Assembly (NCBI RefSeq): GCF_006345805.1
Contig: NW_021832548.1
Span: 9,055-73,054, forward strand
Source: Octopus sinensis
Taxonomy: Eukaryota
Direction: 5' to 3'
DNA length: 64,000 bases
Positions within the stretch are counted from its first letter, which is position 1. Each line of letters starts with the position of its first letter. Positions 1 through 64,000 of this stretch are shown here, in pieces. The translations under genes were made by a program, and so were the position numbers. The notes under the pieces are model-generated. The model saw nothing but the letters and a program-made list of their open reading frames with translations, did no database searches and was not told where the DNA came from.

Positions 1-545
1 GTATCTATGAGGCCTAGGATAACTTTAAAAGATCACAAGGAAAACAATTTTTTTAATTCTGAAGTGAGAATAATTTTCCCAGGCCGATCTGACCTGAGTA
101 CATTAAGTAAAGATTTTCTTGATATGTGTATACTTAAGAAAAACATATAGTCAAGAAAAACATAAAACTTGAACTTTTGTCTAATACACAGGAAACTATT
201 TATTGTTTGCTAGACTGGATAATAAAAATAGAAGTAAATTTATACAGATATATATTAATAACTATTATTCTTCTATTAATCCTGTTGTGCTTAATAATGC
301 TTTTCATCTGCTAGAAAAAAATCTAACGTTATTTTAAAGAAATTAAAGTAAGTTTGGGAGTTCAAAAATCTATTATTTTAGTTGATAATAAGTCCTGGGC
401 TAGAGAAAGTAGCAATGATTATTTGACATTACCATGGGATCTGCTGATTCTGATCTATACATTCTATTTTATTTTAGTAATAAATTTCCAGATATTAAAG
501 GTGGACTGTATAGAGATGTAATGCTGTTTTTGATTAATAGTGACA
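1..545 (+). mobile_element. Degenerate Penelope-like element, RT fragment (runs off the left edge)
   Basis: Manual translation across stops and frameshifts gives ITLKDHKEN, KFIQIYINNYYSSIN, FDITMGS and GGLYRD, which are PLE RT motifs. It is the reverse complement of 39435-39980. Confidence 0.75.
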
Positions 546-551
546 CCTTCA

Positions 552-908
552 GCAAGTGTCTTCTACTATAGCCTCAAGCCGAGCAAAGCCTTGTGAGTGG
601 ATTTGGTAGACGGAAACTGAAAGAAGCCTGTTGCAAATATATGTATATATATGTCTATCTATGTATATATGTATATATATATCTGTCTGTGTATGTCTGT
701 GTTTTTCTCCCCATCACCACTTGACAACTGGTGTTGATGTTTTTTACATCTCCGTAACTTACGGGTGTGACAAAAGAGACCGATAGAATAAGTACCCAGG
801 CTTAAATTATAAGTAATGGGGTCTATTCCAATCGATTAAATCTCAAGACGGTGCCCCAGCATGACTGCAGTCTAATGACTGAAATAAGTAAAAGACAAAA
901 GATGAAAG
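552..908 (+). mobile_element. tRNA-derived composite SINE with CR1-like 3' tail (5'-truncated)
   Basis: GCAAGTGTCTTCTACTATAGCC...GGTGCCCCAGCATGACTGCAGTC..GACTGAAATAAGTAAAAG; the family recurs at 14991, 39074 and 43815. Confidence 0.8.
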
Positions 909-965
909 ATATATATATAATACAGAGAGAGAGAGAGAGAGAGAGAGATGGATAGATAGATAGAT

Positions 966-996
<31 letters not shown>

Positions 997-1272
997 TGTT
1001 TCTTTATTAGCCACACAGGGCTGCACACAGACGGGACGGATTACAAAGTAGAGCTGTTCTTTATGGGGGGGGAGAAAAAATGGTGGGGTAGGTTTTCGAT
1101 CAAAAGGGATCGTAAAAGGGAAAGAAAGAAAAATAACGATCAATAGGGATCGTGTATCACAGTAATGTCATGATGTAAAGTGTAAGGGGGAAAGTAAATA
1201 GGGTTTATCCGTGGAAAGAAAAGCCTTCGGAAAATACCACGGTAACCTCGGTCAATAATGTTAAATGTTAAC

Positions 1273-1431
1273 ATTTATAGATAGAGGAAAGGGTAGTACA
1301 AATGTCAAACCATACACTTCAGCCTACAAACTTTTGCTAAAATACATTCAAATATGCTTAAGTTAAATTCTTCATAATAAGGATGGATTTATGGTTTGAC
1401 ATTTGTACTACCCCTTCCTCTATCTATAAAT
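1273..1431. repeat. Inverted repeat, arms of about 42 bp (1273-1314 / 1390-1431)
   Basis: ATTTATAGATAGAGGAAAGGGTAGTACAAATGTCAAACCATA versus its near reverse complement; also present in copy B at about 33780-33940. Confidence 0.85.
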
Positions 1432-1675
1432 AGAAAATTCTTGTTTGTCTCCATTGAACCAAGATAAAAAAAACTCCCCACTCCCCACTGATAGATCTAA
1501 ATAGAAAAGTGAACCCAGTGATAAGAAATCTACCGATGGAGAAGGACAACTATCACCACGTTCTTAATGATGAAATTAACCTCTTTGTCTATATATCTAC
1601 CTTCTTTGTAATGTTGGCAAATGAAATAAGTATAAATATGTTTATTGTCCATTTAATTAAAAAAAAACTTCTATA

Positions 1676-1763
1676 TGTGGCTGAAGATTGCTCGACATTT
1701 AACAACTGACGTAATACTTACAATGTTTAATAAAATGAAGTAGCATGAAAGAATTGTACTACA
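1676..1763 (+). ncRNA. Type I hammerhead ribozyme motif, degenerate copy
   Basis: TGTGG-CTGAAGA-(T)TGCT..AGCA(T)-GAAA-GAATT-GTA-CTACA. Stem III is damaged here but intact in copies B and C. Confidence 0.45.
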
Positions 1764-1892
1764 CTACCTTGGATATCCTTGTTGCTTATTTTGATTATAA
1801 TCACCCCATTTGATTTATATGGATAATACCATACCAAATTCTGGTGCCTTTAACTTAAGTACCATATTCATCTGGATCTAAATTTTGCTGAA

Positions 1893-1897
1893 CTTTA

Positions 1898-1985
<88 letters not shown>
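1893..1985. repeat. (TA)n microsatellite
   Basis: Direct observation; one of many (TA)n tracts in the window. Confidence 0.98.
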
Positions 1986-1988
<3 letters not shown>

Positions 1989-2267
1989 GAATATGTTATA
2001 AAAAGAAAAGATAAAATACACGTGGAAATGTAAGGGTAAATATGAAAAATCTACGAAAATGCACATTGCAAATTAAAAAAAGGCTATTATGACAGGTAAC
2101 GACAAATATATACATTTAGATTGACTGGGGTAGTAATACGAGTCATAAAAGTCATTATTATGAGATGATTATAAGATGATAACAAAGTAAGAGAACAAAA
2201 CGATCCATGGTTTTACGCAAAGCTACTCATCGTTTGAAAAACACCGGCTAATATCATATACATATAT

Positions 2268-2336
<69 letters not shown>

Positions 2337-2823
2337 CAGAAGACGAAGACAGCAGGTGTATTATTATCGGGATGAAAGCAAAAGCTTATGCTTTTCGACA
2401 GAAAGAATTAAGAGGAAAAAAAACGGAGAGAGAATGATGAAAACTGTGAAAGAATAAAGAAAATTGGGAAAGAAACGGAAGTGCAGAGAAAAATTGTCCA
2501 ACATGGCGAGATGACCGGAAAATAGAGGTTGAATGAAAGTGAGATAATAATAATAACGATAACGGTAATATCCAAGGATCTTAGGTGCACAAGCGCATGT
2601 GTGTTTGGGAGGACGGTGTCTGTGAATGTGTTTATGTGAATGGATGCTAGTGTGTGAGTGGGTTAGCTGAAAATTATGTGGACTTCTGTGTGTCAGTGTG
2701 TACATTATGTGAAGTGACATGCATTCCATGTACTGGTTGGTGAGTGTGTGCGTACGGATGTATGTATTTTTCTGCTCCCAGGGGCACGTTACTGATATTG
2801 TGAGAAAATTTAAGAGTCTAAAG

Positions 2824-3120
2824 AGAGTGCTTTTCAAACTTTTTGCTGGAGTGGAACCCCAAGGAAACATTCCAATGGCTCGAGGAACCCCTGTGCCATA
2901 ATTTAATAGTCTTATGCACACATATCTGCACAGGAGAATTAAAAATTACTGCCGATTTTAGCAGTTTTGTAACTTCTTGCGTTATTTAGTTCATTAGAAA
3001 ATCTGAAAAATCTGGCTTTCAAAATGAAAAGATCCTAGCTGTTTTGTAACTTCTTGCGGAACCCCTGGACTGTACTGGTAGAACCCGAAGGTTCCGCGGA
3101 ACCCTGGTTAAAAACCACTG
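2824..3120. mobile_element. hAT (Charlie-like) MITE, with an internal duplication in this copy
   Basis: TIRs (C)AGTGCTTTTCAAAC / GTTAAAAACCACTG; 8-bp TSD GTCTAAAG at 2816-2823 and 3121-3128. Confidence 0.8.
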
Positions 3121-3229
3121 GTCTAAAGCCATCCCTGGAACATAGTATCGTACGTTCGCAGTCAGGAGGAAATCAGTTGAAAAATACTGTTTTTATAAAC
3201 TTTTACAAACACTGACAGAACGGGATATA

Positions 3230-3760
3230 TATGTATGTAGTATGTATGTATGTATGTATGTATGTATGTATGTATGTATGTATGTATGTATGTATTATGT
3301 AGTATGTATGTATGTATGTACGTACGTACGTACGTACGTACTTACGTACATATGTATGTATGTATGTGTAATGTATGTATGTATGTATGTATGTATGTAT
3401 GTATGTAGTATGCATATATGTATGTATGTATGTATGTGTGTGTGTGTTCGTGTTTGTGTGTAAAATTAACCTAGTGTATGTGTTGTGTGGAGAAATGTGT
3501 GTTTTGTGTATTCCTCTGTATGTGTGTGTGTGTGTGTGCATATGGACATGTGTGTGTGTGCATATGGACATGTGTGTGTGTGCATATGGACATGTGTGTG
3601 TGTGCATATGGACGTGTGTATATTTGTGAAGTTAACGTGTCTGTGTGCGCGTGTGTCTGTTGTGTTGCACGTATAGCCGTTCATGTGAGCTTATTCAGGT
3701 AGTGTGTGCACGTGTGTATGTGTGTGTGTGTGTGTGTGTGTGTTTATCTGTAATCAAATA
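3230..3760. repeat. (TATG)n and (TG)n microsatellites with a short CATATGGACATGTGTGTGTGTG minisatellite
   Basis: Direct observation; explains the MYVC/HTH-type junk ORFs. Confidence 0.95.
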
Positions 3761-3964
3761 GCGTGCACATCTATAGTGTATTTTTGTGAGCGAATGTTAT
3801 CCGTGTCAATGCGTGTAATGCGTGTTTATGCGTGTTGCGTGTGTATCTATATATTCTCTGTGTTTGGATATTATGTGTTTGTGTGGGTGTGAGAGTGTGC
3901 ATGATGGTGTGTGGTGTGTGTACTGAATTAAACAGTGTGTTGTGTTGTTCGTATTATGGTATTT

Positions 3965-4387
3965 GTGGCGAGCTGGCAGAAACGTTAACACGCCGGCGAA
4001 ATGCGTAGCCGTATTTCGTCTGCCGTTACGTTCTGAGTTCAAATTCCGCCGAGGTCGACTTTGTCTTTCATCCTTTCGGGATCGATAAATTAAGTACCAG
4101 TTACTTACTGGGGGTCGATGTAATCGACTTAATATCTATGTCTGTCCTTGTTTGTCCCCTCTCTGTGTGTAGCCCCTTGTGGGTAATAAAGAAATAGGTA
4201 TTTCGTCTGCCGTTACGTTTTGAGTTCAAATTCCGCCGAGGTCGACTTTGCCTTTCATCCTTTCGGGGTCGATAAATTAAGTACCAGTTACGCACTGGGG
4301 GTTGATGTAATCGACTTAATAACTATGTCTATGCTTGTTTGTCCCCTCTCTGTGTGTAGCCCCTTGTGGGCAGTAAAGAAATAGGTA
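3965..4387 (+). mobile_element. tRNA-derived SINE (octopus OK-like) plus a tandem partial copy
   Basis: GGCGAGCTGGCAGAAACGTT...GAGTTCAAATTCCGCCGAGGTCGACTTTG..TTTCATCCTTTCGGGGTCGATAAATTAAGTACCAG. The second unit starts at about 4196. Confidence 0.85.
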
Positions 4388-4922
4388 TTTGTGGTGACGC
4401 TGTTGAAAAGTATATGTCGCTGTGTAGATAATGTGCGTGTGTGTGTGCGTGTGTGTGTGTGTGTGTGTGTGAGTGTGTGTGCGTGTGTGTATACTGTGTC
4501 TTTCAAAGATGAAAGCATGTTATCTCAGAGAAGAAGATTCAGTTTTGTAACAGAAAAAAATATTATGTTTCTTAATATTAACTTACAAGCCGAAGTGTAA
4601 GAAGACATCAGTAACATCATAACTAACAACATTGTTGATCTTGTGTCACAGGTATAAGGCAGGAGGAGAAATGATTGTCGGCTTCCAGAAAGCAGAAATT
4701 TTACGAAAAGATATCTCTTACAAATAGCGTAGTCGAAATGGCTAAACATAACAGAAATAGAGAGAAAAACGCAAGTCCAACTTGAAGTGTGAGTGAACTG
4801 AAAGTCCCATCTTTCTGTTTCTTTCTTTTTTTCTCTCTATCTTTCTCTTTCTCCCTCTCTCTCTCTATCTCTGTCTTTTTCTGTCTCTTTCTCTTTTCTG
4901 CTCCGAGAAGTAAGGTAAAACT

Positions 4923-5235
<313 letters not shown>

Positions 5236-5257
5236 GATAAAGAGATATATATAGAGA

Positions 5258-5650
5258 CTAGCAGTATCGCCCGGCGTTGCTCGGGTTTGTAAGGGAAATA
5301 ACTATATATGCATTTATAGAGAGTTATAGCCAAAAGATAGCAAAATGATGCATTAAAAATGGAAAAATTATGATGGTAAATTTTCTTTTAAATCGTTGAC
5401 TCATCGTAGACATTTTTAGAGAGTTACTTCCCTTATATATAGCGAAAAAATGCATTAAAATGAAAAAAATGATGTTAATTTTTTTTTAATCGTAGACTCA
5501 TCGTAGACGCGCGCTAATACCCAGAAGGGCTGGATATGAATCACGACTATAAGATACCCGGTTTTGGTTATACTGCACCGCAAAATGTGGGAGTAGTTAG
5601 GGATCTAAATTGTAGGAGAGAGACACACAACTTCACTTTTATATATAAGA
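5258..5650 (-). mobile_element. Non-autonomous Helitron, complete (393 bp)
   Basis: 5' TC, 3' CTAG, subterminal hairpin CCCGAGCAACGCCGGG, inserted between A and T; empty site in copy C at about 60210-60230. Confidence 0.92.
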
Positions 5651-6430
5651 TATAAATGTCACGGACGCTAGAAAACCGGAAGTAAATATTCTTAAAAACG
5701 GAAACTTAAGTACACACACACGCACACAAGCACGCACGCACATGCGCACGCAAAAACACACACTCACACATATACACATACAAGGATGAAAAGAAAGATA
5801 GAGAATTTCGAAGTACTGAGAGATTGGGTGAAAGAAGTATTGTGATTAAGAAAAAGACGCCGACTTAGGACGCGGGAGAGGAAAGTGAGGGAAAGTTATA
5901 AGGATATGAAAGTAAGAAAGGGAGAGAAGAAGGAAGATTGGCAAGAAGGAGTTATAGTAAAAGATTAAGAAGAACGTCATGGAAAAGTGAGAGGGAGGGA
6001 GTGAAAGGGACAAAGATAGAGAGAAAGAACGTAGGAGGAGAGAAAGAGAGAGAGAGAGAGAAAAAAAAGGGAAGAACAGTCAAGACATTTTCTTTTTTTT
6101 ACTACATTTGTTTGGTATTTTTCTAATAGATTTTTCAATATGACGCTACACTGGACACTAGATGACCTAGCTGACCTTGCTGACCTAGCTGCTTGAACAG
6201 CTTCCTAAGCATTCTTCCGACTCGGTTGATTCATGCCAAAGGGAATCGTCGGGAGTGGTAGGCTTACCAGGATTTCTACCTTATCGAAGCTCCTTCTTTA
6301 TTGTAAGGTCATCGAGGCAGTTCAGAAAAAAAAGGATTTACTCCACTCCCCGAGCAGTCTGGATTGCTGCTACACATACCACAAGGTAACTTACTGGTGA
6401 AGCAGAAGGGATTGGAAGTGAAACGGTACG

Positions 6431-6797
6431 GGATCTTTTCGGTTTGAACGGCAGTTTTTTTAAATAATTTCCACGCAACAAAACACTTTTAAACTTCTTA
6501 TACTGGTAGAATGTGTTTATAAGACATCTTTTTCTCTTGGCTTTATTGAGACAATTCTATAGTTTGTAGGTTATTTGTTGTTGTTTTTTCTTCTTCAATT
6601 TCTGCAATTTCAACCAATCAATGACATCTATTGAGGTAAAAAATATTCTGTGCCGTATGAATCTGTCCCTCGTTTAAGAAACAGATTGGGATTATTTACA
6701 TTTCTGAAGAAAAAAAGATACCCTTCCCCCCACCCCAAACCCTAACCCTAACTAACCCTAAACCTAAAACAGATTGAAATGCAATAGATCGATACTG
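6431..6797. mobile_element. Merlin-like MITE with TTAGGG-type repeats (truncated copy)
   Basis: TIR GGATCTTTTCGGTTTGAACGGCAG at 6431, TSD half ACGGTACG, CCCTAA repeats at about 6738-6765; second TIR missing. Confidence 0.6.
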
Positions 6798-7616
6798 TTG
6801 TCAATTTGAACATGGTCTGGGCTAACAACGGCGAAAATGTTATACTACGTTATATACTGCGTGTAACCAAACCAATCTATAAATGATTACTGGGGAATAA
6901 GAGCAACGACGTCGTCGAGGGAAATCTGAGGGCGTAGGAAAAACAATACACTTGTTTTGTCCGAAGAACTTTCGAGCCGGAGTCTATGATTTAATTCTAA
7001 AAATCCTTCGCCTGGCAGTGATATTGTAAGACACTGCCGATACGGGGTAAAGCCTACAAACGTGGCATTGCCTTTAGCCACATCCGCTCAAGAGCACACC
7101 GCGCCATAAAAGTGTCCTTCAATCGATCGTACAATTCTTGAGCGTCGCTGTCTTGAAGATTTACGTGGAGCAGCCGCAATCATTTGCCAGATGGATCCGG
7201 TTATATTTTATATAATGAAAATCGCCCTGTCACTTTTCGTTTATTACATCTACCAGGAGGTCATGGCGAAAGTGATCGTGTGGTAAACTCTCATGACTTT
7301 TCAAGTTCCAGTTAGAAACGAAAATAAACATGCAAAAGGAGGTGCTTCCTCCAAGTAAATTCGTTGGACAGTGGATGAATTGCCCTAGACTAAGCGTGAG
7401 CTTGTAGTTTGAGAAACACGGCGGAGAGAGAAGCATTTACTATGACACTACTGGTGAGCAGGGTGACTCAGGATCTGTGGGTTCCTTGGTTGCCTCTGGA
7501 TGCATTTCCCTCTGGTAGGGAAATTTGTTGCTATAATTTTCCTGTTGTTATAGTTTTTGTTTTTCATTGTTTACACATGTTTAGATAAATTCCCAATGTC
7601 CTTGATTATGTTTTCT

Positions 7617-7760
7617 GTGGCGGCGAGCTGGCAGAATCGTGTGCACGCCGCAAAAATGCTTAGCGGCATTTTGTCCGGCTTGACTTTGTCTTTCATCTTT
7701 TCGGGGTCGATAAAATAAGTAAATGTTGAGTACTGGAGTCGACGTAATGGATATCTCCTC
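7617..7760 (+). mobile_element. OK-like SINE remnant
   Basis: GGCGGCGAGCTGGCAGAATCG...TTTCATCTTTTCGGGGTCGATAAAATAAG; orthologous remnant at about 53085-53270. Confidence 0.75.
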
Positions 7761-7822
7761 CTCCAAACTTTCTGCCCTTGTATCAAAATTAGAATGAAAT
7801 ATATTTTCTCTCTCTGTTACAG

Positions 7823-7902
7823 AAAAATTGTATAATGCAAATATTATGACTAAGATTGTAACATTTGCAACATACATGCTTTTTATTAGCTATTTGCGTT
7901 AA
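7823..7902 (+). CDS. Terminal coding exon of Ig-gene paralogue 1 (hydrophobic C-terminal tail)
   Basis: Acceptor TCTCTCTGTTACAG; phase-1 frame KLYNANIMTKIVTFATYMLFISYLR* with TAA at 7900-7902; donor GTTAGT at 7939. Length and stop position match 53321-53400. Confidence 0.65.
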
Positions 7903-8324
7903 GGATCTCGAAAAATATAAAGAAACAGAATCAACCTGGTTAGTAAAATATTTTTCATTTTGTTTTCTTCTGTGATTTTGTTATCCTTGTATAAATCTTA
8001 TTGATTTAGTTTCTGCTTAATTTGTGCTTAATACATTGCCTTTTTAAAAATCTCACTGTTGTTGTCATCGTCCTTCTTTAATGATTAGATTGGCATTCAT
8101 CAAGCAAAGGTATTGGAGCACTGAACATCCCATAACATCCTTTACTTGTTCCAGTCATTGGACTGCGACCATGCTCGGCCACAACTTGAAATACGGAACA
8201 AATTAACCTCACTACTTATCTTTAAGTCTGGTACTAATTCGATCGGTCACTTTTGCTGAACCACTATGAGTTGGGGCTGTATACAAGCAACACTTGTTGT
8301 CAAGCGCTGGCTGGGGTCAAATAC

Positions 8325-8390
8325 GTACGTACATACATACATACATACATACATACATACATACATACATACATACATACATACATGCAT
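8325..8390. repeat. (CATA)n microsatellite split by the RTE insertion
   Basis: A remnant CATACATACATAC lies on the far side of the LINE at about 11338-11351; the uninterrupted array is at 54450-54795. Confidence 0.9.
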
Positions 8391-8394
8391 GTAT

Positions 8395-11337
8395 ACATGG
8401 TGGTGTATGTTTTCTACTCCTTATACAGAGTTTGACCACCTCCTGTACCTACACCTTGCGCCATCATGGCGTCTGATGTGGTTTTTAAACCAGACAATGT
8501 TCTGAAAAGACACCCACCTAGATTGCACCTCTGATTAGGACCACCAAGAGCTGCAGATAAGTTCTGCTGTTTGTGGATTTTAACATGTCTTTTGAGGCCT
8601 CCGTTGGATTTTCAAACCATCTGGCATACACTGCATTCAAAAGTGTGCACAGAGATATAGTCAGAATAGTTGGTGGATGTTCGTTTTTCAAGCGTTCGCG
8701 GATGAGATTTGAGGCCAGCCAAAGACAGGCATGGTCTGTCACAGACTGTGCACACGAAAAGATCATTGTCATTCACCTTCTCGATCGTTACATTCTTCCT
8801 TACATCTCTTTTGGGTCTTACATGCGTTATCCTGGCCGCTTCAAATGCTTTTACTTCACTCACCACCTTTGTTCGCCATCCAACTCGATCCGAAGCAAGG
8901 GTTTCTATATCTTCTGGAACCAATCCAAGTGACTTCATAGTAGTCCTTATGCCGTCCTTAAACCTTTCTTTTTAGGTTTAGGCCGATAGCGTTTCCCCTC
9001 TGCAAGCCCATCATAAAACAGCTGTTTTGGCATGCGTTCATCAGCCATTCGAACAATATGGCCACACCATCTCAACTGGTTCCTCAAAATCATAGCTATA
9101 ATTGAGGTGATGCCTGCAGATGCAAGGACATCTGTGTAAAAGAACTCCATTCAATTTTTAAAATCCGACGAAGGAATTTTTGCTGGAATTGTTCTTACAG
9201 TTTAAAATGTCTTTCACAACAAGCCCAAGTTTCATAGGAATACAACAGGGATGGTAAGGCAAATGATTTGTAAAGAGCCAGCCTTGTATTCTTGTTTATA
9301 TGTCGCTGGCACTAAACGTGTGACTCCAAGCCACCAAATGCTTTTGCTGCTCTTTGAATTCGCATCTGTGTTTCTGTATCAAAATTTCCATCATTTTGAA
9401 CAGAGCTTCCAAGATAGGCGAGCGAATCGACTACCTCAAGTAACTTTCCCTTAACAAAACTTTTAGTGGTGTTGCTAACAGCACCACACGCAGATTGATG
9501 CATTACAACGGTTTTTTTTCAAGTTGATGGTCAAGCCAAAATCATCAGAAACAGATACAAGAGATTGCAGACCTGTTTCAGAATGACTGACAAGATTGCA
9601 ATCGTCAGCATACAATAGTTCCCTAATGAGTGAAGTAAAAACCTTCGTTTTGAATTTCAGTCTGGCCAGATTAAAAACATTCCCTGTTGTTCAATATTTT
9701 ATGTAAATACCCTCCTCAGAGTTTTGAAAAGCATATGACAACACAACAGAAAGTATATTGTAAAGAGGGTGGGTGCATCAATATCTCCTTGCTTTACTCC
9801 ATTTTCTAGAGCAAAAGATTCAGAGAGCCTACCACCAAAATTAACTCTAGCTTTCATATCTTGATGGAAGCCCTGACCTTGTTTATTTTTCTGGGCAACC
9901 TATTTTCCTTAGAATTAACCACAGAGCATTTCGATTAACAGTATAGAATGCTTTGCTCAAATCAACAAAGCAATGGTATAGAGCAAGATTCTGTTCAATG
10001 CACTTATAATTGTCTGACAGTAAAGATACAATCAGCTGTGACCCTAGAGGAACGAAAACCACACTGAGACTCAGACACTATGTTTGGAACTATAAAGGTA
10101 TTTAAACGTTCTAAGAAAATGTGGGCAAGTACCTTTCCAACCACAGCCAAAAGCGAAATCCCACGAAAATTACCACACAGATCCTTTGGCCCCGATTTAT
10201 ACAAAGATACTAAAATGGCATCAGTCCAGTCTTGAGGCCCTTTATCAGTTCTCCAACAGTGACAAATTAATATATTTAAGAGTTCATACATTTTATCACC
10301 CCCATATTTCAAGATTTCTGCACAGATTCCATCAGACCCTGGAGACTTATTGTTATTCAGCTTATTCACAGCTAAATAAATGTCATTTAGAGTTGGTTCA
10401 AATGCCATCTCTTCTATAACTGGAAGATGTTCAATTTTTTTCTATCGTCCTCATGTCAGCAGATGACGGTCAATTCAAAAGTGCAGAAACATGTTCTACC
10501 CAGTGCTTATGAATAGAAGTGATATCAGTCAGAAGAAAAACATTTTCTGTTCTCACTGGAGCTATTGAAGAAGATTTTGGGCCATATACCGCCTTAACAT
10601 GAGAGTACAAACCCTTGGCATCATTTCTATCAGCTGCTCCTTGTACCCTTTTGTTCTATCATTTCACCATTTCTGTTTAATTTTCCTTAGAGCAATCTAC
10701 ACCTTCCTTTACAGCTTTCTGTAAGTTTCGTTTGAGTTGGGGTTCAAGAACTGAGAAAGAATTGTATTGCCTAAGTTTTGTTTTTCTAACAGTAGATCAT
10801 GAATTTCTGCTGATCTGAGAACCAGTCACTGGATTTATGAGATTAAATCCCACTGACGGATTTGCAGACTGAAATAATTTTGTTTTGAAGTCATCCATAG
10901 ATTGTTTCTATTATAGTATTGTGGAATCTTTGCAAGTTGCTTGATAATTTAAATTTTGCAACATTTAACTTTTTGGATACTTTAGGACCAGACTGTCGAT
11001 TTTTAGGCATTATCGAAAAATCTATTTTTCCACGGAGTAGATGATGGTCAGTCCAGTTCTCTGTCAGTTCTCTCATGACACGAACGCTAGAAACGTATTT
11101 CATACCACGTTCTCCTGATCAGAATATAATTTATGAGATGCCAGTGCTTAGATCTTGGGTGCATCCAGGTGGTTTTATATCTATTTTTCTGCTTAAACAG
11201 GTCGGTCTTCAGTGCTACTGGTAACCTGTAATCCAGCAAAATGTATCGCGTGGTCGGATCGTCGGCGACTAAACTTGCAACCCCACCAGGCTTGCTTGGT
11301 GAGGAGGGTTTTGTTGGACACCTTGCGGGATGAAGAA
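8395..11337 (-). mobile_element. RTE-clade LINE, degenerate, with an internally deleted APE domain and three C-terminal C2H2 zinc-finger remnants
   Basis: ORF pieces TTWMHPRSKHWHLINYIL (APE end), NKSPGSDGICAEILK, FRGISLLAVVGKVLA, QCGFRSSR and QLRWCGHIVRMADERMPKQLFY; fingers CTVC..H, CSVC..H..H and CNL(G)..H..H. Confidence 0.92.
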
Positions 11338-11384
11338 ACATACATACATACTTTCTAAATTGAAAACGCTTCCCTTTTTTGCAG

Positions 11385-11460
11385 GTTACTAACTGATGAA
11401 CCCCTTCTGCAACACTTACATGTCGCAATCAAATCACATTTTCCGGAAATAAATATTTGA
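11385..11460 (+). other. Putative last (3'UTR) exon of paralogue 1, with poly(A) signal
   Basis: Acceptor TTCCCTTTTTTGCAG; AATAAA at 11448-11453; homologous to 54838-54895. Confidence 0.5.
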
Positions 11461-11589
11461 TTCAACACCATATATTGAGTGCTTTCTCCAGTTACTGCTC
11501 ATTCATTTCTGATATTGAAAACATATTATATGAATGTGTGTGCGCGTGCAATATATATATATATGTGTACATACGCGTACATATTTTCA

Positions 11590-12830
11590 CCTATAGGCAA
11601 GTACATTGAAATTTTGCATGTGCAGTCATTTATATCTCTATAGAGTAAGTGGCAAATTACAGCTCTGAATTAATTGTGGTTTCTGATTTACAGGTGTTTG
11701 AACTGAGTCAAGTGTGAAATGGAGCCTGTTCAGTGTCGAGCAGTGATCCGGTTTTTGTATTTGAAAGGACGCACACCACGGGAGACTTTTGATGAAATGA
11801 AAGTAACTTATGGTGATGATGCCCCATCATATGACCTTGTAAAACGCTGGCGTTGTGAATTCAAACATGGTCGGAACTCTGTGGAAACAGCTCCCAGATC
11901 TGGTCGCCCCCTTCTGCCATTGATGAGGCATCTGTCCGTCAAGTTGAGGCTGCCATTTTGGAAGATCGACGCATAATTATTCGCCAAACAGCCCATGAGG
12001 TCAAGATTAGTATCGGGTCTGTGGAAACTATCATTCATGACCATTTGCATATGCAAAAGGTGTCTGCCAGATGGATTCCCAGGTTGCTCACGCCTTTCCA
12101 GAAGCAAGAACGCGTCGAGTGCTCGAGGGTGAATTTGGAGATGTGCCAAGAAGATGAGTCAAAATTTTTCAAAAGACTGATTACACAGGATGAAACCTGG
12201 GTCAATCATGATGATCCAGAGACCAAAGCCCAGTCAATGCAGTGGAAGCACCGTGACTCACCTCCTCCAAAGAAGGCAAGGGTGCAGCCCTCCGCTGGCA
12301 AGGTCATGCTCACAGTCTTCTGGGACCAGGACGGAGTAGTGATGACAGATTTCCTGGCAAAGGGTACCACAATTGCAGGAGCCTATTATGCTTCACTTTT
12401 GAGGAAATTAAGTTATCAAAATCAAGAGGCGGGGCAAGATCAGCAAAGGCATCCTCCTCCTGCAGGACAACGCTCCGGTCCACAACTCGCTTGTCACCAG
12501 ATCAGAAGCACAGGCGTATGGCTATGAACTCCTCCCTACTTTCCTGACCTTGCACCCTCTGATTTTCACCTCTTCCCAATCATGAAGTTGTTTTTGAAAG
12601 GAAAGCGTTTCCAAGATGAGGCAGCCTTGATTTCTAAAGTCACGTTGAGGTTGGAGGACCAAGCTGGGTTCTTCTACAAAAACGGTCTCCAGAGCCGCAT
12701 CAAACGATGGGAGAAATGCGTAACTCTGGGTGGTTCCTATGTAGAAACAGACTAATAACTGTGCCAAGTTTCGTTGCTCTACTGCTATGGGAAGTGGGTC
12801 AGGGGCATTACTTATTGAACGCCCCTCGTA
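11590..12830 (+). mobile_element. Mariner (DD34D) transposon with a frameshifted transposase; left TIR not seen
   Basis: ORFs 11719-11976 and 11958-12527 give HTH, ARWIPRLL and ITQDETWV; the shifted frame gives LQDNAPVH and PDLAPSDFHLF; the right TIR ends ...GAACGCCCCTCG-TA at 12830. Confidence 0.93.
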
Positions 12831-12914
12831 TCTATCTTTTTCCAACTAGAATCAGTTTTTCCTATGTTAGTGATAGTATATAGGGGAATGACAATCTCTT
12901 TTCTGTTTATAGGT

Positions 12915-13080
12915 GTAGTGTAGCAGAAGTAGAAATGTATTGGAAAATATTATTTAAACTCTTTCGAAATCATGGTCTATCAATCACAATAGAAGCAGAT
13001 TACAGATCAGCTAATTTTCTAGATATATCAAGATTCAATGTAGGATTATGTACACCGTTCCATAAATCAAACGATTTACA
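12915..13080 (+). mobile_element. Penelope-like RT remnant
   Basis: FRNHGLSITIEADYRSANFLDIS resembles the PLE RT C-terminal motif; a longer paralogous remnant lies at 55140-56060. Confidence 0.6.
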
Positions 13081-13569
13081 AGTATTTATATGTCTGCAAC
13101 GTATATGCCCAGAGGCTGCACATAGACCAGGACTCAAGGTACAGGTACATAAGGTGCGAGACACGAACAATTTCCTGAAGTGACAACACAGCTATTGAAG
13201 GTAAATCAGACGTTAGATTTGGTAGTAGTACCAGTAATAGTAATAATGTTAACAGTGATAGTAATGGTCCTTTCTACAACGGGACTAAGGTCAAGCATTT
13301 GGTGGATGAGGCTTAGACAATTAAAACGATCCCAGTGCTCAATCAATAGTTACTTTACCGACATCGAAATGGTGAAAGACAAAGTCGACCTTGGTGGTAT
13401 TTGATCTCAGAACATGCGACATGACCGAGAATTTGTTCAGGCGTGCTAACGATTGTACCAACTCTAAGCACATTAATTGTTGTAATTGTTGTAACAATAA
13501 TAGTAGGAACTGTAATAATAACAGTGTCAAATATATTATAATAATGACAGTAATATCAAAGAGATAGTA

Positions 13570-13885
13570 GTATAATTGTTGTTGTTTGTTCCTTCTCGAG
13601 CCACGCCTGGCTCATAAGGGCCGGTTTCCCGGTTTCCTTGGCGTATAGGTTCCCCACCTGGATGGGACGTCGGTCCGTCGCAGGTGAGCTGCAAGATGCA
13701 GGAGGGAAGAGTGAGAGAAAGTTGTGGCGAAAGTGTCAGCAGAAGTTCGCCATTACCTTCTGCCGGAGCCTCGTGGAGCATATGTGTTTCGCTCATAAAC
13801 ACTCATCACCCGGTCTGAGATTCGAACCCGCGATCCCTCGACTATGAGTCCACTCCTCTAACCACTAGGCCACATGCCTCCACTA
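13570..13885 (-). mobile_element. tRNA-derived SINE (octopus OR-like), full length
   Basis: A box TGGCCTAGTGG, B box GGGTTCGAATC, tail CTCGAGAAGGAACAAACAACAACAA. Confidence 0.8.
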
Positions 13886-14948
13886 GTAGTATAATTAGTA
13901 ATAGTCAAATAGAGGATATAACTGTAGTTGTTATGCTAAAAGTAATGATAGTCATAAGCGCCCTTTTGAAAATAAATGTCTACGTAGAGACATAGCACAT
14001 CAATGTTCTGTCAAACACAAGGCAATATATACCAGTATACAGGTATGACAGAGGATCACTTCGATAATTGATGGAAAAGCATCATTTCTTCATTCCAGAA
14101 TAAGAACGAAACACCTTAAATGAAAGGACAAATTTGTCACCTCAATAAAGACAATGTAAGATGCTCATTCTTTTGTTCATTACTGTAGGCAGCCTTTCCT
14201 TATGATGGAGATGATCAGGATTGTACTTCTGTATCGAAATTACCCCCAACTGGATATTATAATGTAAGGACAACATTATTAATAAACATTCCGTAATAAT
14301 TATTAGATTTCACCATTGTTTTAGAAAAAACATTTTGCAAGAACTATTGAACTGCTATTGGATATGGGATTGATTAGCCAGAATGTTAAACGCATCCATT
14401 CCCAACTTCCTTCGCGATTTCTTTGATATCTGGAGACATTGACACAGCTTGTGGAAATTACTAGATTTGCCTGGCTATAGAGAGCGTTGTTTGGTACATT
14501 GTATTCAATTATGCGGATTAATACACTATCCGAGGGAAATGGACATCATTATTTCTACGACGTAAAACCTGTCTTTATGTACTTGTTTTCTTTGATTGTA
14601 TTAATTTTACACGAGCGTTTTCTTTAATTTTTTAATTAGAGATACACTCAGTAATGAGAACACAATGTAACCAGATGAACCGGATGAGTCTGACTTTCGA
14701 GTCGTCAATGAGAATGAGTAACCATTATATATTCAAGAAAACATGAATATGTATGTCTATCGATAGCAATTAATATCCGTAATGCGCTTATATCTATGAC
14801 AACTACATATAGGTGTGTGTAGATATCAGTAGCGATATGTCTAGGTGAACTTGCAAATAGATATGTATGTGCATAAATATGTAAAAGTTTGCATGTGTAT
14901 GCGTAAATATATGTACCTATTGTGCATATATGTGTGTGTGTATGTGTA

Positions 14949-14990
<42 letters not shown>

Positions 14991-14991
<1 letters not shown>

Positions 14992-15382
14992 TCTTTTACT
15001 TGTTTCAGTCATTTGACTGCGGCCATGCTGGAGCACTGCCTTTTAGTCGAGCAAATCGACCCCAGGACTTATTTTTTGTAAGTCTAGTACTTATTCTATC
15101 GGTCTCCTTCGCCGAACCGCTAGGTGACGGGGACGTAAACACACTAGCATCGGGTGGGGTGGGGGCAAACACAGACACACAAACATATAAACACATACAT
15201 ATACATATATACATATATACGACGGGATTCTTTCAGTTTCTGTCTACCAAATCCACTCACAAGGATTTGGTCGGCCCGAGGCTATAGTAGAAGACACTTG
15301 CCCAAGATGTCTCGTAGTGGGACTGAACTCGGAACCATGTAGTTAGTAAGCAAGCTACTTACTACACAGCTACTCCTACGCC

Positions 15383-15385
<3 letters not shown>
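14991..15385 (-). mobile_element. tRNA-derived composite SINE with CR1-like tail, full length
   Basis: Head GGCGTAGGAGTAGCTGTG..CCGAGTTCAGTCCC, internal microsatellite, tail GCTCCAGCATGGCCGCAGTCAAATGACTGAAACAAGTAAAAGAG. Confidence 0.85.
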
Positions 15386-15438
<53 letters not shown>

Positions 15439-15949
15439 TATAAAATCCGTTCTGTCTGTGTGTCTTCTAGGATCTCGGGCATCCTCCATCCGATTGCGCT
15501 CAAATTTGATATGTAGATACCAACGGTAGCAGGGCGTGTATAAATCTTGAAAAAAGTTACTAAAATCGATTCCAGGTGAGGATGCGATCGATAAAGCCGT
15601 GGGAATGTGCATTTGTACGCGCAAGTATATCAGCTGTACGTGAGAAAAATGCACGTGCAGTTTTCGCCAAAAAACCGGCTGTCTTGACAAAATGCCACAT
15701 AATGCAGTATATTTAAGAGACCAAAAATGTAAGAAGCAAAAGAGATATTTTCTTCAAACTTGCCATGAAGGAAGAAAAGACTATTTGATTTTTCAAGAAG
15801 TGTATTTTATTTGCCTTAATTTAGGTTAAATCAGTGTTTCTAAAAGGGGAGGCCTATGGGTCGGTCGGATAAGTTGTTTAGAGAAAATTTTGTTTAAATG
15901 TTTGACAACTCAGCACCGTCCGTTGTACGGGGGGGGGCCTTATGGTCGT

Positions 15950-16019
<70 letters not shown>

Positions 16020-16108
16020 TTATATTAGAAAATATATACGCGTGTATGAGCACAGACACACACACACATACACACATGTATATATATATATATATATTGT
16101 CGAGGTAT

Positions 16109-16179
16109 ATGCAGCTGATGAAGACAAATCAAATCTACGATGGCAAACGTATTTGAAGAGTCTGAAACTGGTACTGCAT
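16109..16179 (+). ncRNA. Type I hammerhead ribozyme (minimal stem III)
   Basis: ATGCAG-CTGATGA-AGAC[extended stem TCAAA/TACG..CGTA/TTTGA]GTCT-GAAA-C-TG-GTA-CTGCAT; canonical core, predicted cleavage after 16173. Confidence 0.75.
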
Positions 16180-16378
16180 TATCCGTTTCTAGATTTTTCA
16201 TTTTTCAGATGTTCTTCCTAGAGGTAAGACAAATTTTTTTCATGTTTGTTGCACACACACGTCTTTACTAGTATATACGCATTGAAGCTATACAATAGCG
16301 TCGTATTTATTACGCTCGCTATTTTCCAGTAAATATCGGTACTTCGTTGTACCATTTATTTACTTTGATATGTATATG

Positions 16379-16556
<178 letters not shown>

Positions 16557-16856
16557 ATGTATATATCTATGTATATACGTGTAGATACGTGCATGAAAAT
16601 ATAGAGGTATGCATGTTTATGTGAGTGTACATATCGAGGTGTATGAGGTGGACTTCAAAGCATGTGAGCGGAGCATGGGTGTAATTTATGTACAATCATG
16701 TATGAGAGTCAGAATATGAATTTAGTAAGAGGTGAATATTTCCCTCAAAACCTCTTCATAGGGGCCTTAGTAATATCGTATATATGTGTAAACTACCCTG
16801 TTTATTGTAAAACACACACACATATACATACATATATATATATATATATATGTGTG

Positions 16857-17050
16857 TGTACCGTTGGCGATTTTTTTCCCTCTGTCTTCCCTTCCCTGGA
16901 TCTTTCCTTCTCCTATGGTTCCGATGAAGAGCTCCGCTCGAAACGTTAAACCCTCCTTCTTTCCTTCTTTCCTGGACGTCCAAAAATACTATATTTGTTC
17001 CACGTCCTCGCGTTGTTGTGTTTTTTGTGCTTTCTTGTTTGGATTAACTT
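16857..17050 (+). mobile_element. Short interspersed PLE pLTR-like repeat carrying a variant hammerhead motif (16917-16952)
   Basis: GGTT-CCGATGA-AGAGCTCCGCTC-GAAAC-GTT-AAACC; further copies at 51727-51935 (-) and 57011-57205 (+). Confidence 0.65.
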
Positions 17051-17059
17051 ATATATATA

Positions 17060-18420
17060 CTAGCAGAATTGCCCGGCGATGCTCGGGGCTGAATTGCTTG
17101 AAAGTACTGTTAATGATTGCACTGAATTATGATTATTCAGGCAAATATTAATATAAGTTTATGGTGGGAGATAAGGACTTAACGATCAAACGTGTGCCAT
17201 TGCATTGTTTTGGGGAAACCAAATTTCTAATGAGCATTATAGGGGCACCAACTTTAAGTTTGAGAATGTGTGGTGGTAGTCCGGGGGTGGGGTGAAAGGA
17301 ATTGAGTACCTCTATTGGATAGTTGCTGACGTCTTCTGGGTCAGGAGTTGTATCGATAGACTTATATACATAGACATCCCCAGGAATGTTCCACGTCCTC
17401 GCGTTGTTGTGTTTTTTGTGCTTTCATCATTAATATGGTGAACAGTTTTATTCCTCGGGGCCAGTATAGCCTTTTTGCCAATCCAATCCATATTCTGATA
17501 ATTAGCTTGTAGATCTGGGAACACTGCATCTCTGAGATCAGAAGGAATTTCAACAATGGTACAAATGGAATCGATGGCAATATTACCATTTTCATTCCCT
17601 GGTATTTTGCCTTCGCCAAGTGCAAGGAGGGTGTGAGAAAATGCTGCTGATGTGATATCACGTCGCATATGAGCACGCATATTGGTGTGAAGTTTGAGAG
17701 TCTTCACCAGTGGCCACAATGTGGATGACTTAAGACACGCACTTACTGCATCAGCTCTAGTCCCTTTGGGAATAACGGGAAGTGTTTACCGGAAGTCCCC
17801 TGAAAGAAGAAGTGTTATGCCTCCCATGGGAGCTGAGAGTGTTTGATGTCTCTGAGAGATCTATCTAGTGCCTCAAGAGCACCTCTGTGGGCCATCGTGC
17901 ATTCATCCCAAACGATAAGCTTGCATCGTCTGAAGACTTCTGCCTGATCGGAGCTGTTACTGATGTTGCAAGTTGGTGTCTCAGTCTTCGCTAAGTCAAG
18001 CGGGAGCTTGAAAGTGGAGTGAACTGTCCTGCCGCCTGGCAACAAAGTAGCCGCAATTCCAGATGATGCCACAGCTAGGGCAATGTCTTGTGTTCGCCTA
18101 ATCTCAGCCAATATTAATTTGTTGACAAAAGTTTTCCCAGTGCCCCCAGGAGCGTCCAGGAAAAAAATCCCCCCAGCTTTGGCCCGGACTGAATTAACAA
18201 CGGAGTTGTAAGCGAACTTCTGTTCTGGAAGGAGCTTTGGCTCATTGTCGACTATGTACTCGGCAAGCTCGTCAACATTAAAACATGTCTCACGCAGCAA
18301 ATGTGAAGACAGAGTGTGTGTGCCTTCCCGGTTTGTTGAAGGTAGGCCATAGACCGGCAAGGCACTACCGCCCATATCAAGTACAGTATCTTCGAACGTA
18401 GTTTGTTACCACACAGCCAC
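17060..18420 (-). mobile_element. Helitron 3' fragment with PIF1-family helicase (disrupted)
   Basis: FFLDAPGGTGKT, VASSGIAATLLPGGRTVHS, IVWDECTM, GDFRQTLPV and AILAPRN; 3' hairpin CCCCGAGCATCGCCGGG and CTAG at 17060-17063. Confidence 0.93.
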
Positions 18421-19043
18421 ACCTGCCCCTATGTATGTGTGTGTGTGTGAGTGTGTGTGTGTGTGTGTGTGTGTATGGGTAGATATATTATGCATGTATA
18501 TATGTGTATATATATATGTGTACATATTACATGTACATCTATATATATATATACATCTACACATAAAATACAAAATACAAAGTTATATCTTGATATCGCT
18601 AGTGATAACAATACACAAAATATATAACAGACTGGAATTGTAGGCCCGTCTCTTGCAATTTCGATCAATTGGATCTTGTCCTCCCTCTTGTATAGAAGTT
18701 TACGGCTGCAGCGAAATTCATTTTTGGACTTTCTTCTATCGAAGGCATTTTAACAAAAATGCTTCCGTAAAGACAGTAAAAATATTGTCAATTTCCCCAA
18801 AGAGGGACACAATTCAATTTTTAAACAATAACCAAAGCCCCTTCTCCGAAAGGGGGAGGGTTGCGGTTTACAATTATTTAACAAATGCAACACAACAACG
18901 TTTCCCTGACGAGGAACCAAGAAACGTGATTACAATAGTTAAACAGTAATAATAATAACAACAAACCTTTTTAATTTATCCCCATTTATGTGAAAGCACT
19001 TATTCAAGTTCAAGTCATTGATGCAATTTTATACAAATTGCTA

Positions 19044-19080
<37 letters not shown>

Positions 19081-19498
19081 ATAAGGGTGAAAAATTGAAT
19101 ATTAATTTGATTAATATGAATTGAAAAGCAGTGGTGTAGCATATAAGAGCATAGCGGATCTTCCTCTAGCAAAATAACGACCAGTATTAATGACTCATCC
19201 CTGTTATATAAATACTTTCATTTTAATTGTTGCACACTTGCAAAGAGAAAGGAGAAAGTGTAGTGGTAATGGAAGGAGTGAAGCACTTGAAATGAGAGAG
19301 GCAAATCGTAAAATATTGAGTTGTCTCGAATTTTTGCTAAATTGGGGGTCAAATTGAAAAAACTTTATATGCCATGACCCAATGGAATCTACTTAGAAAA
19401 ATCATAGGTAAATTCCAATTGAAGAAATTCTATATTGTACAATTGTATAAAAAACGAACGATTTGGGAGGCAGAGGAAATCTGCCTTTTATCATAAGA

Positions 19499-20345
19499 CT
19501 AGCAGAATTGCCCGGCGTTGCTCGGGGCTGAATTGCTTGAAAGTACAGTTAATGATTGCACTGAATTATGATGATTATTCAGGCAAATATTGATATAAGC
19601 TTACGGTGGAAGATAAGGACTTAACGATCAAACGTGTGCCATTGTATTGTTTTGGGGGAACCAAATTTCTGATGAGCATTATAGGGGCACCAACTTTAAG
19701 TTTTAGAAAGTGTGGTGTTAGTCCGGGGTGCTCAAAGGAATTGAGTACCTCTATTGGATAGTTGATGACGTCCTCTGGGTCAGGAGTTGTATCGATAGCC
19801 TGATATACATAGACTTCCCCAGGAATGAGTTTTAGCATTTCATCATTAATATGGTGAACAGTTTTATTCCTCGGGGCCAGTATAGCCTTTTTGCCAATCC
19901 AATCCATATTCTGATAATTAGCTTGTAGATCTGGAAACACTGCATCTCTGAGATCAGAAGGCGTCTTAACAATGGTACAAATGGAATCGATGGCAATATT
20001 ACCATTTTCATCCCCTGGTATTTTGCCTTCGCCAAGTGCCAGGAGGGTGTGAGGAAATGCTGCTGATGTGATATTACGTCGCATATGAGCACGCATATTG
20101 GTGTGAAGTTTGAGAGTTACTTCCCTTTATTAAAAAAAATATGCATTAAAATGGAAAAAAATGATGGTAAATTATTTGTAAAATCATAGACTCATCGTAG
20201 ACGCGCGCTAATACCCAGAAGGGCTCGATATGAATCACGACTATAAGATACCCGGTTTTGGTTAAACTGCATCGCAAAATGTGGGAGTAGTTGGGAATCT
20301 AAATTGGAGTAGACAGACACACAAGCTTTCTTTTATATATAAATA
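19499..20345 (-). mobile_element. Chimeric Helitron: 5' half of the non-autonomous family fused to a helicase 3' fragment
   Basis: ORF 19575-20096 (AILAPRN, LKLKVGAPIMLIRNL); CTAG at 19499-19502; junction at GAGAGT microhomology at about 20112. Confidence 0.85.
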
Positions 20346-20664
20346 TTTTCGTCCTAAAAAACTTTGTATGGATTGAATGGTTACCTCTATGGAAATATAT
20401 ACACGCACATTATACATACATGTGTGTATAGATGAATATATAAATACATTTAAATATCTATATACACTTTTGGGCGATCTTTCTGTTTCTTAGAGATAAC
20501 TTTATCCCGTCCGATTCGCTCCAAAATTTACAGGGACACGTAGAGTGAGGTGACGATGCTCGTGGGCTACCTTAGAAATCCCTATCTTAAAAGGTGTGGT
20601 TGCTATGGGCCATCTTCCTCACTCACCCTATTTCCTCCAGTACCCTGTCACTCCTCTTCATTTG

Positions 20665-21139
20665 ACAAACCACTACGGTTATTTAATGTAAAGTCTTCCT
20701 CAAATCACTCTCTCGCTATTTACTCTCTTCCAAGAACATTTTCACTCACTCTTATCTCTTAGCTTCCCATACACTTTACTCATGTATCTATCAGCGTGAT
20801 AGACAGAAACAAATATTACATCGCCATCGCCATCGCATTCTATTGTCTACCTGTCAACACACACACAGTGAATTACTTTCACTTTATTCGTTGCACACTG
20901 TGTGTGCGTGTGCGTGTGGTGTAGACCACACTAAGAGAAGCATTTGACTCATACACCACAATGTGAGTTTTCTCTAAATTTTGCTTAATTGGGGTTGAAA
21001 TTTTAAAAAGTGGACCTGGCAAAACCCGATGCATTCTACTCTTAAAAATGCTAGGTAAATTGTAATTGAAGAAATCCTATATTGTAGATTTCTATAAGAG
21101 ACAAAGGGAGGCAGATAAAATCTGCCTTTTATAATAAGA
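20665..21139 (-). mobile_element. Second non-autonomous Helitron-like family (5' TCTTATTATAAAAGGCAG)
   Basis: Related copies at about 19260-19498, 22430-22736 and 24243-24730; 5' TC terminus; no clear CTAG end seen. Confidence 0.6.
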
Positions 21140-21533
21140 CTAGCAGTATCGCCCGGCGTTGCTCGGGTTGTAAGGGAAATAACTATATAAGCATTTTTAG
21201 AGAGTTATAGCCAAAAAATAGCAAAAAAATGCATTAAAAATTGAAAAAAAATTAAGGTAAATTTTTTTTTAAATCGTTGACACATCGTAGATATTTTTAG
21301 AGAGTTACTTCCCTTATATAAAAACGAAAAAAATGCATTAAAAGGGAAAAATATGATGGTAAATTTTTTTTAATCGTAGACTCATCGTAGACGCACGCTA
21401 ATACCCAGAAGGGCTCGATATGAATCACGACTATAAGATACCCGCTTTTGGTTAAACTTCACCGCAAAATGTGGGAGTAGTTAGGAATCTAAATCGTAGG
21501 AGACAGACACACAACTTCACTCTTATATAAAGA
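21140..21533 (-). mobile_element. Non-autonomous Helitron (same family as 5258-5650)
   Basis: CTAG at 21140, hairpin, 5' TC at 21533. Confidence 0.88.
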
Positions 21534-21539
21534 TGCTTT

Positions 21540-21849
21540 TTTTTCAGTCATAGAGTTAGATTTATGAAGGTCTTCAGTAGAAAATCCTTTGAATTCTGAC
21601 TCGCTGCTTGATATAATGAAATTTTGTCAGAATTACAAATTTTGAAAACACAATAGGAACAAATTTCGGAAAAAAATCTCCCATAATTCACGGAATTAAA
21701 ATTACACTTCGATTTTTGTACAAAACTGTAGTTGAAGTGTTTACGAAGTATAATACGTGTTTTCACGAATGTACTAAAGAGATTTGCTCTGATATTCTCA
21801 TTTAAATATGAATAGGTAAATTCGGGCGGCTTGGTAACGAAAGGGTTAA
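21540..21849. mobile_element. piggyBac-like MITE remnant (one terminus)
   Basis: Terminus GGTAACGAAAGGG followed by TTAA at 21846-21849. Confidence 0.45.
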
Positions 21850-22736
21850 ACGGATGCATACATTTATTAATCTCTTATTATAATAACTATATATAAGTGT
21901 CGTCTGTTTATACGTAAACACTGTTTCATACTGCAATTATATATACATATATCTATATATAATATTATATAATAAAATATATACAGAGTAAAATAAAAAC
22001 CAATTTACCTTTTCTGTCCGTCCGTGTGTCTTTGCAAATGTGTTGGAATGATAAGTGAGTTGTGTTTTGGCGCCTTTTTTACTAATAACAAACACACACG
22101 TGTTTGTATGTAGTTGTATGTGTATGTAGTTGTATGTAGTTGTATATGTATGTGTATGCGTGTGTGTGAGGAATGACACACACACACTCACGCACGCACA
22201 CATGTACATCAATGCTTTCGGTGTGATATGTTAAAATATTGAGTTTTCTCGAATTTTGTCTTAATTGGTGGTAAAATTGAAAGAAATTTTTTATGGCATC
22301 ACCCACTGAAGTACTCTGAAAAATCATGGGTACACTCTAATTGAAGAAATTGTGTGAGGAGTAAATCGCTATGTATTTATCTGTTTCTGTTTGCTGTGTT
22401 TTTTTATTTTTTGAGTAGTGGTTTAAATACTTTCAGTTTAGTCTTCCTCAAATCACTCTGTCGCTATTTACTTTCATTTTATTCGTTGCACACTGTGTGT
22501 GTGCGTGTGCGTGTGGTGTAAACCACATTAAGAAAAGCATTTGACACACACACCAGAATGTGAGTTTTCTGTAAATTTTGCTTAATTGGAGTTTAAATTT
22601 TAAAAACTGGACCTGGCATGACCCGATGCTTTCTACTCTTAAAAATGCTAGGTAAATTGTAATTGAAGAAATCCTATATTGTAGATTTCTATAACTCCCA
22701 AGGGAGGCAGATAAAATCTGCTTTTATAATAAGAGA

Positions 22737-23129
22737 CTAGCAGTATCGCCCGGCCTTGCTCGGGTTTGTAAGGGAAATAATTATATAAGCATTTTTAGAG
22801 ATGTAAAGTATAATAGCCATCTCAATATGGCTAACCACAAAGGGGGAGGGGTGTTACTGTAGCTTTTTACGTTCTGAGATTTAATAATGAATTTTAAAGA
22901 GTTACTTCCCTTATATATGTCAAAAATGGATTAAAAATGGGAAAAATTGATGGTAATTTTTTTTAAATCGTAGACTCATCGTAGACGCGCGCTAATACCC
23001 AGACGGTCTCGATATGAATTACGACTATAAGATACCCGGTTTTGGTTAAACTGCACCGCAAAATGTGGGAGTAGTTAGGAATCTAAATCGTAGGAGACAG
23101 ACACACAACCTCACTTTTATATATAAAGA
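22737..23129 (-). mobile_element. Non-autonomous Helitron variant with about 90 bp of extra internal sequence
   Basis: CTAG at 22737, TC at 23129; extra segment at about 22800-22895 relative to the 5258 and 21140 copies. Confidence 0.85.
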
Positions 23130-23192
23130 TTTCCTCTATTTACATAATATTGAGGTCTCTTTCTTTCTTTTGTTATCTTACTGTTTTTACCA

Positions 23193-23262
<70 letters not shown>

Positions 23263-23326
23263 GTTACAGAGATGTACTTGCATAGCAAGTGACTTGATCT
23301 GAGATCGTGTGCTGGAACGAAAACAG

Positions 23327-23585
23327 TTGGAGCGTTGAAGGTGTTTATAAGCCATTTAAGAAACACACAAAAACCGTTAGATTCACTTCAACATTTAAAT
23401 TTAATTTGCCAAAATATTTTCGTCGCTTTGAGACCGCGACCCGTTAGCACGATATTTTTGTCAGTGAACAGGTCGCGGTCTCAAAGCGGGGAAAATATTT
23501 TGGCAAATTAAATTTAAATGTTGAAGTGAATCTAACGTTTTTTGTGTGTTTCTTAAATGGCTTACAAACACCCTCCACGCTGCAA
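23327..23585. repeat. Long inverted repeat, 115-bp arms, 29-nt spacer
   Basis: Arms 23327-23441 and 23471-23585 differ at about 7 positions; flanked by (TA)n. Confidence 0.92.
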
Positions 23586-23954
23586 TATATATATACACAC
23601 ATATATATATATATGTATGTATGTATGTATGTGTGTATATGTGTATGCATGTATGTGTGTGTGTGTGCGTGTCTGTGCTTGTGATTGTCCTCCACCACTG
23701 CTTGACAACGAATGTTGGTTTGTTTACATCCCTGTCACCTAGTGGTTTGACAAAGGAAACAGATAGAATAAGTACAATGCTTACAAAAATAAAACTGGAG
23801 TTGATTCATTAAACTACAATTCTTCAAGGCATTGCCCCAGCATGGCCACAGACCAATGGCTGGAAAAAGCAGAAGAATAAAAGAATACATTCTCTGCTTT
23901 GGTCTTATGTTCAAGGCATGAGAAAGCTTGAGTTTACATGAGAAGGCCTAACAG

Positions 23955-24225
23955 ACCTGGTAGAAACAGCAGCCAAATCTCCCTCAAATCACACCTTACT
24001 GTCTTATGTATGTATATATATATATGAGCCAATGAGGGGGACCTCTACATGGTAGCTAGACCTGGTAGAAATAGCAGCCAAATTTCCCCCAAATCACACC
24101 TTACTGTCTTATCTATGTATATATGTATGTATGAGCCTATGAGGGAGACCCCTACATGGCAGCTAGACATGGTAGAAATAGCAGCCAAATCTCCCTCAAA
24201 TCACACCTTACTGTCTTATGTATGT
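23955..24225 (+). repeat. Three imperfect tandem units of about 110 bp (GGTAGAAATAGCAGCCAAATCTCCCTCAAATCACACCTTACTGTCTTA)
   Basis: Direct observation. Confidence 0.8.
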
Positions 24226-24726
24226 ATATATATATATATACAAGCCACTACGGTTATTTAATGTAAAGTCTTCCTCAAATCACTCTCGCTATTTACTCTC
24301 TTCCAAGAACATTTTCACTCACTCTTATCTCTTAGCTTGCCATACATTTTACTCATGTATCTATCAGCGTGATAGACAGAAACAAATATTACATCGCCAT
24401 CCCCATCGCCATCGCATTCTTTTGTCTACCTGTCAACACACTCACAGTGAATTAGTTTCATTTTATTCGTTGCACACTGTGTGTGCGTTTGCGTGTGCTG
24501 TAAACCAGACTAAGAAAAGCATTTGACATACACACCAGAATGTGAGTTTTCTGTAAATTTTGCTTAATTGGAGTTTAAAATTTAAAAACTGGACCTGGCA
24601 TGACCCGATGCATTCTACTCTTAAAAATGCTAGGTAAATTGTAATTGAAGAAATCCTATATTGTAGATTTCTATAAGTGACAAAGGGAGGCAGATAAAAT
24701 CTGCCTTTTATAATAAGATTATAATA

Positions 24727-24763
<37 letters not shown>

Positions 24764-25050
24764 GTCGAATTTATCTGTAAATGTAATATGTGCGAATTAT
24801 TCGGTAGACATGATAAAACTCCGAGAAAAAAAAAACAGAGGGTTAAGAGTAAAAATACAGAAAAAAGGCATAAGGGAGTATACAAAGAGTAAACCACGTC
24901 TATATACGCACATACACTTATACACGCGCACACACACGCCTATATGCGCACATACCTGCACACGTCTATACACGCACACACACCATCAATGGAACTATAC
25001 TCAAAGAACTTTTGGAGAAAATTACAGACCTGATTAAGCGCATGAGATGG

Positions 25051-25120
25051 AAGGTATTATCCATATAAATCAAATGGGGTGATTATAATCGCCCCATTTG
25101 ATTTATATGGATAATACCTT
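25051..25120. repeat. 70-bp palindrome (one T:G mismatch, no loop)
   Basis: AAGGTATTATCCATATAAATCAAATGGGGTGATTA|TAATCGCCCCATTTGATTTATATGGATAATACCTT; identical at 57549-57618. Confidence 0.95.
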
Positions 25121-25134
25121 ACTAAACTCTGGTA

Positions 25135-25164
<30 letters not shown>

Positions 25165-25168
<4 letters not shown>

Positions 25169-26218
25169 AAGAAGAAAAAATGGAGTTAACGCAGGTGTAA
25201 AAATCTCTTGCAAATTATATCTTCTCATAATAACAAACTGTTAAATATTAATACATTTACTAATACTAACATTAATTTAGCTAATACCATCCAACCCTCT
25301 AGAAATATTAATAACAAGGTTATTGTATCTGAAGTCAATTCCAATAGAATTAAGTTTATGTCAAGTAACTCTAAGATTAAAAATTCTATATACCAGTGTA
25401 TAATCAGTACTCGTAATAAAGTACTATTTTACATTGGAAGCACATCGTTAGAGTTATCTAAAAGAATTTCTATCCATTACTCAACATTTAGGGATAGAAA
25501 TAAACGGAATAGTACCGGTCTCAGCAAACTGATTTGGGACTTAAAAGACCACAATGAACAATTTCATTTAGAATGGTTGATCCTCTCAATTTCGATACCA
25601 TATCACAAAGGCAAGAAATTCTGTCTTCTCTGCAATTCTGAGCTATTTTTCATTATTTTTTCTAAAAATACTCTAGTAAACACGGTTATAGAGCGAGCAT
25701 ACAGATATAGGCATTGGCAAAAACATACATTTAGTGCATATAAGTAGTCTCTATCATTATATATAATTTAAACTTTAATTTCCTTTATATTTAACATTCA
25801 CTATTAATATCCCTACTCTTTCTGTTAGCTACTTATTACGTTATATCATATAACGTTTTTTAAACAATATTAATAGCGTTCTGTCTATCGCTATACAAAT
25901 CCATCAATATTTGCTAAAATGTCGTATTGACGAGTTTCGTTTTTTTCACTTTCCCGAAGAGAAGATTGCATTGTTTATACCATTTATTCTTTTGAATAGT
26001 ATCAGTGGAATTTTCGAAACATGTGTCGAAAGTAAAAATATTTGTTTGCACCTGCGTTAACTCCATTTTTTATTCATATTATTCAAATATTCAACGTAAA
26101 CACGAAGTTTCTACCTTTATAAACAAGGAGTTACAACACCTTTACTTGTGAGATTTTTGATGCCCTGGTAACTATTTATTTATTTTTCCGTGTTAATTGT
26201 TAACAAGGTAAAAATACA

Positions 26219-26220
<2 letters not shown>
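25165..26220 (+). mobile_element. 5'-truncated Penelope-like element: GIY-YIG endonuclease, 3' pLTR and inverted terminal copy
   Basis: ORF 25208-25747 (IYQC..FYIGST..RISIH..TGLSKLIWDLK..CLLCNSE); 23-nt inverted repeat AAAAAATGGAGTTAACGCAGGTG at about 25175 and 26049-26071; inserted in (TA)n, with an empty site at 57640-57670. Confidence 0.88.
25948..26033 (+). ncRNA. Type I hammerhead ribozyme in a PLE 3' pLTR (U4C variant)
   Basis: ACTTTC-CCGAAGA-GAAGATT..AATTTTC-GAAA-C-ATGT-GTC-GAAAGT; 6-bp stem I, GUC site at 26025-26027. Confidence 0.65.
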
Positions 26221-26316
<96 letters not shown>

Positions 26317-26322
26317 TATTAT

Positions 26323-26353
<31 letters not shown>

Positions 26354-26512
26354 TAATATATATATATATAATATATATATATATAATATATATATATATA
26401 ATATATATAATATATATATATATAATAATAATAATATTAGGGAGTATGGCTCCAAACTTACAGGGAAAAATTACATTAGGATTAAATCAAATTTCACAGT
26501 ATAAATATATAA

Positions 26513-26590
26513 AATATGAATTAGAGATAAAACCACTATTAGGCAACTCAAACAGTTTGAGTTGCCTAATAGTGGTTTTATCTCTAATTC

Positions 26591-26595
<5 letters not shown>
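26513..26595. repeat. Perfect palindrome, 41-bp arms, 1-nt spacer
   Basis: AATATGAATTAGAGATAAAACCACTATTAGGCAACTCAAAC-A-reverse complement; 40-bp version at 57763-57843. Confidence 0.95.
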
Positions 26596-26629
<34 letters not shown>

Positions 26630-26634
<5 letters not shown>

Positions 26635-29017
26635 ATTTTATTTTATTTTATCTAGTTTTAGCTCACGAGCTGTGGCCATGCTGGGGCACCGCAATTTGGT
26701 GTTGCTACATGATTTTACTTCACGAATGCTTTTTAGCTATTGCCATTTGGTGCATGAGAGAGTTCGATGCAGCTGTCCTCATCTGCACCTCCTGCCGTGA
26801 AGTTGGTTCATCTTGGACACCTGGCAGGAAGAGATCCAGTTTTATTTTAAAGACATCTGCATCCACCCCATGCAGGTCTCTCAGGTTCTTCGGGAGGATA
26901 TTGAAGAGCTGTGGGCCTCTGAAGCCCAGGCTATCACAGTATCTTGTCCTACATCTTGATGGTAAATTTGGAGTCCTTGGCACTATGCAGTGGCGCCCAG
27001 TTCTGGTATTTGTGTAACTCCCGATGCCAAAGTTTAGGACAAGTCCTTCTAGGATCTTCCAGATGTATATTATGGCATGTCTTTCTCGCCTACGCTCTAA
27101 GGAATAGAGACTTAATCTCTTGAGTCTTTCCCAGTAGCTTATATGCTGCACAGAGGCTATCTTCTTCGTGTAGCTTCGTTGGATCGCCTCAAGTTCTGTG
27201 ATTAACTTGACACTGGATGGTGACCATAGCTGAGAGCAATAGTCAAAGTGGTTTAGGACAAGTGTCCTCCAGAGAACCATCATGGTTTCCTGGTCTCTTG
27301 TTCTAAAGGTTCTAAGAATTCATCCGGTCAGCCGCCTACATTTCATTGCCAATTTAGCAACATGCACATGAAAGGTTGCATCATCACTCATGTAAATACC
27401 CAGGTCTCGCACTGATTGTGCTTCTGGGATTGCAATCCCTCCAGGTCCAGTGTATTTATTGGGTATTGCATTTAGTTTTGCAAGCTGATAGCATAAAGCT
27501 TGAAACTTTTCAGCATTGAACTGCATGTTATTCTTTTCAGCCCACTTGTATATTTTGTCCAGCTCACATTGCAGGTGCTTAGTGTCTTCAGGGTTCTGTA
27601 TTGCCTGTGAAACTTTTGTATCATCTGCATAACTTGTGATCGTGACTCTCTGCGTGGCTGAGGGCATGTCTGAGAGGGCCATTATGAACAGTAGTGGTCC
27701 CAAAACAGTGCCTTGCGGAACACCGCTCACTATTTGCGTGTTAATGGAAGTGGCCCCATTGGCTACTACCACCTGACTTCTATCTTTCAGAAAGTCATGA
27801 AGCCATTCTCCCAATTTTCCAACTATGCCAAGATCACGCAGTTTGTGACATATCATTCCATGATCGACTTTATCAAAGGCCTTTGCAAAGTCGAGATATA
27901 TCACTTCCACATTTGAGTGGTTGAGCAGTCGTTTCAGCACCCAGTCATAGTGTTGTAGGAGCTGAGTTAAGCAGCTTCTTCTTGGTCGGAAACCATGTTG
28001 GGTGTCAGGCAGCAAGTCATTTTCTTCAAGGAAGGTGATTAGTTTCCTTCTGACTATTCGTTCCATGACCTTGCTGATGTGTGAGGTCAGAGAGATAGGT
28101 CTGTAGTTCTTGGCCTCCGCTCTGCTACCTCCTTTATGAATAGGGCATATTTTACCTTCCTTCAGTTTTCTTTGAAGTTTGCCAGTTGCAAGGAAGCTCT
28201 GAAAGAGGAACTGCAGTGGTCTTGCTAGGACTCTCTTACATACTTTTAGAAGGATTGCTGGGAATCCATCGGGGCCAGTTGCTGAGTTTGCTTTCATTTC
28301 ATCTATAGCCTTTATTACATCGTCTTCCTTTATATTGATGTATTCAATCATCGCTGCCTCTGATTTTATATCTGCAGTGGTGAAGAAGTCAGTTGGATTG
28401 CTGACTTGAAAATGCCCTAGGGGTGGAGTGAAAATACACTTGAATCGCTCATTTAGTATTTCACTTATCCTCAATGGATTTCCTGTGAGTGTGCCATCCT
28501 TTTCAAGGAATTGCCCTATCGTACAGTGCACCGTAGCTGTTTCTTTGGCATACCTGTGGAAAGCTCTGGGGTTAGATATAATGTTGTCTATAGCCCAGGC
28601 TTCTTTGTCTGCTCTTTCTTTTTCATGGGAGAGTTGCAGACATTTTTCAATTTCCAACAGTTTTATTTTCAGGCGGGAATTTTCACTGCTTTCAATTAGT
28701 TTGTTTAGGCGACTTGAAACTTTTGTACGCCGTCTCATTAGAATTTTCCTCTCTCTGGGGATTTTGTTCTTGTGTACAGTGGCCTTTCTCTCTGGGACAC
28801 ATTTGTAGTATATGGCTTGCATTACATACATGAATTGTTGGAGTTTCATGTCGATGTCTGGCGAGGAGAGACATTCAGGCCAGTTTTGGTTGAGGATCGC
28901 TTTCTCAATTTGTTTCCAGTTTGCATTATAGAAGTTCAAGCTGGAAAGATTCTGAGAGTTTCTTGTAGACTGCATGTCCATGCTTTCCTTTGGCCCGTAC
29001 ATGGTCTGCTCTACAAT
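26630..29017 (-). mobile_element. CR1-clade LINE, 5'-truncated, RT nearly intact
   Basis: ORFs 27320-29083 and 26720-27283 are in one frame separated by a single TGA (probably TGG); NYRPISLTS, QHGFRP, YLDFAKAFDKVDH, GVPQGTVLGPLLF, YADD, YCSQLWSP and YSLERRR; (TAAAA)n tail. Confidence 0.95.
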
Positions 29018-29415
29018 ATATATATATATATATATTGTAGCCCACGGTGCCGACTCCTTTAATATGCTTGTATATCCAACCAAATACAGTATAGATCAGC
29101 AGATAAATGACCTCCACGAAGCAACAAGAGTGAGTGGCAGAAATTTCAACGTTATGTCTGCAAACCCGAAGGGTCAGTGGGTAAGGTGATGCTGGTTGAC
29201 GGCTGAGGCTGGAGATAACTCAGTTGCCAGATTCAGCATCATTGACGTATGTTCGCTTACCGAATATATTTATGGTAGGAGGAATTGGGAACTTTCAAAG
29301 GATCCAGTGGAGGGGAACGCCAATCAACTAAGCAGAATTATGAGATATTCGGATGAAGAAACAGTGAGCCTGTTGCTAAGCACAATGTCAGAATTCGAAG
29401 AGATGAACGTACCGT

Positions 29416-29860
29416 GGATCTTTGCGGTTTGAACGGCAGTCTTTTCTAGCGGTGTCATACGAAATTGTCACCCATAATTATGACCCTAGTATCGATCTAT
29501 TGCATTTCAATCTGTTTAAGGTTTAGGGTTAGTTAGGGTTAGTTAGGGTTAGGCTTAGGGGTGGGGGGAAGGGTATCTTTTTTATCTTCAGAAATGTAAA
29601 TAAACCCAATCTGTTTCTTAAACGAGGGACATATTCATACGGCACATAATGTTTTCACCTCAATAGACGTCATTGATTGGTTGAAATTTCAGAAATTGAA
29701 GAAAAAAACACAACAAATATCTTACAAACTGTAGAATTTTCTCAATAAAGTCAAGAGAAAAAGATGTTTTATAAACACATTCTACCAGTATACGAAGTTT
29801 AAAAGTGTTTAGTTACGTGGAAATTATTTTAAAGAACTGCCGTTCAAACCGAAAAGATCC
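29416..29860. mobile_element. Merlin-like MITE with internal TTAGGG repeats
   Basis: TIRs GGATCTTTGCGGTTTGAACGGCAG / CTGCCGTTCAAACCGAAAAGATCC; 8-bp TSD CGTACCGT/CATACCGT. Confidence 0.65.
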
Positions 29861-30906
29861 CATACCGTTTCATTTCCAATCCCTTGTGTAGCAGCAATCC
29901 AGACTGTTAGGGGAGTGGAGTAAATCCTTTTTTTCTCAACTGCCAGGATAACCTTACAATGAAGAAGGAGCTTCGATAAGGTAGAAATCCTGATAAGCCT
30001 ACCACTCCCGACGATCCCCTTTGGCATGAATCAACCGAGTCGGAAGAATGCTTAGGAAGCTGTTCAAGCAGCTAGGTCAGCAAGGTCAGCTAGGTCATCC
30101 AGTGTCCAGTGTAGCGTCATATTGAAAAATCTATTAGAAAAATACCAAACAAATGTAGTAAAAAAAAGAAAATGTCTTGACTGTTCTTCTCTTTTTGTTC
30201 TCTCTCTCTCACCTTCTCTCCTCTTACGCTCATTCTCTCTATATTTGTCCCTTTCACTCCCTCCCTCTCTCTTTTCCATGACGTTCTTCTTAATCTTTTA
30301 CTGTAACTCCTTCTTGCCAATCTTCCTTCTTCTCTCCCTTTCTTACTTTCATATCCTTATAACTTTCCCTCACTTTCCTCTCCCGCGTCCTAAGTCGGCG
30401 TCTTTTTCTTAATCACAATACTTCTTTCACCCAATCTCTCACTACTTCGAAATTCTCTATCTTTCTTTTCATCCTTGTATGTGTATATGCAGAAAAGAGA
30501 AAGGGAGAGAAACAGACAGACAGAGAGAGGGAGAAAGAGAAAGATAGGGAGAGAAAAAGAATGAAACAGGAAGACGGGACTTTCAGTTCACTCACACTTC
30601 AAGTTGGAGTTGCGTTTTTCTCTCTAAGTCTGTTATGTTTGGCCTTTTCGATTACGCTATTTGTAAGAGATATCTTTTCGTAAAATTTCTGCTTTCTGGA
30701 AGCCGACAATCATTTCTCCTCCTGCCTTATACCTGTCGCACAAGATCAATAATGTTGTTAGTTATGATGTTACTGATGTCTTCTTACACCTCGGCCTGTA
30801 AGTTAATATTAAGAAACATAATATTTTTTTCTGTTACAACACTGAATATTCTTCTCTTAGATAACATGCTTTCATCTTCGAAAGACACAGTATACACACA
30901 CGCACG

Positions 30907-30943
<37 letters not shown>

Positions 30944-30984
30944 TAACTACACACCGACATACACTTTTCAACAGCGTCACCACA

Positions 30985-31222
30985 AATACCTATTTCTTTA
31001 CTGCCCTCAAGGGGCTACACACAGAGAGAGGACAAACAAGCAGAGACATAGGTATTAAGTCGATTACAACGACCGCAGTGCGAAACTGGTACTTTATTTA
31101 TCGACCCTGAAAAGATGAAAGGCAAAGTCGACCTCGGCGGAATTTGAACTCAGAACGTAACGGCAGATGAAATACGGCTACGCATTTCGCCCGGCGTGTT
31201 AACGTTTCTGCCAGCTCGCCAC
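30985..31222 (-). mobile_element. OK-like SINE
   Basis: Reverse complement of the 3965 family. Confidence 0.85.
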
Positions 31223-31987
31223 AAATACCATAATACGAACAACACAACACACTGTTTAATTCAGTACACACACCACACACCATCATGCACACTCTCACAC
31301 CCACACAAACACATAATATCTGAACACAGAGAATATATAGATACACACGCAACACACATAAACACGCATAACACGCATTGACACGGATAACATTCGCTAC
31401 AAAAATACACTATAGATGTGCACACTATTTGATTACAGATAAACACACACACACACCACACACACACACACATACACACGTGCACACACTACCTGAATAA
31501 GCTCACATGAACGGCTACACGTGCAACACAACAGACACACGCGCACACAGAGACGTTAGCTTCACACATATACACACATCCATATGCACACACACACACG
31601 TCCATATGCACACACACACACGTCCATATGCACGCACACACACATACAGAGGGATACACAAAACGCACATTTCTCCACACAACACATACACTAGGTTAAT
31701 TTTACACAAACACACACACACCACACATACATATATACATACATATATGCATACATACATACATACATACATACATACATACGTACATACGCACGTACAT
31801 ACATACATACATACATACGTACATACATACATACATACATACATACATACATACATACATACATACATACATACGTACATATCCCGTTCTGTCTGTGTTT
31901 GTAAAAGTGTATAAAGACAGTATTTTTCAACTGATTTCCTCCAAACTGCGAACGTACATTACTTATGTTCCAGGGATGGCTTTAGAC

Positions 31988-32206
31988 CAATAGTTTTCAA
32001 CCAGGGTTCCGCGGAACCTTACGGTTCCACCAGCACACTCCAGGGGTTCCACAAAATGTTACAAAACTGCTAAAATCGGCAGTAATTTTTTATTCTCCTG
32101 TGCAGATATGTGTGCATCAGACTATTAAATTATTGCACAGGGGTTCCTCGAGCCAGTGGAATGTTTCCTTGGGGTTCCGCTCCAGCAAAAAGTTTGAAAA
32201 GCACTG
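31988..32206. mobile_element. hAT (Charlie-like) MITE
   Basis: TIRs CAATAGTTTTCAACC / GTTTGAAAAGCACTG; TSD CTTTAGAC on both sides. Confidence 0.82.
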
Positions 32207-32718
32207 CTTTAGACTCTTAAAATTCTCACATAGTCAGTAGCGTACCCCTTGGGAGCACAAAAATTAGATACAACCGTACGCACACACTCACACCAACCAG
32301 TACGTGGAATGCATGTCACTTCACATAATGTACACACTGACACACAGAAGTCAACATAATTTTCAGCTAACCCACTCACACACTAGCATCCATTCTCATA
32401 AACACATTCACAGACACCGTCCTCCCAAACACACATGCGCTTGTGCACCTAAGATCCTTGGATATTACCGTTATCGTTATGATTATTATCTCGCTTTCAT
32501 TCAACCTCTATTTTCCGGTCATCTCGCCATGTTGGACAATTTTTCTGTGCACTTCCGTTTCTTTCCCAATTTTCTTTATTCTTTCACAGTTGTCATCATT
32601 CTCTCTCCATTTTTTTTCCTCTTAATCCTTTCTGTCGAAAAGCATAGGCTCGAGACTTAAAAGACTTTTGCTTTCATCCCGAGCGTTAAAATAATACACC
32701 TGCTGTCTTCGTCTTCTG

Positions 32719-32765
<47 letters not shown>

Positions 32766-32772
32766 ATATATA

Positions 32773-32905
32773 TTAAGGTATGTAGAAAAATACAACATGG
32801 ACAAGAACGTATAACTCTTAGAAGACGATACAATAAACATGGACAGGACATTCGAACCCCTCAGTCTTCAGTCAAGAACCGGATCATCGTAGTAATTTCG
32901 GCTGA

Positions 32906-32910
<5 letters not shown>
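32773..32910 (-). mobile_element. Short PLE pLTR-like insertion in (TA)n, specific to copy B
   Basis: Absent from the matching (TA)n tracts in copy A (about 2270-2335) and copy C (about 62890-62930). Confidence 0.6.
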
Positions 32911-32947
<37 letters not shown>

Positions 32948-33227
32948 ATATATATATGATATTAGCCGGTGTTTTTCAAACGATGAGTAGCTTTGCTTAA
33001 AGCATGGATCGTTTTGTTCTCTTACTTGTTATCATCTTATAATCACCTCATAATAATGACTTTTATGACTCGTATTACTACCTCAGTCAATCTAAGTGTA
33101 TATATTTGTCGTTACCTGTCAGAAATAGCCTTTTTCTATTTGCAATGTGCATTTTCGTAGATTTTTCATATTTTACTCTTACATTTCAACGTGTATTTTA
33201 TATTTTCTTTTTATAACATATTTCTAC

Positions 33228-33271
<44 letters not shown>

Positions 33272-33276
33272 GTGTG

Positions 33277-33317
<41 letters not shown>

Positions 33318-33449
33318 AAGTTCAGCAAAATTTAGATCCAGATGAATATGGTACTTAAGTTAAAGGCACCAGAATTTGGTATGGTATTATCCATATAAAT
33401 CAAATGGGGTGATTATAATCAAAATAAGCAACAAGGATATCCAAGGTAG

Positions 33450-33537
33450 TGTAGTACAATCGTTTCGTGCTACTTCATTTTATTAAACACTGTAAGTATT
33501 ACGTCAGTTGTTAAATGTCGAGCAATCTTCAGCCACA
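33450..33537 (-). ncRNA. Type I hammerhead ribozyme motif (copy B)
   Basis: TGTGG-CTGAAGA-TTGCT..AGCAC-GAAA-C-GATT-GTA-CTACA on the minus strand. Confidence 0.55.
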
Positions 33538-34233
33538 TATAGAAGTTTTTTTTTTAATTAAATGGACAATGTACATATTTATACTTATTTCATTTGCCAA
33601 CATTACAAAGAGGGTAGATATATAGACAGAGAGGTTAATTTCATCATTAAGAACGTGGTGGTAGTATGTCCTTCTCCATTGGTAGATTTCTTATCACTGA
33701 GTTCACTTTGCTACTTAGATCTATCAGTGGGGAGGGGGTTTCTTATCTTGGTTCAATGAAGACAAACAAGAATTTTCTATTTATTGATAGGGGAAGGGGT
33801 AGTACAAATTTCAAAACCATAAATCCATCCTTATTATGAAGAATTTAACTTAAGCATATTTGAATGTATTTTAGCAAAAGTTTGTAGGCTGAAGTGTATG
33901 GTTTTGACATTTGTACTACCCTTTCCTCTATCTATAAATGTTAACATTTAACATTATTGACCGAGGTTACCGGGGTATTTTCCGAAAGCTTTTCTCTCCA
34001 CGGATAAACCCTATTTACTTTCCCCCTTACACTTTACATCATGACATTACTGGGATACACGATCCCTATTGATCGTTATTTTTCTTTCTTTCCCTTTTAC
34101 GATCCCTTTTGATCGAAAACCTACCCCACTTTTTTGTTTTCCCCCCATAAAGAACAGCTCTACTTTGTAATCTGTCCCGTCTGTGTGCAGCCCTGTGTAG
34201 CTAATAAAGAAACATATCTATATATCTATTCAC

Positions 34234-34343
<110 letters not shown>

Positions 34344-34502
34344 CAAAAAGAGAAAATGGAGAAACATACCTAAATCAATCATCAACCATCAGATAATATC
34401 CAATCAATACTTTATTAAACCATTACACAACAGCAATGATATTATACATTAATATAGTACAAATATAACTAGACATTGAAATAGAAATAGAAAATACATT
34501 TA

Positions 34503-34628
34503 CATTGTAGCTGACAGCTGTTTCGGCCGTGAAGACAGGTGTGTCCCATTTAACCTATTAGCCATAAAGCAGGTAAAAATGAGACAATGACAAGAATGTC
34601 TCTCGGCCTCTTCAGAGAATTTAATGCA
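34503..34628 (-). ncRNA. Type I hammerhead ribozyme near the PLE 3' end
   Basis: CT-CTGAAGA-GGCCG[long insert]CGGCC-GAAA-C-AGCT-GTC-AG; perfect palindrome ACAGCTGT in stem III; stem I is short and interrupted. Confidence 0.6.
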
Positions 34629-34897
34629 AGTATGAAAAAAATTTACATATAAATACAAATATGTGTGCATACACACTCATATTCCTACATATATATATAT
34701 ATATACACAATAATACAATATAAACAATATAAATCAATATACATTTACAAACACAACAATGTTCCATATTGAACTCCACAGTTCTATAACCAACATCAAG
34801 GAAATACAACACGTACACTCACATTTAAAGCAGGCATATATATTGAACAGTCCAATCTATTAAAATGTGTCACCCCACAAAAGTCAATAAAATTAAT

Positions 34898-34936
<39 letters not shown>

Positions 34937-36163
34937 CACGATTGTACCATCCAAAGCAAGTGGACATCCACATATATACTCTATCAGTTGAATTCCTCTG
35001 CCCGCATGGTATTGATTTTCATAGATAGATTCGATTGGCTTATAGTTTTAAATTTGAATCACAATGGAAATTTTACGGTTAGTTAGCCAGGAAACATACA
35101 CACGCGCACGCACATCCACAAATCGTGCGCACATACATACATAGTTATATGTATATACACACACACCCACACACATACACACAGACATACCCACATACAC
35201 AACCAAATCATAAATAAATAAATAATATAATAGGTTGTATCGCAACTATACACATGCAAAACAGAGGAACTCAACCGATTGCACATACATGCATGCAGAC
35301 ATCCAGCCACCCCGGACGACACCATGGCCGTGGTATTAACTAAGTATTTACAAATAGATCCACTCACATATTTCCATAAAACAGTAAATGCAATCATACA
35401 TATAATTATATCCAGATAGAGAGTGTAATTTGTCATAAGGTACTTAATTCATATGACACCGTATTTTCCGTAAACATAATATTTTATAACTAAAAATGAC
35501 CGCAAACTTTACCGCTATGTTTTATTCAACATTCGCTAAATTATAAAGTATAGAATACCCGTTTCTGTTTGTCTATCCAAAGACATAAAAATATATATAT
35601 ACTAAGTTAACATCGGTTTATAATAATTAAATTATAAGAAATTAATTGTAAAAAGTCAAAATACGCTAATATTCTAAGATATATAATCAAAATAACTCCT
35701 TATAGCTTATACAGATAGCATCCCTACGTAAGAAATCCAGTATTATTACAATACTAATATTTTCCTATTTAAACCCTCACCAACGAACTAATAGAATTAC
35801 ACTAACATCTACATGTCCATATGTATACTCATGTGTAACAACAGACATATACATACACACCATATATTTTCACATATGATGTGCGTGTAAACATTCGTAG
35901 TACTTATATATATATATTTGTAAGTATCAGTGGACACATAAATACATATATAATAATTAACAGGATTTAGCATTAAATAATATCAGTGGACATATAAATA
36001 CCTATAAAGCAATTAACAGGACTTACCAATAAATAGTATATAAGTAAATAACAATAAATTAAATTAATTATAAGTTAATAATTGTAATTACTTAAAATTA
36101 AAATGTAATAAAATAAAATAAGATGAAATAATTAAAATTAAAATTAAGATATAAGTAAAAGCT

Positions 36164-36228
<65 letters not shown>

Positions 36229-38750
36229 AAATAATGGATATGTATGTATATATCTACATATAAATAAATAAATGAATAAATAAATAGATAAATACCATAG
36301 AATACAAATTAAGATAAATACAAAGGTAAACCTAATATATAGTACTGCTAATATGTATATATCCACATATACATAAATGAATAGATAGATAGATAAATAA
36401 CATAAAATAAAATGAAAAATATACATTGAAATGAGTACATATATAAACTTAGTATACAGGCTACTATTATGTAAATATTTACCTATAGATAAATGAATAA
36501 ATAAATAGATAAATAACATAAAGTACAAATCAAGATGAGTACAATATAGACTAAATATATAAGACTGCTAATATGTATAAAGCCAAATGTAAGTAAATGA
36601 ATAGATTTATTAATAAATAACATTAGATACAAATTAAGATAAGTACAAAGATACACTAAATATACAATATATAAGGCTGCCAAATAAATACCTGCAAAAA
36701 CCCATATACTCATCCAAAACACACAATGTACATTCAATATAGACTCTCATTTATTACATATTAGTATTACAGTATCTAAAACCAGGTTCCCGAACTATGA
36801 TACTCATACACACTCAACAATTTTGGAAATCCCCATGAATATCATATTTCTGTGTATATACCAAAATATATATATTCATGCCACAGTGTATTTCCCTTAT
36901 AAACCAGGACAAAAAAAAACAAGAAACAAAAAACAATCAATACAGAACATATATATTTATATATATGTGTAGCTACAAAATTATAAATTTATAAGTTGCC
37001 TGTTTCAAATTGTAAAGACTACTAGTATAATCAGATATAGAGGAAAGTTAAAATATTACTAGTAGAAAAGCTAAGTTCTATTTAAATCTAGAGAAAGTGT
37101 ACGGTAGTTTATGAATGCAAAAAAAATTTTGCTCATTAATATTATTAATAATAGGCCTACCAGCTTTGATAATGAAAAAAATTTCTTTAATACATAGAGA
37201 GCATTTTTTATTTTTACTATTATATACAGGTGCAGAAGTTAGTATTTTCCAATTTAATTTAAAATCTAAGTTCTTACTTTTGAGTTCCCAAATATACGTA
37301 CTTAACCCCGTAGAGTACATCCTATTTTTATTTCTAAAAGTATATCTATGATAATTAAGTCTCTGTTTCATGCTATTCATAGTTGCTCCGATGTATACCC
37401 TACTGCTAAATTGTGTATCCACAGTGCATTGATAAACTACCTCTTTCTTGAGGCATTGATTACCAAACACACATTGATTTCTGTTTCTGAAATTACAGTT
37501 ATCAACAGGTTGGGGTAATCTAACATTGGCCAAAATTTCTGTAACACTATTCCCATTAATAGTGTTACAATTATTTTACTATCCAATCCCAAATTCAACG
37601 AATGATGGGATTTATCATTATTGGCGATATTCCTATCAATAGTAATAGTATTATTGTTAGTGTTATCATCTAATACATTAATATTTTTCCTTACAGGTAC
37701 GGTACCATCATAATTTGCAAGAGGGTTGTTCGCGTTAGCTCCAAAAGATATATTGTTCCTACGATTATAGAGAGGCAAATTACTATTATCTAAATTCAAC
37801 TTTCTATCATTATAGAAGTAATCCAGCTTCCTGTTATTAAATGAGATGATGGTGGCTAAATTATGTGTAATGCTATATCTTATTCTAACAGTTCCATTGT
37901 TAATTAATTGACCAAATTCATTCCTACCCTTAACAAAGTGCCTAAATATTACATTGTGCAAAGCTCTAACTATGTCTGTTTTTATCTGCAATGCATATGG
38001 GATTATCAGCCATAGTGTATCCTTATCAGTATTAGGGTTGCCTATCAAATTGTTATTTTTAGTAAAAACCTTGTTCCTCCTCCATCCCATATGTTTACTA
38101 TCCTTAACATTATCATTGTTATACCTATCATTATCAATATTACCATAATTATTGCGTAAATAAACTTTATTATTATCATACCTACCATTAGTTTTAATAT
38201 GCATATTATTAATATTACTACCATCACTTATGTGCGCTAATTTATTTAAACTAACGTCAACAGCTCCAAGATTACCAACACCTCTATAATTATCATAATC
38301 GTTTTTATATATCCTATTTTTCCTTGTCTTACAGTTATTATTGTTTGTCCTAAATCTATTGGCGTTGTTCTTAATGGTTCCACCTATATTTGAAGGATTA
38401 TCCTTGGGTATATACCATATTTTACTTTTGTAGCCTGCTTTCAGCAAGGCTGTATTATATCTATCACAATGCTTATTAAAAATGTCCCCGTTTGAGGATA
38501 GATAAGAGATTCTCTGATTAATGCTACGCACTAGTGATCTTTTAATTTGAGGGGGGTGATTGCTAGAACGGTTTATATATACTAAGTTAGAATTGGGTTT
38601 AATATAAGGTTCATGTATCCCATTAGTAAGGTTCCAATTGACATCCAAATAATTGGCAGAATAGTTTTCATTTTCAATAATTGTGGATAGGCCAAAACTT
38701 TTAAAATTTTATGTAGTCTTTTTTTCAGTATATCCAGTCTCGATGGTTGA

Positions 38751-38920
38751 TGATTGATTTAGGTATGTTTCTCCATTTTCTCATTTTGTATTATTAATTT
38801 ACGGTAATAATTTTACCTTTGCCCACATAATACAGTTGATTTAGGTATGTTTCTCCATCTTCTCATTTTGTATTATTAATTTACGGTAATAATTTTACCT
38901 TTACCCACATAATACAGTAG
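38751..38920 (+). repeat. Two tandem units of about 80 bp in the inverted PLE terminus
   Basis: GATTTAGGTATGTTTCTCCAT..TACCTTT(G/A)CCCACATAATACAG repeated twice. Confidence 0.85.
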
Positions 38921-39036
38921 ATGAATTAATTGCATCGCAATTTTTAACATTTATGTATTAGCTTTATTGGGTACTTCTCTAGCAGTATATTGGATATATG
39001 TTATCCCATGCAGGGTTGAATTTACAAACCCTATCT

Positions 39037-39073
<37 letters not shown>

Positions 39074-39076
<3 letters not shown>

Positions 39077-39432
39077 TTCATCTTTTGTCTTTTACTTACT
39101 TCAGTCATTAGACTGCAGTCATGCTGGGGCACCGTCATGAGATTTTAATCGATTGAATATACCCCACTAATTATAATTTAAGCCTGGTACATATTGTATC
39201 GGTCTCTTTTGTCACCTCCATCCTAAGTTACGGAGACGTAAACACACACACCCAGTTGTCAAGTGGCGATGGGGAGAAATACACCGACATACACACACAG
39301 ATATATATATACATATATACATAGATACACATATATATACATATATATGCGACAGGCTTCTTTCAGTTTCCGTCTACCAAATCCACTCACAAGGCTTTGC
39401 TCGACCTGAGGCTATAGTAGAAGACACTTGCT
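39074..39432 (-). mobile_element. CR1-tailed composite SINE (copy of 552-908)
   Basis: Reverse-complement match. Confidence 0.8.
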
Positions 39433-39434
39433 GA

Positions 39435-40510
39435 AGGTGTCACTATTAATCAAAAACAGCACATCATCTCTATACAGTCCACCTTTAATATCTGGAAATT
39501 TATTATTAAATAAAATAGAATGTATAGATCAGAATCAGCAGATCCCATGGTAATGTCAAAAACTCATTGCTACTTTTTCTTGCCAAGGACTTATTATCAA
39601 ATAAAATAAGAGATTTTTGAACTCCCAAACTTACTTTAATTTCTTTAAAATAAAGTTAGTTTTTTTTCTCTAGCAGATAAAAAGCATTATTAAGCTCAAC
39701 AGGATTAATAGAAGAATAATAGTTATTAATATATATCTGTATAAATTTACTTCTATTTTTATTATCCAGTCTAGCAACCAATAAATAGTTTCCTGTGTAT
39801 TAGACAAAAGTTCAAGTTTTATGTTTTTCTTGACTATATGTTTTTCTTAAGTATACACATATCAAGAAAATCTTTACTTAATGTACTCAGGTCAGATAAG
39901 CCTGGGAAAATTATTCTCACTTCAGAATAGAAAAAATGTTTTCCTTGTGATTTTTTAAGTTATCCTAGGCCTCATAGACACAAAAGTCTCTGTTCTATCA
40001 CCAAGGTCCTTGTCATTCATAATTTTCTTAGCATCTAAGTTAATGAACCTTAAAACTTTTTACTTACTACATTATAATTACTAGTAATCTCTTTCTTCAT
40101 TCATTCATGATATTTTAATAGATCCTAATCATATAAGTTTCATTGCTCCATAATCTATTTTTTTCTTTTAAGATCACATAGTAAAGAATTTGTTTCTTTA
40201 AATGTTCAATTTCCCGGAGGGAATATACAACAAATTTAATATTCTTGACAATATTCCATAAATCGTCTTCAAAAGCCTCCAAATGGCGGTATGGTGGTGG
40301 AAATTTCTTTGTCTCAAAGATCTTTTTAAAAAGTTCAGTATCTTCTTTATGAGGGTTATTTTCTTTTATAAAATCCTTTTCATGGTAAAAAGCCGCCCAA
40401 CGGATTCTATGAATCAATTCAAAAGTCTTATTAATCAGATCCTTCATGAATCCTTTCTAGGTGGAATAGGAAAGTCTTGTAAAGATAAGTGAATCGGTAA
40501 TTTCTCCATT
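39435..40510 (-). mobile_element. Degenerate Penelope-like element, N-terminus and RT
   Basis: ORF 40115-40447 (LINKTFELIHRIRWAAF..KKFPPP..FEDDLWNIVKNIKF), continuing into RT motifs. Confidence 0.78.
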
Positions 40511-41636
40511 GAGACCAGCGAAAATATGTATTAATATTGCTTAAATAATATACAAATATATTATTATAAATCAAACTAAGAAAAAGAACCATTTCAATCA
40601 ATATATAATAAACATTGATTTATGATGCTATTCTCCTCTAATAAACCAAGTAAATTTGTGTTACTTTCTTATTTACTAAAACTAAAGTTTATATTAATAC
40701 GAATAAATAAATTAGAACAATTATTATATATAATTATATAAAATTTTGAACAATTTTGCATATATGAATGTTTCTTGTAGACCCTATAAAATGTAGCATA
40801 TATCATCATATGTTCTTTCGAACTTGTATATACACATAAAAACTTATGTGTACACTACGGTAGTAGTTGAATAATATTCTTAACGTAGCTTTTTGTTGCA
40901 GTTGGCGTCTTCCAAGTAGTCTCACTAATTCACTTTTAATCCAAATCAAATTTAGTTTTTAAAAATTATGTTTGACTAGTGATAAGCTACATTTAGACAT
41001 AAAATACTTAAAGTCTGGTGCAGTAGAACAAAAGAGAAAAAGCGTATAGACCAAACTGGTTGACTGACGGGTAATAAAGCCCGACATCGACATTTTGAAT
41101 CCACACCATTCTTTTAATTTTGAACAAGAATTATTATATTGATATTAATATGAAAGGAATTGTTAAAGGAATATATTGGTAAAGGTTTCGTAAAATGTTA
41201 TCCATAGAAAAAAGTTATTATTTTATTCTCTCAATTTGTATCAAATTTTGCGTGATATTAAAGGGACTAGACATGTATGAACTAAACTATTTCTTAGTTG
41301 CACACACAACCAAAGATAAACGACAGCACAAATCAATACAAAGTGTTCTATTTATTTTCTTTAGTATAAATTACTTTTTATAAAAAATGAATTTTTTTGC
41401 TTAACTTTATGTAGTGTGGCTTTTTAACGTCCATTTTGAATAAATTATTTTAACAACAAGATTATTTGATAAAAATATAAAAATATTTTTATATTTTGTC
41501 TCTATGATCAGTATTCTATCATGTTGTAGGGCTGTTCAGAAAAGGCAAATGACAAAAATTCTAATATTTTAAGACACTTGCTTCACAGCTATACGGCTGG
41601 GAATTAAGCGTCCTACAGTGACTCCTAGAGAGAGAG

Positions 41637-41681
<45 letters not shown>

Positions 41682-41864
41682 GAGAGAGAAAAGGAGAGAG
41701 AGAGAGAGAGAGAATGAGGCAGAATGATGTCGATAAATAAATGCATAGATATGCATGCATATATACTAATGTATATGTATCAACCTATATATCTATATAT
41801 ATAAATCTGTCTCTCTCTTTCTATGTATGATATACATGTATGTATGTAGAATGTATGCATATAT

Positions 41865-41913
<49 letters not shown>

Positions 41914-42115
41914 TATATATATATGTACATATATTTATATGTATATATGTGTGTATGTGAGTGTGTGTGTATGTGTAAGTCCGTGTGTGTGTCCGTAAAT
42001 ACATACTTATGTATCAAGTTATTTTCAATTGAGACGTTAGAACCGTATTTAATACTTAAAGAGCCTAACTGAGTGCATGTGCATATATTTACCACATTGA
42101 TGACATCTATCACAG

Positions 42116-42183
42116 GTTTTTCCCATTGTGTTGATGAACTATTTTCTATGATTAATAAAACTGTCAGCATTTTGACGACACAG
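42116..42183 (+). other. Candidate upstream small exon of the Ig gene
   Basis: Acceptor TATCACAG and strong donor CAG|GTATGT; the open frame FSHCVDELFSMINKTVSILTTQ ends in phase 0, which does not match the phase-1 start of the Ig1 exon. Confidence 0.25.
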
Positions 42184-42430
42184 GTATGTTAGTATAATAA
42201 TAAATATCAAAAACTAACTGCAAAGTTTATATTGTGGATAGATGTAATCCGTATTCACAACAACCGTTATTTTAATTGGTTCTCTTTTCCTACTTCTGTC
42301 ATTCTTCTTCTTCTTCTTCTTTTCTTCTTCTTCTCTTCTTCTTCTTCTTCTTCTTCTTCTTCTTCTATAGTTACATTATATATTTTTTATAACATCTATC
42401 TCTGATTTATGTTTTTTTTTTTCTATACAG

Positions 42431-42765
42431 TTATTGAGATTGCAGATGTGTTACCTTCAAGCAATATTGATTTTGCAAACAGAACATTCTTAACTATAAA
42501 ATGTCGGTATGATGTAAAAAATTTTATTCAGTTTTTTCTCGTGCGAAATCACAGTGAAGTTATTGTTCAAATCGATTATCAAAAAAAGACAGGAATTTTT
42601 TTGAGGTAGTAACCAGGAAAAAGGGTTTTGACTGTACTCCACCTACATCCTCTCTAAGTAAGATAGGTGTGATTACCTGCACGAAACGTTATCCCTCTTG
42701 TGAGGATGCGACATACTACACATGTTCAACAAATGAAGAATCTTCAAAATCTAGACTTGTAAGAG
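42431..42765 (+). CDS. Ig V-set-like domain exon (Ig1), with a 1-nt frameshift in a T7 run
   Basis: Acceptor T-tract-CTATACAG and donor AG|GTAAGT; ORFs 42409-42609 and 42669-42914 join into ..LTIKC..IQFFLVRN..EDATYYTC..RLVR (DxxxYxC motif); adding 1 nt gives a 336-nt phase 1-1 exon; sequons NRT and NHS. Confidence 0.72.
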
Positions 42766-42864
42766 GTAAGTTTACTCGTTCTATTTTTACTTCCGTTTCT
42801 TTTTTTGCACGTATTCAACTCCATTGTCTTTATTTTTATTTCTATTGCGTGTTTCTATTGCACT

Positions 42865-43240
42865 ATCGAACACACAGTTTCATCCAATCAGGTCAATTGC
42901 CCAGGCCAGCCTGACTACCTCTCTCCATCGCTCCCGATCTTCCATTAGTGTTTTTAGGCCTTCAACTTGGCATCCAACATCTTCTGCAAGCTGTTGTATA
43001 TATGTCTTCCGTGGTCTTCCAGTCGCTGTGGTACCGTGATTTGGTGCCCACAACAACTCGTTACTCACAAGTTCTTCTTTACTTCTCCAGCAATGGTCAG
43101 CAAAACCCAACGTACGCTCTTAGATGATTGATGAGAAAGTTGATACATTCCCATATAACCTTTGTTTTGTTGGGTGCTCCCTCCATTAAATGTAGGGCAC
43201 TGCACGTAACATTCTGGTGTAGGTACCGTCCAGCATGCAC
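42865..43240 (-). mobile_element. RTE-type LINE 3' fragment
   Basis: LDGTYTRMLR..GFADHCWRSKEELVS..LLWAP..GRPRKTYIQQL..MEDRERWR. Confidence 0.85.
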
Positions 43241-43254
43241 TTAAGTCCCTCTCT

Positions 43255-44057
43255 TTCTTTTCTCTCTTTTACTTATTTCAGTCATTTGACAGCGGCCATG
43301 CTGGAGCACCGCCTTTAGTCGAGCAAATCGACCCCGGAACGTATTCTTTGTAAGCCCAGTACTTATTCTATCGGTCACTTTTGCCGAACCGCTAAGTGCA
43401 TGTCTGTATATGCATGCATGAATGTATGTAAATATGTTTGCGTATGTGAATATATATGTATCTATATTGTGTCCACATATTCATACATGCGCACGCACAC
43501 ACATACATACACGCACACAGACAATATATATAAATGCACACAAATACATGCTTATGTGTAAGTAAATATACACGTGTATGAATGTGTCATTCATCTGTTG
43601 TGGAGTTATTGCTAGTGACTTGGCCCCACACAGCCTTAGCACTGCTTACACAGTTAACCACTTCTAAGCAACAGTTCCCAAAGTCCAGGATTAACAATAA
43701 TTGGAGTGTTGTCAAATGTTTTAGTTTTGTATGAAGATTGTAGTTTACATTAGTGAAACTACTCTTTTATTGTGAGGCCCTTTGTTCGAAGATAAGCATA
43801 TTTCGATTCACTTAACTCTTTTTACTCTTTTACTTGTTTCAGTCATTTGACTGCGGCCATGCTGGAGCACCGCATTTCGTCGAGCAAATCGACCCCGGGA
43901 CTTATTCTTTTTAAGCCAAGTACATATTCTATCGGTATCTTTTGCAAGACCGCTAAGTGACGGGGACGTAAATAAAACAGCATCGGTTGTCAAGCAATGC
44001 TAGGGGGACAAATACCACACACACACACACACACACTCACACACACACACACACACA

Positions 44058-44130
<73 letters not shown>

Positions 44131-44295
44131 GATATACGACAGGCATCTTTAAGTTTCCGTCTACCAAATCCACTCACAAGGCATTGGTCGGCCCTTGGAT
44201 AGAGCAGAAGACACTTGCCCAAGATGCCACGCAGTGGGACCGAACCCGAACCATGGTGTTGGTTAGCAAGCTACTTACTACACAGCCACTCCTTC
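43255..44295 (-). mobile_element. CR1-tailed composite SINEs: partial copy 43255-43397 and full copy 43815-44295
   Basis: Same family as 14991-15385. Confidence 0.8.
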
Positions 44296-44336
44296 ACCTA
44301 TTCGTTTTTTTTTGTTTTTTTTTCTTTTCTTTTCAG

Positions 44337-44641
44337 TGAATCTTACATGAAGAAACTTGAATTTCTTAACCCGCCCGCTGAAGTAAACATGTTAGCGATC
44401 TTCAGATGTTCAGCATACATCGGTGCACCTTTTGGCGCTACTGACTTTTTATGGATTCATGAGACAAAACACCACAAATTGATAAATGTGAATAAAGTGC
44501 ATGTTCGACCTTATGGAAAGTGTTTATCTCCAGCAGTGTCACTTAATAAAATCGTTATAAGAGAGGGGGAAATTGGTAACTCAAGCATCTCATGTTCTGT
44601 ATACAATGTATCACGCACTCTACAGCTCACCAAAATAACAG
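44337..44641 (+). CDS. Ig (C2/I-set-like) domain exon (Ig2)
   Basis: Strong polypyrimidine acceptor, donor CAG|GTAAAC; open frame ESYMKKLEF..AIFRCSAYIGAPFGATDFLWIHE..GKCLSPAVS..SSISCSVYNVSRTLQLTKIT; Cys-Trp-Cys spacing typical of Ig folds; sequons NSS and NVS. Confidence 0.8.
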
Positions 44642-45249
44642 GTAAACAAATTTTCTTTGTGTTATCTTCCTTAACGCGCTTTATATATTCTTGTTCATTA
44701 ATATCTCCTGAAACAATATTTCTGGTTAAGTTACACCTTCCAGTAAATTTGTACATCCACTCACGGTTATATTGACAATTATGTTTATCCTTGACAGGTA
44801 TATCATTACGATTAACCAAATTTATATATTTGCTTTTTTAAGATTCTGGAGACATTTAGTTGATATAAGAAGCTGCATCCTTTAAATGCACTCTATATGA
44901 CATGGTTTGCATAAAGTCCTCCTTATGGCGGAAATTGTAGTGAAAAGGTCCGTACAGTATGGAAAAAGCGGACTTTCTCTTTATATATACATACACATGC
45001 ACGAACGCACGTACACACGTACCCACGCAGGGACGCACGCACACGCACACACACATGTATACACACATGCACACACTATACACACAATAGTAGAGAAATG
45101 GTGCACCCCGTCCCACGTGGCAAAGTGGTATGACTCAGCCACTATAAAGTCAGCAATCATTTGTTGTTTGGTCAGTCAGTAGTAGCAGAGTTGTTATTTC
45201 ATTTGCAGGCTAGTTAACATCTTGAATTTTTCTGTGATTTGAATTGTTT

Positions 45250-46400
45250 TTCACTGTGTTTGACTGTTTTGTGTCCGACAGCACTTCGTTTTGCTGCCTC
45301 AGGCGGCTTTGTTGACGCTTTCCTCCTTGTTTGAAAGGGGAGGCACGGTAATGGAGCGAGAACTGAAAAGGTTAGCTCTTCAGACTTGTCGTCCGAGGGG
45401 GAACTTGTTAAAAGTTTGAAAAGTTTGACGAGGCAATGGAGGCCAAGAACTCCAGGCGGTGAAAGATAAAAGTGAGGACGTATGCTTAGAAGAATTGAAT
45501 CAATTCAAGGAAATCTTTGAAATTGAGGGGAACGATGTAAAGGTGTCCCTTTCCAGTGAGACAACGGAACGAGTTAAAAGAAGAACCGTACTGTGCAGAA
45601 CTTACAGTTTGTAATTGCAGCGAACAGAGGTCGCAACCACAACACAGGTTGAAAAGGCATAGAGGAATTGAAGGAAGTGAATATGGAAGGAAGTGAATAT
45701 GGAAGGAAGTGAATATGGAAGGAAGTGAATTACCTTGCCAAAAGCAGAAGATAGACACGGAGAGGTGCTTTTTGCGTCGAAGTCTTGGGCCAGGTAGCAT
45801 TGCGTGACTCCCTTCAAAACGGGTGAAGTGGTCTTTCTAACCATTTACCTGGGAAGGCGTGCTTCTGGGGTAAGGGTAGAAGAGATATCTCCTTAGGTGG
45901 GTGTAGCCTGGCTGGTGGCCGCCATCCCGTTGGGAATGGCAGATAAGGTTGTGAGCTTCCAGGCCAAAAGTATACCACAAAGAAATTGGCACTAGAAATG
46001 ATAATCCAGGCCGCCGTGGGAGATTCAGAGAAGATGGTAGAAACCATCACATTTGGAGAGGATATAAAGCTGAGAGTCTTAGTGGAGAGCAGGACTCACT
46101 GTTGCTTTAAATGCGGTCAAAAGGGCACATAAAACAGGATACACTCTACCTGCCGCAAAGGAACCAACGAAAGAAAGCGCACCTCCACCGCTTGCGATGT
46201 CATGTGTGAGCAAAAAAGAACCGAAGAAGGAGGAAGATAATCAGGTGGCAGAGGAGAAACATGGATGGAATACGGCACCAAAGAAACGGAAGAGAGGGAA
46301 AAGAAGAAATCAAGGTGAAAATGTGAATTCCTACCCTACTCCCACCCTGCCCAACGCTGTCCCACCATTCCCCTGCAGTCACCAACAGCAAGTCAAAGAA
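45250..46400 (+). mobile_element. Tx1/L1-type LINE 5' region, ORF1 remnant with a zinc knuckle
   Basis: RRTVLCRTY.. and CFKCGQKGHIK (CCHC-like) in broken frames. Confidence 0.6.
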
Positions 46401-46699
46401 CAAGAACGACTATTTCTTTATTGCCCACAGGGGTTAAACATACAGGGGACGATATAAATGAGGGAGGAGTGGATAAAACGAATGATTTTACAAAAGATGA
46501 ATAGTTAAAAATTTACGTTAAGAATTTTTATAAATAGGATGATACCAAACAATAACCATACAATGAAGTGGAGGACGAGTTTCGCTTCGACCCCGCAAAC
46601 CCCGTGCCACCATTGTAACCCTTTTGTATAACCTTATTGATATACTATGCGGATTCTTCATTCTCAACAAAGTCGCTACAGCTTTCATCGTTTTCCGTA

Positions 46700-48225
46700 T
46701 AAATCAGGTGACAGGCATTTTATCTCCACCCTTATTTTTCCCTTAAGATGGTAGATGAGGAATTAACCAGTCCAAGGCTGGAGATGAAGTTGCCTCTCAC
46801 GATTCTTTTCACGTGGGTCTTCCATACTACTTCTTTCGGTATAGCGACCACAATGAGAAAACGAGCCATGCCTTCTTTGTTAAAAGAGGAAGCAGGAACA
46901 ATCTATACAATCGACGCGAAAGACAGCTGTACTCCTCCCAGCCGCGTCAGCGGGTGTTCAAGGTAAACCCACATTTCGGAAATTTTGGGTCATTGTACAA
47001 TCGCGTGCAGAACAGTTTCCCTGTCCTGCTCGCATCTTGGGCGCGCGAATTGGTAAGGCTCCTCAGTAACACTGCCAGGCGGAGAATCTTTGGAAGTTAT
47101 CCAAGGGTCCTGGCCCAAAGTCCTTCGGAACAGACAGGCTAGTTGACCATCATCGAAGCCTAGAATCTTCCCCCACATCGTCGTCACACTGAACCTCAAC
47201 CAACCCTCTATAAAAATACGAGGTGGAACCCCCTCCGCTGGCGTTGTCCATGTGACAGAGAAGCTTGAGTGCCTCACAACACTTCGCTTGCCAAGCACTC
47301 AACTATCGTCTACACTTGACCCAAGGTCCTAGTTCACCCAAACTAGTAAGCTTAGTAAATAACACACCGACCGAACGGAGACCACACCTGTTCACTATCC
47401 AGGTAGAGACACAGATAACTCAGCATCAGCGCACGTCTGCGAATCAACAGCCAAGACATCCCTTGCGCACCATTTAGCGGGTGCTGGCAGCAGACAGAGC
47501 GCTTTACAAGAGGACTTCTACTCCACAAAAAACGGAAGAGCAGCCCCTCTAAATTGATCAGCCACGAACGGGGGCAAGGCACGACGGTTAGGCGGTAGGT
47601 AATCACAGAAGCGATAAACACAACTGAGACCTCTGCCCTTCCTTTCAGGGAGAGCCGCTACTCAGACCTCGCTCCAATACTTTATCTGGAGATCTGGACA
47701 AAACTAAACCCCTAACATTTTAACCAGCCCCTCCTTCCAACGCCCTACAATGTTGTTGGGAGGTATCGTCTTGCCTTGCCAGGTGCCGAGTTGCAAGCCG
47801 ATTGACTTATTCCAGTTAACTTTTGCTCCTGCCTCATAGCCTTTAATAGCGTTGCCTACCCTCTGTAGGTGTACCATTTCGGACACTATGGTGGTGATGT
47901 CATTCGCATACGCCGAAACATTCCCACTGCAACCTAGATCTCGTGGGACGCAGTTTAATCTCTCCAACTTCCGCAGCAAGAACTCTAGAGCCAATACATA
48001 CAGAAGTGGGGAGAGAGGACACCTTTGACGAACAGAGTGCTTGATGTTGAACGGCTTCAAGAAGAACCCGTTCGCCCGAACGATGGAGTCAATGTTACTG
48101 TATAAAGCAATGATCCACCCTCTAAAGACGGGGCCGACCCCAAATGCTGTGAGGACCAACACCGGATACCGATGGTCAACCTTGTCAAAAGCTTTCGACT
48201 GGTTGAAATGGACCAGCACCCCACC
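46700..48225 (-). mobile_element. Tx1/L1-type LINE ORF2 remnant (RT and C-terminal Zn-binding region)
   Basis: QSKAFDKVDH, SVRQRCPLSPLLY, SAYANDIT, GAKVNWNKS and RCEQDRETVLHAIVQ. Confidence 0.85.
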
Positions 48226-48614
48226 CTTGCTAGGAAACTCGTTAACACGTGTTTTTACGCCAAACGGAATGTGCCGTTTATGGCGTTAGACCACGTGAAT
48301 AAAGTGCTGGAAAGATTATGTCTTGATAAAATTGAAAAAGTCGACCATATTAAGGCAAATTGCCCCCTTCTCGATAACCAAACACAAATGAGGGTGAGAC
48401 AGGAGGAAAGCAGTAGCAACGAGAAGCTGAAGGAAGATACAGAGGAGGAAAATACAGATGAAGTCCAAGAAACACTACGGGAAAAGTCTCCAAGAACTCC
48501 CCACCCTCTAAGAACGCTGAAAAAAGAAGACAAAGTAACTGAGTGACACACAAACGCCCACACAGCGACTAACACACGAAAATATATACCAGACAGTCCA
48601 AATATATACCAATA

Positions 48615-48880
48615 TATACCAGACTTGCGCGAGCCAACTTTTGATACCGAATGTTCAGGTTGCGCGAGTTGTATTCTCGACTTGCGCTTGTTGAGAAAAT
48701 GTTTATTATCCATGGTTGCATTGTATTGTCTGTTATCTTGTTATCTATTCATCATTTCAAATATACATAAAGTAAAAATAATTGTGTTTGAGTAATTGAT
48801 AACAGTATCTGGTACTCGACTATCGCGAATTTCGAATTGCGCGTCCCCCAATTACTCGCGCAAGTCGAGGAATCCCTGTA
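48615..48880. mobile_element. Tigger/pogo-like MITE
   Basis: Inverted GACTTGCGCGAG / CTCGCGCAAGTC; right end GAGGAATCCCTG-TA. Confidence 0.5.
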
Positions 48881-49674
48881 TACACACCACGTACATACAG
48901 TCCAGTAACACCAATAAATTATTCACAAGCACTCACAAACACTTCACGTAGTGACGGTACAGATTCACTAAGTGATTACGCACGGGCAGGCATACAAGCA
49001 GACACAAGAAACACAAAACAATGATAAAAACAGAGCATTTATAACACACTACTGGATGAATGCAGCCATAGAGGAAAAAATAGGGAAGATGACGGCAGTA
49101 ATTAGAGATATAGAAGAAGAAAACATGAGAGACCCAGGTATGGGATGAATTTTAATTGACAGGAAAAACTATAAAAAATTAAAAGCAAACTGTGGGGACG
49201 AAGTAAACCCATTAGGGGTAGAAATAAGACACGATCCTCTGCCTCCTGTGTTGGATTTCGAAAAACTGAAACCGCTTTCCATTTGCTAAGATAATTATTC
49301 GGATAAACGTTGGATTAAAAATAGTGTAATATATAGCTAAAATGGTACTACACGGAAGTGGGTTGGAGAGTAGCCATTAAATCTTCATTTTTATAGAATT
49401 TCATTTCATTCATCCGTTTATGTTGTTTGTCCCACTTGTGCTGTCTAGTCTGTCCTTGTTCGTCCCCTCTCTGTATGCCCTTGTAGGCAATAGAGAAACA
49501 AGGTCAGTCAGTAGTAGAGAAACATTTGGGGAGTTAAGTTGTATCATTTGCTGGCGTTATATTGTTGTTTAATTGTTGTAGTGTTCCTTGAACACTTAAG
49601 TTTGTGCTGTCTTGCGGCATTTTATATGTGATTTCCCTCCTCATAGAAGAAGGTAGACTGAATAAAAAGAAAAT

Positions 49675-50395
49675 ATGTCAGAAGAGGAAGATATCAGCTA
49701 CTCAGAGCTGTCCTCGTCGGAACAGTCGGAGCAATCGTCGTCGTCAGAGATTTCGTGGAGTACAATAGAGAAACTGAACGAAGAACGGATAACAGAGAAG
49801 AAAAACTTCGCAGAAATCGCAAAGTGTAAGGAATATCAAATCGGATGGGGAAAATGGAGAAATTACATGACAATGATGGGTCACGAAGGATTTAATGTGG
49901 AATTGAACCGCCTCAGAAGAAATGGTTAAAAATAGGAAGGAATGTACAATTATATACAAGACGCATTCCGTAGATGCTGGGAAGATAGACATAATGACTA
50001 CTTACAGAATAGAGAAGGCACTAAGGCCAATCTGGCAAGAGATAACGTATCTTACCTGGGGCAAGTATGGAAATGTAGAGGTGAGATTTAAAGAGGCAGA
50101 AAAGGCAAGGGAGATCGCGGCAACCATTATAAAGAGTGATGAAGTGATACTATTATATATGTACCATAGAAGGCGTGCTTTAAAAGTTAGCGTAGAGGGA
50201 ATCCCACCAGAAGTTGACGTGGTCCGGATAGCAGCCCCTGTCCTACATGGAAATGAGAAAGAGATAGCGGTTCTCCAGGCCACAACGACGGAAAGTAGGC
50301 ATTGCGAAGGCCAAACCTTAAACACGGTCATTCAAGCGCCAAAGAAAACTATTGAGAAAATGCCAGAAACGATAACGATAGATGATGTAATAATG
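49675..50395 (+). mobile_element. Tx1/L1-type LINE ORF1 N-terminal remnant
   Basis: ORF 49922-50446 (IEKALRPIWQEITYL..VEVRFKE..VSVEGIPPEV) resembles the ORF1 remnant at 45.5 kb. Confidence 0.5.
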
Positions 50396-50399
50396 GCCC

Positions 50400-50980
50400 G
50401 ATTTCAATCAAATTTTCAACATAGTAAAGTGGAAGCGGATTTGTAATTTAAGCGTGGAAATGGGTTCAAAGTTTGAAAATTAAGGCAATATTTCTGAAGT
50501 TGAAAAAAAATTTCTCATTTTTACGTATTTTTGCTCTTTACTTTTTATTGTTTACAGTTTAGAGCTTTCATTTGCATGGCCAATCGTCGAAAACTTCACA
50601 AAATAAGTACTAAATTTAACAAAGAAATCCATTTTTTCCTTATTTTTAATCACTCAAATAGTGACACGTACAAAAGGCATGTGTGCTTTCCGTTTTCACT
50701 GCCTGATATTTATGATTGATCTTTCAAAATATTTCCTTTCTCAACTTACTCAAGATCTTTTGTTTTTTATAAATGGGAGAGAGATAGATAAAGAAAGATA
50801 GAGAGTGAGAGAAAGCGAGGAAGAGTCCGAGAGAAAGGAAGAGTAAGAGAGTGGGAAAGTGAGAGAGAAAAGAGAGAGAGAAACAAAGAGGGAGAATGTG
50901 GTGATAAGAACAGAAAGGAGGCAACAGAAAGTAACACCACACCCTCACCCGCACGTATATAGCGGGTCACCTTAAGCTAG
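50400..50980 (+). mobile_element. Non-autonomous Helitron-like element (3' end clear, 5' end approximate)
   Basis: Hairpin ACCCGC..GCGGGT (50947-50967) followed by CTAG at 50977-50980 and T. Confidence 0.55.
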
Positions 50981-51726
50981 TAACATATATTTTTGCGATT
51001 TATTTACTTTGTTTCTTTGTTCTATGTCCCCACAAAGAGACATAGAACAAACGAAACAAATTAAAGACATCTTCGTTGGAGCAGAATACAGCTGAGTTTA
51101 GACAGCAAGAGAAAAGAGAACTACATGTCTGCATCCTGAAGGAATTTCTATGCGTTAAATAGCAGCTAAATCTCCCTGATGCCTATTCTATCGTACTAGT
51201 AAAAGAAAGTTTCATTCGACTATGAAGGCTTAGCTATAAAAGTAAAAATTCAAAAACACTAACATAATCTCTCTAATTATATCTTTTCATTTAAAAAGTA
51301 TGAATAACTCTCGTTAATATAATTCAAACCATGTCTAAAGTAAAAGACAGGGTGTTTACGGAGGGAAAATCTTTGATCATAGGTCAAAGTTATCAGGAAT
51401 GATCTTAAGATCAGCAACGTAATTCGACTGGTTCCAGCAATTTGACATAAGAAGAATACTTCACGAGAATGCTTCAGTTTGTCTGTCTGGCATACAATAG
51501 GTACTAGTTCATATTTCAGAGATGAGGAGCTTGCAGTAGAAAAATATAGAGCGTGGCAAGTCAACATAGAAATAAACAAGAACACATACTATAAACCAAA
51601 AATTTCAATACCGGTATAAAAGATTTATATTAAACAAAAGGAGAAAGATTGAATGAATTTCAGTTCAGGATCAAAATTTGATCATACTTTTCGATTGTAG
51701 ATCTGGTTAAATATATATATATATAT

Positions 51727-51935
51727 ATATAGTAATCCAACATAAAAACACAAAGAGAAAACACAACAACGCGAGGACGTGGAACAACTATAGTATTATT
51801 GGACGCTCAGGAAGGAAGGGAAGAAGGAGGGTTTAACGTTTCGGGCGGAGCTCTTCCTCTGAAATATAGGAGAAGGAAAGATCCAGGGAAGGGAGGACGG
51901 AGGAAAAAAATCGCCAACGGTACACACGCGGTCAC
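51727..51935 (-). mobile_element. PLE pLTR-like repeat (family of 16857-17050)
   Basis: Reverse-complement match; hammerhead core degenerate. Confidence 0.65.
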
Positions 51936-52066
51936 ATTTTGAATGATAAACATTTTGATTTCATTTCCAATTTGGAAAACAAAACTGCATTGAAAACTAA
52001 GATAAAAACATAAATATTATGTTTCTATATATTATTTTGTTTATAATTTTTAATTTTTATTTCTAG

Positions 52067-52099
52067 GTACTGAGCAGAAAGCAATCAGAGACAATGCAG
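52067..52099 (+). CDS. 33-nt phase 1-1 mini-exon of the Ig gene
   Basis: TTTTTATTTCTAG|GTACTGAGCAGAAAGCAATCAGAGACAATGCAG|GTATCT; reads (G)TEQKAIRDNA and is in frame with both neighbouring exons. Confidence 0.65.
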
Positions 52100-53320
52100 G
52101 TATCTTTTATCTTCTAACTTTTGCTTCTTTCAGTTACTGGATGGTGGCCATGCTGGGCTATTTTCTAATAGTCTTTGTCGTACTTATTCCCGAACTGATA
52201 CGTTGTGGGCACGTAAACAAATCAACACTGGTTTTCCAGTGATGGTGGGGAACAAACACTAATATACACATATATACATACATACATACACACGCTACAC
52301 ACACTCACACACACATACACACCGACAGCGCGCGCACACAAATATATACACGACATTCTTGGGTCAAGCATAGACCTATGCAGGGTATCTGACACCTAGT
52401 GTGACATCAGGCGCTCACACCTCTGTCAGCAGGGTATTGGTCTTAGTGGACGTTGTACCGAGACCATCTACACACAATTGGTGGAGAGTAAAAGTGACAA
52501 CATCCTCTAGGAATCTCTGAGTGTCAATGAAGGCCAACTGCCTAGTCGTTTTCGAAGAAGATTTGCGCCGGGTTCCATTGATAATTTACAAAAATTCCTT
52601 GCCTGGCAGTGCTACAGAATAACATTGCCGATTCGTAATAAAATGAACCGGCATGATATTCCCCTCAGCTGCGCTTGCCCTTGATGCACATTGCATGTGA
52701 AAGATGATGCGATTAATGAGAAAGAGACCAAACCTTCATTGACGTTTCAAGTTAAAAGAAAAGTGAGCGTGGAGTGCAAGGTCCTTCCTCCCAGTAAAAC
52801 TGTTACACCGTGGATGAATATAGCAAGAATGGCTCGAGTGAATTGTCGTAACCTAAGCGTGCCCATGTAGTTACAGAAGCATGGAGGAGAGAGAAACACA
52901 ACAGTATTCCTGGTAACAGGGTGACTCAGGATTACTTGGTACTGTGAGGTTACTTGGTTACTGTGAGGTTACTTGGGTAGCGTTTCCCTTTTAATTGGGA
53001 ATTTTGTTGTTTTGATTTTCTTCTGATTATTTATTGTTTACATGTGTTTATGTAAATCTCCATTATCCCTGATTACTGTTTCTGAGGCTGCGAGCTGGTA
53101 GATTCATGAGCACGCCGTAACAAATGCTTGACGGCATTTTGTCCGGCTTTCTGCGTTAAAATGCCACCGAAGTTGACTTTACTTTTCATTCTTTCAGAGT
53201 CAATGAAATAAGCACCAATTGAATACTGGAGTTGATGTAATCGATGTCCACCTTCACCAAAGTTTTTGGTCTTGTACCAAAATTAAAATGAAACGGGCTT
53301 TTTTTTTCTTTCTATTACAG

Positions 53321-53400
53321 ATAAATTATATGATGCAAATATTATTACTAAGATTTTGAAATTTGCAGCAACACTGCTTGTTATTGGCCATTTTCATTAA
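53321..53400 (+). CDS. Terminal coding exon of the Ig gene, hydrophobic GPI-signal-like tail
   Basis: T-tract acceptor CTATTACAG; (D)KLYDANIITKILKFAATLLVIGHFH*, TAA at 53398-53400; donor GTTAGT at 53439. Confidence 0.7.
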
Positions 53401-53496
53401 GGATTTCGGAAAACAAGCCCCAGCAGAATCAAAAAGTGGTTAGTATTGTATTTTTCATTTTCGTTCCTTTGATTTTGTTATTCTTCTATATAATAT

Positions 53497-53719
53497 ATTT
53501 CTTTACTACCCACAAGGGGCTAAACACAGAGGGGACAAAAAAGGACAGATTAAGTCGATTACATCGACCCCGGTGCGTAACTGGTACTTAATTTATCGAC
53601 GCCGAAAAGATGAAAGGCAAAGTCGATCTCGGCGGAATTTGAACTCAGAACGTAACGGCAGACGAAATACGGCTACGCATTTCGCCCCGCATGCTAACGT
53701 TTCTGCCAGCTCGCCGCCG
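53497..53719 (-). mobile_element. Full-length OK-like SINE with 16-bp TSD
   Basis: TSD TTCTTCTATATAATAT at 53481-53496 and 53720-53735; absent from paralogue D1. Confidence 0.92.
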
Positions 53720-54449
53720 TTCTTCTATATAATATTATTGATTAAGTTTGCGATTATGTCGCAGTGGAAATGGTATACCCCTCCCACGGGACAAATGGTA
53801 TGATTCAGCCACTATAAAGTGCGACGACGTCAACCAGTACGGGTAGTCGTCTATCAGCCGTTGTAGAATCGTTGCACGAGTTCTCTGTTGGAGTTAAGTG
53901 TCAGTTAAGGGTTATAGTCGAGTTCGACTCAACAGTGATGGTAGGCGGTTCAAAGAGGCTGTTTTGCAGAGCTATCAGCAATAGCACGATAGACGAAGCG
54001 ATGTATTACTACTCGGTATAGAAGAGATAAACTGTATCCGATACCAGAAAAATGGCCACTATAGTAGATACAAAAGCTACAGTCACAAGAGGCACCACAC
54101 ATTATAGATATGGAAAACACCACATCATAACAGCTTACTGCATTGGTTTTATTCTAAACTCATCGTTATGGTCATTCTTCTTTAATATTTATATAAACAT
54201 TCATCGAGCAAAAGCATTCGATTACTGAACATCCCATGTTTTCACGGGCGTAGATAATCTTGTTTACTTGTTTCAGTCATTGGACTGCGACCACGCTTGG
54301 CTACCAGCTTAAACTGTCGAACAAAGAGACGTCACTACCTATTTTTAAGTTTGGTACTTATTCGATTATCACTTTTACCAAACCTCTAAATTATGGATCC
54401 GTATTTAAGCAACACCAGTCGTGAAGCGCTGGCTGAAGTTAAATACATA

Positions 54450-54795
54450 CGTACGTACATACATACATACATACATACGTACATACATACATACATACAT
54501 ACATACATTCTCTCTCACTTTCACTCACACAATTACATACATACATACATACACATATACATACATACATACATACATACATACATACATACATACATAC
54601 ATACATTCATATATACATACATTCATACATACATACATACATACATACATACATGCATGCATACATACATACATACATACATACATACATACATACATAC
54701 ATACATACATGCATACATAGGTACATACATACGTGCATGCATGCATACATACATACATACATACATAACATACATACATACATACATACATACAC
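54450..54795. repeat. (CATA)n microsatellite
   Basis: Direct observation. Confidence 0.97.
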
Positions 54796-54837
54796 GTATA
54801 ATTTCTTTCTAAGTTGGCAATGCTTTCTTTTTTACAG

Positions 54838-54895
54838 GTTATTTCGAAACTTCCAACCGAAAATTAACTCACGTTTTCTCCGGAAATAAATATTT
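54838..54895 (+). other. Putative last (3'UTR) exon with poly(A) signal
   Basis: Acceptor TTTCTTTTTTACAG; AATAAA at 54885-54890, conserved in the paralogue. Confidence 0.5.
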
Positions 54896-55139
54896 GACTC
54901 CATACTATATATTGTGTTCCTTCTGCAGTTAGTGCTTGTTGATTTCTGATATTAAAAACATACCTTAATGTGTGTTTGTGTGTATATGGGTACATATGTT
55001 CTGATACACATGAATCTAGAAAGATATAATAAAACAATTTTTCGCATATAAGTACACAATTTCTATCGTTTTGCAACAGCAACTATTTTCCCTAGGTTAG
55101 GGGAAGTATAAGAGAAATGACATTGTTTTACGTTGACAG

Positions 55140-56060
55140 GTATAGTGTAGCGGAACTAAGATGGTATAGGAAAACGTGTAAAGTTTTTGAAAATTTTGGT
55201 CAATCAATCCCAATGGAATCAAATTACAGATCAGCTAACTTTATAGATGTAGCTTGCTTGAATGTAGGATTTTATGCAGCTTAGCATAAGCCAAACGTTA
55301 ATTTTAATGTTGATAGATTCTCAAATCATCCCTGTGCATTTATAATCTTTATTATTGATAGTTTCGCATATAATATCGAGCTGGTCTGCGTCGAATGCGG
55401 GTCATTATAAGGTAGCACTCGCTAGAGTGAAATATGTAGAAAAATTAGTTATATTCAAAGTAGTGAATCAGTTAACAGCCCTTCTTGCTTGAACACTTGA
55501 ATACTACAATTGGTAGACAAAGGTGTAGGTCTGGAGACGGAATAAATGAGGATATAATTAACAATAAGCGTGATTGGTGAAACACGTATGTATATATAGG
55601 ACATGTGCCCTACTATGAGAACCTAACTATTCGAACCCGCTACCTTGACTATAAGTAATAGCAAGAGAGGGGAATGATGGAAATTGAGGGATGTTAAGAA
55701 ATTATAAGGAGCGAAAATACTTAAGTAACGGAACTACAACTAGCAGCTGTATGAAAACATTAGGTAGTGGTGTAACGTATAAGCAAAACATTGCACACAG
55801 TAGGAAAAACAAGAATAGTAAAATCGGTAAAGGATTACGTCAGAAAAAATGATATATCCAGTATTTAAACTTGATGTATTCCCTCTGATTGCTTCCGCTT
55901 TCTTCGCTGCATTAGATAAACTCTTCAGTAAATCTATTAGATATCATAAAACATTTTAATAGACATATCGTTAATGTGTCTTACGCAACTACCCTATTAT
56001 AAGATATACCTCCAATGGAATAATAAAATCTTACTCAACAGTTCTTTTCTAATATTTATA
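55140..56060 (+). mobile_element. Degenerate Penelope-like element
   Basis: NYRSANFIDV, RFSNHP and FFAALDKLF..NRHIVNVSY remnants. Confidence 0.6.
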
Positions 56061-56967
56061 ATTGCAATGTAAATTACTCTACAGGCTGCACATAGACCAG
56101 GAGTCGATGTATTGGTAGATAATGTGCGAGAGAATGGAAAGTATTTCAGATGTGACACCAACACAACTACTCAAGATATATCCGACGTTCGACTCAGTAG
56201 TGGTAATAGTAATAATGTTAACAATTACAGGAATAGTCCTTTCTACAATGGGTTCAAGACCAAATCTTGTGGAAGGGGATAGTCGATTCTATCTAAGCCA
56301 GTTCTAAACTGGTTATTATTTTCTCGACCCCGAAACTGTGAAAGACAAATTCGAGATCGAAGATATTTGAACTTAGAAGGTAAAAGACAAGAAATGTCGA
56401 TAAACATTTGTTCCGTTGTTGTAACGATTGTGCCAACTCTCCGCATCAGCATTTACCGTATTAATGATGGTAGGAGCAGCATAATATTAGTTCTAGTTAT
56501 TATAATAAATGAAATTAATATCATGAAGATAGTAGTAAAAATAGTGAAAATATTTGTGATGCTAATAGTAATGCCAGTTATGACTAGAATAATGCAATAA
56601 AATTGGCAACTTTAGAATTACGGATAAATATACACTGGTACTTCACCATCTCTCTCCTGCTCTCTCTCTCTCTCTTTCTCTCTCTGTCTTTCACCTTTGC
56701 TGTTTCCTACTCCTTCTCTCTCTCCCTCGCTCTCTCTTGCCCTTTTGCTGTTTCCTTCTCTCTCTTTCCTTTGTTCTGTCTCTGGCTGGATAGCCATATA
56801 TCTCCTCTACAGCAGCACACCTATTTCTGCTCTCATTCTTGGTCTCTCTCTCTCACTGGGTAGCCATGGAGCTTCTCTATAGCAATACCCTATTTCTACT
56901 ACTCTATTTCTTTGTAAGACACTAACCTTTCATCATCAGATATCGGGCCACCTCCTCCAATGGTTCC

Positions 56968-57010
<43 letters not shown>

Positions 57011-57011
<1 letters not shown>

Positions 57012-57205
57012 ACCGTTGGCGGTTTTTTTTCCTCTATCTTCTCTTCTCTGGATCTTTCCTTCTCCAATGTTTCCGATGAAGAGCTCCGCTCGAAACTTTA
57101 AGCTCTCCTTCTTTCCTTCTTTCCTGAGCGTCCAATAATACTATATTTGTTCCACGTCCTCGCGTTGTTGTGTTTTTTTGTGCTTTCTTGTTTGGATTAA
57201 CTCTC
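57011..57205 (+). mobile_element. PLE pLTR-like repeat (family of 16857-17050)
   Basis: GTTTCCGATGAAGAGCTCCGCTCGAAAC..; direct match. Confidence 0.65.
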
Positions 57206-57633
57206 TCTATATATATATATACAAATAAATAAATATATATATATATATATATATATGTATAAATAGAGGAATTTATCTCTTAATGTAATTTATGCGAATT
57301 ATTCTGTAGCCATGATAAAACTCCGAGAAAAAAAGCAGAGTTCAGAGTAACGATACAGAGAAAACGCATATGGGAGTATACAAAGAGTAAACCACGTCTA
57401 TATACGCACATACAATTATGCACGCGCACACACACGCCTATATGCGACATACCCGCACACGTCTATACACTCACACACGCCATTAAGGAAACTATACTCT
57501 ATGAAACATTTAGAGAAAATTAGAGACCTGATTATGCGCATAAGATGGAAGGTATTATCCATATAAATCAAATGGGGTGATTATAATCGCCCCATTTGAT
57601 TTATATGGATAATACCTTACTAAATTCTGGTAC

Positions 57634-57677
<44 letters not shown>

Positions 57678-57842
57678 GATAAAATTAGGGAGTATGGCTC
57701 CAAACTTACAGGGAAAAATTAGATTTAGGATTAAATCAAATTTCACAGTATAAATATATAAAATATGAATTAGAGATAAAACCACTATTAGGCAACTCAA
57801 ACAGTTTGAGTTGCCTAATAGTGGTTTTATCTCTAATTCATA

Positions 57843-57914
<72 letters not shown>

Positions 57915-57918
<4 letters not shown>

Positions 57919-58536
57919 AATGTAAAAAAATACAAACTGGGACAAGAACATGAAACATTTAGAAGTCGATTATGATAACGATAGTCACTGTGGTTTGAAC
58001 AATTAGCTTAAGGTCCACTCCACTTCAATAGCGAAATTCTTTCCCAAGCCTTCGAACATTCTTTCAATCAACGTACCCTTCCCACTCCACTTCTTCCCTA
58101 CCTACTATTCCTTTAACCCTTCTCTTCCTACTATCTATCTTTGACGTCAATTCTTCTAACGATTTTTTAAAAATCACTCATTATCGTTTTGTTTACCACG
58201 TAGGCAGTCATCGAAATTTTTGTTTGTCTTGTTGTCGAGAGAGGCTCCCTTTCTATCCTGATGAGAAGATTGCATAATTCACCCTTTATTTTTTTGGAAT
58301 GAAACCATGTTGTCTTCGAAACATATGTCGAGAGTAAAGGAATTTTGTTAACATCTTCGTTCGACTCCATTCTTTCATTTATTCATATACAACACTCAAA
58401 TTTCTGCACATGAACCCGGATTTCTTCTACCCTTGGATAGGTCGCTTCACCGTGTTTCTGACGTGAATTTGCTACCCTGGTTTCGGTTCAACGATTTTCC
58501 ATGCTGACGATAAACAGGATAATTCATTCACCTATT

Positions 58537-58560
<24 letters not shown>
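57915..58560 (+). mobile_element. PLE pLTR-like insertion in (TA)n, specific to copy C
   Basis: Occupies the tract that holds the CR1 LINE in copy B; related to the 25.9-26.1 kb pLTR. Confidence 0.6.
58247..58340 (+). ncRNA. Type I hammerhead ribozyme, canonical core
   Basis: CCTTTCTATC-CTGATGA-GAAGA..TCTTC-GAAA-C-ATAT-GTC-GAGAGTAAAGG; palindromic ACATATGT; cleavage after 58329. Confidence 0.72.
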
Positions 58561-58617
<57 letters not shown>

Positions 58618-59031
58618 TAGCCAACCTGCCGACTACTTTAATATGCTTGTATATCCAACCAAATACAGTGTTGATCAGCAGGTAAATGACCTCTACGAAG
58701 CAACAAGAGTGAGTGCAGAAATTTCAAAATTATGTTTGCAGGACCGAACGGTCAGTGGGTAGGTGATGCTGGTTGACGGCTCAGGCTGGAATAACTCTCA
58801 TTGTTGGCAAAGCAGTTGCCAGATTCAGCATCATTGACGTATGTAACAATAATCCGACAGATAAACCTGCTCACTTACCAAATATATTATGGTAGGAGGA
58901 ATTGGGAACTTTCAAAGGATCCAGTGAGGGGAACGCCAATCAACTAGCAGAGTTATGGATATATTCTGATGAAGAAAACGTGAGCTTGTTGCTAAGCACA
59001 ATGTCAGATTTCGAAGAGATGAACGTACCGT

Positions 59032-59445
59032 GGATCTTTGCGGTTTGAACGGCAGTTTTTTCTAGCGGTGTCATATGAAATGTCACCCATAATTATGACC
59101 CTGGAATCGATCTGTTTTAGGTTTAGGGTTAGTTAGGGTTAGGGTTTTGGGTGGGGGAAGGGTACCTTTTTTTCTTCAGGAATGTAAATAAACCCAATGT
59201 TTCTTAAACGAGGACAGATTCATACGGGACAGAATGTTTTTATACCTCAATAGATGTCATTGATTGGTTGAAATTGCAGATATTGAAGTAGAAAAAACAA
59301 CAAAAAACCTACAAACTATAGAATTGTCTCAATAAAACCAAGAGAAAAAGAGGTTTTATAAAGACATTCTACCAGTATAAGAAGTTTAAAAGTGTTTTGT
59401 TGGCGGAAATTATTTTTAAAACTGCCGTTCAAACCGAAAAGATCC
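59032..59445. mobile_element. Merlin-like MITE with a perfect 8-bp TSD
   Basis: TSD CGTACCGT at 59024-59031 and 59446-59453; TIRs begin with GG. Confidence 0.7.
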
Positions 59446-60229
59446 CGTACCGTTTCACTTCCAATCCCTTCTGCTTCACCGTAAGTTACCTAGTGGTATG
59501 TGTAGCAGCAATCCAGACTGCTCGGGGAGTGGAGTAAATCCTTTTTTTCTCAACGCCTGGATGAGCTTACAATAAAGAAGGAGCTTCGATAAGGTAGAAA
59601 TCCTGGTAAGCCTACCACTCTCCCGACGATTCCCTTTGGCATGAATCAACCGAGTCGGAAGAATGCTTAGGAAGCTGTTCAAGCAGCTAGGTCAGCAAGG
59701 TCAGCTATGTCATCCAGTGTCCAGTGTAGCGTCATATTGAAAAATCTATTAGAAAAATACCAAACAATGTAGTAAAAAAAGAAAATGTTTTTGACTGTTC
59801 TTCTCTTTTTTTTTCTCTCTCTCTCACTTTCTCTCCTCTTACGCTCATTCTCTCTATCTTTGTCCCTTTCACTCTCTCCCTCTCACTTTTCCATGACGTT
59901 CTTCTAAATCTTTTACTGTAACTCCTTCTTGCCAATCTTCCTTCTTCTCTCCCTTTCTTACTTTCATATCCTTATAACTTTCCCTCACTTTCCTCTCCCG
60001 CGTCCTAAGTCGGCGTCTTTTCTTAATCACAATACTTCTTTCACCCCATCTCTCAGTACTTCGAAATTCTCTATCTTTCTTTTCATCTTTGTATGTGTAT
60101 ATGTGTGAGTGTGTGTTTTTGCGTGCGCATGTGCGTGCGTGCTTGTGTACGTGTGCGTGTATTAAGTTTCTGTTTTTAAGATATTTACTTCCGGTTTTCT
60201 AGCGTCCGTGACATCTGTATCTCTATATA

Positions 60230-60604
60230 TATCTCTTTATCCATCTCTCTCTATTTATCTCAATATCTATATATTTCTCTATCTATATCTCATCATCTAT
60301 CTGTCTATATCTTATGTATCTACCTATTATCTATCTATCTATTTATCTACCTATTTATCTATCCATCAATCTATCTATTTATCTATCTAATCTATCTATT
60401 TCTCTACATCTTATCTATCTATCGCTATCTATGTATGTATCTATCTATCTATCTATCTATCTACCTACCTATCTTTCTATCTATCCTCTATCTATCTATC
60501 TATCTATCTATCTATTTATCTATCTATCTATCTACCTACCTACCTATCTATCTATCTCTCTATCTATCTCTCTCTCTCTCTCTATCTATCTATCTATTTA
60601 TCTC

Positions 60605-60668
<64 letters not shown>

Positions 60669-60685
60669 CCTATCTATCTATCTAC
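60230..60685. repeat. (CTAT)n microsatellite
   Basis: Direct observation. Confidence 0.97.
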
Positions 60686-61122
60686 GTTTAACCTGCCCTC
60701 TCGAAGCAGAAAAGAGAAAGGGAGAGAAACAGACAGACAGAGAGAGGGAGAAAGAGAAAGATAGAGAGAGAAAAAGAAAGAAACAGAAAGATGGGACTTT
60801 CAGTTCACTCACACTTCAAGTTGGACATGCTTTTTTCTCTCTATTTCAGTTATGTTTGGCCATTTCGACTACGCTATTTGTAAGAGATACCTTTTCGTAA
60901 AATTTCTGCTTTCTGGAAGCCGACAATCATTTCTCCTCCTGCCTTATACCTGTCGCACAAGATCAATAATGTTTTTAGTTATGATGTTACTGATGTCTTC
61001 TTACACCCTCGGCCTTGTAAGTTAATTCAGAAACAATATTTTTCTTCTGTTACAACATTGAATATTCTTCTCTTAGTTAACATGCTTTCATCTTTGAAAG
61101 ACACAGTATACACACACGCACG

Positions 61123-61158
<36 letters not shown>

Positions 61159-61221
61159 ACACCACACACACACATTATCTACACACCGACATACACTTTT
61201 CAACAGCGTCACCACAAATAC

Positions 61222-61452
61222 CTATTTCTTTACTGCCCTCAAGGGCTACACACAGAGAGAGGACAAACAGCACAGACATAGGTATTAAGTCGATTACATC
61301 GACGCCAGTGAAAAACTGGTACTTAATTTATCGACCCCGAAAGAATGAGAAAGCAAAGTCGACCTCGGCGGAATTTGAACTCAGAACGTACGCAGATGAA
61401 ATACTGCTACGCATTTCGCCCGCGTGTTAACGTTTCTGCCAGCTCGCCACAA
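61222..61452 (-). mobile_element. OK-like SINE
   Basis: Copy-C equivalent of 30985-31222. Confidence 0.8.
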
Positions 61453-62161
61453 ATACCATAATACGAACAAAACACAACACACTGTTTAATTCAGTACACA
61501 CACCACACAAACCATCATGCACACTCTCACACCACACAAACACATACTATCCGAACACAGAGAATATATAATACACACGCACAACACGCATAAACACGCA
61601 TAACACGCTTGACACGGATAACATTCGCTACAAAAATACACTATAGATGTGCACCTATTTGATTACAGATAAACACACACACCCACACACATACACACGT
61701 GCACACACTACCTGAATAAGCTCACATGAACGGCTACACGTGCAACACAACAGACACACGCGAACACAGACACTTAGCTTCACAAATTATACACGTCCAT
61801 ATGCACACACACACACGTCCATATGCCCACCCACACACTCCATATGCACACACACACACACACATACAGAGGATACACAAAACGCACATTTCTCCACCCA
61901 CAACACATACACTAGGTTAATTTTACACACAAACCACACACACACACACACATACACACACATACGTACGTACGAACATACATACATACATACATACATA
62001 CATACATACATACATACATACATACATACATACATACATACAACATACATACATATCCCGTTCTGTCTGTGTTTGTAAAAGTTTATAACGACAGTATTTT
62101 TCAACTGATTTCCTCCAAACTGCGAACGTACATTACTTATGTTCCAGGGATGGCTTTAGAC

Positions 62162-62377
62162 CAGTGGTTTTCAACCAGGGTTCCGCGGAAACTTCGGGTT
62201 CCACCAACACACTCCAAGGTTCCCCAAAAGTTACAAAACTGCTAAAATCGGCAGTAATTTTTAATTCTCCTGTGCAGATAGTGTGCATCAGACTATTAAA
62301 TTATGGCACAGGGGTTCCTCGAGCCAGTGGAATGTTTCCTTGGGGTTCCGCTCCAGCAAAAAGTTTGAAAAGCACTG
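62162..62377. mobile_element. hAT (Charlie-like) MITE, 216 bp
   Basis: TIRs CAGTGGTTTTCAACC / GTTTGAAAAGCACTG; TSD CTTTAGAC at 62154-62161 and 62378-62385. Confidence 0.88.
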
Positions 62378-63243
62378 CTTTAGACTATTGAAATTTCTCA
62401 CATAATCAGTAGCGTGCCCCTTGGGAGCACAAAAATTAGATACAACCGTACGCACACACTCACACCAGCCAGTACATGGAATGCATGTCACTTCACATAA
62501 TGTACACACTGACACACAGAAGTCAACATAATTTTCAGCTAACCCACTCACACACTAGCATCCATTCTCATAAACACATTCACAGTCACCGTCCTCCCAA
62601 ACACACATACGCTTGTGCACCTAAGCTCCTTGCATATTACCGTTATCGTTATGATTATTATCTCACTTTCATTCAACCTCTATTTTCCGGTCATCTCGCC
62701 ATGTTGGACAATTTTTCTCTGCACTTCCTTTTCTTACCCAATTTTCTTTATTCTTTCACAGTTTTCTTCATTCTCTCTCCGTTTTTTTTCCTCTTAATCC
62801 TTTTTGTCAAAAAGCATAGGCTCGAGACATAAAAAATTTTGCTTTCATCCCGAGCGTTAAAATAATACACCTGCTGTCTTCCTCTTCTGTTATATATATA
62901 TATATATATATGATATATATATATATGATATTAGCCGGTGTTTTTGAAACGATGGATAGCTTTGGGTAAACCATGGATCGTTTTGTTCTCTTACTTTGTT
63001 ATCATCTTATAATCATCTCATAATAATGACTTTTATGACTCGTATTACTACCCCAGTCAATCTAAATGTATATATTTGTCGTTACCTGTCATAAATAGCC
63101 TTTTTTTATTTGCAATGTGCATTTTCGTTGATTTTTCATATTTTACCCTTACATTTCTACGTGTATTTTATATTTTATTTTTATAACATATTTCTACTAT
63201 ATATATATATTAATCAAAATAAAATCATGATGCCAAGGATTCA

Positions 63244-63321
63244 GCGGTACATATGTTTCGGGCCTTTATTAGACGGATTTATAACAATGCATAATATGTG
63301 TCTATGGCCTTCTTCAGCCGC
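63244..63321 (-). ncRNA. Type I hammerhead ribozyme
   Basis: GCGG-CTGAAGA-AGGCC(ATAGAC..GTCTA)GGCCC-GAAA-C-ATAT-GTA-CCGC on the minus strand. Confidence 0.68.
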
Positions 63322-63497
63322 GCACAATTACTACTTCAAGGACATGTATTACATCAAAAATTCTACGTTGGGGATGCAAATCCTCTCAGTCGCGTACGAC
63401 ATAATGCGGCACAAGCACAAAAATGAAGCGTCCATCCCGTCTTTCTCTCAATGTAGATGATTATAATCAAAATAAGCAACAAGGATATCCAAGGTAG

Positions 63498-63585
63498 TGT
63501 AGTACAATCGTTTCATGCTACTTCATTTTATTAAACATTGTAAGTATTATGTCAGTTGTTAAATGTCGAGCAATCATCAGCCACA
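63498..63585 (-). ncRNA. Type I hammerhead ribozyme motif (copy C)
   Basis: TGTGG-CTGATGA-TTGCT..AGCAT-GAAA-C-GATT-GTA-CTACA on the minus strand. Confidence 0.58.
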
Positions 63586-64000
63586 TATAGAAGTTTTATT
63601 TAAATTAAATGGACAATGTACATATTTATACTTATTTCATTTGCCAACATTACAAAGAGGGTAGATATATTGACAGAGAGGTTAATTTCATCATCTTTAA
63701 AAAAATTCCTTTATAAGGAGTGACGTCAAAATGGTTGGATGTAGAAGATTCTAGAATGTTCTAAAGGTTTAAGGGTTCAAACGAAGTAGGAGAAGAGAGG
63801 CATAAGAATAGGAAGGTGAAAGGGTGCAGTTCAAATGAATGGTGAATTTTCTTTTGTGAATGAGTGTCTGTGTGTGTGACTATATATAACGGCATTAATG
63901 TGTGTGTGTGTGTGTGCGTGATTGTGTTTTTGGATGGGTGGGTGTCAGAAAAGAGACAGTGGTGAGGTGAACGATTTGTGTCTCTGTGTATGATTGTGCT

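What the first reader, a model, noticed from the sequence alone, without database searches (positions are those of the whole stretch)
42431..54895. Two-Ig-domain, probably GPI-anchored cell-surface gene, only partly visible in the ORF track
Seen in sequence: four exons with canonical GT-AG sites. Ig1 has LTIKC and EDATYYTC (DxxxYxC). Ig2 has FRC..FLW..ISC. A 33-nt linker exon and a terminal exon follow. Ig2, the linker and the terminal exon splice in frame to ...TKITGTEQKAIRDNADKLYDANIITKILKFAATLLVIGHFH*. Established knowledge: a hydrophobic C-terminus with no cytoplasmic tail, 20-30 residues after a small-residue site, is the pattern of GPI-anchored IgSF proteins such as the Dpr/DIP/lachesin type. 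Inference: this is a lineage-specific recognition or adhesion receptor that I cannot assign to a named family.
Basis: partly seen in the sequence, partly recalled or inferred. Interest (0 to 1): 0.82.

Follow-up and report, generated by a model that had tools for sequence, protein, structure and literature searches.

The report
Broken copy of octopus-only Ig gene
The four exons are real and belong to an uncharacterised two-Ig-domain surface-protein gene family found only in octopuses and fast-evolving in tandem arrays, but the copy in this window carries two frame-breaking indels and cannot make the full protein as assembled.

Summary
Three things were missed.

1. A signal-peptide exon lies 11.6 kb upstream, at 30752-30797.
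2. LTIKC and EDATYYTC are in different frames. A T7 run at 42596-42602 is +2 nt relative to five related copies, and a stop follows at 42607.
3. The Ig2 exon lacks one base at its second codon, so Ig1 does not splice to Ig2 in frame.

As assembled, the spliced CDS stops after 74 codons. This copy is either a young pseudogene or carries homopolymer errors from a Nanopore assembly.

Pfam does not recognise the family (0 of 20 members). AlphaFold2 plus Foldseek gives a V-like plus C-like Ig pair, with antibody light chains, butyrophilins and CD4 D1D2 as closest folds. A profile search of 1.84 billion proteins finds 44 relatives. Every named one is Octopus or Argonauta, except one weak bivalve hit.

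O. vulgaris carries at least four further tandem units. Ig1 nonsynonymous divergence among units is 2-5 times the adjacent intron divergence. A GPI anchor is plausible but untested. The gene is not a Dpr/DIP/lachesin relative.

The parts
30752..30797 (+). Exon 1: start codon and signal peptide MLLVMMLLMSSYTSA, phase-1 GT donor (CGGCCT|gtaagt).
   Evidence: Homologous to the signal-peptide exon of O. bimaculoides LOC106880713 (L004 10001). Identical to residues 1-15 of O. vulgaris model P0008. Coordinates.
42431..42765 (+). Exon 2: V-like Ig1 domain (LTIKC ... GFDC ... VITC ... SCEDATYYTC), phase 1 at both ends. Broken by a +2 nt T7 run at 42596-42602; first in-frame stop is TAG at 42607-42609.
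   Evidence: All five related copies are 2 nt shorter at the run and read straight through.
44337..44641 (+). Exon 3: C-like Ig2 domain (FRC ... FLW ... GKC ... ISC). A 1-nt deletion in its second codon (TGAATC versus TGAGATC/TGAAATC) puts it out of frame with exon 2.
   Evidence: 78 residues are 100% identical to P0008 residues 43-120.
52067..52099 (+). Exon 4: 33-nt linker exon, (G)TEQKAIRDNA, phase 1 at both ends.
   Evidence: 96-99% identical to the linker exons of the O. vulgaris units.
53321..53400 (+). Exon 5, coding part: DKLYDANIITKILKFAATLLVIGHFH plus stop (53398-53400). This is the hydrophobic C-terminal peptide, a candidate GPI-attachment signal or short membrane anchor.
54193..54257 (+). 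Relic of an alternative last exon. It would read (D)KHSSSKSIRLLNIPCFHGRR*, a hydrophilic, anchor-less C-terminus. The acceptor here is AT instead of AG, so it is probably unusable in this copy.
   Evidence: Matches the C-terminus of O. bimaculoides LOC106880715 isoforms (P0010). AG is present in units C and D, the partial unit and O. bimaculoides; AT is present in the window and unit A.
54885..54890 (+). AATAAA, a possible polyadenylation signal. Unverified.
   Evidence: An (ATAC)n microsatellite at 54443-54794 lies between the stop and this signal.

Best explanation
The locus is one unit of a tandem array of octopod-specific genes. Each unit encodes a small extracellular protein with five parts: a signal peptide, a V-like Ig domain, a C-like Ig domain, a short linker and a hydrophobic C-terminal peptide. 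It is the positional orthologue of O. bimaculoides LOC106880713. The window is O. vulgaris-like sequence lying upstream of the four units seen in OX597833.1.

Inferred mechanism for intact family members: the protein is secreted into the ER, N-glycosylated and held on the outer face of the cell by its C-terminal peptide. The likeliest means is exchange of that peptide for a GPI anchor. An alternative last exon yields a soluble form. The V-like domain is the ligand-binding part, because its BC, C'-C'' and FG regions diversify faster than neutral among paralogues. That makes it a recognition receptor, immune-type or cell-cell.

The copy in this window is not intact. A +2 nt T-run in Ig1 and a 1-nt deletion at the start of Ig2 truncate the product after 74 codons, and the alternative last exon has lost its acceptor. 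I read it as a recently inactivated array member (about 55%) rather than an assembly artefact (about 35-40%).

Shown: exon structure, homology, synteny, the frame breaks, the Ig folds of the orthologue, taxonomic restriction, the tandem array and dN above intron divergence. Inferred: membrane anchoring mode, ligand-binding role, pseudogene status.
For: - Homologues: seven Octopus proteins with E from 6e-119 to 1.5e-23.
- Exon-by-exon tblastn matches.
- Synteny with O. bimaculoides CM046620.1 across window 6.8-55 kb.
- Collinearity with O. vulgaris unit A at 93-98% identity.
- At least four full units in O. vulgaris at 44.104, 44.130, 44.157 and 44.199 Mb, plus partial units.
- P0008 (CAI9737731.1) is 100% identical to the window over the signal peptide, the first 23 Ig1 residues and 78 Ig2 residues.
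- Frame breaks.
- AF2 of P0003: pLDDT 78, pTM 0.66, two beta-sandwiches of 9 and 7 strands.
- Foldseek: antibody light chains, BTN2A1/BTN3A1 ectodomains and CD4 D1D2 at E 3e-7 to 1e-5.
- Family profile against PDB sequences: light-chain constant domains and Fc-gamma-RII at E 0.002-0.02.
- Profile search of 1.84e9 proteins: 44 hits. All 25 clusters that carry a name are Octopus or Argonauta, except one bivalve hit at E 2e-6; five looked-up clusters are unnamed Logan contigs.
- Ig1 nonsynonymous divergence 0.08-0.15 versus 0.024-0.048 in adjacent introns (nine of ten pairs; Fisher p from 1e-8 to 6e-5). The closest pair, C-D, gives 0.027 versus 0.010, p=0.03. dN/dS is 2-14.
- Variable residues avoid the B, C, E and F strands.
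- C-terminal features and the family comparison.
- Alternative 3' exon.
Against: - Both frame breaks sit in homopolymers (T5 to T7, A3 to A2).
- The reference O. vulgaris assembly is ONT R9.4.1 polished with Hypo (PMC10700109).
- The public model P0008 reads LTIK-LK-SYMKK. No splice of the window can produce this; it requires TGAAATC. So at least the 1-nt deletion is absent from the annotated sequence.
- All nine family cysteines are retained in the window copy.
- No expression data were available, so neither transcription nor the tissue is known.
- No GPI predictor could be run.
- dN/dS came from pairwise Nei-Gojobori counts on short exons of paralogues that may exchange sequence by gene conversion.
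Confidence: 0.7

Rival explanations
1. The gene is intact and functional in the animal. The two frame breaks, and the two 1-nt insertions in the next unit's signal-peptide exon at 60969-61016, are homopolymer errors or haplotype differences of a Nanopore-based assembly.
For: - All the indels are in homopolymers.
- The assembly chemistry is ONT R9.4.1.
- The annotated protein P0008 implies an extra A at the Ig2 start relative to the window.
- All cysteines and sequons are retained, and there is no premature stop once the two indels are corrected.
Against: - The four other units in the public assembly have no frameshift in 2.5 kb of the same exons, so the local error rate is not generally high.
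- P0008 itself skips the second half of Ig1, as if the annotators' sequence also could not be read through there.
- The window copy has also lost the alternative-exon acceptor.
- It has Leu in place of a Trp kept in the five closest copies (KWIN to KLIN).
Confidence: 0.37
2. One reading: a GPI-anchored neuronal adhesion or recognition molecule of the Dpr/DIP/lachesin (IgLON-like) type.
For: Two Ig-fold domains, a signal peptide, a hydrophobic C-terminus without a cytoplasmic tail, and candidate small omega residues (RDNAD, DAN) 20-29 residues from the end.
Against: - No Pfam I-set, V-set or Ig_3 hit in 20 family members.
- No arthropod or vertebrate IgLON/Dpr/DIP protein among the 44 profile hits in 1.84e9 sequences.
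- Closest folds are V-C pairs of antibody, butyrophilin and CD4 type, not I-set tandems.
- Evolution is fast and array-wise rather than conserved one-to-one orthology.
Confidence: 0.05
3. The C-terminal peptide is not a GPI signal. It is either a short transmembrane or amphipathic anchor retained in the mature protein, or the product is simply secreted.
For: - The tail is weakly hydrophobic, with two lysines inside (IITKILKFAATLLVIGHFH; 19-residue Kyte-Doolittle mean 1.4).
- It is more conserved between species than the Ig domains (86% versus 50-66%), which is unusual for a cleaved signal.
- Paralogue model P0007 continues past it into a basic tail (HEVSRKRK...).
- Deep relatives P0021 and P0037 have true transmembrane segments plus cytoplasmic tails.
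- Many isoforms have no hydrophobic end at all.
Against: - A sister subfamily ends ...SSAPAG-ILYSK-WILVVNLILLLVAVAISR, a textbook GPI-type signal, with a similar [ST]K[W]IL motif.
- The uninterrupted hydrophobic run, 9-12 residues, is too short for a bilayer span.
Confidence: 0.3
4. The exons are chance ORFs or parts of a transposable element.
For: The window is repeat-rich. Reverse transcriptase, PIF1 helicase and mariner ORFs lie in the introns and flanks.
Against: - The exons are found only in the IgSF family at syntenic positions in three species, with conserved splice phases.
- The transposable-element ORFs lie in introns, mostly on the other strand.
Confidence: 0.01

Closest known systems
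O. bimaculoides LOC106880713 (XP model P0003, 'Ig-like domain-containing protein') and its neighbours LOC106880714/LOC106880715
   Same: Same exon set, splice phases, order and chromosomal neighbourhood. Protein identity is 50% in Ig1, 66% in Ig2 and 86% in the tail. All family cysteines are shared.
   Different: The octopus-bimaculoides gene is intact and single. In O. vulgaris the unit is amplified to at least five copies, and the copy in this window is frame-broken.
Butyrophilin/B7-type and antibody light-chain-type V-C ectodomains (BTN2A1, BTN3A1, CD4 D1D2)
   Same: Predicted architecture: an N-terminal 9-strand V-like domain followed by a 7-strand C-like domain. These are the top Foldseek matches (E 3e-7 to 1e-5). 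Variability is concentrated in the BC, C'C'' and FG regions of the V-like domain.
   Different: - Only 11-16% sequence identity, and no detectable sequence homology.
- No B30.2 domain or cytoplasmic domain.
- Extra cysteines: five in Ig1 and three in Ig2.
- Phe instead of Trp in the Ig1 C strand.
- The TM-scores of 0.4-0.5 are for the domain pair only.
GPI-anchored two- or three-Ig adhesion proteins (Dpr, DIP, lachesin/IgLON)
   Same: Small size, a signal peptide, tandem Ig domains and a hydrophobic C-terminus without a cytoplasmic tail.
   Different: No sequence relationship. The domains are not I-set. The family is not conserved across phyla. It evolves by tandem duplication with dN above dS rather than under purifying selection.
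Diversified invertebrate and lower-vertebrate IgSF immune-type receptor arrays (snail FREPs, amphioxus VCBPs, fish NITRs)
   Same: Lineage-restricted, tandemly clustered V-domain genes with rapid nonsynonymous change in the V domain, and both membrane-bound and soluble forms.
   Different: No fibrinogen or chitin-binding domain, and no ITIM/ITAM tail in this subfamily. No expression or immune-challenge data exist. The resemblance is an analogy recalled from general knowledge, not tested here.

Membership tests
Immunoglobulin superfamily (Ig fold) | Two-sheet beta-sandwich domains of about 100 residues | tested here: met
   AF2 of orthologue P0003 gives two sandwiches (residues 19-125 and 128-221) with pLDDT 80-92. 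1327 PDB matches at E<=1e-3, all of the top 50 Ig-domain proteins.
Immunoglobulin superfamily (Ig fold) | Conserved B-strand and F-strand cysteine pair, and a C-strand Trp | tested here: met
   Ig2 has C149, W164 and C211 invariant in 20 members. Ig1 has the B-strand Cys and YxC nearly invariant, but the C-strand position is Phe, not Trp. The window copy retains all of these.
Immunoglobulin superfamily (Ig fold) | Match to curated Ig profile models (Pfam ig, V-set, I-set, C2-set) above threshold | tested here: not met
   Window protein: only PF00047 at E=0.025, 15.3 bits against a cutoff of 21.8. 0 of 20 family members hit any Ig model at E<=0.01. Membership therefore rests on fold, not on sequence profiles.
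GPI-anchored surface protein | N-terminal signal peptide | tested here: met
   MLLVMMLLMSSYTSA|F at 30752-30797, conserved in paralogues and orthologues. No dedicated predictor was run.
GPI-anchored surface protein | C-terminal hydrophobic stretch ending the protein, with no cytoplasmic tail | tested here: met
   The last 19 residues are IITKILKFAATLLVIGHFH, with nothing after them. Hydrophobicity is moderate (12-residue Kyte-Doolittle mean 2.17).
GPI-anchored surface protein | Small omega, omega+1 and omega+2 residues, followed by a 5-10 residue polar spacer | tested here: inconclusive
   Candidates are D-N-A (29 residues from the end) or D-A-N (22 from the end). Neither is compelling by eye.
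GPI-anchored surface protein | Positive call by NetGPI, PredGPI or big-PI, and PI-PLC release | not testable with these tools
   No GPI predictor or wet assay was available.
Dpr / DIP / lachesin (IgLON-like) | Sequence homology to arthropod or vertebrate members, and I-set or V-set Pfam domains | tested here: not met
   No such protein among the 44 profile hits. No Pfam hits.
Octopod LOC106880713-type IgSF family (unnamed) | Signature: signal peptide MLLxMMxLMxxSY, then Ig1 with ...GFxC...CWK...CxDxxxYxC, then KxKS linker, then Ig2 with FRCxA...FxW...C...ITC. Phase-1 exons in tandem clusters on one chromosome. | tested here: met
   Alignments. Window translation (CTK instead of CWK). Cluster membership.
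Unprocessed pseudogene | Frame-disrupting mutations relative to intact orthologues and paralogues, with introns retained | tested here: met
   +2 nt at 42596-42602, -1 nt at about 44340, and an AG-to-AT change at 54191-54192.
Unprocessed pseudogene | The disruptions are real in the organism's DNA, not assembly errors | not testable with these tools
   There was no read access. P0008 implies that the -1 nt is absent from the annotated sequence. The assembly is ONT-based.

The most novel reading that the evidence does not exclude
The window samples an undescribed, octopod-restricted repertoire of V-C Ig receptors that sequence profiles cannot see. The repertoire is amplified in tandem: at least five LOC106880713-type units in O. 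vulgaris against one in O. bimaculoides, with about a dozen consecutive family genes. Members occur as anchored and soluble isoforms through alternative last exons. Their V-like domain is under diversifying selection in CDR-like regions. This would be a cephalopod counterpart of immune-type or allorecognition IgSF arrays such as NITRs, VCBPs, FREPs and butyrophilins, with birth-and-death turnover that leaves broken copies like this one.
Probability: 0.3. Interest if true: 0.75.

Novelty: new member of a known kind. Interest (0 to 1): 0.45.

Why it matters
Cephalopod immunity and cell recognition are poorly understood at the molecular level, and known octopus gene expansions are dominated by protocadherins and zinc fingers. 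A Pfam-invisible Ig family with three properties would be a concrete candidate for a diversified recognition system in a mollusc. Those properties are restriction to octopods, expansion in tandem, and amino-acid change in its V-like domain faster than in its introns.

On the practical side, the public O. vulgaris gene models across this array are chimeric:
- One 726-aa model spans 144 kb and four units.
- One model joins the Ig1 exons of two units.
- One model lacks the signal-peptide exon.

The array needs manual re-annotation before any expression or evolutionary study. For this specific window the significance is lower, because the copy is broken or mis-assembled.

Tried and rejected
- Pfam on the reconstructed protein and on 20 family members gave no Ig model above threshold.
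- phmmer of the reconstructed protein against PDB sequences gave nothing. Only the family profile gave weak light-chain and Fc-receptor hits.
- I considered a short intron (donor at 42506, acceptor near 42605 or 42616) to explain the Ig1 frame change. I rejected it because all homologues read continuously through that stretch.
- I looked for any donor-acceptor pair in the window that reproduces the public model's LTIK-LK-SYMKK junction. None exists.
- I tried to fetch the DNA under P0008 to compare the two indel sites directly.
- Four literature searches by LOC numbers, XP and UniProt accessions, and topic found no paper on the family.
- The noncoding block just upstream of Ig2 (int1b) was dropped as a neutral yardstick, because a SINE and microsatellite make it non-homologous between units.
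- I checked whether O. sinensis locus L003 overlaps the window. It does not; only repeats match.

Full report
**1. What is in the window**

The sequence is AT-rich, repeat-laden octopus DNA. They have polypyrimidine/AG acceptors, and the three internal exons have GT donors.

**2.

LTIKC and EDATYYTC are in different frames of the Ig1 exon. The first frame ends ...QKKTGIFLR followed by TAG at 42607. Aligning the exon with four O. vulgaris paralogues and the O. bimaculoides orthologue shows the cause. A T7 run at 42596-42602 is 2 nt longer than in all five copies. With T5 the exon reads ...KTGIFEVVTRKKGFDC..., which matches neighbouring units (IFEVV in P0008 units 2 and 3).

The second problem is at the Ig1-Ig2 junction. 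The Ig1 donor is phase 1 (AGA G|gt). The Ig2 exon starts cag|TGAATC, where the relatives have TGAGATC or TGAAATC. As assembled, the junction therefore reads V-N-L-T-stop.

The five-exon CDS as it stands ends after 74 codons. Removing two T's and adding one base gives a 263-codon open frame with all family cysteines.

**3. Missing parts**

The orthologue begins with a separate signal-peptide exon (L004 10001). Its counterpart in the window is 30752-30797 (MLLVMMLLMSSYTSA, phase-1 donor), 11.6 kb upstream of Ig1.

Downstream of the stop, 54193-54257 is homologous to an alternative last exon. In O. bimaculoides LOC106880715 isoforms this exon gives a hydrophilic, anchor-less C-terminus. Units C and D, the partial unit and O. 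bimaculoides have an AG acceptor there. The window and unit A have AT.

**4. Relatives and genomic context**

The reconstructed protein hits seven Octopus proteins with E from 6e-119 to 1.5e-23.

The window is syntenic with O. bimaculoides CM046620.1 around LOC106880713, including the upstream neighbour's last exon. It is collinear at 93-98% identity with a unit of O. vulgaris OX597833.1.

That chromosome carries full units at about 44.104, 44.130, 44.157 and 44.199 Mb, plus partial units. A run of annotated family genes, CAI9737727 to CAI9737738, lies there.

The O. vulgaris model P0008 (726 aa; gene span 144 kb) starts with the window's own exons at 100% identity. So the window is the first of the units that this model strings together. 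However, its junction LTIK-LK-SYMKK cannot be produced from the window by any splice and needs TGAAATC. The sequence that was annotated therefore differs from the window at the 1-nt deletion.

The reference assembly is ONT R9.4.1 polished with Hypo (PMC10700109), so homopolymer errors are a live alternative. Against that, four sister units show no frameshift in the same exons. P0008 also avoids the second half of Ig1.

**5. Are these Ig domains?**

Sequence profiles say almost nothing. The window protein gives PF00047 at E=0.025, and 0 of 20 family members hit any Ig model. phmmer against PDB finds nothing.

Structure prediction is clearer. AF2 of the intact orthologue with a six-sequence alignment gives pLDDT 78 and pTM 0.66. 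It shows a 9-strand domain followed by a 7-strand domain, then a low-confidence C-terminal helix.

Foldseek against the PDB returns antibody light chains, BTN2A1/BTN3A1 ectodomains and CD4 D1D2 at E 3e-7 to 1e-5, with TM 0.4-0.5 and 11-16% identity. The family profile weakly hits light-chain constant domains and Fc-gamma-RII by sequence.

The 20-member alignment shows the B/F cysteine pairs, the Ig2 C-strand Trp and additional conserved cysteines. The two-Ig reading is therefore supported at the fold level, as a V-like plus C-like pair.

**6. Distribution**

A profile HMM search of 1.84 billion representatives finds 44 proteins at E<=1e-3. All 25 looked-up clusters that carry a name are O. vulgaris, O. 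sinensis, O. bimaculoides or Argonauta hians, except one bivalve Ig protein at E=2e-6. Five further looked-up clusters are unnamed Logan contigs. No Dpr, DIP, lachesin or IgLON protein appears. No paper mentions these loci.

**7. Evolutionary behaviour**

Among the window copy and units A-D, the Ig1 nonsynonymous proportion is 0.08-0.15 for nine of ten pairs. Synonymous divergence is 0.01-0.05, and the 1.35 kb of introns immediately flanking the exons diverge by 0.024-0.048 (Fisher p from 1e-8 to 6e-5 against introns). The closest pair, C-D, gives 0.027 versus 0.010 (p=0.03). dN/dS is 2-14, and 1.4-1.8 against O. bimaculoides.

Ig2 is near neutral among A-D but elevated in the window copy. Variable Ig1 positions avoid the B, C, E and F strands. 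They cluster in the BC region, the C'-C'' hairpin, the D-E segment and the FG loop.

Relaxed constraint cannot push dN above the neutral rate, so diversifying selection, possibly with gene conversion, is the best reading. It rests on pairwise counts over short exons and needs codeml with recombination control.

**8. Anchoring**

The tail IITKILKFAATLLVIGHFH ends the protein with no cytoplasmic residues. It contains two lysines and is only moderately hydrophobic.

- A sister subfamily ends ...SSAPAGILYSKWILVVNLILLLVAVAISR, a textbook GPI-type signal.
- Deep relatives (P0021, and Argonauta P0037) have true transmembrane segments plus cytoplasmic tails.
- Many isoforms have no hydrophobic end.

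GPI attachment is thus plausible (about 45%) but not shown. A retained short anchor, or secretion, remains possible.

**9. Verdict**

It is not of the Dpr/DIP/lachesin type. The copy in this window is frame-broken or mis-assembled. The interesting object is the family and its array rather than this copy.

Noticed in passing
window 4587-4632 (-), 30752-30797 (+), 60969-61016 (+): The promoter plus signal-peptide-exon block occurs three times in the window. The first copy is inverted, inside an 8.7-kb segment that is the reverse of the flank upstream of O. vulgaris unit A. The third copy has two 1-nt homopolymer insertions that change its splice phase.
   Followed up: partly
window 7823-7902 (+): An intact paralogous terminal exon, (E)KLYNANIMTKIVTFATYMLFISYLR*, with a good acceptor. 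It is the last exon of the upstream family member (LOC106880714-like). Its Ig exons are not in the window.
   Followed up: partly
O. vulgaris OX597833.1 about 43.95-44.24 Mb (L001, L002, L005; proteins P0001, P0002, P0004, P0008): The public gene models across the array are chimeric or truncated. P0008 joins four units over 144 kb. P0001 joins the Ig1 exons of units B and C and skips both Ig2 exons. P0002 lacks the signal-peptide exon and uses a cryptic donor inside Ig1. P0004 has a spurious N-terminus.
   Followed up: partly
window 27320-29083 (-) and 47704-48219 (-): Reverse-transcriptase ORFs (Pfam RVT_1, E 2e-31 and 7e-11). The first is a 587-aa open frame in the first intron. The second is a fragment in the 7.4-kb intron between Ig2 and the linker exon.
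   Followed up: partly
window 17312-20096 (-), 11958-12527 (+), 25208-25747 (+), 37078-37533 (-): Other mobile-element remnants. There are two PIF1-like helicase ORFs (Helitron-type; E 4e-43), a mariner-type Transposase_1 ORF (E 5e-21), and two ORFs that resemble each other by eye, of which only 25208-25747 gave a weak, sub-threshold GIY-YIG match (37078-37533 hit no Pfam family).
   Followed up: partly
window 43260-43400, 43810-43960, 54250-54330 and elsewhere: Repeated copies of a short interspersed element (motif ...CTTGTTTCAGTCATTTGACTGCGGCCATGCTGGAGCACCGC...) flank the Ig exons. One sits with a (CA)n(TA)n tract directly upstream of the Ig2 acceptor.
   Followed up: no
window 54443-54794: An (ATAC)n microsatellite of about 87 copies lies between the stop codon and the putative poly(A) signal. 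It generates the long 'HTYIHTYI' pseudo-ORFs in the ORF list.
   Followed up: no
family alignment A5: The family has an odd number of conserved cysteines per domain: five in Ig1 and three in Ig2. This suggests an extra intradomain bridge plus a possible interdomain or intermolecular disulfide.
   Followed up: no
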